From assembly GCA_029881215.1 (NCBI GenBank), contig JAOUNA010000001.1:13195-77194 (forward strand): a stretch of DNA of 64,000 nt, read 5' to 3'. A model generated the notes under the pieces. That model was not told the DNA's origin. It did not search any database and saw nothing but the letters and a program-made list of their open reading frames with translations. This document shows, piece after piece, positions 1 to 64,000 of this stretch. Origin of the DNA: Myxococcales bacterium. Its GTDB lineage: Bacteria; Myxococcota_A; UBA9160; SMWR01. The translations under genes were made by a program, and so were the position numbers. The first letter of the stretch is position 1. Each line of letters starts with the position of its first letter.

Positions 1-1060
1 CGGCGCCGGCAAGAGCACGCTGCTCAAGATCCTCTCGCGCATCACCGCGCCGACGCGCGGCCGGGTCGAGATCCGCGGGCGCGTCGGCAGCCTGCTCGAA
101 GTCGGTACCGGCTTCCACCCCGAACTCACGGGGCGCGAGAACATCTACCTGAATGGCGCCATCCTGGGCATGAAGCGCGCCGAGATCGATGCGCAGCTCG
201 ACGAGATCGTCGCGTTCTCCCAGGTGGAGCGCTTTCTCGACACGCCCGCCAAGCGCTACTCCTCCGGAATGCGGCTGCGGCTCGCATTCGCGATCGCGGC
301 GCACCTCGAGCCCGAGATCCTCATCATCGACGAGGTGCTCGCGGTGGGCGACGCCGCCTTCCAGCGCAAGTGCCTGGGCAAGATGAGCGATGTGGCCCTG
401 CGCGGCCGCACCGTGCTCTTCGTGAGCCACAACATGAACGCGGTGGCGAATCTCTGCACGCGCGTCGCCTGGCTGCGGGACGGACAGCTGGCTTTCGACG
501 GCGCGCCCAGCGACGCGATCCGCGCCTACCTGGACTCGATCCGGGCGGAGTGCCGCGCGCTGCGCAGCGGGGGCGCGGGCCGTTACGACCTGCGCGCTGC
601 GTCCCGCAACGGCAACCAGGCGCGCAGCCGAGCGCGCGCGATCGAATCCTTTTCGATCCGAGACGAGCACGGCGCGCTGACGGATGTGGTGGCGAGCGGC
701 GCGCCGGTCCGCTTCGAGATCGGCTACCGCCACGCGGAGGCGCTGGCGCGCCCCACCTTCGGCATCCTGATCGAGAAGTCGGACGTGGGCAACCTCGTAG
801 CGCTCCAGACGCACATCCAGCACGGGCCGCTCGACAAGCTGCCCGCGTCCGGGCGGGTGCGCTGTGAGGTGCGGCAGCTGCCCCTGGCTCCCGGCGCCTA
901 CACGCTGTCCGTCGGCATGACCACGGGAGGCGAGCAGCTCGACTGGGTCGAGCGCTACGTCGAGCTCGAAGTGCAGCCCGCGGACGTGTACGGTACCGGC
1001 CGGCTGCCGAACCCACGCCACGGCGCAGTGCTCGTGCAGGCGACCTGGTCGTTCCCGTGA
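1..1060 (+). CDS. wzt: ABC transporter ATP-binding protein, Wzt/TagH polysaccharide-export type with C-terminal extension (5' partial, codon phase starts at nt 2)
   Basis: Reading frame is open from the window edge. Translation begins GAGKSTLLKIL (Walker A), then signature YSSGMRLRL, Walker B ILIIDE and H-loop FVSHN. About 150 aa follow the nucleotide-binding domain, as in Wzt exporters. Stop TGA at 1058-1060. Confidence 0.85.
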   Translation, partial: GAGKSTLLKILSRITAPTRGRVEIRGRVGSLLEVGTGFHPELTGRENIYLNGAILGMKRAEIDAQLDEIVAFSQVERFLDTPAKRYSSGMRLRLAFAIAAHLEPEILIIDEVLAVGDAAFQRKCLGKMSDVALRGRTVLFVSHNMNAVANLCTRVAWLRDGQLAFDGAPSDAIRAYLDSIRAECRALRSGGAGRYDLRAASRNGNQARSRARAIESFSIRDEHGALTDVVASGAPVRFEIGYRHAEALARPTFGILIEKSDVGNLVALQTHIQHGPLDKLPASGRVRCEVRQLPLAPGAYTLSVGMTTGGEQLDWVERYVELEVQPADVYGTGRLPNPRHGAVLVQATWSFP

Positions 1061-3219
1061 GCCACCTGCCCCGCGTGGTGCTGCTCGCGGACCGCCCGGA
1101 CTGGGCGTTCTCGTTCGTGGCGCGCGCGCTGATGGCGCGCCTCTCGCAGCGCTTCTGCTTCCGGCTCATCCACCGCGAGTGCGAGGCGCTCGACGTGCCG
1201 GCCGACGAGATCGACCTGCTCTACGTCTTCTGGTGGGGCGATCGCTCCTACCAACACCTGGGCCTGCCGCCCGAGCGCATCATCAAGGAGGTGGCCAGCC
1301 ACCGCTGGGCCATCGAGGAGCGCTTCGGCCAGCTCTCGCCGCAGGCGTTCGCGGCGGAATACCTCGCGGATTGCGCGCGGGTCACCACGCCTTCGGTGCG
1401 CCTCTTCGAGACGCTGCGCGCGGTGCGCTCGGACGTCTTCCACTGCCCGAACGGCGTGGACGTGGCGCGCTTCCGCCCGGGCCGGCCGCGGCGCGGTCCG
1501 CTGCGCATCGGCTGGGTGGGCAATCCGCGCGACACCACCAAGGGGCTCCACGAGATCCTGAAGCCCGCTGCGGCGCGCGCCTTCCACTTCGAGCACACGG
1601 ACGGGCGGCGCAGTCTCGATGAGGTGGCCCGGCTCTATCAGCGCATCGACGTGCTGGCCATCGCGTCGCGCGCGGAGAGCCAGCCCCTGCCGCTGCTCGA
1701 GGCGATGGCCTCCGGCTGCTTTCCGGTGACCACCGACGTGGGCGTCGCTCCCGAGCTGATCCGCTCCGGATGCAACGGCCTGCTGGCGGAGCGAGACATT
1801 TCCGCGTTCCGCGACGCGTTCGATTGGTGCGCGCAGCACCTCGACTTCGTGCGCCGCGCGGGTCGCTTCAACGCCGGGCTCGTGGCGCAGGAACGCGGCT
1901 GGGATCGGCTCGCGGATCGCTTCGGCGCGCTCTTCGACGCGGCGCTCGGGCGCGCCCCGGAGATTCCCGCGCGGGCGCCGCTGCAGGTCGGCAGCGCCCG
2001 CAGCGCGCTCTCGCGCGGCGTGATCCCGGCGCGCGTCGCCTTCGTCACTCCGGAGTTCGTCAGTGAAGACGCCGGCGGCGGCGGGCTCGGCACCTACGTG
2101 GGCCGCATGGCGCGCGCGCTCGTCGAGGCGGGCCACGCGGCGGAGATCTTCGTGCCGAGCGCGCGCGGTCCGGGCCGGATCGAGTGCGACGGCATCCCCG
2201 TGCACCGGGTGCGCCGCGCCGTGGACTCCCGCATCGTCCAAGCGCTGCTGCGCACCTGCCGCGCGCTCGGGCTGCGCCGCCTGGCGCGACCGCTGCTGTG
2301 CGGCATCGAGGCCGCGCGCCTGGCGCGCGCGCTGCGCAGGCGCGAAGCGCAAGCGCCCTTCGATCTCGTCCAGAGCTCGGAGTACCTGGCCGTGGGCTCG
2401 TTCGTCCGCGGCCGCAGGCGCGGTGCACGCCGCCCGCACCTGGTGCGCTGCAGCAACGACGGCGCGCGCATCGCGGCGATCAACCGCGGCAGCGCTGCGG
2501 CGCGCAGCTGGCTCGACGGGCTGGAGCGCCGCTGCGTGCGCGGCGCGGACGCCGCCTACGCGCCGAGCCACTTCCTGGCACGACACTACGCCGCGCAGCA
2601 CGGCATCCCGCTCGCGGTGCTGCGGCCCCCGATCTTCCTCGAGGTGGAGCCGGCGCCCGAGCCGCCGCCCGATCTGCCCAAGCGCTACTTCATCCACTTC
2701 GGTCAGCTCACGCGCATCAAGGGCACGGCCGACCTGGCCGCCGCGCTGCCGCGCGTCTGGGCGCAGGCGCCCGACTTCGCCATGGTCTGGGCGGGGGTGG
2801 ATCGCCATGCCGAGTTCCCGGCGTGGTCGCGCGACTGGGGCGAGCACCGCGACCAGGTCCAGCGGCTGGAGCCGCTGCCCAAGCCCTTGCTCTACGCCGT
2901 TCTCTCGCGCGCCGAGGCCGCGGTGCTGCCCTCGCGCTTCGACAACCTGCCGAACACCGTGATCGAGAGCCTGCTCCACGGCGTGCCGGTGATCGGCACG
3001 CGCGGAACGAGCATCGAGGAGCTGGTCGAGCCCGGCGTCAACGGCCTGCTCGTTGCGCCCGGCGATGTCGCCGCGCTGGCCGACGCGATCTTGCGTCAGT
3101 GGCGGGGAGAGAGCGGCGTGCGCGCGGGATTCCAGTGGAGCGGTACGGTCCGCGAGAGCACGCAGCCCGCGCGGGCGGTGGCGGCGCTCCTCGCGCTGGC
3201 GGAATGCGGCGCGCCGTGA
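1057..3219 (+). CDS. Two-domain GT-B (GT4-like) glycosyltransferase
   Basis: GTG at 1057 overlaps the upstream stop (GTGA). Two separate GT4-type C-terminal motifs: LLEAMASGCFPVTTDVGVAPELI..NGLL and VIESLLHGVPVIGTRGTSIEELV..NGLL. The second half starts VAFVTPEF..GGGGLGTYV. Confidence 0.8.
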   Translation: MSHLPRVVLLADRPDWAFSFVARALMARLSQRFCFRLIHRECEALDVPADEIDLLYVFWWGDRSYQHLGLPPERIIKEVASHRWAIEERFGQLSPQAFAAEYLADCARVTTPSVRLFETLRAVRSDVFHCPNGVDVARFRPGRPRRGPLRIGWVGNPRDTTKGLHEILKPAAARAFHFEHTDGRRSLDEVARLYQRIDVLAIASRAESQPLPLLEAMASGCFPVTTDVGVAPELIRSGCNGLLAERDISAFRDAFDWCAQHLDFVRRAGRFNAGLVAQERGWDRLADRFGALFDAALGRAPEIPARAPLQVGSARSALSRGVIPARVAFVTPEFVSEDAGGGGLGTYVGRMARALVEAGHAAEIFVPSARGPGRIECDGIPVHRVRRAVDSRIVQALLRTCRALGLRRLARPLLCGIEAARLARALRRREAQAPFDLVQSSEYLAVGSFVRGRRRGARRPHLVRCSNDGARIAAINRGSAAARSWLDGLERRCVRGADAAYAPSHFLARHYAAQHGIPLAVLRPPIFLEVEPAPEPPPDLPKRYFIHFGQLTRIKGTADLAAALPRVWAQAPDFAMVWAGVDRHAEFPAWSRDWGEHRDQVQRLEPLPKPLLYAVLSRAEAAVLPSRFDNLPNTVIESLLHGVPVIGTRGTSIEELVEPGVNGLLVAPGDVAALADAILRQWRGESGVRAGFQWSGTVRESTQPARAVAALLALAECGAP

Positions 3220-3236
3220 ACGCGATGCAGGGCGGC

Positions 3237-3962
3237 TCAGCGGGCGGCGCGCTCGCGCAGGAGCTGGCGCGCGAAGTGCCAGACGAAGCGCGGATTGTGC
3301 ACGGCGTAGCGGCGCCACAGACGGCGCGGCTCGCAGAGCAGGCGGAACAGCCACTCGAGGCCGGCGTGCTGCATCCAGCCCGGCGCCTGGTGCTTGGCGC
3401 CCGAGAGGAAGTCGAAGGCGGCGCCGACGCCGAGCATGGCGCAGGAAAGCCGGTCCCGGTGCGCCGCCATCCAGCGCTCCTGCTTGGGACAGCCGAGGCC
3501 GACGAAGAGCACGCGGACGCCCGATTCCGCGATCGCGGTGCTGAGCTGAGCGTCTTCCTCGGGCGACACGTCGCCGAACGGCGGACTGTGGGCGAAGGCG
3601 ATGCGCAGGGCCGGAATCCAGTCGTTGAGTGCGCGCGTCAGCGCGTCGAGCACGTCGGGGTGGCCTCCGTAGAACCCGACGGCCAAGCCGCGCCGCGCCG
3701 CTTCGCGACACACCACGGGCGTGAGATCCGGACCGTAGACGCGCTCCGCCTGCGGCAGGCCGAGCCAGCGCAGCGCCCACACGAGCGGCACACCGTCCGA
3801 GGTGACGAGATCCGCGCTGTTCACGAGCCGGCGGAAGTCCGGATCGTCGAACGCCTCCATCACCATGTGCACGGTCGCAACACAGGTCGTGCCGCCGCCC
3901 GCCTCCGCCATATCGACGATGGCGCGGGCGGCATCCGCGTAGCACGTGGCATCGACGCGCAT
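3237..3962 (-). CDS. WecG/TagA/CpsF family (GT26) glycosyltransferase
   Basis: Family-typical ILGMRVD start region, DLVTSDGVPLVW, LFVGLGCPKQERW, LGVGAAFDF and LEWLFRL. ATG at 3962. An in-frame GTG at 4058 is an alternative start. The ORF track extension to 4943 is Arg/Ala-rich junk. Confidence 0.8.
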   Translation of the reverse strand: MRVDATCYADAARAIVDMAEAGGGTTCVATVHMVMEAFDDPDFRRLVNSADLVTSDGVPLVWALRWLGLPQAERVYGPDLTPVVCREAARRGLAVGFYGGHPDVLDALTRALNDWIPALRIAFAHSPPFGDVSPEEDAQLSTAIAESGVRVLFVGLGCPKQERWMAAHRDRLSCAMLGVGAAFDFLSGAKHQAPGWMQHAGLEWLFRLLCEPRRLWRRYAVHNPRFVWHFARQLLRERAAR

Positions 3963-4207
3963 GCCGAGGATGCGGCGCGAGGCGCGCGCGGGCAGCGCCG
4001 GATCCCGCTTCTCGACGCGGATCGGGCGCGCGTCCGCGGGCCGGGGCGCCTCGTCCACGAGCCTCGGCTGCGGGGCGTGCTCCACCGCGTGTGTATCGGC
4101 CCGTTCGGATCGGGGTTGAGCGCGATGCGCAGGATCGCTGCCTAAAGGCGCGGCGCCACGACGCCGATGCAGAAGCTCGACCCGCGGCAGAGGACCCAGC
4201 GGCGCCC

Positions 4208-5401
4208 ATGAAACACTCCGCCGATCGGCGCATCCCGCCCCCCGTGGCGCACCGCCGCAGCCGGACGCTGGCCGCGCTGCTGGCCGCGCTCGCGCTGTGC
4301 GCGGCGGGCTGCGCAGAGACCGCGCGCGACGCGGCGTGGCCCGAGGGCGCGCTCTGCGTGGGGCGCACGGCAGCCCTGCGCAGCGTGCTCGAGGATCTGC
4401 AGCGCCTGGAGGCGACGCCCCTGGCGCGCGCGGCCCGGGATCTCGCCGCCGCCCTGCCCGCTTGCGAGCGCTTCGAGAGCCACGCCGGCTCCGGGCAGCT
4501 GCAGGATCTCGCCGCCTCGCTGCGCTGCGGCGAGCCGGCGGGCGCGCTCGGCGCGGTGCACCGCGCGCTCGGCGATGGCGATCTGCTGCTCGCGCTGCCC
4601 ACCGCGAGCGGCGGACGCGCGCGCCTCGGTGCGCGCGTCGATGCGCGGAACATCCGCCTCGCGGTGGACTGGCCCGACGCCCCCGCCGACGGTGCGCTCG
4701 GGCTGCTGCTGCCCGGCGATGCGGCGCTCGGATCCGAGCTGTTGAGCGACCGACAGCGCGTGCTCCACCTGCACGTGCGACCGGCCAGCGGACTCGACCT
4801 GGCCGCGCTGGTGCCCGCGCACAGCCAGGCCGATCGACTCTTCCGGCTGCGCAGTGCGCTCTTCGCCGGCGCCGCGCTCGACGGCAGCTGGGAGGCCGCG
4901 GTGTACCTGCCCGAGCCCGAGCGCGCGATGCCGCGCGCGGCACTCGCCCTCGAATTCGGCGTGCGCCGCGCCGCGGTGCTGGGCATCGAGCAGTTCATCG
5001 AGGAGATCGCCTCGACCTGGCCGGTGCGCCGCAGCGACTTCGCGCTCGGCGGCGCCCCCGGCGCGTGCCTGCTGAATCTGAACATCCTGCCCGAGTTCGC
5101 CCCGTGCTACGTGGCCACCGCGCGGGCGCTGGTGATCGGCTGGAACGCGGCGAGCCTGGCGTCCGCGCTGGCCGAGCCGATCGAGCCCGCGCCCGTGCCC
5201 GATGGCGAGCGCGCAGCGGGCAGCGCGGTGCTCGACTTCCGGCGCGTGCGCGACGCCGACGCGCTGCTCGCAAGCGCGCTCGGGCCCGATGGGCTCGCGA
5301 ACGCGCTGCAGCTTCCGTGGCGGCGCCTCGTGGCGAGCGGAAGCCGCGCCGACCACACGCTGCGCGCGCGAATCGAGATCGAGCGGGAGACGTCGCCGTG
5401 A
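4208..5401 (+). CDS. Hypothetical lipoprotein
   Basis: ATG at 4208 gives MKHSADRR...LAALLAALALCAAGC, a basic N-terminus plus hydrophobic core plus lipobox L-C-A-A-G-C. GC3-rich frame. No domain recognised. Stop overlaps the next start (GTGA 5398-5401). Confidence 0.6.
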   Translation: MKHSADRRIPPPVAHRRSRTLAALLAALALCAAGCAETARDAAWPEGALCVGRTAALRSVLEDLQRLEATPLARAARDLAAALPACERFESHAGSGQLQDLAASLRCGEPAGALGAVHRALGDGDLLLALPTASGGRARLGARVDARNIRLAVDWPDAPADGALGLLLPGDAALGSELLSDRQRVLHLHVRPASGLDLAALVPAHSQADRLFRLRSALFAGAALDGSWEAAVYLPEPERAMPRAALALEFGVRRAAVLGIEQFIEEIASTWPVRRSDFALGGAPGACLLNLNILPEFAPCYVATARALVIGWNAASLASALAEPIEPAPVPDGERAAGSAVLDFRRVRDADALLASALGPDGLANALQLPWRRLVASGSRADHTLRARIEIERETSP

Positions 5402-7725
5402 CGCTGGGGCGCACCCCGCGCGCGCTGGCCCTGCTGGCGCTGCTCGCCGCGGCCGTCGGCGTCGGCATCGTGTCGTTCGAGACCACGCGCGAGCAGCTGG
5501 TCGTGCTCGACGCGTGCGAACGCGTGCGCAGCGGAGACTACGCCGCCGCGCTCGCGCTCACCGCGGGGCGCGTCGGACCCGGCGGCGTGGGTCGCACCGC
5601 GGCGGAGTGCCGCTGTGCCGCGCTGGCGGCGACGGGACGCGGCGCGGACTGCCTCGCCATGCTCGAGGATCTGCTCGCCGATCCGGAGGCGCTGGAGTGG
5701 GCTCCAGAGCCCGCCCTCAGCGCGCATCTGATCCAGCGCCGGCGCGACGCGGGGCGCATCCGCGAAGCGGCGGATCTCGCGCGCCGCGCCGGGCGCGCGC
5801 ACCCGGAAGACGCAGTTCTGTTTCATCTGGAGCTCGCGACCCGCGCGAGCGTCGAAGACGAGGAGCGCGTGCTCCACGAGCTCGAAGCGCGCATTCCCGC
5901 GCGCGGCGACGACGCGACGCGCATGCGCGTCAGCCTCGCGCAGCGCCGGCTGCAGCGCGGCGAAGCCGCGCGCGCCCTCGACGTGCTCGGGGCAGAGCCC
6001 GCGGGCGGCGGCGCCGCCGAGCAGAGCCTCTGGTACGACACGCGCGGCATCGCCTTCGCCATGGCGGGCGACGCCCTGCAGGCCCGGCGCGTCTACGCGG
6101 CGTGGCAGGCGGCGGGCGGGAACCCCGCCGAGACGCGCGCGCGCTACGCGCTGGCGCTCAGCATCGCGGGCATCTCCGACGCCGAGCACAGCGTCATCGA
6201 TCTGCTGGCAGGGGCGCTGGACGGCAGCGAGGCTCTCGAGGATCGGCAGCTGCGCGAGATGCTGGCGATCCGGCTGATCCTCACGCTCGCCAACGCGGGA
6301 CGCCTGGACGAAGCCCTGGCCGCGTACGATCGGCAGCGCGGCGCGCTGCCGCTCGAGGGACTGAGCCGCGAAGAGCTGGTGCGCGCGCAGCGCGCGCAGA
6401 CGCTGGCGCAGCTGACGCCGCAGGCGCGCCGCGGCCGGCTGCGCTTCCGGCTCGACGCCGCACCGCCGGGCAGCGCGTTGTGGATCTCTCCGGATTCCGG
6501 CGCGCCGCCCGACACGCCGTTCGAACGCGTGGGCGCCGCCGCCGCGCGGCCCCTCGAGGTGGTGCGCGAGGCCGGTGAGGCGCCCCAGCGCTGGCTGGTG
6601 AAGACCAGCTCTGGCGCCGCGTGGGCGTCGGGCACGATCAATCCGATTCCGGGCGAGGCGCTCGAGGTGGCGGTGCGCGCCGGCCCCGCGCGCCCCGCGC
6701 CCGAGTCGACCGCCCTCACGCGCCGCCCTGCCGACGGGCAGCGGCGCGTGTCGCTCGTGGTGCTCGACTGCGCCGACTGGCGCATCGTTCAGTACCTGCG
6801 CGCGCGCGGCGAACTCCCCGTGCTCGACGCGCTGCTCGCACAGGGCTACCGCGCGGTGCTCGACAGCAATCCGCCGCTCACCGCCGCAGCGCTCGAGGCA
6901 CTCGTGTGGCCGCGCCGCCACGGCGACGCCTCGTTCGTGGGTCTGGTGCACCAGCTCGGCACCGAGATCGCCGGCCTCGCCTCGGTGGGCGACAACCCGC
7001 TCGACTGGCTCGCCTGGATCCTGCCGGAGAGCGACGATCTCTTCGCGGTGGTGGGCGCCGGCGAGCACTCGGCGGTGAATCTGCTGCTGGCGCATGGCGG
7101 CATCCGCGCCGGTCGACACGGAGAAGTGAGCGGACCGCACGGTGCACGCCGGCTTCTGGCCCTCGGCAGCACCGAGCGCGATCTCGATGCGGCGGAGCGG
7201 GCGCGCTGGCCGGAGCTGGCGGCGCTGGACTCCGCGCGCGACGCGCTCTACCTGCGCACCATCGCCGCCGAGCTCGACGTGGCCACCGAGCTGGCGCGCG
7301 GCGGCGCGATCGATCTGGTCGCCATCCGTATCGAGCCGCTCGACATCCTCACCCACGCCCACTTCGCCGAGATCAGCGCCGACGGGCAGGACGACGGTGC
7401 TGGACTGCTGTTCTCGGTATACCGGTACATCGACGCGCGACTCGCCGCGCTGCACGACGCGCTCGACGCCGACGATGTGCTGATCGTCATGTCGGACCAC
7501 GGCATCCGCACCGCGATGGAGCACTCGCGGGACGCGATCTTCGTGGCCGCCGGCCGCGACATCGCGCCGGGTCGCGCCGCGGGCCGACCCGAGCTGCGCG
7601 GCGTGTCGCGCGCCGTGGCCGATCTGCTCGCGGTGCCGACCGACTGGCCGGCCACCGGCGTCGCGCTCCAGACGCGCGCCCTGGCGCGTGGGCCGCGGGC
7701 GCTGCCCGCCGCCGGCGCGCGCTGA
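5398..7725 (+). CDS. Membrane-anchored protein with helical TPR-like region and C-terminal alkaline-phosphatase-superfamily (type I phosphodiesterase/nucleotide pyrophosphatase-like) domain
   Basis: GTG at 5398. N-terminal anchor ALALLALLAAAVGVGIV. Ala/Leu/Arg helical repeats. C-terminal VSLVVLDCADWRIVQYL..LPVLDALL..NPPLTAAALEAL and VLIVMSDHG motifs, typical of the AlkP/NPP core. Confidence 0.7.
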   Translation: MTLGRTPRALALLALLAAAVGVGIVSFETTREQLVVLDACERVRSGDYAAALALTAGRVGPGGVGRTAAECRCAALAATGRGADCLAMLEDLLADPEALEWAPEPALSAHLIQRRRDAGRIREAADLARRAGRAHPEDAVLFHLELATRASVEDEERVLHELEARIPARGDDATRMRVSLAQRRLQRGEAARALDVLGAEPAGGGAAEQSLWYDTRGIAFAMAGDALQARRVYAAWQAAGGNPAETRARYALALSIAGISDAEHSVIDLLAGALDGSEALEDRQLREMLAIRLILTLANAGRLDEALAAYDRQRGALPLEGLSREELVRAQRAQTLAQLTPQARRGRLRFRLDAAPPGSALWISPDSGAPPDTPFERVGAAAARPLEVVREAGEAPQRWLVKTSSGAAWASGTINPIPGEALEVAVRAGPARPAPESTALTRRPADGQRRVSLVVLDCADWRIVQYLRARGELPVLDALLAQGYRAVLDSNPPLTAAALEALVWPRRHGDASFVGLVHQLGTEIAGLASVGDNPLDWLAWILPESDDLFAVVGAGEHSAVNLLLAHGGIRAGRHGEVSGPHGARRLLALGSTERDLDAAERARWPELAALDSARDALYLRTIAAELDVATELARGGAIDLVAIRIEPLDILTHAHFAEISADGQDDGAGLLFSVYRYIDARLAALHDALDADDVLIVMSDHGIRTAMEHSRDAIFVAAGRDIAPGRAAGRPELRGVSRAVADLLAVPTDWPATGVALQTRALARGPRALPAAGAR

Positions 7726-7760
7726 GCCGCGCGGCGGCGGCCCGGGACGAACGGGCGGCT

Positions 7761-9788
7761 ATGCTCGGCGTCTCGATCATGTCGAAGCCCTCTTCCCTCC
7801 GCGTGCTGGCGCTGCTGCTGCTCGGGTGCGCGCTCCCGAGCTGCGGCGGCGATCGGGAGGCGAGCGTCGGCGACGCCGCGGTGCAGCGCAGCGCCACGGC
7901 GGCGGCGCCCGCGCGCGAGGGACCGCCCCACGCGGTGTGGGAGGTGGTGGATGCGCTGCGCGCCTCGCGCGACCTCTCCTACCACCCGTCCGATGGCGGC
8001 GGCTCCGCCCGGCTGGTCCGCGGCCCGGAGCAGAAGCCGTACGCGGTGGTGGGCACGCCCGATCGCTTCGACGTGGTCTACGAGGTCGGCCCCCACGGCA
8101 TCGCCACGGGCGGCATGATCTACTTCCAGGTATCGCCGTTCTGGAACTGGACCACACCGCAGGTCGTCTCTCCGGACGCGCCGGGCTACACCCTGGTGAC
8201 GCCGAGCGATGCCGGCATCGAGCTGCACGCGCAGACGCTCGACGAACAGCTGCTCGGCATCCAGGTCACGGGGCGTCCGCTCGTCGCCGGGGATCGCATC
8301 GAGATCGCCTTTGGCGCGGGCTCGGCGGGCGCCCTGCCCGACACCTACGCCGAGCGGCGCTCGCCCTTCTTCATCGGCGTGGACGGCGACGGCGACGGCA
8401 CGCGGCGCTTCATTCCCGACCCGCCCACGATCGACGTGCGGCCCGGCGAGGCGGTCGGATTCCAGATGATCGTCCCGACGCTGGCGCGCCCGGGCGAGAC
8501 GATCCGCATCGCGCTCGCCTTCCTCGACGCGTGGCACAACGCGGGCGCGGCGTTCGAGGGCGAGGTCCGGTTCGTCGATCTGCCGTCGGGGCTGGCGCTG
8601 CCGGAGGCCGTGCCCTTCGACGCAGCGCATGGCGGAACGCGCAGCGTGGAGGTCGTCGCGCGCGAGCCCGGGGTCTACCGGCTGCGCGCCGAGGCCGGCG
8701 CGTGGACGGCCGAGAGCAACCCGCTGCTCGTCGCCTCCAACGGTCCGCGCGTGCTCTGGGGAGACCTGCACGGTCACTCGAATCTCTCCGACGGAACCGG
8801 CGTGCCCGAGGATTACTTCCGCTATGCACGGGATGTGAGCGCGCTCGACGTGGTCGCGCTCACGGATCACGACCACTGGGGCATGTTTCCGCTGGTCGAG
8901 CATCCAGAGATGTGGCGGGAGATCGTCGAGCAGACGCGGCGCTTCTACGCGCCCGGTCGCTTCGTGACCCTGCTCGGATTCGAGTGGACGAGCTGGATCC
9001 ACGGCCACCGGCACGTGCTCTACTTCGGCGATCGGGGCGAGCTCTTCGATTCCGTGGACACGCGCACCGAGTCTCCGCGGCAGCTCTGGGATGCGCTCGC
9101 GGCCGGCGGCTTCGAGGCGCTCACCTTCGCGCACCACTCGGCCGGCGGCCCCGTCCCCACCAACTGGGACATCCCCCCCGATCCGCGCTTCGAGCCGCTC
9201 ACCGAGATCGTCTCCATCCACGGCAACAGCGAGGCGCAGGACGCGCCAGACAGGATCTACTCGGCCATTCCGGGCAACTTCGTTCGCGACGCACTGGCGC
9301 GTGGCTACCGCCTCGGCTTCGTGGGCAGCGGCGATCGCCACGACGGGCACCCGGGCGCCTATCAGCTGGAGCCGCCCCACGGCGGTCTCGCCGCCATTCT
9401 CGCCGAGGACGTGACGCGCGAGTCCGTGCTCGAAGCGCTGCGCGAGCGGCGCGTCTACGCCACCAACGGCGCGCGCATCCTGCTGCGCGCGGGGCTCGGC
9501 GCGCACCGCATGGGATCCGTGGTGTCGCTGGCCAGGGGCGAGCGCCTCTCGGCGGAGATGGTGGTGCAGGTGCTGGCGCAGGCGCCGCTCGATCGCGTGG
9601 AGATCGTGCGCAGCGGCGCCGTCGTGGACGGCGCGGCCCTGGGCGGCCAGTGGGACATCCTCTTCAGCAGCGAGATTGCGGATCTCGAGGCCGGCGAGTA
9701 CGTCTACGCGCGCGTCGTGCAGGACGACGGCGGCATGGCCTGGTCGAGCCCCGTGTTCGTGGAGGCGCCGGACGCGGATGTGCGCTGA
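7761..9788 (+). CDS. PHP-domain / DUF3604-like metal-dependent phosphoesterase, predicted lipoprotein
   Basis: Signal plus lipobox LALLLLGCALPSC. PHP-type metal motifs LWGDLHGHSNLSDGTG and LDVVALTDHDHW, further His clusters, and a C-terminal EALRERRVYATNGARI motif. Start at ATG 7761 or 7779. Confidence 0.7.
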   Translation: MLGVSIMSKPSSLRVLALLLLGCALPSCGGDREASVGDAAVQRSATAAAPAREGPPHAVWEVVDALRASRDLSYHPSDGGGSARLVRGPEQKPYAVVGTPDRFDVVYEVGPHGIATGGMIYFQVSPFWNWTTPQVVSPDAPGYTLVTPSDAGIELHAQTLDEQLLGIQVTGRPLVAGDRIEIAFGAGSAGALPDTYAERRSPFFIGVDGDGDGTRRFIPDPPTIDVRPGEAVGFQMIVPTLARPGETIRIALAFLDAWHNAGAAFEGEVRFVDLPSGLALPEAVPFDAAHGGTRSVEVVAREPGVYRLRAEAGAWTAESNPLLVASNGPRVLWGDLHGHSNLSDGTGVPEDYFRYARDVSALDVVALTDHDHWGMFPLVEHPEMWREIVEQTRRFYAPGRFVTLLGFEWTSWIHGHRHVLYFGDRGELFDSVDTRTESPRQLWDALAAGGFEALTFAHHSAGGPVPTNWDIPPDPRFEPLTEIVSIHGNSEAQDAPDRIYSAIPGNFVRDALARGYRLGFVGSGDRHDGHPGAYQLEPPHGGLAAILAEDVTRESVLEALRERRVYATNGARILLRAGLGAHRMGSVVSLARGERLSAEMVVQVLAQAPLDRVEIVRSGAVVDGAALGGQWDILFSSEIADLEAGEYVYARVVQDDGGMAWSSPVFVEAPDADVR

Positions 9789-10860
9789 GCGCGCGCGCCG
9801 GCGCGCCGGCTCGGCAGCGGACGCCCCGCGGCGCGGGGGGCCGCACCGCGTCGAGCCGACGCCCCGCGTGTCGATCCTGCTGCCCGTCTACGACGCGGAA
9901 GCGACGCTCGCCGCCTGTCTGCGCAGCATCGCGCGCCAGACCGAGCCCCGCTTCGAGTGCGTACTCGTCGACGACGGATCCCGGGACGGCAGCCTCGGGA
10001 TCGCGCGCCGCTTCGCCGCGCGCGATGCGCGCTTTTGCGTGGTCGCCGCGCAGCACGCGGGCCTCGTCGCGGCGCTGCAGCGCGGACTCGCGCAGTGCCG
10101 CGCGCCGTGGGTCGCGCGCATGGACGCGGACGACCTGATGCACCGCGAGCGCCTGGCGCGCCAGCTGGCGGCGCTGACGGCGGATCCGAGCCTGGCGGCG
10201 GTGGGTTGCCACGTGCGCCTGTTTCCGCGCCGCGCCCTCGGCGACGGCATGCGCGCCTACGAAGCGTGGCTCGCCGGCATCGACTCGCCGCAACGCGTGC
10301 GCGCAGAGGCCTTCGTCGAGTGCCCGGTGGCGCATCCCACGCTCACGCTGCGCCGCGACGTGCTGCGCGCCTTCGGCTACCGCGAGGCGGGCTGGCCGGA
10401 AGACTACGACCTGCTGCTGCGCATGCTGGCAGCCGGACTGCGCGTGGGCGTCGTGCCGCGCCGCCTGCACGCCTGGCGGCAGCGCCCCGATCGGCTGTCG
10501 CGCACCTCCGAGGTCTACGCTGCCGAGCGCTTCACCGCCTGCAAGGCGGCGCATCTGGTGCGCACGTTCCTGGCGCACGCCGATGCGTACGTGCTGTGGG
10601 GCTACGGGGGAACCGGCCGAGCGCTGGCGCGCGCGCTGCGCGCACACGGCAGACATCCGTCTCGCATCGTGGAGCTGCATCCCGGACGCATCGGGCAGCG
10701 CATCCACGGGGCGCCGGTCGTGTCGCCCGAGGCGCTCGGCGGACCGCCCACGCCTCCGATCGTGGTCTCGGTCGCGGGTGCCGAGGCGCGCGCGCAGATC
10801 CGCGCCGCTCTCGCGCAGCGCGGCTTTCGCGAGTGCGCGGACTACGTGTGCGCCGCCTGA
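9778..10860 (+). CDS. GT2 family glycosyltransferase with about 90-aa C-terminal Rossmann-like extension
   Basis: ATG at 9778 overlaps the upstream gene by 11 nt. VSILLPVYDAEATL, VLVDDGSRDGS and ARMDADDL (DxD) are classic GT-A/GT2 motifs. The tail carries VLWGYGGTGRALARAL. Confidence 0.8.
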   Translation: MCAERARRRAGSAADAPRRGGPHRVEPTPRVSILLPVYDAEATLAACLRSIARQTEPRFECVLVDDGSRDGSLGIARRFAARDARFCVVAAQHAGLVAALQRGLAQCRAPWVARMDADDLMHRERLARQLAALTADPSLAAVGCHVRLFPRRALGDGMRAYEAWLAGIDSPQRVRAEAFVECPVAHPTLTLRRDVLRAFGYREAGWPEDYDLLLRMLAAGLRVGVVPRRLHAWRQRPDRLSRTSEVYAAERFTACKAAHLVRTFLAHADAYVLWGYGGTGRALARALRAHGRHPSRIVELHPGRIGQRIHGAPVVSPEALGGPPTPPIVVSVAGAEARAQIRAALAQRGFRECADYVCAA

Positions 10861-10873
10861 ACGGGCGCGGCGC

Positions 10874-12259
10874 TCAGAACTCCGCCGAGCCGGGCACGCG
10901 CGGGAAGGGAATCACGTCGCGGATGTTTGCCATCCCGGTGATGAACTGCACGGCGCGCTCGAAGCCCAGGCCGAAGCCGGCGTGGGGAACCGAGCCGTAG
11001 CGGCGCAGATCCAGGTACCACCAGTATGCCGCCTCGTCGAGACCCTGCGCCGCCATGCGCCGCCGCAGCACGTCGAGGCGGTGCTCGCGCTGCGATCCGC
11101 CGATGATCTCCCCGACCCCGGGCACCAGCACGTCCATGGCGCGCACCGTCTTCTCGTCGTCGTTCAGATACATGTAGAAGGCCTTGATCGCCGCGGGATA
11201 ATCGGTGACGACAACGGGCCGACGGATGTGCTCCTCCGCGAGAAAGCGCTCGTGCTCGCTCTGCAGATCGCTGCCCCACACAACGGGAAACTCGAAGCTG
11301 CGCCCGCTGCTCTCGAGGATGCGAAGCGCCTCGCTGTAGGAGATGCGCTCGAAGGGAGTGTCGACGATGTGCTGCAGCCGCTCGATCGCGGTCGGCTCGA
11401 TCCGCTCGGCGAAGAACTCCATGTCGTCGGGGCAGCGCTCGAGCACGGCGCGGAACACCGCCTTGAGGAACGCCTCGGCCAGCTCCGTGTCGCCGTTCAG
11501 ATCGCAGAAGGCCATCTCGGGCTCGACCATCCAGAATTCGGCCAGGTGGCGGCTGGTATTCGAGTTCTCCGCGCGGAAGGTGGGCCCGAAGCTGTAGACG
11601 TTCGTCAACGCGAGCGCGCCGATCTCCGCCTCGAGCTGTCCCGACACGGTGAGGAAGGTCTCGCGGCCGAAGAAGTCCGCGCGGTGGTCCACCGCCCCGT
11701 CCTCGGCGCGCGGCGGCTGCGACGGATCGAGCGTCGTGACGCGGAACATCTCGCCCGCGCCCTCCGCATCCGAGGCGGTGATGATCGGCGCGTGCAGCCA
11801 CACGAAGCCGCGCTCCTGAAAGAAATCGTGGATGGCGCGCGCAGCGGCGTTGCGCACGCGCAGCACCGCGCCGATCGTGTTGGTGCGCGGCCGCAGGTGG
11901 GCGATCTCGCGCAGAAACTCGAAAGAGTGTCGCTTCTTCTGCAGCGGATAGTCGCTGTCGACATCGCCCACCCGCTCGATGCGCTGCGCGCGGATCTCGT
12001 AGCGCTGGCCCGTGCCGGGAGAATCCACCAGCGCACCGGTCACGCACACGGCGCAGCCGGTTCCGAGCGCGCGCGCCGCGTCGGCGCCGTGCTCGAGGCT
12101 CGCGTCGACCACCGCCTGAATCCCCGCGAAGCAGGAGCCGTCGGAGATCTCGAGGAAGGACACGCCCTTCGAGTGGCGCGCCGTGCGCACCCAGCCGCGC
12201 ACGCTCACCTCCCCGCCCGCCCGCTCGCGCGCCAGGATCGCGCGAACCGATTCGCTCAT
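10874..12259 (-). CDS. asnS: Asparagine--tRNA ligase
   Basis: 461 aa with full-length class IIb pattern: N-terminal OB fold ([23 protein letters not shown]), [30 protein letters not shown] and [10 protein letters not shown]. Confidence 0.9.
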
Positions 12260-12310
12260 GCTGCGGCGTCTTCCGTGCGGATCACACGCACCCCCCGAGG
12301 CGCAATCCTA

Positions 12311-12360
12311 ACCGAAACATCGCCCCGGCGTGCGCACGTCGCGCGGCGCACGCCGGGGCG
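12311..12360 (-). terminator. Intrinsic-terminator-like hairpin downstream of the ALS-like/ALDH operon
   Basis: Perfect 15-bp GC-rich inverted repeat cgccccggcgtgcgc / gcgcacgccggggcg (12321-12360) with a 10-nt loop, 13 nt after the ALDH stop. On the minus strand it is followed by AUGUUUCGGUU. Confidence 0.55.
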
Positions 12361-12373
12361 CATGGCGACCCGG

Positions 12374-13810
<1,437 letters not shown>

Positions 13811-13852
13811 GACTTTCTCCTACTGTCTTGCGTCGGGATCGACGGGCATGGG

Positions 13853-15499
13853 TCAGATTGAACAGGCGATCTTGCCGAGACGTTCGCTGAGCAGCGCGTT
13901 CTCTCGGTAATCGATGGGCACCACGACCAGGCTCGGGCCCGGCTCCGCGAAGGCCGCCTCCAGCGTACCCCGCAGCGCGCGGCTGCGCTCGACGCGGTGA
14001 CCGTTCCAGCCGAACGAGGCCGCCAGCTGCACGAAATCTGGGTTTCCGAAGGAGAGATCGCTGTGCCTGCCGAACTCGGCCTGCTGCTTCCACTCGATCA
14101 GGCCGTAGGCCCGGTCCTCCCAGATCATCACCACGATCTTCGAGCGCAAGCGCGCGGCCGTCTCCATCTCCTGCACATTCATCAGGAAGCCCGCATCGCC
14201 GCAGATGGCGAGCACGCGGCGCTCGGGCAGCACCCGCTTCGCGCCGATGGCGCCGGGCAGCGCGAAGCCCATGGCGCAGAACCCGTTCGGGATGAGGCAG
14301 GTGTTCGGCTCGTGGCACTGGTAGTAGCGCGCGATCCACATCTTGTGCGCGCCCACGTCGGAGAGCAGCAGGTCGCGCCGCCCCATCACCTGTCGCACGT
14401 CCCAGATCACCTTCTGTGGGCGGATCGTGCCCTGGGTATCGTCGTCCGCGTGCGTCGCGAAATCGGCGAGCATGTCGCGGCGCACGTCCTTGTGCAGCGT
14501 CGTCTGGCAGTGGAGCGGTTGGCTCTCGAGCCGCTCGTTGAGCATCCACAGCGTGTGGGCGAGGTCGCCCACCACCTCGAGCGCCACGCGATAGTTCTCG
14601 TCCACCTCCGCGGGCACGAAATCGATGTGCAGGATGCGCTTGTCCTCGCGCGGGTTCCACAGGCGCGGCGGGTACTCGACCATGTCGTAGCCGATGCAGA
14701 TCACGAGATCGGCGGCGTCGATGGCGTGCGAGACGCGATCTCTGGCCTGCAGCCCGATCGTGAAGAGGCAGTGCTCGTCGTCGCGGTCGACGCAGCCCTT
14801 GGCCATGAACGTGCCGAGCACGCCGATGCCGGTCCGCTCGACGAAGCGCCGCAGCTGCCGGCTGGCCCGCTTGCGGATGGTGCCGTTGCCGGCCAGGATG
14901 ATCGGCTGCGAGGCCGACTGGATCAGCTCGAAGGCCTGATCCACCACCTTGTCGTCCGGCACGGGTCGGCGCACGCGCTGGCGCGCGATGGGCAGCGTGC
15001 TCGCGTCGCGGGCGGCGATGTCCTCCGGCAGCTCGACGAGGCACGCGCCCGGCTTCTCCGCGGCGGCGAGCTTGAATGCCTTGCGCACCACCTCGGGGAT
15101 GTTGTCCGGGTGGATCACGGACTGGGCCCACTTGGTGACGGGGCGCATCATGGACACCACGTCCATGTGCTGGTGACTCTCCTTGTGCTGGCGCTCGCTG
15201 TCCGCCTGGCCGGTGATGCAGACGAGCGGCGCGCGGTCCATGTTGGCGTCGGCCACGCCGGTGATGAGGTTGGTCGCGCCCGGGCCGAGCGTGCCCAGGC
15301 AGACGCCCGGCTCTCCGGTCAGGCGGCCCTCGACCTCCGCCATGAACGCGGCGCCCTGCTCGTGCCGCGTGAGCACGAACTCGATGGGAGAGTCCTCGAG
15401 CGAGATCATGAGGTCCGCGTTCTCTTCACCCGGCACGCCATAGATCGTGTGCACGCCCTCGGCCTCGAGGCACCGCACGAACAGATCGGAAGCCTTCAC
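13853..15499 (-). CDS. Thiamine-diphosphate enzyme, acetolactate synthase-like (catabolic AlsS-like)
   Basis: GVHTIYGVPGEEN, RHEQGAAFMAE, GPGATNLITG and the ThDP motif ICGDAGFLMNVQE. GTG start at 15499 (GAGG upstream) or 15505. The track extension to 15736 is unsupported. Confidence 0.8.
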   Translation of the reverse strand: MKASDLFVRCLEAEGVHTIYGVPGEENADLMISLEDSPIEFVLTRHEQGAAFMAEVEGRLTGEPGVCLGTLGPGATNLITGVADANMDRAPLVCITGQADSERQHKESHQHMDVVSMMRPVTKWAQSVIHPDNIPEVVRKAFKLAAAEKPGACLVELPEDIAARDASTLPIARQRVRRPVPDDKVVDQAFELIQSASQPIILAGNGTIRKRASRQLRRFVERTGIGVLGTFMAKGCVDRDDEHCLFTIGLQARDRVSHAIDAADLVICIGYDMVEYPPRLWNPREDKRILHIDFVPAEVDENYRVALEVVGDLAHTLWMLNERLESQPLHCQTTLHKDVRRDMLADFATHADDDTQGTIRPQKVIWDVRQVMGRRDLLLSDVGAHKMWIARYYQCHEPNTCLIPNGFCAMGFALPGAIGAKRVLPERRVLAICGDAGFLMNVQEMETAARLRSKIVVMIWEDRAYGLIEWKQQAEFGRHSDLSFGNPDFVQLAASFGWNGHRVERSRALRGTLEAAFAEPGPSLVVVPIDYRENALLSERLGKIACSI

Positions 15500-15686
15500 G
15501 TCCACCTCGTCTCGTAGGAGTGCAGCCCACCGGGCAGCGCTCGGCGCGGCCCTCGCGGGAGGCGCCTCGGGGCGCGCCCGGGACCGCGCACCCGCGGAGA
15601 GTATCTCACGTCCGCAGTCTCGCGCGGCGGGTGCAGCGCGGCTCTCGGACCGGCGTGGGGCGCGGCGCCCCTGCGCGTCCCGCGTC

Positions 15687-18600
15687 TCAGCTGCGATCGC
15701 TCGGCGCAGCGGGCGCGGCAGCCGGAGCGGAGGCATCGACGCGTCGATCGGCGCTCAGGTACCAGAGCTCGAAGCGAGGCAGCGCGTCGAGACCGAGCGC
15801 CGCGGCCACCGCGCGCTGGTACACCGCCCCCTGCCGTGCGTAGCTGCGCGTGCGCGCGGCGAGCTCGGCGTCGTCCGCCACCCGGTCCGTCTTGTAATCC
15901 ACGACGACGAACGCGCCGCTCTCCGGATCCCGGTAGACCAGATCGATGCTGCCCGAGAACAGCGCGAGCGGCTCGTCGTCCGGCTGGGCCGCGAGCAGAA
16001 CGGGAAGCTCCCGCGCCACGATGTGATCGCGCAGCGCGCGCAGCGTTGCGAGCAGATGCCCGCGCGCGAGCCGGTCGAGGCGCTCCTGCGCCTCGCGAAC
16101 GACTTCGTCCAGGCGCGCCGCCGGCGCCAGAGGGCGCAGCAACAGCGCGAGCCCGGCGCGCTGCCGCGCGAGCTCCGCGGCGGGCTCCGCGTCGAGGTCG
16201 AAGCACTCGAGCACGCGGTGCACGGCGCTGCCGGCCAGGCGCGCGCACAGGCCATCCGCGAGCGCGGCCGCGCCCGGCGGGCGCTCCGACGCCGGCGCTG
16301 CATGCGCCTCGGCCGAGGCCGTCGCCAGCAGCGGCCGGCGCATGCGCGCCTCGGCCTGCGCGCGCGCCCGGTGCAGCGCCTCCGCATCCGCGCGCACGCG
16401 CTCGAGATCGGGCGCCTCCGGCGCCGTGCGCGCCGGAGGGGCGGCTCGCGCCGCGTCGAGTGCAGGGAAGCGCCAGCGCGCCGCGCAGGTGTCGAGTGCG
16501 GCGGCGCCCTGGCCGACGCAGTCGGCGAAGAGCTGGGGCAGATCGGGGGGCGGCACGCGGCGCGCGCCGAGCAGCGTGACGTGATTGCGCTCGCTGCTGC
16601 GAGTCTGGAAGTCGGGCCACAAGCCTGCCAGCACGAGCCGCTTGCGCGCGCGCGTCATGCCCACGTAGAGGGTCCGCACGTGCTCGGCCTCGGCGACGCG
16701 CTCGCGTGCGCGCTGCGCGAGGTCCCAGCCGAGGCTCGCCGCGCCCAGCAGGCGCAGCTCGAGCTGCCCGTCGTGCTCGCGCGCCTCGCACTGCCGCGCC
16801 GCGCGGCTGCCCGACGCTCTGTGCAGCTGCATCAGGTAGACGCAGTCGAAGTCGAGCCCCTTCGCGCCGTGCAGCGTGAGCACGCGCACGGCATCCGGCG
16901 TGAGATCTCGCGGCTGCCCCTCCTCGGCGGGCTCCTCCTCGGCAACGGCGCTGCGCAGGCGCCGCAACACGCTGCCCGTGTCGGCGCCGAGCGCCAGCTC
17001 TTCCGCGAGCATGCGAAAGAAGCGCTCGAGATTCGCCACGCGCCAGGCGCCCAGGAAGCGCGCCGCTTCGCTGGCCTCGAGCAGAAGGGTGCTGCGCAGG
17101 CGCTCGACAAAGACGTCCGGCGCGTCGCGTTCGAACGCATCGCGCAGCGCCGCGATCGCCTCGGCGGCGTGGAGCAGATTCTGCTCCCAGCCGCGCACGC
17201 GCTCGAGACCGGGAACGTCCTCGGGCAGCGCGCGCAGCACCTCGGGGAGGCCCTCGTGCAGCGTGCGCTGCGCCTGCGCGTCGACGGCGCCGAGCGCACC
17301 GAAGAGCGCCGGGAGCCCGATGCTCCAGAGAGGCAGGAGCGCGGCGTCCGGCACACCGACGGCGCTGCTGCGCAGCAGGGTGAGCAGCGCCAGGTGGTCG
17401 TTGGGATCGAGCACGCAGCGCACCAGCGCCGCGGCGTCGATGATCTCGCGCCGGCGGTAGTGGCTGCGGTCGCCTTGCACGGCGAAGGGGATCCCCGCCT
17501 CGCGCAATGCGGCGAGATAGAGATCCCAGTCCCCGCGACTGCGGAACAGAATCGCGATCTCCTGCCACGGCATCCCCTGCTCGGCGTGCAGCGCGCGCAG
17601 GTCGGCAGCCAGGGCGCGCGCCTCGAGCGCGCTCGCCTGCGCGGAGCTGGTCTGGCGCGCGGCGCCGTCCTCCACCTCCGCCGAGATCCAGTACTCGATC
17701 GGCGCGAAGCCCGCGTCACGCGACGCGTTCGCCAGCGCGGGGCACGCGACCAGAGCCTGGAATTCCGGCTGCAGGCCCGGCGCGCGCTGCATGACGGGCG
17801 CCACGACGCGCTCCACTTCATCGAGGATCGCGGGCACGGATCGGAAGTTCACCGCCAGCGGATGCACCGCGCCGCCGGCATCGCCCACGCGCGCCACGAA
17901 CGCTTCGTAGGCCGAGAGGTCCGCGCTGCGCCAGCCGTAGATGGACTGCTTCGGATCGCCGACCAGGAACAGGCCCGGTCGCTCCTCTTCCGGACCCTCG
18001 AGCGCGAGCGCGCCCACGATCGCGCATTGGCGGCGGTCGGTATCCTGGAACTCGTCCACGAGCAGCTGATCGATGCCGCGGCGCACGCGCGCGGCGACGG
18101 ACGCGCTGCGCGTGACGAGATCGGCCGCTGCGCTGAGCAGGCGCGAGAAGCTCGCGCTGCCGCGGCGCCTGAGCGTCTCCTCGACCTCGGCGAGGAGCTC
18201 GCCGAGCACGCGCTGCGCCGCTTCGAAGCGCGGCACGTCGAGCCCGGTCCAGTGATCGAGCGCGGCGGCCAGCGGCGCCGACGCCGCGCAGAAGCAATCC
18301 ACGCCCGGCTCGATCGCCTGCCGCTCGCTGGCGGTGAGATCGTCCCGTGACCACTTGCGCAGCCGCTCGCGCGCCCGCTCGGACCAGAGCGCGCGCAGCT
18401 CTCCAGCGCGCGCATCGAGTGCGGCGGCGTTCTGCGGCGGCTGCGCGAGCTCCGCGTGCGCGCGCTCGAGCGCCTCCGCGACCTCGAGCGCCACGTCTCC
18501 GCGACGCACGCTGCGCAGCCGCTCCCCCGCGACGGCGCGGAAGGCGTCGAGCGCCGCGCGCAGCCGCTCCCAGGCGGCGCGCACGCGCGCCGGCTCGAAC

Positions 18601-19310
18601 GGATCGCGCGCCAGCTCTGCCGCGGAAACCCCCTGCTCGAGGAGCGCCGCGAGCTCGCGCTCGAGCTCCAGGGGCCCGAACCCGTCGGCGGCCAGCCGCA
18701 GGGCCGCGGCATCGCCGGGCAACGCGTACGCCTCGCGCAGGCGCCGCTCGACGACGTCGCGCACGACCGCGGTCTGCTCGCGACCCTCCGCGTCCACCTC
18801 GAGCCGCGGATGCACGCCGGCATCGAGCGGATGGGCCGCGAGCAGGCGCCGGCAGTAGGCGTGGATCGTCTGCACGATCAGGTGGTCGAGCGCGCCGCGC
18901 AGCGCGCGCGCCCGCGCGGCGCGCAGCCCGGGCTCGGGCAGGGCCTCGTCGTCCGCACCGATGGGCAGCGACCCCGCCTCGAGCAGGCGCAGCGCGGCGT
19001 CGACCCGCGTGGCCATCTCGGCCGCGGCCGCCTCGGTGAAGGTGATGGCCACGACGCGACCGAGGACCCGCTCCGCGATGCGCTCCGGCGCGGAAGACGC
19101 CACACCCCCGCGCTCGCCCAGCTGCGCCGCCGCGCGCTGCCAGCCCGGCCCCAGGCTCCAGGCCAGAATGCGCGCGACCAGCGTCGCCGTCTTGCCCGTG
19201 CCGGCGCCCGCTTCGAGCACGAGGGGCGCGCGGAACTCCCGCTGCGCGAGGCTGCGTGCCTCGGCGTCGCGCTGCCTCAGGATCTCCGCGCTGTCGGTGC
19301 CAGCGCTCAT
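15687..19310 (-). CDS. addA: AddA-type UvrD-family helicase with C-terminal RecB-like nuclease
   Basis: ATG at 19310 (MSAGTDSAEIL). Walker A LEAGAGTGKTATLV and DEFQDTD (motif II). C-terminal nuclease motif GSIDLVYRD...VVVDYKTD. ATGA overlap with addB. Confidence 0.8.
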   Translation of the reverse strand: MSAGTDSAEILRQRDAEARSLAQREFRAPLVLEAGAGTGKTATLVARILAWSLGPGWQRAAAQLGERGGVASSAPERIAERVLGRVVAITFTEAAAAEMATRVDAALRLLEAGSLPIGADDEALPEPGLRAARARALRGALDHLIVQTIHAYCRRLLAAHPLDAGVHPRLEVDAEGREQTAVVRDVVERRLREAYALPGDAAALRLAADGFGPLELERELAALLEQGVSAAELARDPFEPARVRAAWERLRAALDAFRAVAGERLRSVRRGDVALEVAEALERAHAELAQPPQNAAALDARAGELRALWSERARERLRKWSRDDLTASERQAIEPGVDCFCAASAPLAAALDHWTGLDVPRFEAAQRVLGELLAEVEETLRRRGSASFSRLLSAAADLVTRSASVAARVRRGIDQLLVDEFQDTDRRQCAIVGALALEGPEEERPGLFLVGDPKQSIYGWRSADLSAYEAFVARVGDAGGAVHPLAVNFRSVPAILDEVERVVAPVMQRAPGLQPEFQALVACPALANASRDAGFAPIEYWISAEVEDGAARQTSSAQASALEARALAADLRALHAEQGMPWQEIAILFRSRGDWDLYLAALREAGIPFAVQGDRSHYRRREIIDAAALVRCVLDPNDHLALLTLLRSSAVGVPDAALLPLWSIGLPALFGALGAVDAQAQRTLHEGLPEVLRALPEDVPGLERVRGWEQNLLHAAEAIAALRDAFERDAPDVFVERLRSTLLLEASEAARFLGAWRVANLERFFRMLAEELALGADTGSVLRRLRSAVAEEEPAEEGQPRDLTPDAVRVLTLHGAKGLDFDCVYLMQLHRASGSRAARQCEAREHDGQLELRLLGAASLGWDLAQRARERVAEAEHVRTLYVGMTRARKRLVLAGLWPDFQTRSSERNHVTLLGARRVPPPDLPQLFADCVGQGAAALDTCAARWRFPALDAARAAPPARTAPEAPDLERVRADAEALHRARAQAEARMRRPLLATASAEAHAAPASERPPGAAALADGLCARLAGSAVHRVLECFDLDAEPAAELARQRAGLALLLRPLAPAARLDEVVREAQERLDRLARGHLLATLRALRDHIVARELPVLLAAQPDDEPLALFSGSIDLVYRDPESGAFVVVDYKTDRVADDAELAARTRSYARQGAVYQRAVAAALGLDALPRFELWYLSADRRVDASAPAAAPAAPSDRS

Positions 19311-22300
19311 GACTCGGCCCTGGCCAGATTCCAGATGGCGAGCGCGCTGCGCTCGATCGGCGCGCGATCGGGCTCGGAGGCCACGCGCTCGAGCCAGGCC
19401 AGCAGGCGTGCGCGCGCGCCCGAGTCGCCGCGCAGGCAGGCCTCCCGCACCTCGCAGCTCCGACACGCCTGCGGCTCCTCCCCCCGCTCCCCGGGCAGGG
19501 CAAGGCGCGGCACGAAGCTGCCCCGATCCCAGGCCTCGAGCAGCGTGCCCACGGCGCGCGCGAAGGGCGCCTGCCATTCCGGGTCCGAGGTCACCTCGAG
19601 CACGCGCACTTCTGCGCGAAGCTCGGGACGCAGAAAGACGTAGCGCCCCTGCGCGGCGGCGCCGCCGCGCAGCGCGTACGCCACGGCCTGGAGTGCCTCG
19701 CCGCGCGCCACTTGCCTGTGCAGCGCCGCCGCTCGGGCCGCCGCGCGCACCTGCTCGACGAGCGGCCTGCCCGTCTTGTAATCCGTGAAGCGCAGCGCCG
19801 AGCCGACGCGATCGACGCGATCGGCCTTGAAGCAGAGCGTGCGCGCGCTGCCCGAGCCGTCGGCCACCGTCACCGACTCCACGACCTCGGCGCCCACGAC
19901 GGGCACGCCATCCGCTGCGGACTGCCAATCGCAGGCGCGGGCGACCTCGAGGTAGGCGCGCGCGCGCAGCGCGAGCGCGCGCGCGTATCCGGCGAGTGCG
20001 ATGCCGCGTTCCCGCACCTCGCGCGCGGCGCAGTCCGCGAGAATGCGCTCGAGCTCGGCGTGCGACGGCCAGCGCGCGGGCTGGATGGGGCGCGCTTCGA
20101 GCGCCGCGTCCGCCGCGCGCTCGGCGCGGGCCGTGCCCGCGGCGATCGTCTCGAGCACCGCGTGCACCACGTTGCCGACGGCGAGGGGATCGGCGCCGGA
20201 GGGCAGCGCGCCGAGCGCGTCGGGCGAAGGCTCGACGCGCAGCAGACGCATGACGAAGGCCTGCCACGGACAGCGCGCCGTGCGCTCCAGCGTCGTGACG
20301 AAGAGCGCCGCACGGCGCGGATCGGTCGGGCCGCGCAGCGCACCGACCAGACCGAGATAGGGCCCGGGCGCCGCGCGCTGCGCCGCCGGCGCGTCGAGCT
20401 CGCGCAGCACCGCGCAGCGCCCGCGCGCCAGCGCCTCGGCGCTCGCCCGATCCAGAGCCGGCGCGGGCAGCGCCTCGAAAGCCAGCGACAGGGCAGCCTC
20501 GAAGGCCTGCACGGCTCCGGAGGGCCCGATGCGCAGCGCGTGCTCCTGGGCGGGGCGCAGCGCGTCGTCCACGGCGCCGCGGCTCCAGGGGGACACGACC
20601 GGTGGCGCGAGCTCCACTGCGCCGAGATTCCCAGCGCCGAGCAGCCGCTCGACCAGGGGCGACGGCGCGCACGCGCGCCCGTCCTCGTCGGCGGCGTGCC
20701 ACGAGAACGTGACCTCGCCGCTCGACGCAGCGAGCTGCGCGAAGAGCTCGCGCTCCTCATCCACCGCGTCACGTTTCACGGGCAGCTCGGGCAGCACATC
20801 GCGCAACGCGCGACGAACATCGTCGGCCAGCAGCGGATCCTCGACGATGCTGCGCGGGAACACCCCGCGGTTCATGCCGATCACGAAGAGGGCATCGAAG
20901 CTGCGCGCACGCGCCTCCATCACGCTGAGCACCTGCACGCCGCCGCCCTGCCCTCCGAGCGGCGCCCGCCCGCAGTCCTCCAGCGCGCGCCTCACCAGCA
21001 GCAGGAACTCCTCGCGGTCCATCTCGAGCGCCAGCGGAAGCGGCGCGTCCTCGGCGAGCAACACGCGCTCGAGATCGTCGCGGCCGGGGCAATCCGTCCG
21101 CCAGCCGAGATCCGTGTCGACGAGATCCCGCAGGCGGGCCAGGTGTGCGGCGAGCGGCGCGACCTGCGGCCAGCCTTGCCAGCGATCGCGCAGTGACGCC
21201 GCCGCGCGACAGGCGCGGGCGAGCGCCGACGCCGAGAGCGTGCGCCGCACGGCACGCAGCGGCTCGCCGGCGGCGGCGGGCTCGAATCCGCGGCGGGCCC
21301 GCAGGCTCACGTCGCGCCCGGGCAGATCGAGCGCGGCGACGTCGGCTAGCTGCGCGGCCCCGAGCTTGTGCAGCGCCTCGCGCAGATCCGCGCGCTCGAC
21401 GCGCGTGGGCGACCACGGCTCTCCGCGGGCGGGCGGCGCGGGCGCGAAACGCGACACGGCGTCGAGCCACAGCTCGGCGCTCGCACGCGCGCCCCGTTCG
21501 ATCAGCGCGAGGAGTGCCGCGAGGCGCCGGCCCGCGCTGCCGACGGGTCCGGTGGCGGCGATCCCGGACCACGGAACGCCGAGGCGCGCCAGGTGCAGGC
21601 GCAGCGGCAGGGCGAACGGGGCGAGCTCGCGCGCCACGATGCCGATTCGCTCGGGGCAGGCACCGCCATCGAGCAGCCGGCGGAGCCGCAAGGCCACGGC
21701 GCGCACCTCCGCGTGGGGTCCCGGGGCTTCGATCCACGTGAAGCGCGCTGCGGCGGGCGCGGGGAGGTCGCGCGCCTCGATGCCGCCGCACGCTGCGGCG
21801 ACGCGTTCGCGAAAGCGCGCCCCGTAGAGACCCTCCGGATCGCCCGGCGCGAGCGGCGCCGCGGGGGCCAGCAGCACCCGGGCATCGCGCAGACGCACCA
21901 GCGTCTCGATCAGATCGGCCTGCACGCCGGTGGCATCCGCGAAGCCGTGCACGAACACCGCACGCGCCGGGAGTGCCCGATCCGGCTCGGCCTCGAGACG
22001 CAGGCGCGCGCGCACGAGGGCGCGCGAACCGTGATCGATCGCCCCCGCGTCGAGGGCCCGGGCGGTGCGCGCGGCCACGCGCAGCAGCGCGAAGGCGCGG
22101 TCCGCTTCCGCACCGGACACGCCGCACGCGCCGAGACACGCCTCCAGCGCCTCGCCGTGCGCCGCTTCGAAGCCCGCGTCGAGCAGATCGTCGATGCTGG
22201 CGACCACGGCGCCGTAGCCGTCGACGAGCGGGTCGAGATGCTGGGCGAGCGCGGGCTCGGCCCGCGCGTGGCGCCGCACGAGCAGCGGGTAGGCGGCCTG

Positions 22301-22657
22301 CAGCGGCGGCCCCTCGGCGCCGGGCTCCGCGATGCTGCGCGCGAGTGTGTCGAGTGTCTGCACCACGACGCCGAGCAGGCCACCGCCCAGCTGCCGGACC
22401 AGCAGCGAAGCGACGTGCAGGCGCAGACTGTTCGACGGCACCACGATGCGGACGGGTCGGGCGAGCAGACGCGGATCGGCGCGCGCCGACGCCGCCAGCG
22501 CCGCAACCTCTCGGCACAGCAGCGCATCCAGCCCCGGCGCGCCCTGCGCTCGCTGTGCTCGCCGCACTCCCGACACCCCCCGCACGACCTCCCGCGTCGT
22601 CCGCGCGGCAGGGCGCGAGCATCGCACGGATTCGTGACAAAGGAGGTCACGCGTCAA
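19307..22657 (-). CDS. addB: AddB-type PD-(D/E)XK nuclease subunit
   Basis: Lies upstream of and overlaps addA. No Walker A seen. C-terminal nuclease motif FKADRVDRV...FTDYKTGRP and iron-staple-like C-x2-C-x5-C (CRSCEVREAC). The start is uncertain: TTG at 22657 is the longest option, and GTG near 22576 is also possible. Confidence 0.7.
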   Translation of the reverse strand: MTRDLLCHESVRCSRPAARTTREVVRGVSGVRRAQRAQGAPGLDALLCREVAALAASARADPRLLARPVRIVVPSNSLRLHVASLLVRQLGGGLLGVVVQTLDTLARSIAEPGAEGPPLQAAYPLLVRRHARAEPALAQHLDPLVDGYGAVVASIDDLLDAGFEAAHGEALEACLGACGVSGAEADRAFALLRVAARTARALDAGAIDHGSRALVRARLRLEAEPDRALPARAVFVHGFADATGVQADLIETLVRLRDARVLLAPAAPLAPGDPEGLYGARFRERVAAACGGIEARDLPAPAAARFTWIEAPGPHAEVRAVALRLRRLLDGGACPERIGIVARELAPFALPLRLHLARLGVPWSGIAATGPVGSAGRRLAALLALIERGARASAELWLDAVSRFAPAPPARGEPWSPTRVERADLREALHKLGAAQLADVAALDLPGRDVSLRARRGFEPAAAGEPLRAVRRTLSASALARACRAAASLRDRWQGWPQVAPLAAHLARLRDLVDTDLGWRTDCPGRDDLERVLLAEDAPLPLALEMDREEFLLLVRRALEDCGRAPLGGQGGGVQVLSVMEARARSFDALFVIGMNRGVFPRSIVEDPLLADDVRRALRDVLPELPVKRDAVDEERELFAQLAASSGEVTFSWHAADEDGRACAPSPLVERLLGAGNLGAVELAPPVVSPWSRGAVDDALRPAQEHALRIGPSGAVQAFEAALSLAFEALPAPALDRASAEALARGRCAVLRELDAPAAQRAAPGPYLGLVGALRGPTDPRRAALFVTTLERTARCPWQAFVMRLLRVEPSPDALGALPSGADPLAVGNVVHAVLETIAAGTARAERAADAALEARPIQPARWPSHAELERILADCAAREVRERGIALAGYARALALRARAYLEVARACDWQSAADGVPVVGAEVVESVTVADGSGSARTLCFKADRVDRVGSALRFTDYKTGRPLVEQVRAAARAAALHRQVARGEALQAVAYALRGGAAAQGRYVFLRPELRAEVRVLEVTSDPEWQAPFARAVGTLLEAWDRGSFVPRLALPGERGEEPQACRSCEVREACLRGDSGARARLLAWLERVASEPDRAPIERSALAIWNLARAES

Positions 22658-22678
22658 GAGGCTCGGATCCGGAGGGGG

Positions 22679-22697
22679 AATATCTTCACAAGATATT
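22679..22697. promoter_or_regulatory. 19-bp operator-like palindrome AATATCTT-CAC-AAGATATT
   Basis: Perfect 8+8 inverted repeat with a 3-nt spacer inside a roughly 200-bp AT-rich island. It overlaps a minus-strand promoter-like pair (-35 TTCGAA 22713-22718, 17-nt spacer, -10 TATCTT 22690-22695) facing addB. Confidence 0.35.
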
Positions 22698-22757
22698 GAA
22701 AAGACTTATCTTTTCGAACTCTTCAGAAAATCACCACAGCGGATGAAAAACAAAGAA

Positions 22758-22786
22758 TCGACATTGAACTTCATTTTCAATATGAT
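22758..22786 (+). promoter_or_regulatory. Sigma70-like promoter for bfd-bfr
   Basis: TCGACA (22758-22763), exactly 17 nt of spacer, then TATGAT (22781-22786), about 70 nt upstream of bfd. The spacer and -10 contain an AATGAA-core, weakly Fur-box-like AT-rich sequence. Confidence 0.4.
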
Positions 22787-22855
22787 ACTCTCAAACCACG
22801 CTGCGACGGAGAGTCGGTTGCCCGGGCAACCGACCGCGCCGCAGAGCGAAGCCGA

Positions 22856-23086
22856 GTGCGGGAGTCGCACGTGATCGTCTGCCACTGCAAGGGCATCTCC
22901 GACCGGACCATCCGCGACGCGGTGCGCGCGGGCGCCCGTTCGTGCGGGCAGGTGGCGCGCAGCTGTGATGCTGGACGCTGCTGCGGTGGCTGCGCGCCCG
23001 TGATCCGCGAACTCATCGCTCGCGAGTCGGAGACCGAGAACGGGCTCGTGCTGCTCGGCGGCGCGGGCCTCGCCGCCACGGCCTAG
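22856..23086 (+). CDS. bfd: Bacterioferritin-associated ferredoxin, (2Fe-2S)-binding
   Basis: VIVCHCKGISDRTIRDAV ... CCGGCAP, a Bfd-type C-x-C...C-x2-C pattern, directly upstream of bfr. The start may be GTG at 22871 instead of 22856. Confidence 0.8.
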   Translation: MRESHVIVCHCKGISDRTIRDAVRAGARSCGQVARSCDAGRCCGGCAPVIRELIARESETENGLVLLGGAGLAATA

Positions 23087-23185
23087 ACGCGCGCGGCGCC
23101 CATTCCGACTTTCGTTTTCATTAAGCTGGCCGCGTGCGCCCGCGCGGATACGCTGCGGCGTCTACGCAAACACGGGGGGACATCG

Positions 23186-23656
23186 ATGCAGGGCGATGCC
23201 AAGGTGATCGAGGCGCTGAACGACGTGCTCACCGCCGAGCTCACCGCGATCAATCAGTACTTCATCCACTACAAAATGTGCGAGAACTGGGGCTACGCGC
23301 GCCTCGCGAAGAGCAAGCGCGAGGAGGCGATCGAGGAGATGAAGCACGCCGACGACGTGATCGAGCGCATCCTCTACTTCGATGGCGTGCCCAACATGCA
23401 GCGCCTCAACCCGGTGCGCGTGGGCGAGGATGCGGTCGAGCAGCATCGCCTCGATCTCGCGCTCGAGGTCGAAGCCGTCAAACGCCTCAACGCGGGCATC
23501 GCCCTGTGCCGCGACAAGGGCGACAACGGCTCACGCGAGCTGCTCGAGAGCATCCTGAAAGACGAGGAAGAGGCCGTCGACTGGCTCGAGTCGCAGCTGC
23601 ACATCGTCGAGGAGATCGGCAAGGAGCGCTACCTCGCCGAGCAGATCCACGACTAG
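23186..23656 (+). CDS. bfr: Bacterioferritin
   Basis: 156 aa. MQGDAKVIEALNDVLTAELTAINQYFIH, EEMKHAD (heme Met and di-iron ligands) and ILKDEEEAVDWLESQL. Confidence 0.95.
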   Translation: MQGDAKVIEALNDVLTAELTAINQYFIHYKMCENWGYARLAKSKREEAIEEMKHADDVIERILYFDGVPNMQRLNPVRVGEDAVEQHRLDLALEVEAVKRLNAGIALCRDKGDNGSRELLESILKDEEEAVDWLESQLHIVEEIGKERYLAEQIHD

Positions 23657-23683
23657 CCAGAGCGCCGAACCGAGGAAACGCGA

Positions 23684-24256
23684 ATGCACGAGAAGAAATT
23701 CCTGGCGGATCGGCAGAAGGCGCTCGAGGAGGTCTTCTTCGAGCAGGAGAACCGCAGACTCGTCGAGCGCATCCAGGCCGAGGAGGCGAAGCTCGCCGCG
23801 AAGCACGGCTTGAAGGAGATCTCCGGCATCGCAGACGACGCGCTGATCGAACAGCTGGTGGCGCTCCAGATCCGTCCGGGCAGCTGGGCGGCCATGGCGC
23901 TGATCCCACTCGTCGAGGTCGCCTGGGCGAGTGGCAAGGTCGAGGAGAAGGAACGCCGCGCCGTGCTCTCCGCCGCGGAGGCCAACGGCGTGACCAAGGG
24001 CAGCGCGAGCTTCGAGCTGCTCGAGCAGTGGCTCGAGCAGCGCCCGGCTCCCGCCTACCTGGAGGCCTGGGGCCTGTACATCGTCGAGCTCTGCGCCGAG
24101 CTCGGTGAAGCCGAGCGCGCGGCGCTGCAGAACGAGATTCTCGGCCGGGCGCGACAGGTCGCCGAGGCGGCCGGCGGGCTGCTCGGCTTCGGCACCAAGA
24201 TCAGCGAAAAGGAGCAGCGCGTCCTCGGCGAGCTGGCCAAAGCCTTCGCCGGCTAG
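23684..24256 (+). CDS. TerB-like (tellurite-resistance TerB / DjlA-N-like) domain protein
   Basis: GAGGAA ribosome-binding site. Motif LVEVAWASGKVEEKERRAVL plus a second helical repeat ending ISEKEQRVLGELAKAF. Lies 27 nt after bfr on the same strand. Confidence 0.6.
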   Translation: MHEKKFLADRQKALEEVFFEQENRRLVERIQAEEAKLAAKHGLKEISGIADDALIEQLVALQIRPGSWAAMALIPLVEVAWASGKVEEKERRAVLSAAEANGVTKGSASFELLEQWLEQRPAPAYLEAWGLYIVELCAELGEAERAALQNEILGRARQVAEAAGGLLGFGTKISEKEQRVLGELAKAFAG

Positions 24257-24951
24257 TTCGCCGCCTCGACGCTGATCGTCGCCTTCTCGATGAGCAGCGG
24301 CTCCTTGGGCTTGCCATTCGGAGAGCCTTGCTTCTCGAGCGCTTCCAGCGTGTCCAGGCCCCCGACGACGCGACCGAACACGGTGTGCTTGCCGTCGAGG
24401 TGGGGCTGCGGCTTGAAGAGCAGGAAGAACTGGCTGCCATCGGTGCCGGGTCCGCGATTCGCCATGCTGAGAATGCCCGGCTTGTCGTGCCGGGCGCTTC
24501 GGTCGAATTCGCCTTCGTAGGAGTAGCCGGGCCCGCCCGTACCGGTGCCGGTGGGATCGCCTCCCTGCGCCATGAAGCGCGGGATCACGCGGTGGAACGG
24601 CACCCCGTCGTAGAAGCCGACCTTCGTCAGGTAGATCGTGCTCGAGACGTGCTTGGGAGCCGCCGCGGGCATGAACTCGATCTTCAGGTCGCCCACGTTG
24701 GTCTCGAGGTTCCAGAAGTAATGCTTCGCGGCGTCGAACTCCACGACGAGGGGCGGCGGAAGCTGCTCCTTCCAGCGCCGCTTGCTCTTGTCGATCTTCT
24801 GCTCGGCGATGTACGCCTCGATGCGGGCGATGGCGGCGTCAGTCGACGCGGGCACGCTTGCCTCCTTCGCGCTCTCGGCGCGGATCGTGGTCGACGCGAA
24901 CAGGGCGAGAGCCAGCAGCGAAGGAGTCAGGGTGCGCGCGACGCGGTTCAT
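24253..24951 (-). CDS. Secreted cyclophilin-type peptidyl-prolyl cis-trans isomerase
   Basis: GGAGG ribosome-binding site plus ATG at 24951. Signal peptide MNRVARTLTPSLLALALFASTT. FHRVIPRFMAQGGDPTGTGTGGPGY, SMANRGPGTDGSQFF and HTVFGRVV. Confidence 0.9.
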   Translation of the reverse strand: MNRVARTLTPSLLALALFASTTIRAESAKEASVPASTDAAIARIEAYIAEQKIDKSKRRWKEQLPPPLVVEFDAAKHYFWNLETNVGDLKIEFMPAAAPKHVSSTIYLTKVGFYDGVPFHRVIPRFMAQGGDPTGTGTGGPGYSYEGEFDRSARHDKPGILSMANRGPGTDGSQFFLLFKPQPHLDGKHTVFGRVVGGLDTLEALEKQGSPNGKPKEPLLIEKATISVEAAN

Positions 24952-25047
24952 GGCGATTCCTCCGTTTTCGGGGTGGGCCAAGAGTACCGACAACGAGGCA
25001 ATCGGCCAGGGTCCGCTGCGCGGGGCGCTCCGTGTTAGCCTGACGCC

Positions 25048-25491
25048 GTGCGCGCCCATTACTTTGCCTACGGCTCGAATCTAGACCTGGCGCGGATGCG
25101 CGCGCGTGTCCCCTCCGCGCAGGTGGTCGGGACGGCGCTGCTCCGGGGCATGCGCCTGCAGCTCGACAAACGGGGCGGCGACGGCTCCGGCAAGGCGAAT
25201 CTGCGCAGCGACGCGAGCGGCCACGTATGGGGCGTGGTGTACACGCTCGCGCGAGCACACTGGGCCGCGCTCGACGCCTGCGAGCCGGGCTACACGCGCA
25301 TCCGCGTGTCCGTCGAGTGCGCGGGCGCCGTGCTCGACGCCGAGACCTACATCTCGGCGCTGCGCACGCCCGAGCCGTTCGCGCTGCCGTGGTACAAGCG
25401 GCTGATCATCGACGGGGCGCGCGCGCAGGGTCTGCCCGAAGCCTACGTGGCCCTGCTCGAAGACCTGCCGGAGCGCGGCGATCCGGACTGA
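25048..25491 (+). CDS. Gamma-glutamylcyclotransferase (AIG2/GGCT-like) family protein
   Basis: GTG start. YFAYGSNLDLARM N-terminal motif and VWGVVYTL strand, with length typical of the GGCT fold. Confidence 0.7.
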   Translation: MRAHYFAYGSNLDLARMRARVPSAQVVGTALLRGMRLQLDKRGGDGSGKANLRSDASGHVWGVVYTLARAHWAALDACEPGYTRIRVSVECAGAVLDAETYISALRTPEPFALPWYKRLIIDGARAQGLPEAYVALLEDLPERGDPD

Positions 25492-25541
25492 TCTCCCGCT
25501 CGCCCCGCGCTCGGGCAGCGCCGCCGGCGCACGAGCGCGCC

Positions 25542-26690
25542 TCAGGCCAGGCGGCGCGCGACGCGGCGCACCGCCTCGAGCGCTCGCTCGGGCGGCACGG
25601 ACGTGTAGCAGAGACGCACCCACCCCTCGTATGCCGCACCGCAGCTCGGACCCGGGGCCAGCGCAACGCCGTCGGTGACGCAGTCTTCGAGAAAGCCCCA
25701 GATGCCGCGCGCGTCGAGCTTCTCGCGCACGTCGATGAAGTGGAACATCGAGCCTTCGGGCGGCGGCAGACCGAGCAGCTCGGCCGTCGCGTCGCCCACC
25801 TGCTGGTAGCTCTGGCGCGCGCGCGCGATCCATCCCCGGCCGTCGCGCAGCGCGCGGCGCGCCGCGATCTGTCCGGCGGTGGGCGCGGAGTACGCCGTGT
25901 GCGTCGAGATCTTCAGAGCCTGCGCGGTCACGTCGGGCGGCGCCACCAGATAGCCCGTGCGGTTGCCCGCCATGCCGAATGACTTCGAGAAGGAGAAGAC
26001 CGTGACGGTGCGCTCCGGCGCAAAGCGGGCGAGCGAGACGTGCGCGCCGCGATACACGTAGTCTTCGTACACCTCGTCCGAGATCAGCCAGAGATTCTCG
26101 CGCGCCGCCCAGTCAGCCAGCGCCGCGAGCCAGGCCTCCGGCAGCACGCGGCCCGTCGGATTCGAGGGGCTCGAGACGTAGAGGGCGACGCTGCGCGGAC
26201 CGAGCGCCTCGCGCACCGCCGCGAGCGCGTCGTCCGCGCTCGCCACCCGGTCGTAGAACGGAATCTCCACGGGTGTCGCGCGCAGCGCCGCAACCACGCC
26301 GGGGATGAGGGGCCAGTACGGCGCGAGGATGAGCACTTCGTCGCCGGGGCTGGCGATGGCGCCGACCGCGGCGCCGAGGGCGCCGGTCGCACCGGCGGTG
26401 ACCAGCACGGACGCGCGCTCGCAGGGGAGCCCGTTGCGCGCGCGCACCTTCTCGACGATGGCGTCCACGAGCGCGGGCACGCCGCGCGCCTCGCAGTAGC
26501 GGTGCAGGCCCGGGTAGTCGACCTCGCGCAGATCCTCCATGCGCCCGCCTTCGAAGGGCTCCATCCAGGTGTCGCCCACGTGCAGCGGACAGACGTCTTC
26601 GGGAATGTCCCCGACGCGCTTCGCCGTGGGCGAGAAGACCGCGCTCTGCATGGCGTTCGTCTCGGGTGCGAAGTGGGGGGAGCGGGGCAT
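25542..26690 (-). CDS. Class I/II pyridoxal-phosphate aminotransferase
   Basis: VLVTAGATGAL, SSPSNPTG and PLP-lysine motif FSFSKSFGMAGNRTGY. GAGG ribosome-binding site. Lies 8 nt after the upstream SDR gene. Confidence 0.85.
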   Translation of the reverse strand: MPRSPHFAPETNAMQSAVFSPTAKRVGDIPEDVCPLHVGDTWMEPFEGGRMEDLREVDYPGLHRYCEARGVPALVDAIVEKVRARNGLPCERASVLVTAGATGALGAAVGAIASPGDEVLILAPYWPLIPGVVAALRATPVEIPFYDRVASADDALAAVREALGPRSVALYVSSPSNPTGRVLPEAWLAALADWAARENLWLISDEVYEDYVYRGAHVSLARFAPERTVTVFSFSKSFGMAGNRTGYLVAPPDVTAQALKISTHTAYSAPTAGQIAARRALRDGRGWIARARQSYQQVGDATAELLGLPPPEGSMFHFIDVREKLDARGIWGFLEDCVTDGVALAPGPSCGAAYEGWVRLCYTSVPPERALEAVRRVARRLA

Positions 26691-26698
26691 GGATCGCC

Positions 26699-27553
26699 TC
26701 AGGTCAGATCGGAGAGCAGCGCGGCGTAGCCTTCGCGGAAGGTTGGGTAGCGGAACGCGTAGCCGGAGGCGAGCAGGCGCTCGTTGCTGCAGCGCTTGTT
26801 CGTGCTTGGGCGCGGCGACTCGATCTCCTGCGCGGGCACCACGCGCGGCTCGGGCGCGCCGAGCGCACCCGCCAGCCAGGTCAACACGGCAGACTCGTCG
26901 GCAGGCTCGGAATCGACACCGAGATACAGCGTCTCGGGCTCGGGCAGGCGCAGCAGATGACGCAGCGCACCGGCACAGTCGTCCCGGTGGATGCGGTTGG
27001 TGTAGCGGGGGGGGCCCGCGCTGTAGAGCGCGCTGCCCGAACGCACGCGATCGATGAGGCGCGTGCGGCGCGGCCCGTAGATGCCGCCCAGGCGCAGGAT
27101 GATGGCGGGCCAGGGGGCGCGGCGCACGATCTCCTCGCCTTCCAGCACGCGCCGCCCGCTGAAGTTCTCGGGCTCGGTGGGCGAGCTCTCGTCCACCCAG
27201 CTGCCGTCGGTCTGCGCGTAGACGGAGGTGCTCGACACCAGGAGCACGCGGCGCAGCTTCTGGCCCTGCTGGTCGAGCGCCTCCAACAGCCGCCGCGGAC
27301 CCTCCACGTACGCCGCCCGGTAGTGCGCGTCGTCGTAGCCGCCGGGTGAGACCGCGTAGATCAGCTCATCCAGGCCGCTCGGAAGATCGCGCAGGCTCCT
27401 CGGCACGGAGAGATCCGCCTCGAAGCGGCGGATGCCGATCGGCAGACTGGCGGGTCGGCGCCGCAGGCCCCACACGGTGTCGGCCTCCCCCACGAGCAGC
27501 CCGCCGAGGGCGGTTCCCACGTAGCCACATCCTGCGATCAGTACTCTGGCCAT
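26699..27553 (-). CDS. NAD-dependent epimerase/dehydratase (extended SDR) family protein
   Basis: MARVLIAGCGYVGTAL Rossmann motif, 284 aa. Co-oriented with the aminotransferase. Confidence 0.75.
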   Translation of the reverse strand: MARVLIAGCGYVGTALGGLLVGEADTVWGLRRRPASLPIGIRRFEADLSVPRSLRDLPSGLDELIYAVSPGGYDDAHYRAAYVEGPRRLLEALDQQGQKLRRVLLVSSTSVYAQTDGSWVDESSPTEPENFSGRRVLEGEEIVRRAPWPAIILRLGGIYGPRRTRLIDRVRSGSALYSAGPPRYTNRIHRDDCAGALRHLLRLPEPETLYLGVDSEPADESAVLTWLAGALGAPEPRVVPAQEIESPRPSTNKRCSNERLLASGYAFRYPTFREGYAALLSDLT

Positions 27554-27612
27554 GTGCGTCCGAGCTGCGATCCCGCGCGATCGGGCCGCTTGCGAAAGTT
27601 ATACTGCGCGGC

Positions 27613-28308
27613 ATGCGGCCGCTCATCGGGATTCCGCAGTGCCTGGACGATCGGGGCCGCATTCGCGCGGGACGCGATGTCCAGTATCTCGACACGTCCT
27701 ACGCCCGTGCGGTCTGCGCCGCCGACGCGACCCCACTCTACCTGCCCCTGCAAGCCGACGCGCGCGCGCTGATCGACGCCATCGACGGACTGCTGCTTCC
27801 CGGCGGCGACGACCTGCTGCCGGAACGGCCCTACCCGCCCGGAGTGCAGTTCGATCCGGTGTCGGAGCGGCAGCTCGCCTTCGATCGCCAGCTCCTCGAC
27901 GCGGCCCTCGCGGCGGGACGCCCGGTGCTCTCGATCTGCTACGGCATGCAACTGCTCGCGCTCCAGCTCGGGGGCGCGCTCCATTACGACATCCCCACCG
28001 ATGTCTGTTCAGCGGGGGCCCACCGCCTTCCCGAGCGTGACGGCCGTCACGCGATCGCCGTCGCTCCCGGCACGCGGCTCGCCGCCATCCTCGGCGACGC
28101 GGAATGCGCGGTGAACAGCATGCACCACCAGGCGGTGGCAGAGCCGGGGCCGCGCTTGCGGGTGTGTGCAGTGGCCGACGACGGGCTGATCGAGGCCGTC
28201 GAGGACCCCGAGGCGCGCTTCGCGGTCGGCGTGCAGTGGCACCCCGAGAAGATGGAGGGCGCCCACCGCGAGCGGCTCTTCCGCGCCTTCGTCGAGGCGT
28301 GCCGTTGA
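27613..28308 (+). CDS. Peptidase C26 / PuuD-like gamma-glutamyl hydrolase (class I glutamine amidotransferase fold)
   Basis: IGIP N-terminus, GLLLPGGDD, nucleophile ICYGMQLL, HHQAV and VQWHPE. ATG at 27613. Confidence 0.8.
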   Translation: MRPLIGIPQCLDDRGRIRAGRDVQYLDTSYARAVCAADATPLYLPLQADARALIDAIDGLLLPGGDDLLPERPYPPGVQFDPVSERQLAFDRQLLDAALAAGRPVLSICYGMQLLALQLGGALHYDIPTDVCSAGAHRLPERDGRHAIAVAPGTRLAAILGDAECAVNSMHHQAVAEPGPRLRVCAVADDGLIEAVEDPEARFAVGVQWHPEKMEGAHRERLFRAFVEACR

Positions 28309-28362
28309 GCCTGGCGTCGTAGCGAGAACCCCTCGACTCCCGTCGGAGGAATGCAGGTTTTT

Positions 28363-28378
28363 TGTGACAATCATCACG
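28363..28378. promoter_or_regulatory. CRP/FNR-family-like site TGTGA-N6-TCACg
   Basis: tgtgacaatcatcacg matches 9/10 of the positions of the TGTGA-N6-TCACA consensus. It lies in an AT-rich island about 130 nt upstream of the 28506 ORF. Confidence 0.3.
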
Positions 28379-28440
28379 TGAAACATTCGGGAAGAGCGGT
28401 AAGATTTTGATGAAGTATCCGGGGGGTGCTTTCCGCTGAG

Positions 28441-28467
28441 TTGAAAAAGCGGGCGTCGAACGCCCGC
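28441..28467 (-). terminator. Orphan intrinsic-terminator-like hairpin oriented on the minus strand
   Basis: gcgggcg-tcgaa-cgcccgc (28449-28467) is a perfect 7-bp GC stem. On the minus strand it is followed by UUUUU (28444-28448). No minus-strand gene ends nearby. Confidence 0.35.
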
Positions 28468-28505
28468 AACGCTGTACGGCAAACCTGCAAGGTGGGGGCA
28501 GGCTC

Positions 28506-29063
28506 ATGCCGAGGATGCGCGATTCGATCTCGAAGCGAGTCAATGCGTCGGATGCAGCAGAGTCACCCGGCGTCGACGCGGTGCGGGTCTTTCTGGGAGC
28601 CGCGCTGGCCGTGGTCGACGCGAGGGAGTTCGAGCGCGCTCCGGCGCGCAAGCTGTCGACCTGGCTCTTCTCCCTCGGCGCGAGCGACGCCCTGGCGCGC
28701 CGGCTCGGCCTGGCGGGTCGAGCGGCGACGTCCCTCGGCGTGGATGTGTTCCGCGCCTTCTACGCGCTCGATCCGGTGAGTGCGGCGACGGTGGTCGGCC
28801 GCTTGAATCATCTCGCAACCGACGCGCGCTGGTGCCCGGCACGCGAAGCCGGACGCGCGGCCATGGACGACTGGCTCACCGGTGTTCGGCAGGACGCGCA
28901 CGAACGGCTGCGCGATCTGATCGCGGCGCCGGCCGCGGCCGAGGCCGCGCACTTCGCCGCCGGGCTGACCGGTATCGAGGGTGATGCCGCACCGCGCGCA
29001 CCGCGCCAGCGCGACGTGCCGCTGGGACGCCGCGCGGTGGCGTCACTCGCCGCACCGCGCTGA
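28506..29063 (+). CDS. Hypothetical protein
   Basis: 185-aa ORF with GC3-rich codon pattern and non-junk composition. No family recognised. The 3' end overlaps the convergent GT9 gene by 21 nt. Confidence 0.45.
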   Translation: MPRMRDSISKRVNASDAAESPGVDAVRVFLGAALAVVDAREFERAPARKLSTWLFSLGASDALARRLGLAGRAATSLGVDVFRAFYALDPVSAATVVGRLNHLATDARWCPAREAGRAAMDDWLTGVRQDAHERLRDLIAAPAAAEAAHFAAGLTGIEGDAAPRAPRQRDVPLGRRAVASLAAPR

Positions 29064-30224
29064 GATCTCGACCGCCTCGAGCAGGCGCAGGAACGCAGCC
29101 GCCACCGTCTCGCCCGAGAGCTCTCTGCAGGGGCGCGGCTCACCCGCGCGCTCCGCGCGAAGCACCCGCGCGCGCTCCCCGAGCAGATAGGGTCCGGTGC
29201 GCTCCTCGCGGGCGCGCGGCCCGAAGAGCGCGAGCGTGGGGACGCCGAGCGCCGACGCGAGGTGCAGCGGACCGGTGTCGCAGGTGACGAGGCAGGCGCT
29301 GCGCAGCAGCAGAGCGCCGAGCACGTCGAGCGGCACCGGCGCCGCGGGAAGCACCGCGCGTCCGGAGGGCAAGGCGCGGCGCGCGGCGTGCGCCATCCAG
29401 CGCTCGCGCCGCGAGAAGTGGCTCAGATAGAAGACCGCTTCCCGGCGCGCCAGGACGGCGCGCGCGAACGACACGAAGTTGCGGATGGGCCAGCTGCGAT
29501 CGAGGCGCCGCGACCACAGCCGCGCGGTCTGGTGGGTGCCCACGCAGTAGAAGATCAGCAGCGCATCCGGCTCGACACGAAGCTCGCGCAGCAGCGCATC
29601 GGCGCGGGCGCGCGCGGCGTCGCTCACCTGGAACACCATCGGCCAGGGCGGGTCGGCGACGCCGAGCGGTGCCGCATAGAGCACCGCCGACTCCGCCGCG
29701 TGATGGCATTCCGTGCGCCCCGCGTTGTGCAGCGACGCAACCACCGGAAGCGCCGGGGCGCGCGCCATCGCGTCGGGATCCAGGCAGTGACGCGCACCGA
29801 GTTCGCGCAACATCGCGAGGAGCGGCGCCGGCTCGTTCTGGACCAGGATCACATCCGGTGCGAGCTGACGCGCCTCCCGGGCGACGCCTTCGAGCAGGCG
29901 CGCGGGGCTCGTGCGCCGGAAGCCGCGCGGAATTTCGAGGGTGCGATCGACGTGGGGATGACCGCGCCACACCGCGGGCGCATTGGTGAGCACGCTGACG
30001 CGCAGGGTCGGGTGCGCGCGGCGCAGCGCCTGGGGAATCGGCGTCCAGAAGAGGTTCTCACCCATGCGGCCGTGTCGCACCAGCAACAGCTGGCGCACGC
30101 GCCCCGCGTCGAGATCGCGCCGCAGCGCCGCGAACGCGGGATCCGGCGCCGCCCGCGGCGACGTCTCGGCCGCGCCGGTCTCGGCTGCCCCAGCGGCGTG
30201 CGCGAGCGGGCGGTCTGCCTTCAT
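29043..30224 (-). CDS. Glycosyltransferase family 9 (heptosyltransferase-like)
   Basis: ATG at 30224. C-terminal CDTGPLHLASALGVPTLALFGP resembles the GT9 DSGPMHLAAALG..FGP motif. ATGA overlap with the upstream SGNH gene. Confidence 0.7.
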   Translation of the reverse strand: MKADRPLAHAAGAAETGAAETSPRAAPDPAFAALRRDLDAGRVRQLLLVRHGRMGENLFWTPIPQALRRAHPTLRVSVLTNAPAVWRGHPHVDRTLEIPRGFRRTSPARLLEGVAREARQLAPDVILVQNEPAPLLAMLRELGARHCLDPDAMARAPALPVVASLHNAGRTECHHAAESAVLYAAPLGVADPPWPMVFQVSDAARARADALLRELRVEPDALLIFYCVGTHQTARLWSRRLDRSWPIRNFVSFARAVLARREAVFYLSHFSRRERWMAHAARRALPSGRAVLPAAPVPLDVLGALLLRSACLVTCDTGPLHLASALGVPTLALFGPRAREERTGPYLLGERARVLRAERAGEPRPCRELSGETVAAAFLRLLEAVEISARCGE

Positions 30225-31630
30225 GGGAGCGGCATTCCATCCGTCCCGAGCAGCGCGCGCAGCGCGGGGACGAGAACCTCCGCGATGGCGCGCTGCCCCT
30301 TCTGATTCCAGTGCCCGGCCACCCAGTACGAATCGAAATCTTCCGTGTAGGCGCCGGCGGTCTCGAGGAACGGAATCTCGTACGCCGCGAGCGCGCGCCG
30401 CAGGCGCGCCTCGGCATCGGGATCCCGATCCACCAGGAACACCACAAGCCGCGCGCCGTCGCTGGCCACGATGCGGTTCAGGTCGCGCAGCAGGAGCTCC
30501 GTGACGCGCCAGGCCTCTTCGGGGTCCACCTTCTCCTCGACGTCGCGCTTGATCGCAAGCTGGCGCAGCGCCGCCTCCAGGAACAGGGAGAGCGGCGCGC
30601 GCCGCAGCAGCCCCGCGCCGAAGAGCCCCGTGTCGCGCAGGTTCGGCACCGGAACGCCGGTGAGCATCAACACGGCTCCGTAGCGCTCGAACACCGGTTT
30701 GCGCCCGCGCCAGTACTCGCCCAGCACGTTGTAGGGCACGTCGTTCGTGCAGAACTGCAGCACCACGAGGTCGGGTGCATAGCGCCGGCCGTGGTGCAGG
30801 TAGGCCAGCAGCTCCTGATCGGTCGAGTAGCCACCGACGCCGAGTGACACCACCTGGAGCGGCCGCTCCGCGGCGAGCCGCGCAGCGATCAGCGCCGTGT
30901 AGGTCTCCGCATCGTTTACGGTGTATGCCTCCGTGTGGGAATCTCCGAGGAAGACGATGCGCTGCGTGCCCGCCGGCTTCTCGAACGGGATCTCGGCCGT
31001 GCGAAATCCGTGGAGATCGATGCTCTCCGTCGCGGTGAACTCGTCCGTGCGCCGCTGCGCCGTGAGGCCGCGGCGCAGCTTCCAGCCGAGCCGGGAATCG
31101 TGCTCGGTGAACAGGTTGTTGTGGCTGCGCTTGGGCAGCACGAACGCGTCCACGAAGAGGTTCAGGATGACCAGCAGAAGCAGATTCAGGGCCACGATCA
31201 CCAGGCTGAAGGCCAGCGCCTTGCGGTCGCCGCGCAGCGCCTGGCGCAGGGCCGCGCCGCAGAGCAGCGCCGCGGAGATCGTGACGCCCGCGCCGAGGCT
31301 GCCCTGCCTGGCGACGAGCACGAGCAGCAGCAGCGTGAGCAGCAGCCAGGGCACGAAGCCGATGCGCCCGACCAGCACGCGGCCGATCTCGAGCAGCGTG
31401 CTGCGCCAGTCGGGCAGGAAGCTGCAGCCGATCCACAGGCCCCATGCGATGGCGGAGAGCGCGACACCGGGTGCGGTGCCCTCCGCTGCGAAGAGCATGG
31501 CGCGGACGTCGCCCAGCGCGATGCACAGCGCCGGCGCGATCCAGGCGGCGTGGAGCATCCGGCCCAGCACGGCGTCCAGCGCCGGCAGCCCCGGTGTTGC
31601 GTGGCAGAGCGGAGAATCGGTGTCGCGCAT
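30221..31630 (-). CDS. Membrane-anchored SGNH/GDSL hydrolase family protein
   Basis: N-terminal roughly 170 aa carry several hydrophobic helices. Then RIVFLGDSHTE (block I Ser), GVGGYSTDQ, LQFCTNDV and a C-terminal HWN-type block. Confidence 0.7.
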   Translation of the reverse strand: MRDTDSPLCHATPGLPALDAVLGRMLHAAWIAPALCIALGDVRAMLFAAEGTAPGVALSAIAWGLWIGCSFLPDWRSTLLEIGRVLVGRIGFVPWLLLTLLLLVLVARQGSLGAGVTISAALLCGAALRQALRGDRKALAFSLVIVALNLLLLVILNLFVDAFVLPKRSHNNLFTEHDSRLGWKLRRGLTAQRRTDEFTATESIDLHGFRTAEIPFEKPAGTQRIVFLGDSHTEAYTVNDAETYTALIAARLAAERPLQVVSLGVGGYSTDQELLAYLHHGRRYAPDLVVLQFCTNDVPYNVLGEYWRGRKPVFERYGAVLMLTGVPVPNLRDTGLFGAGLLRRAPLSLFLEAALRQLAIKRDVEEKVDPEEAWRVTELLLRDLNRIVASDGARLVVFLVDRDPDAEARLRRALAAYEIPFLETAGAYTEDFDSYWVAGHWNQKGQRAIAEVLVPALRALLGTDGMPLP

Positions 31631-31686
31631 CTCGGTGCGCCGGCGCGCCGCTGGTGGCGTGCCCGACGAGGCGGAATACTAGCGCC

Positions 31687-32430
31687 ATGCAGCCGCTGTA
31701 TTCGATCCTGTTCTGGCTGTTCTTCGCGGCGAGCTCGATCGCCCTCTTCCCGCTCGCCGTGATCCTCTGGGCGCTGACGGCGCCCTTCGACCGGCGGCGC
31801 CGCATCCTGCACCAGTTCACCTGCTTCTGGGCCTCGCTCTACACCTGGCTCAATCCGGCCTGGCCGGTCGTGATCCAGGGACGCGAGCACATCCGGCCCG
31901 GCGAGACCTACGTGATGGTGGCCAACCACCTCTCGTTGCTCGATATCCTCGTGCTCTTCCGGCTCTTCACCCACTTCAAGTGGGTGTCGAAGAGCGAGAA
32001 CTTCCGCGTGCCGTGCATCGGCTGGAACATGCGACTGAACCGCTACATCGAGCTGCGCCGGGGCGATCGCGCGAGCGTCGTGCAGATGATGAAGGCCTGC
32101 CGCAGCGCCCTCGCAGAGGGCAATTCGATCATGATCTTTCCGGAGGGAACGCGGTCGCCCACGGGCCGGCTGCGCAGCTTCAGGACCGGTGCCTTCGATG
32201 TCGCCAAGGACACGCAGCGGCCCATCCTGCCCATCGCGTTGCAGGGCACGCACGACGCCCTCCCCAAGCGCGGCGTGGTGCTGCGCGGCCGCCACCCGAT
32301 CCGCGTGACCGTGCTCGAGGAGATTCCGTACGAGAGCTTCGCGCGTCAGTCCTCGGAGGAGCTGGCGGAACGGGTCCGCGCCCGCATCGCGGCGCAGATC
32401 GAAGAGAAGGAAGCGCCTCCACAGTTCTGA
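31687..32430 (+). CDS. 1-acyl-sn-glycerol-3-phosphate acyltransferase (PlsC/LPLAT) family
   Basis: N-terminal transmembrane segment. H-x4-D motif VANHLSLLD, and FPEGTRS. Confidence 0.85.
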   Translation: MQPLYSILFWLFFAASSIALFPLAVILWALTAPFDRRRRILHQFTCFWASLYTWLNPAWPVVIQGREHIRPGETYVMVANHLSLLDILVLFRLFTHFKWVSKSENFRVPCIGWNMRLNRYIELRRGDRASVVQMMKACRSALAEGNSIMIFPEGTRSPTGRLRSFRTGAFDVAKDTQRPILPIALQGTHDALPKRGVVLRGRHPIRVTVLEEIPYESFARQSSEELAERVRARIAAQIEEKEAPPQF

Positions 32431-32477
32431 GCGGATCGCCCGGCAGGCGGCGAACGCGTGCAACGCGCCGGAATCGA

Positions 32478-33050
32478 TCAGTCGCGCTGGTGCCAGAGCG
32501 AGGGCTCGTACGCCCCGGCCATGGCCGCCTCGTCGAGCTCGCCGCCGAGGAAGGCCGCCACTTCCGACGCCACGGCCGCCGGATCGGCGACGAGGCGCTC
32601 GGTCTCCACGCCGAGCAGTGTCACGCGCGGCTGCCCCTCGGCCCAGCGCTCGAGATCGGCGAGCTGCGCGGCGAAGATCTCCGACAGACGCGCGTCGGGG
32701 AGAACGCCCTCGACGCCGCCGAAGCGCGCGAGCATGGCCCGCTGCGACGCGACCACCTGGCCGAGCGGCCGGCGCAGCAGGATCACACGGTAGGGGTAGG
32801 CGTCGGGCAGCGACGCCACCAGGGCGTGCACCAGCTTCACCGCCCGCCCCAGCGCCTGCGCCAGCCACGACGTGTCGCGAAGCGTGCGCTTGGCCGCCTC
32901 GAACTCGAAGTAGCCGCGCGGGTTGTGCTCGTCGGGCTCGCGAAGGCCGTCGGTCAGCAGTGGAAAGCCGCCGGCCCCGAGCATCTGCATCATCAGCGAG
33001 GTGCCCGAGCGCGGCACGCCGCTCACCAGGGTGACGAAGTCGCGCGCCAT
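32478..33050 (-). CDS. Sulfotransferase family protein
   Basis: 190 aa. PAPS 5'-phosphosulfate-binding loop SGVPRSGTSLM near the N-terminus and RRPLGQVVAS (3'-phosphate-binding-like). Confidence 0.6.
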   Translation of the reverse strand: MARDFVTLVSGVPRSGTSLMMQMLGAGGFPLLTDGLREPDEHNPRGYFEFEAAKRTLRDTSWLAQALGRAVKLVHALVASLPDAYPYRVILLRRPLGQVVASQRAMLARFGGVEGVLPDARLSEIFAAQLADLERWAEGQPRVTLLGVETERLVADPAAVASEVAAFLGGELDEAAMAGAYEPSLWHQRD

Positions 33051-33212
33051 CAGCGCCGCACCCCGCGCGCCAGGGGAGATTGCTCCACGCGTTGCCGGTG
33101 AGCTGCCGCGAAGCTGCCGGCGGCGCGCGAGAACGCGCGCGCCCGCTTGCCTGCAGCGCCGCGCGTCGTCGTATAATGCGCGGCCAAGAGCTGCACGCGA
33201 CGCGTTCCACCC

Positions 33213-33473
33213 ATGAGCGAATCCCCTTCCGACACGGCGATGATGACGGCAGACGAAGCAGCGGCCTGGCTGCGCGAAGTCGGGGGCGAACTATACCGGA
33301 CCCCCCCGAGCTACGGGGACGGCAGGGCCTGGGTGGCGGTGGTGCGCGCGCCTGCCGTGCGCGGGCACAGCGGCCCGCTGATCGTGGCGCTCGGCGGAAG
33401 CATGCAGGAGGCGACGGCGACCGCGGCCCAGCAGTGGCACCAGCTCTGGCGGAAGCGCGGCGTGCTCCACTGA
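33213..33473 (+). CDS. Small hypothetical protein (86 aa)
   Basis: ATG ORF with acceptable codon bias, 41 nt upstream of and co-oriented with the AIR-synthase-related gene. No family recognised. Confidence 0.4.
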   Translation: MSESPSDTAMMTADEAAAWLREVGGELYRTPPSYGDGRAWVAVVRAPAVRGHSGPLIVALGGSMQEATATAAQQWHQLWRKRGVLH

Positions 33474-33514
33474 GCGGCGGCCGAGCGCGGCCCGGCTTCG
33501 GTACCCTGCCGCGC

Positions 33515-34513
33515 GTGTCGGATGCACTCCCCAACGGCAAGCTCCCCGCGGCGCTGCTGCGCGAGCTGCTCGCGGCGAGCCCGCCGCTGCCGCCGGAGGT
33601 GCGCCTCGGCCCGCGCGTGGGCGAGGACGCCTGCGCCATCGACGTGCCGGCCGGAGCGCTGGTGGCCGCCACCGATCCCATCACGCTGACGGGCAGCGGC
33701 GTGGCCGCGCACGCCGTCGTGGTCAACGCGAACGACGTGGCGGTGATGGGCGTGCGGCCGCGCTGGTTCCTGGCCAGCGTGCTGTTTCCATCGGGCACGC
33801 GCGCGGCGGATGTGCGCGCCTGCTTCGCGCAGATGCAGGCCGCGCTGCGCGCCGCCGACGTGACCCTCGTGGGCGGACACACGGAAGTGACGAGCGCGGT
33901 GACCCAGACCGTCGTGGTGGGCCAGATGCTGGGGCTGGCGACGGACGGCCGCTTCGTGCCGACCGGGGGCGCGCGGCCGGGAGACGCCGTCGTGCAGGTC
34001 GGCCCGGCGCCCATCGAGGGCGCGGCCGTGCTCGCCGCCGAGGCGGGCGCGCGGCTCGCCGGCGTCGATGCCGCGCTGCGCGCGGCGGCCGCCGGAGCGC
34101 TCGAACGGCCCGGCATCTCCGTCGTCGCGTGCGCCCTGCGCGCCGCCGAGCTCGGCGCCACGGCGCTGCACGACCCGACGGAGGGGGGCCTCGCCTGCGG
34201 CCTGCACGAGCTCGCCGACGCCTCGGGGGTGCGCATCGTGCTCGACGAAGCCGCCGTGCTCTGGTTCGAGCCGGGGGTCGCCGTGTGCTGCGCCCTCGGC
34301 GCGGATCCCTGGGGCACGCTGGCTTCGGGGGCGCTGCTGGCCACCTTCCCGGAGGCGCACGCCGGGCGCGCCTGCCGGGCCCTCGCGGAGTCGACACCAT
34401 CCCGCGTCATCGGACGCGTCGAGGCGGGCACCGGCGTGGTGCATGCAGACGGCAGCGCCCTGCGCGAGTTCGCGCGCGATGAGGTGGCGCGCGTGCTCGA
34501 AGCGGAACGCTGA
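33515..34513 (+). CDS. AIR synthase-related (PurM/HypE/ThiL superfamily) protein
   Basis: GTG at 33515. VGEDACAID, ATDPITL, NANDVAVMGVRPRW, LVGGHTE and GDAVV are PurM-superfamily N and C domain motifs. No HypE C-terminal Cys motif. Confidence 0.7.
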   Translation: MSDALPNGKLPAALLRELLAASPPLPPEVRLGPRVGEDACAIDVPAGALVAATDPITLTGSGVAAHAVVVNANDVAVMGVRPRWFLASVLFPSGTRAADVRACFAQMQAALRAADVTLVGGHTEVTSAVTQTVVVGQMLGLATDGRFVPTGGARPGDAVVQVGPAPIEGAAVLAAEAGARLAGVDAALRAAAAGALERPGISVVACALRAAELGATALHDPTEGGLACGLHELADASGVRIVLDEAAVLWFEPGVAVCCALGADPWGTLASGALLATFPEAHAGRACRALAESTPSRVIGRVEAGTGVVHADGSALREFARDEVARVLEAER

Positions 34514-34551
34514 GACGCGCGGAGCCCGTGGCCAGGCGCTCGTACGCGCCG

Positions 34552-35655
34552 CTATCGGCGGCGCGGAATGGCGCGGCGCAGCCGGCTCGCGCGGTACAGC
34601 AGCGCGAGCGCTCCGATCCCGGCCGCCAGCAGCGCCACGCGGCCGGGCTCCGGCACCTGCAGCGTGAGGATGCCGATGTGGCCCGTGTGCGTCTGGAAGC
34701 CCGGACCGATCCAGTGGGTGAGCGCGGGCGTCACGAGCTGCAGGTTGCGCATGCCGCTCGGCGTGGCCGTGTCGTAGCCCGCGCGGTGCAGGATCGTGGT
34801 GTACACGCCCGTGGCGTAGACCGTCACCGAGCCGGTGGTCCAGGGCGTGCCCGAGCCGCGAACCGTGAGCGTGCTCGTCTTGCCATTGATGTTGTTGTAG
34901 TACCGGTTCTCGATATCGTGCGGATTCAGCCAGTTGGTCGTCTTGCCCTGCTTGTCGTAAGCGGTGGGCGTGCACTCGAAGCAGCGGCCCAGCGCCACGA
35001 CCATGTTCCAGCTGCCTGCCCCGGTGTAGGTGCCGGCAATCCCGGGCACCACATACTTCCTGACCGCGCCGAACCTGCCGAGCAGGCCCATGGCGCCACC
35101 GAAGGTGTTCGGACCCGGTTGGATGATCCAGGTGCCGGCCCGCTGCCCCATGCCTGTCTTGGTGACAGCACCCGGCCCGCCCCCCGCGAAGAAGCTGCCC
35201 GCGGCGTTCACGAACGTCGCATAGGTATTGCTCTGCAAGTAAGAACGCAAGTAAGAAGTAGTGGGAAGCCACCCAGTGGTCATGATGCCGAACGCGGACT
35301 GCGGCATCGAGATTCCGCCGGCCGCGCCCGGCGTCGTCGTGCTGATCAGCGAGGGACCACCCGCGCGCGGCCCGGTCGCGGGAGCGCCTGCCTGCATGAC
35401 GGACGGCGGGCAATAGCGAAAGCCCACCGGGTGGGTCGGGGTTCCCTTGTACGGCGTGGCGTACTGGCAGTCGTGCCCGAGCGGCCACCCCGTCCAGTCC
35501 GCCGCGGTGTACGGCGGCTGCGTGCCACTGGTGATGTCGTTTCCGAAGGCGTGCATGATGAAGGACGCGTGAAACAGCGCGGGGCCCGCCTGGGCCGTGC
35601 CGGGCAGCGCCAGCACGATGGCGGTGAAGAGGCTCGCGAGCGTTCGCTTCGACAT
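34552..35655 (-). CDS. Secreted PEP-CTERM protein, unknown domain (paralog 1)
   Basis: GAGGAGG ribosome-binding site plus ATG at 35655. Signal peptide ..ALPGTAQA. C-terminal VPEPGRVALLAAGIGALALLYRASRLRR, which is PEP, a transmembrane segment and a basic tail. Confidence 0.8.
   Translation of the reverse strand: MSKRTLASLFTAIVLALPGTAQAGPALFHASFIMHAFGNDITSGTQPPYTAADWTGWPLGHDCQYATPYKGTPTHPVGFRYCPPSVMQAGAPATGPRAGGPSLISTTTPGAAGGISMPQSAFGIMTTGWLPTTSYLRSYLQSNTYATFVNAAGSFFAGGGPGAVTKTGMGQRAGTWIIQPGPNTFGGAMGLLGRFGAVRKYVVPGIAGTYTGAGSWNMVVALGRCFECTPTAYDKQGKTTNWLNPHDIENRYYNNINGKTSTLTVRGSGTPWTTGSVTVYATGVYTTILHRAGYDTATPSGMRNLQLVTPALTHWIGPGFQTHTGHIGILTLQVPEPGRVALLAAGIGALALLYRASRLRRAIPRRR
34631..34870. repeat. 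Direct repeat copy A (3' end of PEP-CTERM paralog 1)
   Basis: 59-nt perfect identity between 34631-34689 and 35745-35803, followed by further identical runs of about 46 nt and about 35 nt. Confidence 0.85.
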
Positions 35656-35686
35656 GATCGATCCTCCTCGTGCCATGCATTGCAGG

Positions 35687-36709
35687 TCAGAGTCTCCGGC
35701 TCGCGCGGTGCAGCAGGAGCAGCGCCGCGATGCCCGCGGCGAAGAGCGCCACGCGGCCGGGCTCCGGCACCTGCAGCGTGAGGATGCCGATGTGGCCCGT
35801 GTGGTCTTGCCAGCCGGGGCCGATCCAGTGGGTGAGCGCGGGCGTCACGAGCTGCAGGTTGCGCACGCCGCCGGGTGTGACCGTGTCGTAGCCCGCGCGG
35901 TGCAGGATCGTGGTGTAGATGCCTTCCCGAGCGTAGAGCGTCACCGAGCCGGTGGTCCAAGGCGTACCGGAGCCGCGCAACTGCACCTTGCTCTTCATGC
36001 TGTTCACGTGGTTGGTGTAGGTGTTGACTGTGAGGTGCGGATTGAGCCAGTTCGTCGGCTTGCTCGTCCTGTATGCGGTGGGCTCGGCATAGGGCACGCG
36101 CCCGAGCGCGCGAATCATGTCCCAGCTTCCCGTGCCCACGTAGGTGCCGGCATAGCCCGTAAACTCGACGCGCGCGCCGAGCTGACCCAGCAAGCCCATG
36201 GCGCCACCGAAGGCGTTCACACCCTCGTGAATGACCCACGTCCCCGCCTGCTTTCCCACGCCCGTCTTGGTCTTCTGACCGAGACCCGCGGCGGGGCCTC
36301 CACCGGCGAAGAATGTCGCCGCGGCGTTCACGAACGTCGCATACGTCACAGCTACGTAATGAGGCTCGCTGTAGGTACCCCATGAGCCCGTCGCGGTGAC
36401 GCCGAACGCCGCCTCTGGCAGCGCGATGGATGCGGGCGATCCGCTGCCCACGCCGAGCGAGCCCGATCCCGTGGCGGGAGCGCCGATCGAGAAGGCGGAA
36501 GGTTCGCAAGAGTAGGCGTAGCAGCGATGTCCCAACGGCCACGCTGTGAAGCGACTCGCGGTGTAGGGCCAGACGAAGCCGCTGGTCACGTCGTTGCCGA
36601 AGGCGTGCATGATGAACGACGCTTCGAAGAGCGCGGGGCCCGCGGAGACCTGCGTGGTGCTCGCCAGAAGTCCAGCCGCGAGCGCCATGCATCGCGCGTG
36701 CAGCTTCAT
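35687..36709 (-). CDS. Secreted PEP-CTERM protein, unknown domain (paralog 2)
   Basis: GGAGGAG ribosome-binding site plus ATG at 36709. Signal peptide ..TTQVSA. C-terminal VPEPGRVALFAAGIAALLLLHRASRRL. Collinear similarity to paralog 1. Confidence 0.8.
   Translation of the reverse strand: MKLHARCMALAAGLLASTTQVSAGPALFEASFIMHAFGNDVTSGFVWPYTASRFTAWPLGHRCYAYSCEPSAFSIGAPATGSGSLGVGSGSPASIALPEAAFGVTATGSWGTYSEPHYVAVTYATFVNAAATFFAGGGPAAGLGQKTKTGVGKQAGTWVIHEGVNAFGGAMGLLGQLGARVEFTGYAGTYVGTGSWDMIRALGRVPYAEPTAYRTSKPTNWLNPHLTVNTYTNHVNSMKSKVQLRGSGTPWTTGSVTLYAREGIYTTILHRAGYDTVTPGGVRNLQLVTPALTHWIGPGWQDHTGHIGILTLQVPEPGRVALFAAGIAALLLLHRASRRL
35745..35985. repeat. Direct repeat copy B (3' end of PEP-CTERM paralog 2)
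   Basis: Partner of 34631-34870, with about 1.1 kb spacing in the same orientation. Confidence 0.85.
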
Positions 36710-36817
36710 GGCATCTCCTCCCTGGGGTGCGTGCGCCGAGCTTTCCTCGCGCAGCGCATCGGCAACGAGCCTAACACGAATGCACGGCAGGCTGTGCGGT
36801 CGCGTTGCTCGGATCTA

Positions 36818-36843
36818 CAAGAGGGAGTGTTCACTCCCTCTTG
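36818..36843 (-). terminator. Terminator-like hairpin after the chaC-trmH-GATase operon
   Basis: caagagggagtg-tt-cactccctcttg, perfect 12-nt inverted arms, 17 nt downstream of the GATase stop. No clear U-tract. Confidence 0.4.
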
Positions 36844-36859
36844 CGCGCGACTGCGCGCG

Positions 36860-37576
36860 TCAGCCGCGCAGCAGCGCCGCGAAGCGCTGGAGCAGGCGCG
36901 GACCCGCGGGGGCCTCGCGTACCTCGCGCGCGAGCTGCTCGGGATCGAGGCCCTCATCGCGCAGCAGGTCGGCGCGCGCGTCGCAGTAGCCGAGCATCAC
37001 CGCCGCGTCGAACTCGGGGTGGAACTGCACGCCCCAGGCGCGCGCGCCGACGGCGAACGCCTGATTCGCATCGTGCGCGTTCTCCGCCAGTCGCCGCGCG
37101 CCGGGCGGCAGCTCGAGCACGCTCTCCAGGTGGCTCTGCTGCGCGGCGATCGGCCCGTCGAGCACGCCGAAGAGCGCGTCGCGCTGCGCATCGGGCAGCG
37201 GGCGCAGCGTCGCGGTGCCCATCTCGCGGCCGCGCGGGTTCGGTCCGACGCGCCCGCCCAAGGCGTGGGCGAGCAGCTGGTGTCCGTAGCAGATGCCGAG
37301 CACCGGCCTGCCGGCAGCCACCGCGCGCGCGAGCCACGCGGCGCTGCGCTCGCTCCACGCCAGGCGCGCGCTCACCATCTCGGCCGAGCCCGTCAGCACC
37401 ACGGCCGCCGGCGCGCCCGGGTCGGGCAGAGTCTCTCCGAGATAGGGCGCCACCACGTCCACGGCCGCGCGCGCGAGCCCCATGCCCTCGGCGATCCAGT
37501 CCTCGAAGTCACCGGCGCGGCGCGCACTCGCCTCGGGGAGCGCAGCGCCCAGCTTCACGATGAGGGGTCGCGTCAC
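36860..37576 (-). CDS. Class I glutamine amidotransferase (GuaA-N-like, stand-alone)
   Basis: GTG at 37576 overlaps the trmH-family stop (GTGA). GDFEDWI, nucleophile GICYGHQLLA and VQFHPEF. Confidence 0.8.
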   Translation of the reverse strand: MTRPLIVKLGAALPEASARRAGDFEDWIAEGMGLARAAVDVVAPYLGETLPDPGAPAAVVLTGSAEMVSARLAWSERSAAWLARAVAAGRPVLGICYGHQLLAHALGGRVGPNPRGREMGTATLRPLPDAQRDALFGVLDGPIAAQQSHLESVLELPPGARRLAENAHDANQAFAVGARAWGVQFHPEFDAAVMLGYCDARADLLRDEGLDPEQLAREVREAPAGPRLLQRFAALLRG

Positions 37577-38427
37577 GACGGCTCCTGCCACGCGGGGCAC
37601 GGCGCGCGCGGCTCGGGCGACTGCGGGGCAACGTGATGGAATGCGATGCCGGCCGCGGTCGCCACGTTGAGCGAGTCGATGCCGGGCGCCATGGGAATCG
37701 TGAGCGCCAGGTCGGCCTCGGCGCGCGCGGCGGCCGAGAGTCCACCCTGCTCCGCGCCGAGCAGCCACGCCACGCGCTCGGGCAGTGGCCCGAGCGCCGC
37801 GAGCGGGCGTTCCCGACGCGACGCGCACAGCGCCAGCACGCGAAATCCGGCGGCGCGCAGGCGGCGCAGCGCGGGCGCGAGCTCGGGAGTGCGCGCGAAC
37901 GGCACGCACAGCACGGCGCCCATCGAGACGCGCAGCGCCTTGCGATACAGGGGATCCGCGCAGCGCGGCGTGAGCAGCACGGCGTCCACGCCGAAGGCCA
38001 GCGCGTTGCGGAACACCCCGCCGACGTTGTCGGGGTTGCTGACGTCCTCGAGCACCGCGATCCGGCGCGGCGGCGGCGCGGGCGATGCGAGCAGCGCATC
38101 GAGCGAGAGGGCCGGCCCGCGTTCGCCGACGGCGAGGCAGCCGCGGTGCATCGGATAGCCGACGATCTGGTCCATCAGCGCCTGGCTCGCCAGGTAGACG
38201 GGCGTCTCGGCATCGAGCCGCGCGAGCGCGCGCTCGATGCCGCGCAGCGCGGCGCGGGTCACGAAGACCGAGCGCGTGCGGTAGCGCGGCGCGTCGATCA
38301 GACGCGCGACGTTGAGCCGCCCCTCGACCAGGAACACGTCCGACGCGCTGCGCAGCGCCGCGTCGCGCAGGTTGCGGTAGAGCGCCACGCGCGGATCGTC
38401 GAGCTGCGCGACGGGCTCGACGCGCAC
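37573..38427 (-). CDS. TrmH/SpoU family RNA 2'-O-methyltransferase
   Basis: GTG at 38427. LDDPRVALYRNLRD N-terminus, VLEDVSNPDNVGGVFRNA, and IPM.PGIDSLNVATAAGIAF (SPOUT knot motifs). Confidence 0.8.
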   Translation of the reverse strand: MRVEPVAQLDDPRVALYRNLRDAALRSASDVFLVEGRLNVARLIDAPRYRTRSVFVTRAALRGIERALARLDAETPVYLASQALMDQIVGYPMHRGCLAVGERGPALSLDALLASPAPPPRRIAVLEDVSNPDNVGGVFRNALAFGVDAVLLTPRCADPLYRKALRVSMGAVLCVPFARTPELAPALRRLRAAGFRVLALCASRRERPLAALGPLPERVAWLLGAEQGGLSAAARAEADLALTIPMAPGIDSLNVATAAGIAFHHVAPQSPEPRAPCPAWQEPS

Positions 38428-38428
38428 G

Positions 38429-38968
38429 TCACCCGACCTCTGCCGAGAGCCGCGCCGCCACGCCGAAGACGTGCGCGTCGCGCACGGCGAGCGCGCGCAG
38501 CGCCGCGGCCAGCTCGAGCACATAGGCGGCGTTCGAGCCGCTGCGGCCGGACGCGCGCCGCACCTGGTCCGCGATGGCCGCCAGCGGCGCCGGGCCGAGA
38601 AAGTTCGGATTGTGCGCGTGGGCGATGTAGGTCAGCGCCGGCGCCAGAGCCTGCGCCGAGTCGGCAAAGCCCACGTCGACCGGGCAGCGCTCGAAGCCCC
38701 CGCTCTCGCGCGCGTCGAGCCGGGCCAGCACCGCGTCCCAGACGCCGTCCGCCACCCGGTACGCCACGCCCCAGCAGCGGGCCGCGCGCCGCGGCACGAG
38801 CGTCGCGACCCGGCCGGGCGCGTCCGGCGCGCCGCGGTGATCCGGCGAGCCCTGCCACAGGCGCCTCGCAAGGCCGCGCACGCAGGCGGCGCGCTTCTCG
38901 AGGTACGCAAAGTCGGGGCGCCAGATGAGCGACCCGTAGCCGAAAATCCAGCGCGCGCGCGCCTGCAT
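38429..38968 (-). CDS. chaC: ChaC-family glutathione-specific gamma-glutamylcyclotransferase
   Basis: WIFGYGSLIWRPDF, PGRVATL and CWGVAYRV. The stop lies 1 nt before the trmH-family start. Confidence 0.8.
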   Translation of the reverse strand: MQARARWIFGYGSLIWRPDFAYLEKRAACVRGLARRLWQGSPDHRGAPDAPGRVATLVPRRAARCWGVAYRVADGVWDAVLARLDARESGGFERCPVDVGFADSAQALAPALTYIAHAHNPNFLGPAPLAAIADQVRRASGRSGSNAAYVLELAAALRALAVRDAHVFGVAARLSAEVG

Positions 38969-39058
38969 GCGCGCATCCTAGCGGAAGGCGGCAGGCGCGC
39001 CGTATGCTGCCTGCGCGCTCGGCGGCCCCGGACCGCGCGAGCCGCCGCGGAGGCTGCC

Positions 39059-39448
39059 TTGTTCCAATCCGAAGCCATCACCGAGGGGCTGCGCGTCGAA
39101 GTGCAGGCCCGCTATGCGCCGGAGCACTCGAATCCGACCGGCAACCTGTGGTTCTTCCTGTACACGATCCGCATCTCGAACGAGGGCGAAGAGCCCTGCC
39201 GGCTCGTCTCGCGGCGCTGGACCATCCGCAACGCCACGGGGAAGGTCGAGGAAGTGCGCGGCGCCGGCGTGGTGGGACAGCAGCCAGTGCTCGCGCCGGG
39301 CGAGACCTTCGAATACACCTCGGGCTGTCCGCTCGACACGCCCTTCGGCTCGATGGAAGGCACCTACCAGATGGTGACCGAGAGCGGCGAGCACTTCGAC
39401 GCGAAGATCGCCCGCTTCGAGCTGCGCGAGCCGGGCGCCATCCACTGA
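39059..39448 (+). CDS. apaG: ApaG protein (DUF525)
   Basis: TTG start with a GGAGG ribosome-binding site 5 nt upstream. SEAITEGLRVEVQARY, FFLYTIRISNEG, GVVGQQPVLAPGETFEYTSG and GSMEGTYQM. Confidence 0.85.
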   Translation: MFQSEAITEGLRVEVQARYAPEHSNPTGNLWFFLYTIRISNEGEEPCRLVSRRWTIRNATGKVEEVRGAGVVGQQPVLAPGETFEYTSGCPLDTPFGSMEGTYQMVTESGEHFDAKIARFELREPGAIH

Positions 39449-39509
39449 GACGCCCGCGCAGACGCCCCCAGCGCCGGCTGCCGCGCTCGCGCCCGGGCGC
39501 GCCAGACGC

Positions 39510-40376
39510 TCAGCGCGAGAACAGGAGCACCGCGGGGATCGCCGCGACGCTCAGCAGCGTGCCGAGCGTGATCGCGGACGCCACCAGCGCCGGATCGGTC
39601 TGGTAGCGCTCCGCGATCACCGCGTTCATCACCGCCGGCGGCATGATCGAGTACAGCAGCAGCACCTTGCGATCGATCTCGCTCGCGTCGAGCAGCGACA
39701 GGAAGAGCAGCGCGCAGGCGAAGCCGCCGCCCATGCGCACGGCGACCGCCACGAGCGAGTCGCGCACGTCGCGCACCGCGAGTGCGCGCAGCTGCACGCC
39801 GAGGGTGAGCAGCATGAGCGGGATCGCCATGGCGCCGAGCATGTCGATCGGCTCCGCCACGATGCGCGGCAGCGCGATGCCCGTGAGCGAGACGGCGATG
39901 CCGCCGGCCGCGCCGTAGACGAGGGGCAGGCGCAGCGCCTCGCGCAGACCGTTCTCGCCCTTGGCGATCCAGATGCCGAAGACGGCGCTCAGCACCGCGA
40001 TGCTGACGAAGATGAGCGCCCCCGCCTCGAGGCCCGCCGGGCCGTAGGCGAGCCGCGCACAGGCGAGCCCCATGTTGCCGCCGTTGAAGAAGACGGCGGG
40101 CAGCAGCACACCGCGTCCGACGCCGGATGCCCGCATGTAGAGGGCCGCCAGCAGCGCGGTGCCCGCCGCCATGAAGAATGTGCCGCCGGCGAGCACCCCC
40201 CAGCGCATGGGATCGAGCCGCACGCCGGACAGCACCGAGAAGAGCAGCGCGGGGGACGCCACGAAGAGCGCCAGGTTCGAGAGCGTGCGGCGCTGCAGAC
40301 CGCGCGGGCCGCCGAGGGCGTAGCCCAGGGCGACCACGCTGAAGACCGGAACCACGGTGGTGAGCACGGCGATCAT
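39510..40376 (-). CDS. AEC (auxin efflux carrier) family transporter
   Basis: 289 aa, about 9-10 hydrophobic helices. MIAVLTTVVPVFSVVALGY start and C-terminal IMPPAVMNAVIAERY motif typical of the family. Confidence 0.7.
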   Translation of the reverse strand: MIAVLTTVVPVFSVVALGYALGGPRGLQRRTLSNLALFVASPALLFSVLSGVRLDPMRWGVLAGGTFFMAAGTALLAALYMRASGVGRGVLLPAVFFNGGNMGLACARLAYGPAGLEAGALIFVSIAVLSAVFGIWIAKGENGLREALRLPLVYGAAGGIAVSLTGIALPRIVAEPIDMLGAMAIPLMLLTLGVQLRALAVRDVRDSLVAVAVRMGGGFACALLFLSLLDASEIDRKVLLLYSIMPPAVMNAVIAERYQTDPALVASAITLGTLLSVAAIPAVLLFSR

Positions 40377-40414
40377 GGGTGGAGCTGCAACATAGGCCGA
40401 AACTCTATGATTTT

Positions 40415-40426
40415 GAGAATATTCTC
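40415..40426. promoter_or_regulatory. Perfect 12-bp palindrome GAGAATATTCTC in the AEC/ahcY divergent intergenic region
   Basis: Read directly. It lies 7 nt upstream of a TTGACA hexamer (40433-40438) that faces ahcY. No convincing -10 was found. Confidence 0.3.
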
Positions 40427-40506
40427 GAATGGTTGACAGAACGATGCAATTGAAACACTTTATCCGCATAAACAGATAGACCAACCATCTTCACGGAGCT
40501 TCGCCC

Positions 40507-41958
<1,452 letters not shown>

Positions 41959-42063
41959 GCCCGGATCCGCGCCGGCGCGCTCTCGCGCATTGGATCGCCC
42001 CGGCGAAAGGCGCATATTCACGGGCCGACGCGAAGCCGGGCAACGAGAACAGGAGCGGCTCGA

Positions 42064-44904
42064 ATGGCGAGCGCCAGCGCGACGCCTCGTCCCCGCCGGC
42101 GCCGCTACGTCGCGGCGGTGGGACCTCGGCTCGGCAAGCTCCTGGCCGTCGTCTTCGCGCTCTTCTCGATCCTGGCCGTGAACTCGTTCTACCTGGCGAG
42201 CGTGACCCTGCTGGGCGTTCGCTTCCAGAACTGGTTCTACCTGGTCATGTTCGGCCTGCACCTGCTGCTCGGCCTGGCGCTGATCGGCCCGGTGCTGATC
42301 TTCGGCGCGCTCCACATCGCGAACGCCTGGAGCCGGCCGAACCGGCGCGCCATCCGGGCGGGTCTGGCTCTCTTCGCCACGGCGAATCTCGTCTTCTTGA
42401 GCGGGATCGTGCTGACGCGCGTGGATCTCGGCGGGTTGCGCTTCGAGGTGAATCAGCCCGCCGCGCGCTCCGTCGCCTACTGGGCCCACGTGAGCGCGCC
42501 GCTCGTCGCGGCGTGGCTCTTCGTGCTGCACCGCCTGGCCGGCCGCCGCATCCGGTGGCGCGTGGGCGCGTCCTGGGCGGCGCTGGCGGCGGCCTTCGCC
42601 GGCGGCATGGGGCTGCTGCACGCGCAGGATCCGCGCGCCTGGAACCTCGCCGGACCGAAGTCCGGGGAGAAGTACTTCTTCCCCTCCCTGGCGCGCACCT
42701 CGACGGGCAACTTCATTCCGGCGGCCGTGCTCCAGAACGACGACTACTGCCGCGAGTGTCACACGGACATCCACGACGGCTGGACCCACAGCGCCCACCG
42801 CCTGAGCTCGTTCAACAATCCGCCGTACCTGTTCAGCGTGAAGGAGACGCGCCGCGCGATGATGGCGCGCGACGGCGACGTGCGAGCGTCGCGTTTCTGC
42901 GCCGGCTGTCACGACCCCGTCCCCTTCTTCAGCGGCGCCTTCGACGATCCCCGCTTCGACGATCCCGAGTTCGATCTGGCGAGCGATGCCACGGCCCAGG
43001 CCGGCATCACCTGCAGCGTCTGTCACAGCATCGCGCACATCAACAGCGTGCGGGGCAACGCGGACTACACCATCGACGAGCCGGTGCACTATCCCTTCGC
43101 GTTCAGCGAGCAGCCGGCGCTGCGCTGGATCAATCGCCAGCTCGTGAAGGCCAAGCCCGAATTCCACAAGGCCACCTTCCTGAAGCCGCTGCACCGCAGC
43201 ACCGAGTTCTGCGGCACCTGCCACAAGGTGCATCTGCCCCCCGAGCTGAACGCCTACAAGTGGCTGCGCGGCCAGAATCACTTCGACGCGTTCTGGCTGA
43301 GCGGCGTCTCCGGATTCGGCATCGCGAGCTTCTACTACCCGCCCAAGGCGGAGCCCAACTGTCAGGGCTGCCACATGCCCCCGATCGAGGCCTCCGCGGC
43401 GCCCAACTTCGGCGCCCGGGTCCGAGACGATTCCGGTCGGATCAAGACGCTCGACCACCAATTCCCCTCGGCGAACACAGCGCTTCCCTACCTGCTGCGC
43501 GACGCGCTGCCGCGCGCCGACGCGGCGATCGATGCGCACCGGCGCTTCCTCGAGGGCGTGATGCGCGTCGATCTCTTCGGCGTGAAGCGGGGCGGGCGGA
43601 TCGACGGCGAGCTCGTCGCGCCGCTGCGCCCGCAGGTGCCCGCCCTCGAGCCCGGCGAGAGCGTTCTGCTCGAGGCGGTGATCCGCACCGTCAAGATGGG
43701 CCACCTCTTCACCCAGGGAACCGCCGACTCGAACGAAGTGTGGATGGAAGTCCGCGTGACGAGCGGCGATCGCATCATCGGGCGCAGCGGCGGCCGCGAG
43801 CGCGCGGGCAACGCCGTGGATCCGTGGTCGCACTTCGTCAACGCCTTCGTCATCGATCGCGAGGGCAACCGCATCAACCGCCGCAATGCCCAGGACATCT
43901 TCGTCGCGCTCTACGACAACCAGATCCCGCCCGGCGCGGCGGATGTCGTGCACTACCGTCTCGATGTGCCTCCGGATGTCCGCGAGCCGATCACGGTGTC
44001 GGTCAAGCTCCAGTACCGCAAGTTCGACACCGAGTACATGCGGCTCGTCGAGAACGATCCCGACTTCCGCAACGATCTGCCGATCGTGACCCTGGCCGAG
44101 GACCGCGTCGCCTTCCCGATCGCCGGCACGGCGCAGCAGCCCTCCAATCCAGAGTCTCCGATCGAGCGCTGGCAGCGCTGGAACGACTACGGGATCGCGC
44201 TGCTGCGCAAGGGTCAGCTCGGGGAGCTGCGGCAGGCGGCGGCAGCGTTCGAGGAGGTCGACCGGCTCGGACGCCCCGACGGCCCGCTGAACCTGGCGCG
44301 CGTGTACATCAAGGAGGGGCGCGTGCAGGTGGATGCGCCCCGGGCCCTCGAGCGCGCCGCGCACTTCCAGCCGCCGGCAAACGAGTGGTCGCTGCTGTGG
44401 TTCGGTGCCGGCGTCGCAGCGTCGAACGGAGACTTCGATCGGGCGATTGCGAGTCTCGAGCGCATCGTGCAGGGCGGCTTCGCGCAGGCGCAGGGCCGCG
44501 GCTTCGACTTCTCGAAGGACTACACGGTCCTAGATGCGCTGGCGAGCGCGTGCTATCAGCGCGCTCTCCAGGCGCACGGGGACGCGCGACAGCGCGACCT
44601 GCGCGCGGCGCGCGACGCATTCCTGCAAGCCCTCTCCTACGACCCCGAGAACCTGGCCGCGCACTGGGGCCTGAAGCTCGTGTACACCGATCTCGGAGAC
44701 GCAGAGAAGGCGCGCGAGCACGCGGCGCTCCACGCCTACTACAAGCCCGACGACAATGCCCGAGACCGCGCGGTCGCGCGCGCCCGGCGCACGTATCCGG
44801 CGGCCGACCGGGCCAGCGAAGCGGTGGTGATCTACGACCTGCAGCGCCCGGACGCCTACGGCAGCAGCCCGGAGCAGACACGGGGAGCGCGCCGTGCCGA
44901 CTGA
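42064..44904 (+). CDS. Membrane-anchored pentaheme c-type cytochrome with C-terminal TPR-like region
   Basis: AGGAG ribosome-binding site. About 5 N-terminal transmembrane helices. Five CXXCH motifs: CRECH, CAGCH, CSVCH, CGTCH and CQGCH (nt 42748-43374). The C-terminal helical repeats are TPR-like. Confidence 0.8.
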   Translation: MASASATPRPRRRRYVAAVGPRLGKLLAVVFALFSILAVNSFYLASVTLLGVRFQNWFYLVMFGLHLLLGLALIGPVLIFGALHIANAWSRPNRRAIRAGLALFATANLVFLSGIVLTRVDLGGLRFEVNQPAARSVAYWAHVSAPLVAAWLFVLHRLAGRRIRWRVGASWAALAAAFAGGMGLLHAQDPRAWNLAGPKSGEKYFFPSLARTSTGNFIPAAVLQNDDYCRECHTDIHDGWTHSAHRLSSFNNPPYLFSVKETRRAMMARDGDVRASRFCAGCHDPVPFFSGAFDDPRFDDPEFDLASDATAQAGITCSVCHSIAHINSVRGNADYTIDEPVHYPFAFSEQPALRWINRQLVKAKPEFHKATFLKPLHRSTEFCGTCHKVHLPPELNAYKWLRGQNHFDAFWLSGVSGFGIASFYYPPKAEPNCQGCHMPPIEASAAPNFGARVRDDSGRIKTLDHQFPSANTALPYLLRDALPRADAAIDAHRRFLEGVMRVDLFGVKRGGRIDGELVAPLRPQVPALEPGESVLLEAVIRTVKMGHLFTQGTADSNEVWMEVRVTSGDRIIGRSGGRERAGNAVDPWSHFVNAFVIDREGNRINRRNAQDIFVALYDNQIPPGAADVVHYRLDVPPDVREPITVSVKLQYRKFDTEYMRLVENDPDFRNDLPIVTLAEDRVAFPIAGTAQQPSNPESPIERWQRWNDYGIALLRKGQLGELRQAAAAFEEVDRLGRPDGPLNLARVYIKEGRVQVDAPRALERAAHFQPPANEWSLLWFGAGVAASNGDFDRAIASLERIVQGGFAQAQGRGFDFSKDYTVLDALASACYQRALQAHGDARQRDLRAARDAFLQALSYDPENLAAHWGLKLVYTDLGDAEKAREHAALHAYYKPDDNARDRAVARARRTYPAADRASEAVVIYDLQRPDAYGSSPEQTRGARRAD

Positions 44905-46753
44905 GCCGAAGCGGGACGACGAGCTCGAGCCGGGCGCAGAGGAAGAATTCGTCCCCGAAGACGACCGGATCATCGGGCACGCCTTCCGCTGGTCGCTCGC
45001 CGCCGCCGCGCTCGTCGCGGGGATCGCGGCGCTGGTGCTCTTCGGCTCCCGCGAGCAGCCGGAGGCTCCCGCGCTCGTCGCGCGCGGCCCGATCGAGCTG
45101 CCGCGGCAGCTCGACCAGAGCCAGGCCGCACTGCCGCTGGTGCCCTTCCGCGACGTGACGCGCGCCGCCGGCATCGACTTCGTGCACGAGAACGGCGCGC
45201 GCGGCGAGAAGCTGCTGCCGGAGACGATGGGGGCGGGCGTCGCGTTCCTCGACTACGACGCGGACGGCGACCAGGATCTGCTCTTCGTGAACTCGCGCCG
45301 CTGGTCGGCCGGCAGCGCAGCCGACGCGACCCCGGCGCTCTACCGCAACGACGGCAGCGGTCGCTTCGAGAACGTCACGGCGGGCTCGGGGCTCGACGTG
45401 AGCTTCTACGGCCAGGGCGTCGCCGTCGGCGACTACGACAACGACGGCGCCGCGGATGTGTTCGTCTCGGCGCTCGGATCGAACCACCTGTTCCGCAACG
45501 CGGGCGGCCGATTCGAAGAGGTGACCGCGCGGGCGGGCGTGGCCGGCGACGCTCGCGCGTGGAGCACCAGCGCCGGGTTCTTTGATGTCGACAACGACGG
45601 CGATCTCGATCTCTTCGTGTGCAACTACGTGGCCTGGTCGCGCGAGGTCGACCTCGAGCTCCACTTCACCCTCAACGGCGTCGACCGCGCCTACGGACCG
45701 CCGAAGCTGTACGAGGGAACGCACTCCTATCTGTATCGCAACGACGGGGATGGCCGCTTCAGCGACATCTCGGCGCAGGCCGGCATCCAGATCGACAACC
45801 CGGCCACGGGGCGCCCGATGGGGAAGGCGCTGGCGCTCACCTTCGCGGACGCCGACCGCGACGGCGATCTCGACGTCTTCGTCGCCAATGACACGGTGCA
45901 GAACTTCGTCTTTCGCAACGACGGCGGCGGCGCGTTCAGCGAGCTCGGTGCGGAGAGCGGCTTCGCCTTCGACAACAACGGCGCAGCGACCGGCGCCATG
46001 GGAATCGACGCCGCCGACTTCGACAACCGCGGAGCGCTGGCGGTGGGCGTGGGCAACTTCGCCAACGAGACCTCGTCGTTCTACGTGCAGCAGAACGATC
46101 CCTGGCAGTTCGTGGACGTGGCGAATGCCTACGGCATCGGCTCACCGAGCCGGCTCAAGCTGAGCTTCGGGCTGTTCTTCTTCGACTACGATCTCGACGG
46201 ACGGCTCGACCTGCTGCAGTCCAACGGCCACCTCGAGGACGGGATCAACGAGATCCAGCCGAGCCAGACCTACCGGCAAGCCGCCCAGCTCTTCTGGAAC
46301 TGCGGCACCGAGCAGCGCGGCTGCTTCGCCGCGGTCGCCGACGAGCGGCTCGGCGACCTGGCCCGCCCCATCGTCGGCCGCGGCGCGGCCTACGGCGACA
46401 TCGACGGCGACGGAGACCTCGACGTGGTGCTCACGCAGACGGGCGGCCCGCCGCTGCTGATCCGCAACGACCAGGATCTCGGCCATCACTGGCTGCGGGT
46501 GCGGCTCGTCGGCCGGCGCAGCAACCGGGACGCGATCGGCGCCGTGATCGAGCTGCGCGCGGGCGGCACGACCCAGCGCCGCCAGGTGATGCCGACGCGC
46601 AGCTACCTCTCCCAGGTGGAGATGCCCGTGACCTTCGGGCTGGGCGCGGCGGGAAGCATCGAGTGGCTGCGCGTCGTCTGGCCCGACGGCTCGACGCAGG
46701 AAATCGCGCCGGGGGCCATCGACACCTCGATCGCGATCGTGCAGAGCAGCTAG
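44894..46753 (+). CDS. CRTAC1-like protein: N-terminal anchor, seven FG-GAP/VCBS repeats, UnbV/ASPIC-like C-terminus
   Basis: GTG at 44894 with a GGGGAG ribosome-binding site, overlapping the cytochrome gene by 11 nt. Seven D-x-D-x-D-G repeats (DYDADGDQD, DYDNDGAAD, DVDNDGDLD and others). C-terminal NRDAIGAVIELR..SYLSQ..FGLG. Confidence 0.8.
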   Translation: MPTEPKRDDELEPGAEEEFVPEDDRIIGHAFRWSLAAAALVAGIAALVLFGSREQPEAPALVARGPIELPRQLDQSQAALPLVPFRDVTRAAGIDFVHENGARGEKLLPETMGAGVAFLDYDADGDQDLLFVNSRRWSAGSAADATPALYRNDGSGRFENVTAGSGLDVSFYGQGVAVGDYDNDGAADVFVSALGSNHLFRNAGGRFEEVTARAGVAGDARAWSTSAGFFDVDNDGDLDLFVCNYVAWSREVDLELHFTLNGVDRAYGPPKLYEGTHSYLYRNDGDGRFSDISAQAGIQIDNPATGRPMGKALALTFADADRDGDLDVFVANDTVQNFVFRNDGGGAFSELGAESGFAFDNNGAATGAMGIDAADFDNRGALAVGVGNFANETSSFYVQQNDPWQFVDVANAYGIGSPSRLKLSFGLFFFDYDLDGRLDLLQSNGHLEDGINEIQPSQTYRQAAQLFWNCGTEQRGCFAAVADERLGDLARPIVGRGAAYGDIDGDGDLDVVLTQTGGPPLLIRNDQDLGHHWLRVRLVGRRSNRDAIGAVIELRAGGTTQRRQVMPTRSYLSQVEMPVTFGLGAAGSIEWLRVVWPDGSTQEIAPGAIDTSIAIVQSS

Positions 46754-46877
46754 GGGGCCGGGGGCGGGCACGGCTCGCGCCTCCCCGGGCCGGGCGCGGG
46801 CTGCCGGCGTGCCGGTTTTCGCTGCGGGCGCGCTGGTGTAAAGATATGGGGCACCCTCTACCGATACTGGACCGAGC

Positions 46878-48941
46878 ATGCCCATGATTCGCATTCGGCG
46901 CCTGATTTGGCTCCTGCCTCCCCTCGGGATCGCCCTGCTCGCGGCTCCCGCGCTGGGGCAGCTGCGCTGCGAGAACGTCCCGCAGTGGAGCCGCGAGTAC
47001 CTCCGCTACCACGTCGTGCAGAAGTCGGTGACGCCGGAGATCGAGGCCCGCACCATCGACACCTACGTGCTGCGCCTCGATCCCTCGCGCAGCATGCTGC
47101 TCGAGAGCGAAGCGGAGGCCGCGCGCGCCTCCTTGGCGGGCATCTTCGAGCGGATGCAGGAGAGCGACTGCGGTCAGCTGCTCGGGCTCCAGGAGGCGAT
47201 GCTGCAGCACTATCGCAGCATGGAGGAGGAAGTCCGGGCCTTCGTCACGCAGGAGACCTACCAGATCGACGAAGACGTCGCGCTGGTGCTCGACCCGGAC
47301 AAGCGCGGCTACCCCCAGAGCGATTCGGCACGCCGAGCGCTGCAGCAGAGTCTGGTGCACTTCCAGATGGCGAACTACTTGAGCGCGGGTGAGTCGCTCG
47401 AAGAGGCCAAGCAGCTGCTCGTGCACCGCTACGAGCTGCGCAGCCGGCGCTTCGCCGAGCTCGACGTGACCGATCTCTACTCGAGCTTCCTCGACTCCTT
47501 CGCCTCGTCGCTGGATCCGCACTCGAACTACCTCTCCGCCGAGACGCTGGAGGATTTCCGCATCTCCATGTCGCTCTCGCTGGAGGGGATCGGCGTGGCG
47601 CTCTCCGAGCGGGACGGCTACTCGGTCGTGGATCACATCATCCCGGGCGGTGCGGCCGATCGACTCGAAGAGGGGCTGCGCGAGAACGACAAGATCATCG
47701 CCGTGGCCGAAGACGGCGGCGAGCCCGTGAACATCATCGACATGCCGCTGCGCGAGGCGGTGAGCCTGATCCGCGGCAAGAAGGGCACCAAGGTGCACCT
47801 CACGGTGCTGCGCAGCTCGAAGCGGCTCCCGATCACGATCGTGCGCGACAAGATCGACCTGGCCGAGCAGGCCGCGAAGCTCCGCTTCGAGATGCGCGAG
47901 GTGGACGGCAAGCCGGTCAAGCTCGCCATCATCGAGCTGCCCTCCTTCTACGGCGACGTCGACCCCACCCGCCGCCAGTGCACCGACGATCTGGAGAAGC
48001 TGCTGGCGACGGTCCGCGAGGAGAAGGCGGACGGCCTGCTCCTCGACCTCTCGCGCAACGGCGGCGGGCTGCTCGAGCACGCCGTCACGATTTCCGGCTT
48101 CTTCATCCGCAAGGGCGAGGTGGTCGGCGTCGAAGACCACCGCGGCAAGCTCAACGTGCTGCGCGACCCCGACGAGCGCATCCTCTACACGGGCCCCCTC
48201 GTCGTGCACACCTCACGGGTGAGCGCCTCCGCCTCCGAGATCGTCGCCGGCGCCCTGAAGGACTACCGACGCGCCGTCATCACCGGAGACGACCACACCT
48301 TCGGCAAGGGGACCGTCCAGACGGTCACGCAGCTGCCGCCCGGCCAGGGCGCGCTCAAGATCACCACCGCCCTCTTCTTCCGCCCGGGCGGACAGTCGAC
48401 GCAGAACGAGGGCGTGCTGGCCGACGTGGCCATTCCCTCTCTGCTCACCGCGGAGGAATTCGGCGAGAGCACGCAGCGCTACGCGCTGCCGAGCCAGCGC
48501 ATCTCGTCCTTCCTGGGGAGCTACGCCAACGCGATCGATCCGGACGATCGTCGCAGCCGCGTGGGAGAAGCGCTGATCACCGAGCTGGCACGGCGCTCAC
48601 ACGAGCGGATCGAGGGCAGCGAGGCGTTCGCGGAGCTCAAGCGCAAGATCGAGGAGGCGCGCGCGAACGACGGCGTGGTGCTGCTCGCCGACTACCGCAA
48701 GGAGCGGGAGCAGGCAGAGGCCGCCGAGCAGGCCAGCGCGGGCGGAGACGCCGAGAGCGGAGAGGCCGCGCAGGGAACGGAGACGGCGCAGGGCGCCGGC
48801 GACGCCGGCGCGCAGGTCGCCGACGCGGGTCACGGCATGGCTACGCCGGCGGAGGGCGAGCCGGATGCGCTGTCGCCGCAGGTGCAAGAGGCGCTGAACG
48901 TGCTGACGGACCTGGTCGTGCTCTCGCAGCACGGCGCCTGA
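46878..48941 (+). CDS. prc: Tail-specific (carboxy-terminal processing) protease, S41 family
   Basis: Signal peptide. PDZ region (GIGV..IIPGGAADR). DLSRNGGG, catalytic Ser in SRVSASASEIVAGAL and Lys in TFGKGTVQ. Confidence 0.85.
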   Translation: MPMIRIRRLIWLLPPLGIALLAAPALGQLRCENVPQWSREYLRYHVVQKSVTPEIEARTIDTYVLRLDPSRSMLLESEAEAARASLAGIFERMQESDCGQLLGLQEAMLQHYRSMEEEVRAFVTQETYQIDEDVALVLDPDKRGYPQSDSARRALQQSLVHFQMANYLSAGESLEEAKQLLVHRYELRSRRFAELDVTDLYSSFLDSFASSLDPHSNYLSAETLEDFRISMSLSLEGIGVALSERDGYSVVDHIIPGGAADRLEEGLRENDKIIAVAEDGGEPVNIIDMPLREAVSLIRGKKGTKVHLTVLRSSKRLPITIVRDKIDLAEQAAKLRFEMREVDGKPVKLAIIELPSFYGDVDPTRRQCTDDLEKLLATVREEKADGLLLDLSRNGGGLLEHAVTISGFFIRKGEVVGVEDHRGKLNVLRDPDERILYTGPLVVHTSRVSASASEIVAGALKDYRRAVITGDDHTFGKGTVQTVTQLPPGQGALKITTALFFRPGGQSTQNEGVLADVAIPSLLTAEEFGESTQRYALPSQRISSFLGSYANAIDPDDRRSRVGEALITELARRSHERIEGSEAFAELKRKIEEARANDGVVLLADYRKEREQAEAAEQASAGGDAESGEAAQGTETAQGAGDAGAQVADAGHGMATPAEGEPDALSPQVQEALNVLTDLVVLSQHGA

Positions 48942-49005
48942 GCGGCGCTGCCGCCGCGACCCCGGGCGCCCTATGCTCAGCGTTCCGCGGACCCGAGGAA
49001 CCCCG

Positions 49006-49275
49006 ATGGCGCTTCGCATTCTCAGCTCGCCGAGCGAGCCCGCCGATCTCGCCGCCGATCTCACCCGATCGATCGCGGCCGCATTGCCCGGCGCCAGCGT
49101 GGAGGTGACGCCGTGCAGCCCGGGACACTTCGAGATCCGCGTGGTGTCGGCATCCTTCGCCGGCAAGAATCGCGTGCAGCAGCAGCAGCTGGTCTACGCC
49201 GCCATCGCGCCGCTCATGCGCGGCGACGCAGCGCCCGTGCACGCCATCGACCGGCTGCAGACCGAGACGCCCTGA
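49006..49275 (+). CDS. BolA family protein
   Basis: GAGGAA ribosome-binding site plus ATG at 49006. GHFEIRVVSASFAGKNRVQQQQLVYAAI and PVHAI match the BolA/IbaG pattern. Confidence 0.75.
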   Translation: MALRILSSPSEPADLAADLTRSIAAALPGASVEVTPCSPGHFEIRVVSASFAGKNRVQQQQLVYAAIAPLMRGDAAPVHAIDRLQTETP

Positions 49276-49297
49276 GGCGGAGCGCGGGGCCAGCGCG

Positions 49298-50227
49298 TCA
49301 GACGCCGCGCTGGCGCGCGCGGCGGCGCTGAAACGCCGCGCCTTCAGCCCGCGTCATCAGGCGTCCGGCGGGCCCGAGGGCGGTGCAGCACAAGGCGCCG
49401 GCGCGCGCCGCCCGCTCGAGGTTGGTCCGCAGCGCGAGTGCCTGACACAGACCGGCCGCGAAGGCGCCGTGGAAGGCATCGCCCGCGCCGGTCGTGTCCC
49501 GGACGCGCACGCGGGGCGCGTCGAAGCGGCGCACCCGTCCGGCGTCCAGGTAGAGACCGCCGCGCGCGCCCAGCGTGACGACGGGGGTGCCGCCGGACTC
49601 GGCGTGCAGGCGCCGCAGCGCCTCGCGCGGTGCGCCGGGGGCGTAGGCGCGGGCGAATTCGAGGGGCACGATGGGGTAGTCCACGTACGGCAGCAGGCGC
49701 AGCAGCTCCGGCAGCGGCCGGTGGAAGTCCGCCACCACGGGCGCCCCGACGGCGCGCGCGCGGCGCACCGCGCGCAGGGCCTGGGCGGGGAAGTGACCGT
49801 CGACGAGCAGCACCGCGCGCGCATCGATGGGGGTGAGATCGAAGGCGGGCACGCCGCGTTCGAGCCGGCGGCGATCCGCCACCAGGAAGCGACGCGCACC
49901 GCTGCGGCGCTCCACCTGCACCACGGCCACGGTGGTGGGGCGGCGCGCGTCGCGAACGAGGCGGCGCGTGACGACGCCCGCGGCGCTCAGGGTGCGCCGC
50001 ACGAAGCGCCCCTCGGCGTCGTCGCCCACCAGCGAGAGCACGTGCGCCGCGCAGCCGAGCCGCGCGACCTGGACCAGCGCGTTGCCCACCATGCCTCCGC
50101 TCGTCACGCGGCGCTCGACGTAACGCACGCGCTCGGCGCGAGGGTCGAGCGCCTCGACCACGTAGAGGTGATCGACGACGCACAACCCGAGCCCGACGAC
50201 CCGACCGGCGCCCTTTCGCGCGGACAC
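49298..50227 (-). CDS. PfkB-family carbohydrate/nucleoside kinase
   Basis: GGAGG ribosome-binding site plus GTG at 50227. VVGLGLCVVDH, GGMVGNAL and signature DTTGAGDAFHGAF. Confidence 0.8.
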   Translation of the reverse strand: MSARKGAGRVVGLGLCVVDHLYVVEALDPRAERVRYVERRVTSGGMVGNALVQVARLGCAAHVLSLVGDDAEGRFVRRTLSAAGVVTRRLVRDARRPTTVAVVQVERRSGARRFLVADRRRLERGVPAFDLTPIDARAVLLVDGHFPAQALRAVRRARAVGAPVVADFHRPLPELLRLLPYVDYPIVPLEFARAYAPGAPREALRRLHAESGGTPVVTLGARGGLYLDAGRVRRFDAPRVRVRDTTGAGDAFHGAFAAGLCQALALRTNLERAARAGALCCTALGPAGRLMTRAEGAAFQRRRARQRGV

Positions 50228-50317
50228 TGCACCTCCTGGCAACCACGGATTCGACGCGGGGAGCAGTACCGCACCCGGCGCGCGGTCGCTCCCTGTGGAT
50301 TGTGGTACCTCTCTCGC

Positions 50318-51949
50318 GTGCTGCGAAACGGGCGAGTCGGAAGCAACGGGTGGCGCGCCCGGATCCTGTGCGGGGCTGCCGCGCTCGCCACGGCTGCGCT
50401 CGCGGCGGCGGCCGGGGCCGAAGCGGAACGCAGCGACTCCGGCTTCGCGCGGGGCGTGGTATTTCGCGACAGCGATCGCGACGGCGTGCGCGACGCGGGC
50501 GAGTGGGGCGTACGCGGCGTGGCCGTCTCGAACGGGCGCGAGGTGGTGCGCAGCGACTGGCGCGGCCGGTATCGCATCGCCGTGGACGACGACACCGCCC
50601 TCTTCGTGATCAAGCCACGCGGCTACGCGACACCCGTCTCCGCAGAGCGCCTGCCCCGCTTCTACTACCTGCACAAGCCCAGCGGATCGCCGAGCGACCT
50701 GGCGCATCCCGGTGTGGCGCCCACGGGTCCGCTGCCTGACACGATCGACTTTCCGCTGATCCGCAGCCGCGAGCCGGATGCCTTCCGCATGCTGCTCTTC
50801 GGCGACACGCAGCCGTACACCCTGGAAGAACTCGGCTTCCTGTCCCACGACGTGATCGAGCCTCTGATCGGCGCGGATGTCGCCTTCGGCATGACGCTCG
50901 GCGATCTGGTCGGCGACGACCTGAGCCTCTTCGAGCCGCTCAATCGCGCCATCGCACAGATCGGCGTGCCCTGGTACAACGCGCTCGGCAATCACGACAT
51001 GAACTTCCGGGCGCGAAACGACGCGGACTCGGACGACAGCTTCGAGCGCGTCTACGGTCCACCGACCTACGCGTTCCAGGTGGGCCGCGTGCACTTCGTG
51101 GTGCTCGACGACGTCATCTACGAGGGCTGGAACGACGCGGAGAACCGCCGGGGTCGCTATCGCGAAGGCCTGACGGACGACCAGCTCGCGTTCGTGCGCA
51201 ACTACCTCGCCGGCGTTCCCCGCCGCGATCTGGTCGTCCTCGCCCTGCACATCCCGATCGGCGGCCTCGAGCGGCACCAGCTGCCGCAGCGCCGCGCGCT
51301 CTTCGAAGCGCTCGCGGCGCACCCCCACACGCTGTCCCTCTCCGCGCACACGCACATCCAGTATCACCACTTCTTCGGGCAGGAAGACGGCCTGGCGGCC
51401 GGGCGCACGCACCATCATCTGAACCAGGCGACCACGTGTGGGAGCTGGTGGCTCGGCGCTCTCGACGAGCTGGGCATCCCGCACGCGACCATGCGCGACG
51501 GCGCTCCGAACGGCTACTCGATCGTGCACTTCGACGGCAACGCGTATCGCGTGGAGTTCCGCGCGGCGCGCAGACCCGCCGACTACCAGATGAACGTGAT
51601 CGCACCGGAAGCGGTGCGCGCCGAGTCGGCGGGCAGCACCGAGGTGCTGGTCAACGTGTTCGCGGGCTCCGAGCGCTCCAGTGTCGAGATGCGCCTCGGC
51701 GTGGCGGACGCGTGGCGGCCGCTGCAGCGCGTGCTGCGCGCCGATCCGCTCTACGAGGAAGTCGTCGCGCGCGAGGGCGACGCCACGCGCCGGCGCGACT
51801 ACGCCCTGCCGTCGCCCGAGGCGTCGCGCCACCTCTGGCGCGGCACGCTGCCGGAGAATCCGCCGCGCGGCACGGCGGCCCTCGAAGTGCGCACCCGTGA
51901 CATGTTCGGCCAGGTGTACAGCGCGCACCGCCTGATCCGCATCGAGTGA
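50318..51949 (+). CDS. Secreted calcineurin-like metallophosphoesterase (three-domain type)
   Basis: Signal peptide. N-terminal beta domain (FRDSDRDGVRD..GVAVSNG). LLFGDTQ, LGDLVGDD, LGNHD and SAHTH. C-terminal domain. GTG at 50318; TTG at 50300 is an alternative start. Confidence 0.8.
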   Translation: MLRNGRVGSNGWRARILCGAAALATAALAAAAGAEAERSDSGFARGVVFRDSDRDGVRDAGEWGVRGVAVSNGREVVRSDWRGRYRIAVDDDTALFVIKPRGYATPVSAERLPRFYYLHKPSGSPSDLAHPGVAPTGPLPDTIDFPLIRSREPDAFRMLLFGDTQPYTLEELGFLSHDVIEPLIGADVAFGMTLGDLVGDDLSLFEPLNRAIAQIGVPWYNALGNHDMNFRARNDADSDDSFERVYGPPTYAFQVGRVHFVVLDDVIYEGWNDAENRRGRYREGLTDDQLAFVRNYLAGVPRRDLVVLALHIPIGGLERHQLPQRRALFEALAAHPHTLSLSAHTHIQYHHFFGQEDGLAAGRTHHHLNQATTCGSWWLGALDELGIPHATMRDGAPNGYSIVHFDGNAYRVEFRAARRPADYQMNVIAPEAVRAESAGSTEVLVNVFAGSERSSVEMRLGVADAWRPLQRVLRADPLYEEVVAREGDATRRRDYALPSPEASRHLWRGTLPENPPRGTAALEVRTRDMFGQVYSAHRLIRIE

Positions 51950-51973
51950 AGCGCAGCTGAGCCGCGCGCGGCG

Positions 51974-52732
51974 CTAGCGTCGCTCGCGCGCCCAGAGCAT
52001 GGCCACGTGCGCGCGGTGCGCCGCGATGCGCTGCGGATCCCGGAAGATCGGGATCAGCAGCGCGCCCGCCGCGAAGCCGCCCACGTGCGCCCAGAACGCC
52101 ACGCCCCCGCCCGCTCCCTCGAGCGCGGGAATGCCACCCAGAATCTGCAGCAGGAACCAGTAGCCGAGCATGAACCAGGCGGGCACGATGAGGCGCGTGA
52201 AGAAGAAGCCCAGGAAGATGAGCATGTGCACGGACACGCGCGGATAGAGCAGCGCGTAGGCGCCCATCACGCCGCTGATCGCACCGGAGGCGCCGACCAT
52301 CGGCACCGGGCTGCCGGGGCTCGCGAACATCTGCACGGCGACGGCCGCGAGGCCGCACAGCACGTAGAAGAGCGCGAACCGGAGCGGTCCCATCGAATCC
52401 TCGACGTTGTCCCCGAACACGGAGAGGAACCAGAGGTTGCCGATGATGTGGAACCAGCCCCCGTGCAGGAACATCGAGGTGAGCGGCGTGAGCCAGTTGG
52501 GGTCTCCGCCGATCACGCACGACATCCCCTGCCCCATCGGCACGACCGTCCCGTGCGGCAGCGTGCCGAGCAGATCCCCAGGAATCGCGCCGAGCTCGCA
52601 GATCGACTGCGAGAGTGCCGGCTCGGAGCCCAGCCCCTGCACGAAGATCCACGCGGCGATGTTCATGCCGATGATGGCGAACGTCGCAACGGAGGTGCCG
52701 AGCGTGGGATTGTCGTCGCGTAGGGGAAACAT
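51974..52732 (-). CDS. Rhomboid family intramembrane serine protease
   Basis: FLHGGWFHIIGNLWFL, catalytic GASGAISGVMG and a downstream AHVGGF His. About 6 transmembrane helices. Confidence 0.9.
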   Translation of the reverse strand: MFPLRDDNPTLGTSVATFAIIGMNIAAWIFVQGLGSEPALSQSICELGAIPGDLLGTLPHGTVVPMGQGMSCVIGGDPNWLTPLTSMFLHGGWFHIIGNLWFLSVFGDNVEDSMGPLRFALFYVLCGLAAVAVQMFASPGSPVPMVGASGAISGVMGAYALLYPRVSVHMLIFLGFFFTRLIVPAWFMLGYWFLLQILGGIPALEGAGGGVAFWAHVGGFAAGALLIPIFRDPQRIAAHRAHVAMLWARERR

Positions 52733-52791
52733 GTGAGCCGGTTGTCAGGGGCCGAGCTTAGCGCGCGCCGATCACCGCCAGCGCGCGAGAT

Positions 52792-55125
52792 CTAGGGCGC
52801 CGTCCCGGTCTGGGTCTCGGCGAAGGTCCGGCCATCCGCGCAGCGAAAGCCGATGCGCGGGTCGCGAACGCGGGCGTCAACGCGCTCACGGAACGAAGCG
52901 CGCACCGGCAGCGAAGCGCTGCGCCACGAGCCGCCCCGCACGACGCGCGTGCCCTCCTCGCCGTTCTCCCAGTCGCTCGCCGTCCACTCGAGCACGTTGC
53001 CCGCCATGTCGAAGAGGCCGTAGGGGCTGCGTCCCGCCTCGCGGCTGCCCACCGGCCAGGTGGCGCCCGTGCCGCAGCCGTCGACGCCGCGCTCCAGCAT
53101 CACGGCGCGCTGACAGGTCGCTGCGTCGTTGCCCCACGGATAGCTGCGCCCGTCCGTGCCGCGCGCCGCCTTCTCCCACTCCCGCTCCGTCGGCAGGCGC
53201 TTGCCGACCCAGCCGCAGTAGGCGCGCGCCTGCTCCCAATCGACGCAGTTGACCGGGTGATCGCCGCGTCCCGGCACGTTCCAGTTGCATGCGTCGTCGA
53301 TGCCCGGCGCGCTACAGTGGCTCGCCTTTACGCAGCTCATGTACTCGCTGACGCGCACCTCGGTGCGATCGATGCGGAACGGTGGCAACGTGGCGGGCGC
53401 GCCCAACCACTCCTGCTCGGTGCACGAGCCGTCCTGCGCCTCGGTGCAGCCGTAGAAGAACGCACCGCCCGGAACGTCGACGAGCTTGATGGCGGCGCGC
53501 ATCTCCGGCGGCACCGGCGGCGCGGCGGACACCTCCGGCGCCGTCTTCTGCGCCGCGCGCTCCTTCGCGCTCGCCTCCGCCTCTGCACGCGCCTCTGCTT
53601 CGGCGCGCGCCTCGCGTTCGGCTTCGGCGCGCGCCTCGGCCTCGGCCCGCGCCACCCGCTCCGCCTCCGCGCGCGCTTCGGCCTCCGCGCGAGCCGCAGC
53701 CACCGCGCGCCGCCCCTCCTCGACGGCGACGCGGAAGTGCTGGGCGGCGCGCTGCAGGTCCGGCGCGACCAGCGCAAAATCGCCGCGCTCGAGCACCTCG
53801 AGGGCGCGCTCGAGCACCTCGTCGCCGGCCAGCGACGCCGGGGATTCCTCGAGCCCGGCGGATCCCGCCAGCGCCAGCCACGCGGCCTTGGCGGCGTACG
53901 CCTCGGAGCGCGCCCCGAGCGCCTCCTCCGCCTCGTCGAGCAGCTGCAGCGTCCGCTCGAAACGCGCGCGCGCCTCGGTGAAGGCCTCGTGCGCGCGGCG
54001 ATCCGCGCCGGAGCGCGCGAGCTCGCTGCCGAGCTCCATCTTTCCGTACGCCACGGCGAGATCGCTGCCGCCGAAGATGTGGTGCTCGCTCAGCTCGGCG
54101 AGGTCGCTCGCGAGCGCCTGACGCGCGCGCGCTTGCAGCAGATCCGCCGCGATCTGTTCGCGCGCGACATCCTCGACCGCACTCGCGAGCTCCTGCTCGA
54201 GACCGGCGACGCGGTCGCGTGTCTGATCGGCGCGGTTCTGGAGATCGCGGCGCTCCTCGGTGATGCGGCGGCGCAGATACTCGGCGGCGCTCTGCGCCTC
54301 GACCACGGCCGGATCCGGACCGCGCGGCGCCAGCCGGCGCAGGTGCTGCACGAGATCGGTATCGGTCCACCACGCGTAGCCAAGCACGCCGCTGATCAAC
54401 AGCACCGAGAACGAGAACGCGAGGGCGAGGCTGCGGGCGACGCCGCGCCGGGGCGCCCCGCCCGGGCCGTCCGACGCCTCGATTTCCGCCAGCGGCCCGC
54501 CGACCTCGTCGGGCGCGACGCCCTGGGCGAGATCGCGCGCCGCCTCTGCGTCGCGATGCGGTGTCGCGCGGACGGCCTCGAAGGCCTCCGTCGCCACCTG
54601 GGTCTCGTAGCGGACTCCCGGTGCTGCGCCCGAATGGGGCACGGCCGCCACCGCCGCCGGAGCGGGTGTGCCTTCGCGTCCGGGCAGCGCAGCACATGTG
54701 CGATAGGCATCGTCCACCTCGGCGCGCGCCTCGCGGCAGCGGCTGCGCAGCGTCTCGGTCGGCGCGCTCTCGAGCTCGCGCTCGAGCTCCTTGCAGAGCG
54801 ACACATAGGCGGACGCCACCTCGAAGGGGGACGCGGACGGCGCGAGCCCCAGGACGTGCCAGGCATGCGCCCCCGCATCCCTGCGCGTCTCCTCCGGCGC
54901 GATCCCGCTCTCGAGCGCCGCGGGATCGAGCGCGGAGAGCACGGCGATACGCGCCGCGTCGAGCTCCGCGCGCGCGTCTCCGAAGCGGCGCCGGATGGCC
55001 GCGGTGGGGGCGCGCGCGATGCGCGCGTCGATGTCGTCGCACAGGCCCCGATAGGCGGCGTCCACCGCCGCCACCGACGCATCCCTCTCGAGTCCGAGCG
55101 CCTCGAAGGCGCGCTGCAGCTCCAT
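52792..55125 (-). CDS. Bitopic protein: two HPD-less J-like modules, transmembrane segment, coiled coil, EAR repeats, C-terminal FGE-sulfatase (SUMF1-like) domain
   Basis: ATG at 55125. ALGLERDASVAAVDAAYRGL and VLGLAPSASPFEVASAYVSL are J-helix-like without HPD. Transmembrane segment LALAFSFSVLLISGVLGYAWW. C-terminal HPVNCVDWEQARAYCGWVGKRLPTEREWEKAARG, GLFDMAGNVLEWT and RVVRGGSW. Confidence 0.75.
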   Translation of the reverse strand: MELQRAFEALGLERDASVAAVDAAYRGLCDDIDARIARAPTAAIRRRFGDARAELDAARIAVLSALDPAALESGIAPEETRRDAGAHAWHVLGLAPSASPFEVASAYVSLCKELERELESAPTETLRSRCREARAEVDDAYRTCAALPGREGTPAPAAVAAVPHSGAAPGVRYETQVATEAFEAVRATPHRDAEAARDLAQGVAPDEVGGPLAEIEASDGPGGAPRRGVARSLALAFSFSVLLISGVLGYAWWTDTDLVQHLRRLAPRGPDPAVVEAQSAAEYLRRRITEERRDLQNRADQTRDRVAGLEQELASAVEDVAREQIAADLLQARARQALASDLAELSEHHIFGGSDLAVAYGKMELGSELARSGADRRAHEAFTEARARFERTLQLLDEAEEALGARSEAYAAKAAWLALAGSAGLEESPASLAGDEVLERALEVLERGDFALVAPDLQRAAQHFRVAVEEGRRAVAAARAEAEARAEAERVARAEAEARAEAEREARAEAEARAEAEASAKERAAQKTAPEVSAAPPVPPEMRAAIKLVDVPGGAFFYGCTEAQDGSCTEQEWLGAPATLPPFRIDRTEVRVSEYMSCVKASHCSAPGIDDACNWNVPGRGDHPVNCVDWEQARAYCGWVGKRLPTEREWEKAARGTDGRSYPWGNDAATCQRAVMLERGVDGCGTGATWPVGSREAGRSPYGLFDMAGNVLEWTASDWENGEEGTRVVRGGSWRSASLPVRASFRERVDARVRDPRIGFRCADGRTFAETQTGTAP
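53566..53697. repeat. In-frame low-complexity tandem repeat encoding (A/E)EARAEAE units
   Basis: The minus-strand frame encodes AEAEARAEAERVARAEAEARAEAEREARAEAEARAEAEAS. The nucleotide level shows imperfect gcctc(g/c)gc periodicity. Confidence 0.7.
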
Positions 55126-55245
55126 GCGTGATTGGGTCCCTTGGGTGACGCGCGTGATCGGGGGCGGATCACGCGCCTCGCGGCGGCGCCGCAAAAGTAT
55201 GGGGCGCCTGCCTGCGCACCGCCAAGTTGGGCGCTCCGCGCGCCC

Positions 55246-56169
55246 TCAGGCCGCTCCCTGCCGTTCCGACGGCTCCGCTGGCCCCGCGGCCTCCGCCTCG
55301 GGGGCCGCCGCACGCGGCGCCAGCGGGTACTGGATGTGGTAGCGGCGATCCTGGCGCGCCCAGCGCGCCAGGCGGCGCTCCACCCAGGCACGCACCGCGC
55401 GCACGAGCGGGCGGCGGCGCTCCGCGAGGCCCGGCTCGTGCTGCAGGTAGCCGTGCAGGAAGCGCGCGCGATCCGTGCGCGGGAGCCACGGGTAGAGGTC
55501 GCTGGCGAAGGCCTCGAGCTGGCCCAGGGCGCGCACCCGCCGCCGCCAGCTCGGGCGCTGACGCCGCGCCAGCGCATCGAGATCGATCAACACAAGGCGC
55601 CGGTCCGGCGTGACGAGCAGGTTGGAGTGCTTGAGGTCCGTGTGATCGAAGCCGGCGGCGTGCAGGCGACCCACCAGCTCTCCGATGGCGTGGGCGAGCT
55701 CGCGGCGCTCGCGCGGCACGCGCCGGATCTCCGGCAGCACGGCGGGCAGCGGCTGCGTGCCCTCGAGAAAACGCGTCAGCAGGAAGCTCTCGATGACGAG
55801 ACCCAGACGTCGCCGCTCCGCGATCGCGAGGGTTTCGGGATGGAGCATCCCGATGGCGTGCAGGTGCTCCGCGCCGACGTGCGCGCGGACGGCGCGCGAG
55901 CCTCGCAATGCGTCGGAGATCACGCCGCGCAGTCCGCGCCAGTGATTCCACTTGACCGCGAGGTCGAGTGCCCCGCCGCGCGCCGCGACGCGCACGCGAC
56001 TCACCGAAGAGCCGGGCCCGTAGGCTTCGCAGCGGCGCGTGCCGTGCGCGGCGTTCTCGCGATGGCGCTCGATGGCTTGACACACCAGGGCGGGCTCCAC
56101 GTCGGCGCGGTGCACGATGCGCAGGCCCCGGTCGCGGGCCTCCAGGAAGACGGGGCGGCGGGTGGCCAT
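55246..56169 (-). CDS. Lipopolysaccharide kinase (Kdo/WaaP/InaA) family protein
   Basis: Kinase-fold catalytic loop FDHTDLKHSNLLV and LIDLD. Length and overall pattern match PF06293-type kinases. Confidence 0.7.
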   Translation of the reverse strand: MATRRPVFLEARDRGLRIVHRADVEPALVCQAIERHRENAAHGTRRCEAYGPGSSVSRVRVAARGGALDLAVKWNHWRGLRGVISDALRGSRAVRAHVGAEHLHAIGMLHPETLAIAERRRLGLVIESFLLTRFLEGTQPLPAVLPEIRRVPRERRELAHAIGELVGRLHAAGFDHTDLKHSNLLVTPDRRLVLIDLDALARRQRPSWRRRVRALGQLEAFASDLYPWLPRTDRARFLHGYLQHEPGLAERRRPLVRAVRAWVERRLARWARQDRRYHIQYPLAPRAAAPEAEAAGPAEPSERQGAA

Positions 56170-56205
56170 GCGACGACGGTAGCGCGTCGGCGGCGGCGAC
56201 CCCGG

Positions 56206-56976
56206 TCACTCGAGCGCGATGGTTCCGTGCACGCTCACGACAATGCGGCTGGTGCCGGCCTCGGCGGCCGGGGGTACCGCTGGGGCGGCTCTACTCTCCA
56301 TCGCCATCGACATGCGCGGCATCGGAATTCCCGGCGCCCCGGTGTCGATCGCGATCCGGTCGATCGCGTAACCGCGCGCCTCGAGTCCGCGGCGCACGAG
56401 CTCGGCGCGCGCGCGAAACGCGGCGAGCGCTTCGCCGACGAGCCCATCTTCCACGCTCCTGCGCTGCGCATCCGATACGCTAAACACAAATGAGAGTAGC
56501 TGCATGCGGCTCTGCAGCACGCCGAGCAGCGCGGTCATGGCCTGCGCGTCGCCGCTCTCGAGCACGAGCTCCTGGCTCGCGCGCCAGCGCCGCAGCTTGC
56601 CCTCGTGATACACGGGCTGCGTGTGGTAGCCGCCGCTGCGCGAGGTCACCGCCTCGCTCTCCGCCGCGCGCTCGAGCGCCCAGCGCATGGCGAGGTTCAC
56701 GCGCTCGGCGGCCTGGGCGGACTCCGCGTCTTCTTCGGTCACGCCCACCACCGCGCGGATCCAATCGTTCGGCACCTCGCGCGCGCGCTCCACGCCGAAG
56801 CTCACGCGCCGGCCGGGCTCCGCCGCCTCCTCCTCGGCCGCGACCGCCTGGGCGCCCCCCCCGAGCAGGAGGCTCGCAGCACCCAAGCAGGCCAGGCCAC
56901 GGCCGGTGCGCCGGGCGCGCAGGCGTCGTTGCGAGATCCAGCCCGCGCAGCCGCGTCCGCATGCTCTTGCCGCCAT
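56206..56976 (-). CDS. SIMPL (DUF541) domain protein, secreted
   Basis: GGAGGG ribosome-binding site plus ATG at 56976. Signal-like N-terminus, then the two-lobed SIMPL pattern (..VSFGVERAREVPND..; ..RIVVSVHGTIALE). Confidence 0.6.
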   Translation of the reverse strand: MAARACGRGCAGWISQRRLRARRTGRGLACLGAASLLLGGGAQAVAAEEEAAEPGRRVSFGVERAREVPNDWIRAVVGVTEEDAESAQAAERVNLAMRWALERAAESEAVTSRSGGYHTQPVYHEGKLRRWRASQELVLESGDAQAMTALLGVLQSRMQLLSFVFSVSDAQRRSVEDGLVGEALAAFRARAELVRRGLEARGYAIDRIAIDTGAPGIPMPRMSMAMESRAAPAVPPAAEAGTSRIVVSVHGTIALE

Positions 56977-57053
56977 TGCCTCGCCCTCCGATTCGGAGAT
57001 GGGCAGCCATTGTATCCTCGCGGGCCGCACTGGATCGAGGAACGGAGAAGCGC

Positions 57054-58004
57054 GTGAGGCGAGAAGAGGGCTCCCCGACAGCGGGCCTGCTGCTGGCGCT
57101 GGGCGCCTACGGCGCCTGGGGCGTGTCCCCGGTGTATTGGAAGTGGGTGTCGGTGCTGCCGGCCGACGAGCTGCTCGCCTGGCGCGCCGTGTGGTCCTTT
57201 GCGATCACATTCGCATTTGGGATCCTGACAGGGCGGGCGCCCGAGGCCCGCGCCGTGCTGCGCGCGCGGCACCAGCTGCTGGCGCTGGCCTGCACGGGTG
57301 CGCTGCTGGCGGTGAACTGGCTGATCTTCGTCTGGGCGGTGCAGAACGATCAGATCACCGCCACGAGCCTTGGCTACTACATGAGCCCGCTCGTGCACGT
57401 GACGCTCGGCGTGGTGGTGCTCGGCGAGCAGCTGCCCCGCGCCCAGGCCATCGCCCTCGGCATCGCCTCGGCCGGCGTCGCGTACCTGACCTTCGAGCAC
57501 GGCGAGCTGCCCTGGATCGCCCTGCTGCTGCCGACCACCTTCGGGGTCTACGGCCTGATCCGCAAGATCGCCCCGGTGCGCCCGCTGGTGGGCTTCGGCG
57601 TCGAGATGGTGCTGCTGCTGCCGCTCGCGCTCGGCTACGTGATCTGGCTGCTGGCCTCCGGGCGCTCCGGGCTGCTCGGCGCCGGAATCGGACTGCACGC
57701 GCTGGTGGCAGCCTCGGGGCTGGTGACCGCCGTGCCGCTCATCTGGTTCGTGGCTGCGGCCCATCGCCTGCCGCTCACCACGCTCGGCATGTTCCAGTAT
57801 CTGGCGCCGAGCCTGTCGCTGGTGATCGCCGTGTGGCTCTACGCCGAGCCCTTCACCCGCGTGCAGGCCGTCACGTTCACGGGCATCTGGATCGCGCTGG
57901 CGATCTACACCCTCGATCTGGCCAAGCGCGCGCGGACTGCCGGCGGGCTGGGCTCGCTGCGCCCCGCGCTCGCTCGGATTCCGGAGGATCCCCAAGGGAA
58001 ATAG
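57054..58004 (+). CDS. rarD: EamA-family transporter RarD
   Basis: GTG at 57054 with a GGAG ribosome-binding site. GLLLALGAYGAWGVSPVYWK RarD-type N-terminus. Ten hydrophobic helices in two EamA halves. Confidence 0.75.
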   Translation: MRREEGSPTAGLLLALGAYGAWGVSPVYWKWVSVLPADELLAWRAVWSFAITFAFGILTGRAPEARAVLRARHQLLALACTGALLAVNWLIFVWAVQNDQITATSLGYYMSPLVHVTLGVVVLGEQLPRAQAIALGIASAGVAYLTFEHGELPWIALLLPTTFGVYGLIRKIAPVRPLVGFGVEMVLLLPLALGYVIWLLASGRSGLLGAGIGLHALVAASGLVTAVPLIWFVAAAHRLPLTTLGMFQYLAPSLSLVIAVWLYAEPFTRVQAVTFTGIWIALAIYTLDLAKRARTAGGLGSLRPALARIPEDPQGK

Positions 58005-58108
58005 CTGAAATCATTGTTTAAATACTATATTGAGATGTAGTAATATAAAGCTAACTTTCCCACACATCGGCGCCGATGCCGGAGCCGATCCGCCAGCGGG
58101 GGCACTCC

Positions 58109-61801
<3,693 letters not shown>

Positions 61802-61946
61802 CGCCGCGCCTTCATCGACGAAAATCGAGATGGGGCATTGAGCTGCGGCGGAACTTGAGCGATTCTCGCTCGTCCTTTCCAGAACGAATGCACCCATCGC
61901 GGCCAGGCAGCGTTCCTCGTGTGGCCTTGCTGAACGGAGATCTTGG

Positions 61947-62768
61947 ATGAAGCACAAGGCTACGCGGCGCGGGAAGACGCTGGCACAGCGCGCGGACAAG
62001 TACGTCTGCTACCAGAACAGCGTCCAGGAGCCGGAAGTCGACGTGCCGTTCGTCGAGCGCGTGTTCCGCAAGCACCGCGGCCGCCCGCCGCGCCGGCTGC
62101 GCGAGGATTTCTGCGGCACCGCCGCGTTCGCGTGCGCGTGGGTGCAGCGCCACCGGGACAACGTGGCCTTCGGAATCGACCTCGACGCCGAGCCCCTGGA
62201 TTGGGGCCGGCGCCACAACCTGACCGCCCTCTCACCGGAGCAGCAGTCGCGCGTGAAGCTCATCGAGGGCAACGTGCTCCACGTAGGCCACGAGCGGGTG
62301 GACGTGACCGTCGCATACAACTTCTCCTACTCCCTGTTCCGCACGCGCCCGGAGATGCTCGAATACTTCCGCGCTGCGCGCGCCTCGCTGGACTCGGGGG
62401 GCCTGTTCTTCCTCGACGTCTACGGCGGCCCGGAAGCCCAGGAGACCAAGATCGAGAAGCGCAAGTGCGAAGGCTTCACCTACATCTGGGAGCAGCACCG
62501 CTTCGACCCCATCCAGAACCACGGCGTCAACTACATCCACTACGCCTTCCCGGACGGGAGCGAGCTGCGCCGCGCCTTCGCCTACGAGTGGCGCATCTGG
62601 TCCGTTCCCGAGCTCCGCGAGATCCTGCTCGACGCCGGCTTCTCGAAGACGGAGGTCTACTGGGAAGGCACCGATCGCCAGACCGGCAAGGCCAACGACG
62701 TGTTCACCCGGCGCGAGCGCGCCTCCGACGACCCGGCTTGGGTCGCCTACATCGTCGCCATCCCGTAG
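61947..62768 (+). CDS. Class I SAM-dependent methyltransferase
   Basis: GGAG ribosome-binding site. Motif I-like LREDFCGTAAF, acidic loop GIDLD and post-I/II pattern VTVAYNFSY..GGLFFLDV. Confidence 0.65.
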   Translation: MKHKATRRGKTLAQRADKYVCYQNSVQEPEVDVPFVERVFRKHRGRPPRRLREDFCGTAAFACAWVQRHRDNVAFGIDLDAEPLDWGRRHNLTALSPEQQSRVKLIEGNVLHVGHERVDVTVAYNFSYSLFRTRPEMLEYFRAARASLDSGGLFFLDVYGGPEAQETKIEKRKCEGFTYIWEQHRFDPIQNHGVNYIHYAFPDGSELRRAFAYEWRIWSVPELREILLDAGFSKTEVYWEGTDRQTGKANDVFTRRERASDDPAWVAYIVAIP

Positions 62769-62858
62769 GCGGGAATCGAGCCAGGAGGCATTCTCCGGCA
62801 GTCCCGAGCGGCAGGCGCGCTGGCCGGGACGCGAGCGCACGCCATCCCCTACTCTTGC

Positions 62859-63443
62859 GTGGCCATGCCTCCGCGTTCGCCCGCCCGCGCGCATCTGCTG
62901 GGCATCGACGACGGTCCGTTCGAGAAGTTCCGAGACGGCGAGAGCACTCCGATCGTCGGCGTGATGATGGAAGGCGCGGATCTGGTCGAGTCCGTCGCGG
63001 TCACCTGGTTTCCGATCGACGCTCCGGACGTGTCGGACTTCCTGGTCGAGTGGATCGAGAGCCTGCGCATCCGCCCCGGCCTGCAGGGCATCGTGCTCGG
63101 GGGCATCACCATCGCGGGTCTCGCCGTGGTCGACATGGCCGCGATCGCCGAACGGCTGGCGCTGCCGGTCATCGTCGTCAACCGGCGCTCGCCGTCGAAC
63201 GAGCGGCTGCGCGGGGCGCTGCGCGCGGCCGGCTTCGCCGCGCGCGTCGCGCTGCTGGAACGGGCGCCCGAGCCCTTCCGCATCGGACCGCGTCTGCACG
63301 CGGCCGTCGCCGGGGCCAGCCCGGAGCACGCGGCAGCGCTGCTGCGCGGCTGTCTGCGCAAATCCGAGCTGCCCGAGCCGCTGCGCCTCGCGCACCTGAT
63401 CGCGCGGGCCGTCGTGAAGGGCGAGTCGCGCGGACGCCCGTGA
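62859..63443 (+). CDS. DUF99 / UPF0215 family protein
   Basis: LLGIDDGPF, PIVGVMMEG, IDAPDVSD, VLGGITIAGLAVVD and LPVIVVNRRSP follow my recollection of the DUF99 block order. Start at GTG 62859 or ATG 62865. Confidence 0.55.
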   Translation: MAMPPRSPARAHLLGIDDGPFEKFRDGESTPIVGVMMEGADLVESVAVTWFPIDAPDVSDFLVEWIESLRIRPGLQGIVLGGITIAGLAVVDMAAIAERLALPVIVVNRRSPSNERLRGALRAAGFAARVALLERAPEPFRIGPRLHAAVAGASPEHAAALLRGCLRKSELPEPLRLAHLIARAVVKGESRGRP

Positions 63444-63455
63444 CGGCCGCCGCGA

Positions 63456-64000
63456 TCACTCCTGGCGCAGCGTCGCCGCCGCGGGCCGCCCCGTCCAGTC
63501 CGGCAGCGGCGCGGCCAGGGCGCTGGGCGCGGGTGACTCGACGGGGGCCGCATTCTTCTCGCGCAGCTTCTCCAGCAGCTTCTCGGGCCCCTCGCGCGTG
63601 AGCACCTCGCGGAACTGATCGCGCAGGTTGGCGACGAGGCTGATGCCCTCGATCACCACGTCGATGATGCGCCACGTTCCGCCCCGCTCGCGCATGCGGT
63701 AGTCGATGATGGCGCCGTCCACCTCGCCGCCTTGCATGCGCGTCCGGACCGTGACATCACCGCGCGGCTCTGCGCGCTCGTCCAGCACGGTGACGTCCTG
63801 TTGCTCGTAGCGGTCCAGGCGGCTGCTGTAGTCGTTTGCGAGATAGCGCGTGAACTGCTCGACGAAATCGTCCTGCTGCTCTGCCGAGAGCTTCTTCCAG
63901 CTGCGCGACAGCACCAGGCGGGTCATGGTGCGAAAGTCGAAGCGGTCGTAGGCGAGCTTCTCGAGCTCGGCGATGCGCTGCTCCTGGGTGCGCGCGGGAT
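63456..64000 (-). CDS. MlaC/Ttg2D-like phospholipid-binding protein (5' end beyond the window)
   Basis: The frame stays open to the window edge (..YDRFDFRTMTRLVLSRSWKKLSAEQQDDFVEQFTRYLANDYS), matching the toluene-tolerance Ttg2D/MlaC pattern. Stop at 63456. Confidence 0.7.
   Translation of the reverse strand, partial: PARTQEQRIAELEKLAYDRFDFRTMTRLVLSRSWKKLSAEQQDDFVEQFTRYLANDYSSRLDRYEQQDVTVLDERAEPRGDVTVRTRMQGGEVDGAIIDYRMRERGGTWRIIDVVIEGISLVANLRDQFREVLTREGPEKLLEKLREKNAAPVESPAPSALAAPLPDWTGRPAAATLRQE

Follow-up and report, generated by a model that had tools for sequence, protein, structure and literature searches.

The locus described here raises a question: do two overlapping genes, one encoding a membrane-bound multihaem cytochrome with a TPR tail (ORF1) and the other a bacterial CRTAC1-like protein (ORF2), work as a single redox module, and in which direction would electrons pass through it? 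The initial annotation of the window (the whole 64-kb stretch of DNA that was analysed) had suggested that a four-His membrane bundle could bind b haems and link the quinone pool to the c haems, with the propeller of the second protein as redox partner or substrate-binding subunit. Both reading frames were found where they had been placed, and their features are listed in Table 1. The annotated GTG start of ORF2, its GGGGAG site and the 11-nt overlap with the cytochrome frame, whose TGA stop lies at 44902-44904, agree with the sequence. The identical 946-aa ORF1 gene is called in public assemblies, and independent public gene calls place the ORF2 start at the same position. The overlap itself is peculiar to this genome; elsewhere, between -7 and 541 nt (median close to 30) separate the ORF1 stop from the point where the ORF2 match begins.

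Table 1 Features of the ORF1-ORF2 locus (positions in the window)
Feature	Position	Strand	Basis or remark
ORF1 ribosome-binding site GGAG	42052..42055	+	8 nt 5' of ORF1 ATG; read from sequence
ORF1, 946 aa	42064..44904	+	5-TM 4-His domain, pentahaem cap, Ig-like domain, TPR tail
N-in 5-TM domain, residues 1-190	42064..42633	+	predicted to bind two b haems
H66 codon	42259-42261	+	membrane His, ORF1
H84 codon	42313-42315	+	membrane His, ORF1
H142 codon	42487-42489	+	membrane His, ORF1
H156 codon	42529-42531	+	membrane His, ORF1
Pentahaem cap, alpha-helical, residues about 215-480	42706..43503	+	Foldseek, profile, Pfam Cytochrome_C554
CXXCH motifs 1-5	42748-42762, 42898-42912, 43012-43026, 43210-43224, 43360-43374	+	sequence
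Ig-like beta-sandwich 'stem', residues about 485-690	43516..44133	+	AF2 model; no Pfam family
Invariant Ig loop G546-H547-x-F-x-x-G552-T553-x-D555-S-N-E-x-W560	43699-43743	+	conserved in clades A, B and C
C-terminal TPR superhelix, residues about 700-920	44161..44823	+	TPR_19; PDB profile and Foldseek matches
ORF2 ribosome-binding site GGGGAG	44882..44887	+	within ORF1 3' end
ORF2, 619 aa	44894..46753	+	bacterial CRTAC1-like protein; 11 nt shared with ORF1
Single N-terminal membrane anchor, residues about 33-51	44990..45046	+	hydropathy peak
FG-GAP beta-propeller, residues about 85-530	45146..46483	+	Pfam, motif scan
UnbV_ASPIC domain, residues 547-611	46532..46726	+	Pfam E 2.1e-18

The first point to settle is whether the membrane domain of ORF1 has the makings of a b-type cytochrome. 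An AlphaFold2 (AF2) model of residues 1-700 (112 sequences, pLDDT 83.9), which was used for the fold search, places helices at residues 21-50, 57-88, 94-117, 132-158 and 165-187, with pLDDT of about 80-96 in the transmembrane (TM) helices. Residues 1-200 contain five His (H66, H84, H142, H156 and the nonconserved H186), and the annotated picture of five hydrophobic N-terminal helices with four His thus holds in both the model and the residue check. From the Arg/Lys-rich N-terminus and the loops at 85-97 and 157-166, the topology is predicted to be N-in, C-out. This is also the topology that haem c attachment requires.

The conservation of the four His, proposed earlier as a test, proved nearly complete across the homolog alignments. 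All four are invariant in 112 of 112 close homologs and are found in 105-137 of the 122-139 representatives covering each position. The distant clade B, the TM domain of which is too diverged for tblastn, keeps them with identical 18- and 14-residue spacing. In clade C, H84 and H156 are lost together, and H66 and H142 are kept. In the AF2 model, H66/H142 and H84/H156 each lie at equal membrane depth on the parallel helices 2 and 4, and the paired loss is what would be expected if each His pair ligates one haem. Conservation, spacing and paired loss are consistent with two candidate bis-His haem b sites. As for known families, residues 1-217 have no Pfam match even at E values up to 10, the isolated TM and Ig domains match nothing in Pfam or NCBIfam, and no known cytochrome b family was matched by the TM domain in Pfam or the PDB. 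A TM-domain search of 1.84 billion representatives returned 488 matches, all from this family, and connected it with none of the known cytochrome b families. Because the TM domain matches none of these families, it is the His pattern that carries the haem b proposal.

The second point concerns the periplasmic part. All five CXXCH motifs annotated at nt 42748-43374 were located, and clades A, B and C share them without exception; since the six frames of the window contain just one more CXXCH, the cluster is not a matter of chance. Cytochrome_C554 was matched on ORF1 residues 229-322, and FG-GAP_3 and UnbV_ASPIC on ORF2, as the initial annotation had led us to expect of a Pfam search. Exactly five periplasmic His outside the motifs (H245, H368, H465, H547 and H590) are invariant in the three clades, enough for five bis-His c haems. 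An Ig-like domain of ~200 residues, absent from the initial annotation, lies between the haems and the TPR; its pLDDT is mostly >90 but falls to about 66-69 within residues 601-620, and H590 is as conserved in clades A, B and C as its loop. The long TPR-like tail was confirmed by TPR_19 (residues 843-905; 29.2 bits against a cut-off of 25) and by its superhelical fold, resembling the TPR proteins MamA, CTPR and IFIT in Foldseek. A full-length AF2 model from a 34-sequence alignment had low confidence in the haem domain and led Foldseek to TPR proteins only; likewise, a PDB profile search with the full-length ORF1 alignment was swamped by TPR matches.

With the 1-700 model, Foldseek gave one outstanding match, 5ze8 (E 1.4e-9, probability 1.0, target TM-score 0.63), and the ORF1 profile matched the 5ze8 sequence at E 1.4e-7. 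The periplasmic part of ORF1 is thus homologous to the low-potential cytochrome c552 of Thermochromatium tepidum, although identity is only about 15%. In both proteins an alpha-helical domain with five c haems precedes an Ig-like domain, and they share the haem-1 signature C-x-x-C-H-x-D-[IV]-x-x-x-W-x-x-S-x-H and a C-Q-x-C-H-M-P motif at haem 5. However, c552 is soluble and about 435 residues long, whereas ORF1 adds the N-terminal 5-TM 4-His domain and the C-terminal TPR and is paired with a propeller gene. The same five-haem cap and Ig-like stem occur in Geobacter sulfurreducens MccSep/ExtKL (GSU2937-2936; 9wt8), and five colinear CXXCH motifs in an alpha-helical domain, the mark of the c552/MccSep type, are present in ORF1. 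The direct match to MccSep is marginal (E 0.077-0.12), and NCBIfam NF040886 (MccSep) scores 18.6 bits on ORF1 against a cut-off of 250. These results support a refinement, not a reversal, of the earlier interpretation: the haem module joins the c552/MccSep cap-plus-Ig fold family.

MccSep is a polysulfide reductase in which electrons are proposed to travel from haem 1 to haem 2, next to the Ig loop (bioRxiv 10.1101/2025.11.18.688581). Its Ig-domain loop reaches haem 2, and the haem-1 signature is common to MccSep and ORF1. The ORF1 loop GH-x4-GT aligns with GH-x4-G-Sec of MccSep (G318-H319...G324-Sec325), an alignment that is not significant on its own, and invariant Thr553 takes the position of Sec325. 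In MccSep, C239 is the distal ligand of haem 2, while the ORF1 region separating haem motifs 4 and 5 is free of Cys and holds an invariant S413-G-V415 loop. Because ORF1 has no conserved Cys outside the CXXCH motifs and Thr at the Sec325 position, it would have neither a His/Cys haem nor Sec/Cys chemistry, and MccSep-type chemistry of this kind was rejected for ORF1. MccSep is, moreover, a soluble homotetramer with an external electron donor.

In ORF2, hydropathy and Pfam agree with the annotated N-terminal anchor and UnbV/ASPIC-like end. A cytoplasmic tail with the motif DD-x-I-I-G-x-A-F-x-x-S, conserved at a level of at least 80% in 53 orthologs, precedes the anchor; the clade B partners have a lipoprotein signal in place of the anchor. 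FG-GAP_3 matches in five stretches (E 6.5e-36). Of the seven D-x-D-x-D-G repeats counted earlier, six are strict calcium-type loops (at 120, 180, 231, 319, 431 and 502), and the only further candidate is a degenerate blade at 372-380. Conserved pocket-type residues are E110, Y245, K311, N332-D333-T334, M369, N444-G445-H446 and R496, most of which are also seen in paralogs lacking a cytochrome partner. Only one His and no Cys are conserved in the propeller, and it shows no PQQ, copper or other redox-cofactor signature; this last result weighs against the reading that we favour.

Another important question is whether the two genes belong together. An ORF2 ortholog (50-66% identity) lies directly 3' of ORF1 in 63 of the 70 species loci with enough downstream DNA, so that the predicted synteny of both families is real; at one further locus it lies 2.2 kb away, and the six that have no adjacent propeller gene weigh against the favoured reading. 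The pairing spans Planctomycetota, Acidobacteriota, Verrucomicrobiota, Pseudomonadota and others, and it is kept in two distant clades with haem and Ig domains only 36-43% identical. In the reverse test, most metagenome ORF2 orthologs were preceded by ORF1. No further conserved neighbours of the pair were found, and AhcY and Prc, which flank it in the window, accompany it in 0 of 80 loci. ORF1 has >6,500 full-length homolog clusters (clustered at 90% identity) with 62-83% identity, and relatives of the module occur in at least 597 species-level genomes. NCBIfam gave no family above the cut-off, the database names of the source proteins are generic, and our literature search found no published description of the pairing, in keeping with the earlier statement that no assigned function is known for it. 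Three outcomes had been named beforehand as refuting the proposal, namely missing synteny, nonconserved His and a previously characterised function; none of them occurred.

One additional piece of evidence is provided by the genes around the module. At many loci it is adjoined by genes for 1,100-1,300-aa proteins in which an N-terminal TPR is fused to FG-GAP/UnbV, and in clade C the propeller gene is followed by one for an octahaem cytochrome that also contains HEAT and TPR repeats. Both associations, together with the CRTAC1-family genes placed among haem c genes in the hydrazine-synthase-like clusters described below, favour a link between the ORF1 TPR and the propeller, and ORF2 probably docks on this TPR. 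The ORF1 TPR was also compared with those of the fusion proteins in search of a specific relationship; the similarity proved generic only, which weighs against the favoured reading. The apparent 1,439-1,529-aa 'fusion' ORFs in loci L033 and L035 were also discarded, as high-GC frame artefacts and not ORF1-ORF2 fusions.

These data make it possible to suggest how the pair might work. We see about as much reason to expect as to doubt that a quinone-linked b/c cytochrome and a TPR-docked propeller form a self-contained inner-membrane/periplasm redox module acting as a quinol-driven periplasmic reductase. The N-in five-helix bundle of ORF1 would hold two bis-His b haems, one ligated by H66 and H142 near the periplasmic face and the other by H84 and H156 near the cytoplasmic face. 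From helix 5 the chain would pass into the periplasm, forming the pentahaem cap and Ig-like stem and then the TPR superhelix, which may hold ORF2 as a membrane-tethered, seven-bladed calcium-type propeller with UnbV. Electrons from the quinone pool would move through the b haems to haem 1, the first after helix 5, then along 1-3-4 in a Y-shaped arrangement that branches to haems 2 and 5. Of these, haem 2 is predicted to adjoin the invariant Ig loop (G546-H547...T553...W560), and the electrons would end at a putative substrate or cofactor site shared with, or lying on, the propeller. The reductase direction is favoured because MccSep, of the same fold type, is a reductase and the b/c fusion CbcL a menaquinol oxidase.

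Could the electrons flow the other way? A periplasmic substrate would then be oxidised at or near the propeller, and electrons would run from the c haems through the b haems to quinone on the cytoplasmic side, in a proton-motive redox loop like that of formate dehydrogenase-N or hydrogenase. A pair of b haems spanning the membrane is a hallmark of such loops (FdnI, HyaC), periplasmic dehydrogenases often use propellers as catalytic scaffolds, and the fact that the two-haem TM arrangement is equally typical of quinone-reducing enzymes (Fdh-N, hydrogenase) counts against the quinol-driven direction. We nevertheless regard this reversal as unlikely: the propeller has none of the cofactor signatures sought, MccSep, the one functionally characterised protein of the same fold type, is a reductase, and c552, the closest structural relative, is described as low-potential. 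Clade C, moreover, has lost the cytoplasmic-side His pair and kept the rest of the module, and transmembrane transfer is therefore not essential to the core function.

The Ig loop, invariant in three clades and aligned with the Sec325 loop of MccSep, would also suit an ORF1 that is itself the enzyme, with catalysis at haem 2 in the manner of MccSep but with other chemistry, and with ORF2 in an accessory role in substrate capture, stabilisation or assembly. The stretch that separates haem motifs 4 and 5 points the same way: MccSep has its haem-2 ligand Cys239 there, whereas the ORF1 clades have no His or Cys in common. However, the chances of this seem small to us, as the five invariant non-motif His suffice for five six-coordinate haems, no CXXCK, extra Cys or other catalytic-haem hallmark is present, and the loop alignment to MccSep is weak. 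Distinctly improbable is a third proposal, in which ORF1 is a generic inner-membrane electron outlet (CbcL, ImcH, CymA-like) feeding soluble carriers or extracellular acceptors and ORF2 is structural or adhesive and non-redox. The design logic of CbcL, a b domain plus multihaem c with no other cofactor subunit, speaks for it, as does the porin-cytochrome-like cluster that contains the c552 homolog PtdA (bioRxiv 10.1101/2023.11.21.568154); yet the surroundings of the pair contain no conserved gene for an outer-membrane porin, periplasmic carrier or further cytochrome, and strict pairing with one orthologous propeller at 50-66% identity across phyla argues for a specific partnership. That the membrane His ligate no haem, the 5-TM domain being an anchor, sensor or transporter-like element and ORF1 a tethered c-type cytochrome fed by another complex, is very improbable, since the lack of a sequence or fold match to known cytochrome b is outweighed by four buried, invariant His whose spacing and paired loss are hard to explain by anchoring alone.

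It is possible, though less likely than not, that the pair represents a new and widespread respiratory/redox enzyme class, with a CRTAC1-type propeller as the substrate-binding or catalytic partner of a quinone-linked b/c cytochrome. ORF1 and ORF2 are each 50-65% identical between phyla, which indicates strong selection, and the hosts include abundant soil, sediment and marine heterotrophs (Planctomycetota, Acidobacteriota, Verrucomicrobiota). If the pair is such an enzyme, electron-transfer-coupled chemistry may be the ancestral role of the bacterial CRTAC1/ASPIC-UnbV family; to our knowledge, the molecular function of vertebrate CRTAC1 is poorly understood. For bacterial CRTAC1-like propellers, the pair opens a first way into their function, and in cultured strains its two genes are a concrete target for genetics. 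ORF1 would be a membrane-anchored relative of the newly described c552/MccSep fold with a built-in electron donor, and a second, independently built b/c fusion cytochrome after CbcL.

CbcL of Geobacter sulfurreducens is a fusion of a diheme cytochrome b with a nine-haem c domain and acts as a menaquinol oxidase (bioRxiv 10.1101/2022.08.31.506072). CbcL resembles ORF1 in combining a His-ligated b-type TM domain (predicted in ORF1) and periplasmic multihaem c in one polypeptide, without FeS, flavin or molybdenum subunits; it differs in having nine haems instead of five of the c552 type and, as mutation positions suggest, a b domain placed after the c domain instead of N-terminally. An Ig domain, a TPR and a propeller partner are all absent from CbcL, whose b domain is presumably of the HydC/FdnI kind (PF01292); the TM domain of ORF1, having no Pfam match, cannot be assigned to that family. 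The quinol dehydrogenases NapC/NirT/NrfH/CymA have one N-terminal TM helix and a tetrahaem domain, in contrast to the five TM helices and five haems of ORF1, which has a different fold and no Pfam match to them. ORF2 matches the human CRTAC1 structure 9etn over residues 290-601 (phmmer, E 6.5e-14), and both have an FG-GAP calcium-type propeller followed by UnbV_ASPIC. Vertebrate CRTAC1 carries a C-terminal EGF-like calcium-binding domain, whereas ORF2 matches no EGF family in Pfam, ends after UnbV_ASPIC and is anchored in the membrane at its N-terminus; in the alignment to human CRTAC1, the motifs N-G-H446, G-A-M369-G and N-D-T334 of the bacterial proteins have no counterpart. In hydrazine-synthase-like clusters of non-anammox bacteria, a CRTAC1-family FG-GAP gene lies between haem c genes (PMC12758564), the cytochromes being HZS alpha-like and beta-gamma-like, with no TM b-type domain or TPR. 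These clusters are a second, independent association of the propeller family with c-type cytochromes.

Because the G+C content of the window is high (~70%), very long spurious ORFs overlap the ORF1 region, and the same high-G+C frame artefact accounts for what look like ORF1-ORF2 "fusion" ORFs in the related loci L033 and L035. The frame chosen in the initial annotation is the real one, and its five CXXCH motifs lie at exactly the nucleotides reported there (42748-43374), with only one further CXXCH in all six frames of the rest of the 64-kb window. The GTG start of ORF2 and the GGGGAG before it were likewise confirmed, as was the 11-nt overlap with the 3' end of ORF1 (stop codon 44902-44904). 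For the identical protein in public assemblies, the same two genes are called with the same overlap, which is not general, as other genomes show gaps of -7 to 541 nt. ORF1 matches the Pfam families Cytochrome_C554 and TPR_19 and has more than 6,500 full-length homolog clusters at 62-83% identity; an Ig-like domain, missing from the earlier description, separates the haems from the TPR region. In ORF2, a single hydrophobic anchor (~residues 33-51) precedes five FG-GAP_3 matches and an UnbV_ASPIC domain; the DxDxDG repeats of this protein, previously counted as seven, are six strict motifs and one degenerate blade.

Features of the window and of loci carrying relatives of the module (L-numbers; clades B and C are distant from ORF1 and its close homologs, clade A)
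Feature	Position	Strand	Details
Long ORFs	36527-38928, 10583-13861		369, 431 and 1,092 aa
AddAB-like helicase-nuclease pair	15687-22657	-	UvrD helicase and PD-(D/E)XK domains
tRNA-Pro(ggg) call	26311-26404		ARAGORN
tRNA-Ala(ggc) call	28677-28769		ARAGORN
Spurious ORF	40405-44364	-	
Spurious ORF	40872-45158	+	
AhcY, MetH	40507-41958, 58076-61801		methyl-cycle genes
ORF1 RBS	8 nt upstream of ORF1 start	+	GGAG, read from sequence
ORF1	42064-44904	+	946 aa
ORF1 pre-helix motif	42106-42144		residues 15-27, Y-V-P-x-V-G-P-x-L
ORF2 RBS	44882-44887	+	GGGGAG, ahead of GTG start 44894
ORF2	44894-46753	+	619 aa
ORF2 pre-helix motif	44960-44995		residues 23-34, D-D-x-I-I-G-x-A-F-x-x-S
Clade B metagenome loci	L104:951-5593, L108:1086-5779		ORF1-like 966-969 aa
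Clade C loci	L110:706-7590; also L109, L111		ORF1-like 917 aa
TPR-propeller fusion genes	L005:2376-5807, L019:2337-5720, L021:2397-5798, L028:2050-5910		
TPR-propeller fusion gene	L007:2434-5808	-	
TPR-propeller fusion genes	L106:30-3983, L104:5326-9072		

Elsewhere in the window, both ARAGORN tRNA calls, of unusual length (93-94 nt), are probably false positives, since a scan at Rfam gathering thresholds found no tRNA or other RNA family. None of the three long ORFs listed matches a Pfam family at E 1e-5 to 1e-6; they could be uncharacterised or simply spurious. The AddAB-like pair occupies the most G+C-rich part.

An ORF1 relative is encoded in 597 or more species genomes of GTDB; the best 80 of these loci are labelled as Planctomycetota (~37), Verrucomicrobiota (~17), Acidobacteriota (~13), Pseudomonadota (~7) and others. 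Cultured bacteria among the sources of these loci are Saltatorellus ferox Poly30, Rhodopirellula europaea/baltica and Roseiconus nitratireducens JC645 (L015, L059, L078). The labels of the metagenome bins behind three loci (L045, L069 and L079), "Akkermansia muciniphila" and "Bifidobacteriaceae", look unreliable for the contigs concerned. The proposed synteny is kept: of the 70 loci in which 600 nt or more of sequence follows ORF1, 63 have a full-length ORF2 ortholog (50-66% identity) as the next gene downstream on the same strand; in one it is 2.2 kb away, and in six it is missing. In the reverse test, in which metagenomes were scanned with ORF2, ORF1 was present upstream of 15 orthologs (at least 51% identity, sufficient upstream DNA) and absent upstream of 4-6; the one ORF1-less ortholog inspected (L106) is located after a TPR-propeller fusion gene. 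Propeller paralogs at 34-41% identity in the same scan had no ORF1. When all flanking ORFs were clustered, no other family appeared in more than 5 of the 80 loci. The pair is flanked in the window by Prc and, immediately before ORF1, by AhcY (S-adenosylhomocysteine hydrolase); neither is ever conserved as a neighbour, AhcY being beside the module in 0 of 80 loci; the window also encodes the B12-dependent methionine synthase MetH. The arrangement is retained in clades B and C, where behind an ORF1-like gene (identity 36-43% across the haem and Ig domains, 26-33% in the TPR) comes a propeller gene with 44-50% identity; the propeller of clade B has a lipoprotein signal (…IVGC, …LLAGC) in place of the TM anchor. 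Together the two genes make up a self-contained, conserved module, for which the family models, source names and literature searched offer neither a function of either gene nor an account of the pairing.

The haem module of ORF1 belongs to the c552-type fold family, as indicated by both fold and profile. In Foldseek searches with a model of residues 1-700, one match stood out, to 5ze8, a low-potential cytochrome c552 with five haems from Thermochromatium tepidum (E 1.4e-9, target TM-score 0.63, probability 1.0), the others being weak matches to Ig-like sandwiches, and a profile of residues 213-700 built from clades A-C retrieved 5ze8 (E 1.4e-7), cytochrome c554 (0.019) and MccSep (0.077). With c552, ORF1 has in common its heme-1 signature and, at haem 5, a C-Q-x-C-H-M motif; the signature is shared with MccSep too. 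MccSep (extKL) combines a five-haem cap with an Ig-like stem; the ligands of its haem 2 are His and Cys239, and the polysulfide-reducing site is completed by Sec325 of the Ig domain (bioRxiv 10.1101/2025.11.18.688581). In a HMMER sub-alignment that is colinear but alone not significant, G546-H547-L-F-T-Q-G552-T553 of ORF1 aligns with G318-H319-S-I-P-D-G324-Sec325 of MccSep, and the Ig loop of ORF1, including D555 and W560, is invariant in clades A, B and C. ORF1 was negative for the Sec, Cys and NCBIfam features of a MccSep-type enzyme, and chemistry of this type is excluded because no Cys is conserved beyond the CXXCH motifs. Exactly five periplasmic His outside the motifs are invariant across clades (H245, H368, H465, H547 and H590), while H342, H377, H390 and H406 are not conserved; the simplest reading would be five bis-His c haems, but at the position equivalent to the haem 2 ligand Cys239 of MccSep, ORF1 has no conserved His.

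The AF2 model of the membrane domain (112 sequences, mean pLDDT 83.9; ~80-96 in the TM region) contains five helices, in agreement with the hydrophobic segments noted at first. The four His were indeed found there, although not one per helix: helix 2 carries H66 and H84, and helix 4 carries H142 and H156. As these helices are parallel, running in the same direction, H66/H142 are close to the periplasmic face and H84/H156 close to the cytoplasmic face. Positive charges at the N-terminus and in loops 85-97 and 157-166 point to a cytoplasmic N-terminus and a periplasmic haem c domain. None of the four His varies among 34 or among 112 homologs, and nearly every one of 150 representatives (50% clustering) has them. 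In clade B, the TM domain has diverged beyond tblastn, and all four are kept with unchanged spacing (18 and 14 residues); clade C keeps H66 and H142 but has lost the cytoplasmic-side pair, with Lys in place of H84 and Arg in place of H156. The domain matched no Pfam family or solved cytochrome b, so that haem b binding, although well motivated, is an inference and not a family assignment. Its relatives number only 488 among 1.84 billion representatives searched; the full-length ones have 920-1,220 aa, and the remainder look like fragments of ORF1's own family. Conserved short cytoplasmic motifs precede the first TM helix of ORF1 and the TM helix of ORF2, hinting at a cytoplasmic-face contact or common cytoplasmic partner; clade B lacks both.

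The tail of ORF1 (~700-920), earlier described as TPR-like, is confidently a TPR superhelix. ORF2 matches human CRTAC1 (9etn; E 6.5e-14) and is a bacterial CRTAC1-family protein. Across 53 orthologs, conservation reaches 97% or more at 98 positions. Many of the pocket-type residues (E110, Y245, N332-D333, M369-G370, N444-G445-H446 and R496) are also conserved in cytochrome-less paralogs, whereas P109, W137, W248, G268, K311, T334, R420, S457-Q458, W468 and R535 are specific to cytochrome-linked orthologs. With no conserved Cys and a single conserved His, ORF2 offers no obvious redox cofactor site. Many loci encode beside the module a protein of 1,100-1,300 aa in which an N-terminal TPR is fused to FG-GAP and mostly also UnbV_ASPIC, and in clade C (L110) the propeller gene is followed by a 695-aa protein with eight CXXCH motifs and HEAT and TPR_19 repeats. 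These proteins provide domain-level Rosetta-stone evidence that TPR and the CRTAC1-like propeller family may work together; the similarity between the ORF1 and fusion-protein TPRs is generic only. Additional unfused CRTAC1-like copies also lie near the module, the region tending toward a small array of this family. CRTAC1-family genes located between haem c genes in hydrazine-synthase-like clusters (PMC12758564) associate the family with haem c independently.

We infer that ORF1 is a quinone-linked b/c cytochrome that would move electrons outward. Quinol would reduce the b haems, which would pass electrons to haem 1, ~40 residues past helix 5, and thence through haems 3 and 4 to branch haems 2 and 5, ending at a site made jointly with the TPR-docked, membrane-tethered propeller; the module would thus be a candidate periplasmic reductase. 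The path proposed for MccSep leads electrons in at haem 1 and onward along 1-3-4-2, haem 5 being a second branch (bioRxiv 10.1101/2025.11.18.688581). Flow could also run in the reverse direction; the outward one is suggested by the fold-type relative MccSep being a reductase, by c552 being described as low-potential, and by the analogous b/c fusion CbcL being a menaquinol oxidase (bioRxiv 10.1101/2022.08.31.506072). Alternatively, catalysis might take place at haem 2, as at the MccSep site, with the propeller as an accessory. Less probably, ORF1 could be a generic electron outlet, a reading against which its strict pairing with one propeller family speaks. Finally, the TM domain, matching no known cytochrome b, might be an anchor without haem; the joint loss of H84 and H156 in clade C, a single lineage, is what His pairing predicts. 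If the b haems are present, clade C shows that the cytoplasmic-side one would be dispensable for the core function, which would put any quinone site shared by all clades near the periplasmic-side haem.

Among known systems, c552 is displayed next to MccSep in the multihaem structure comparison by the MccSep authors (bioRxiv 10.1101/2025.11.18.688581), and PtdA is a third family member, likewise without an assigned function (bioRxiv 10.1101/2023.11.21.568154). The module described here is widespread and strongly conserved, and its architecture is testable; in design ORF1 is like CbcL, but with a TM domain in which no known cytochrome b family was detected.
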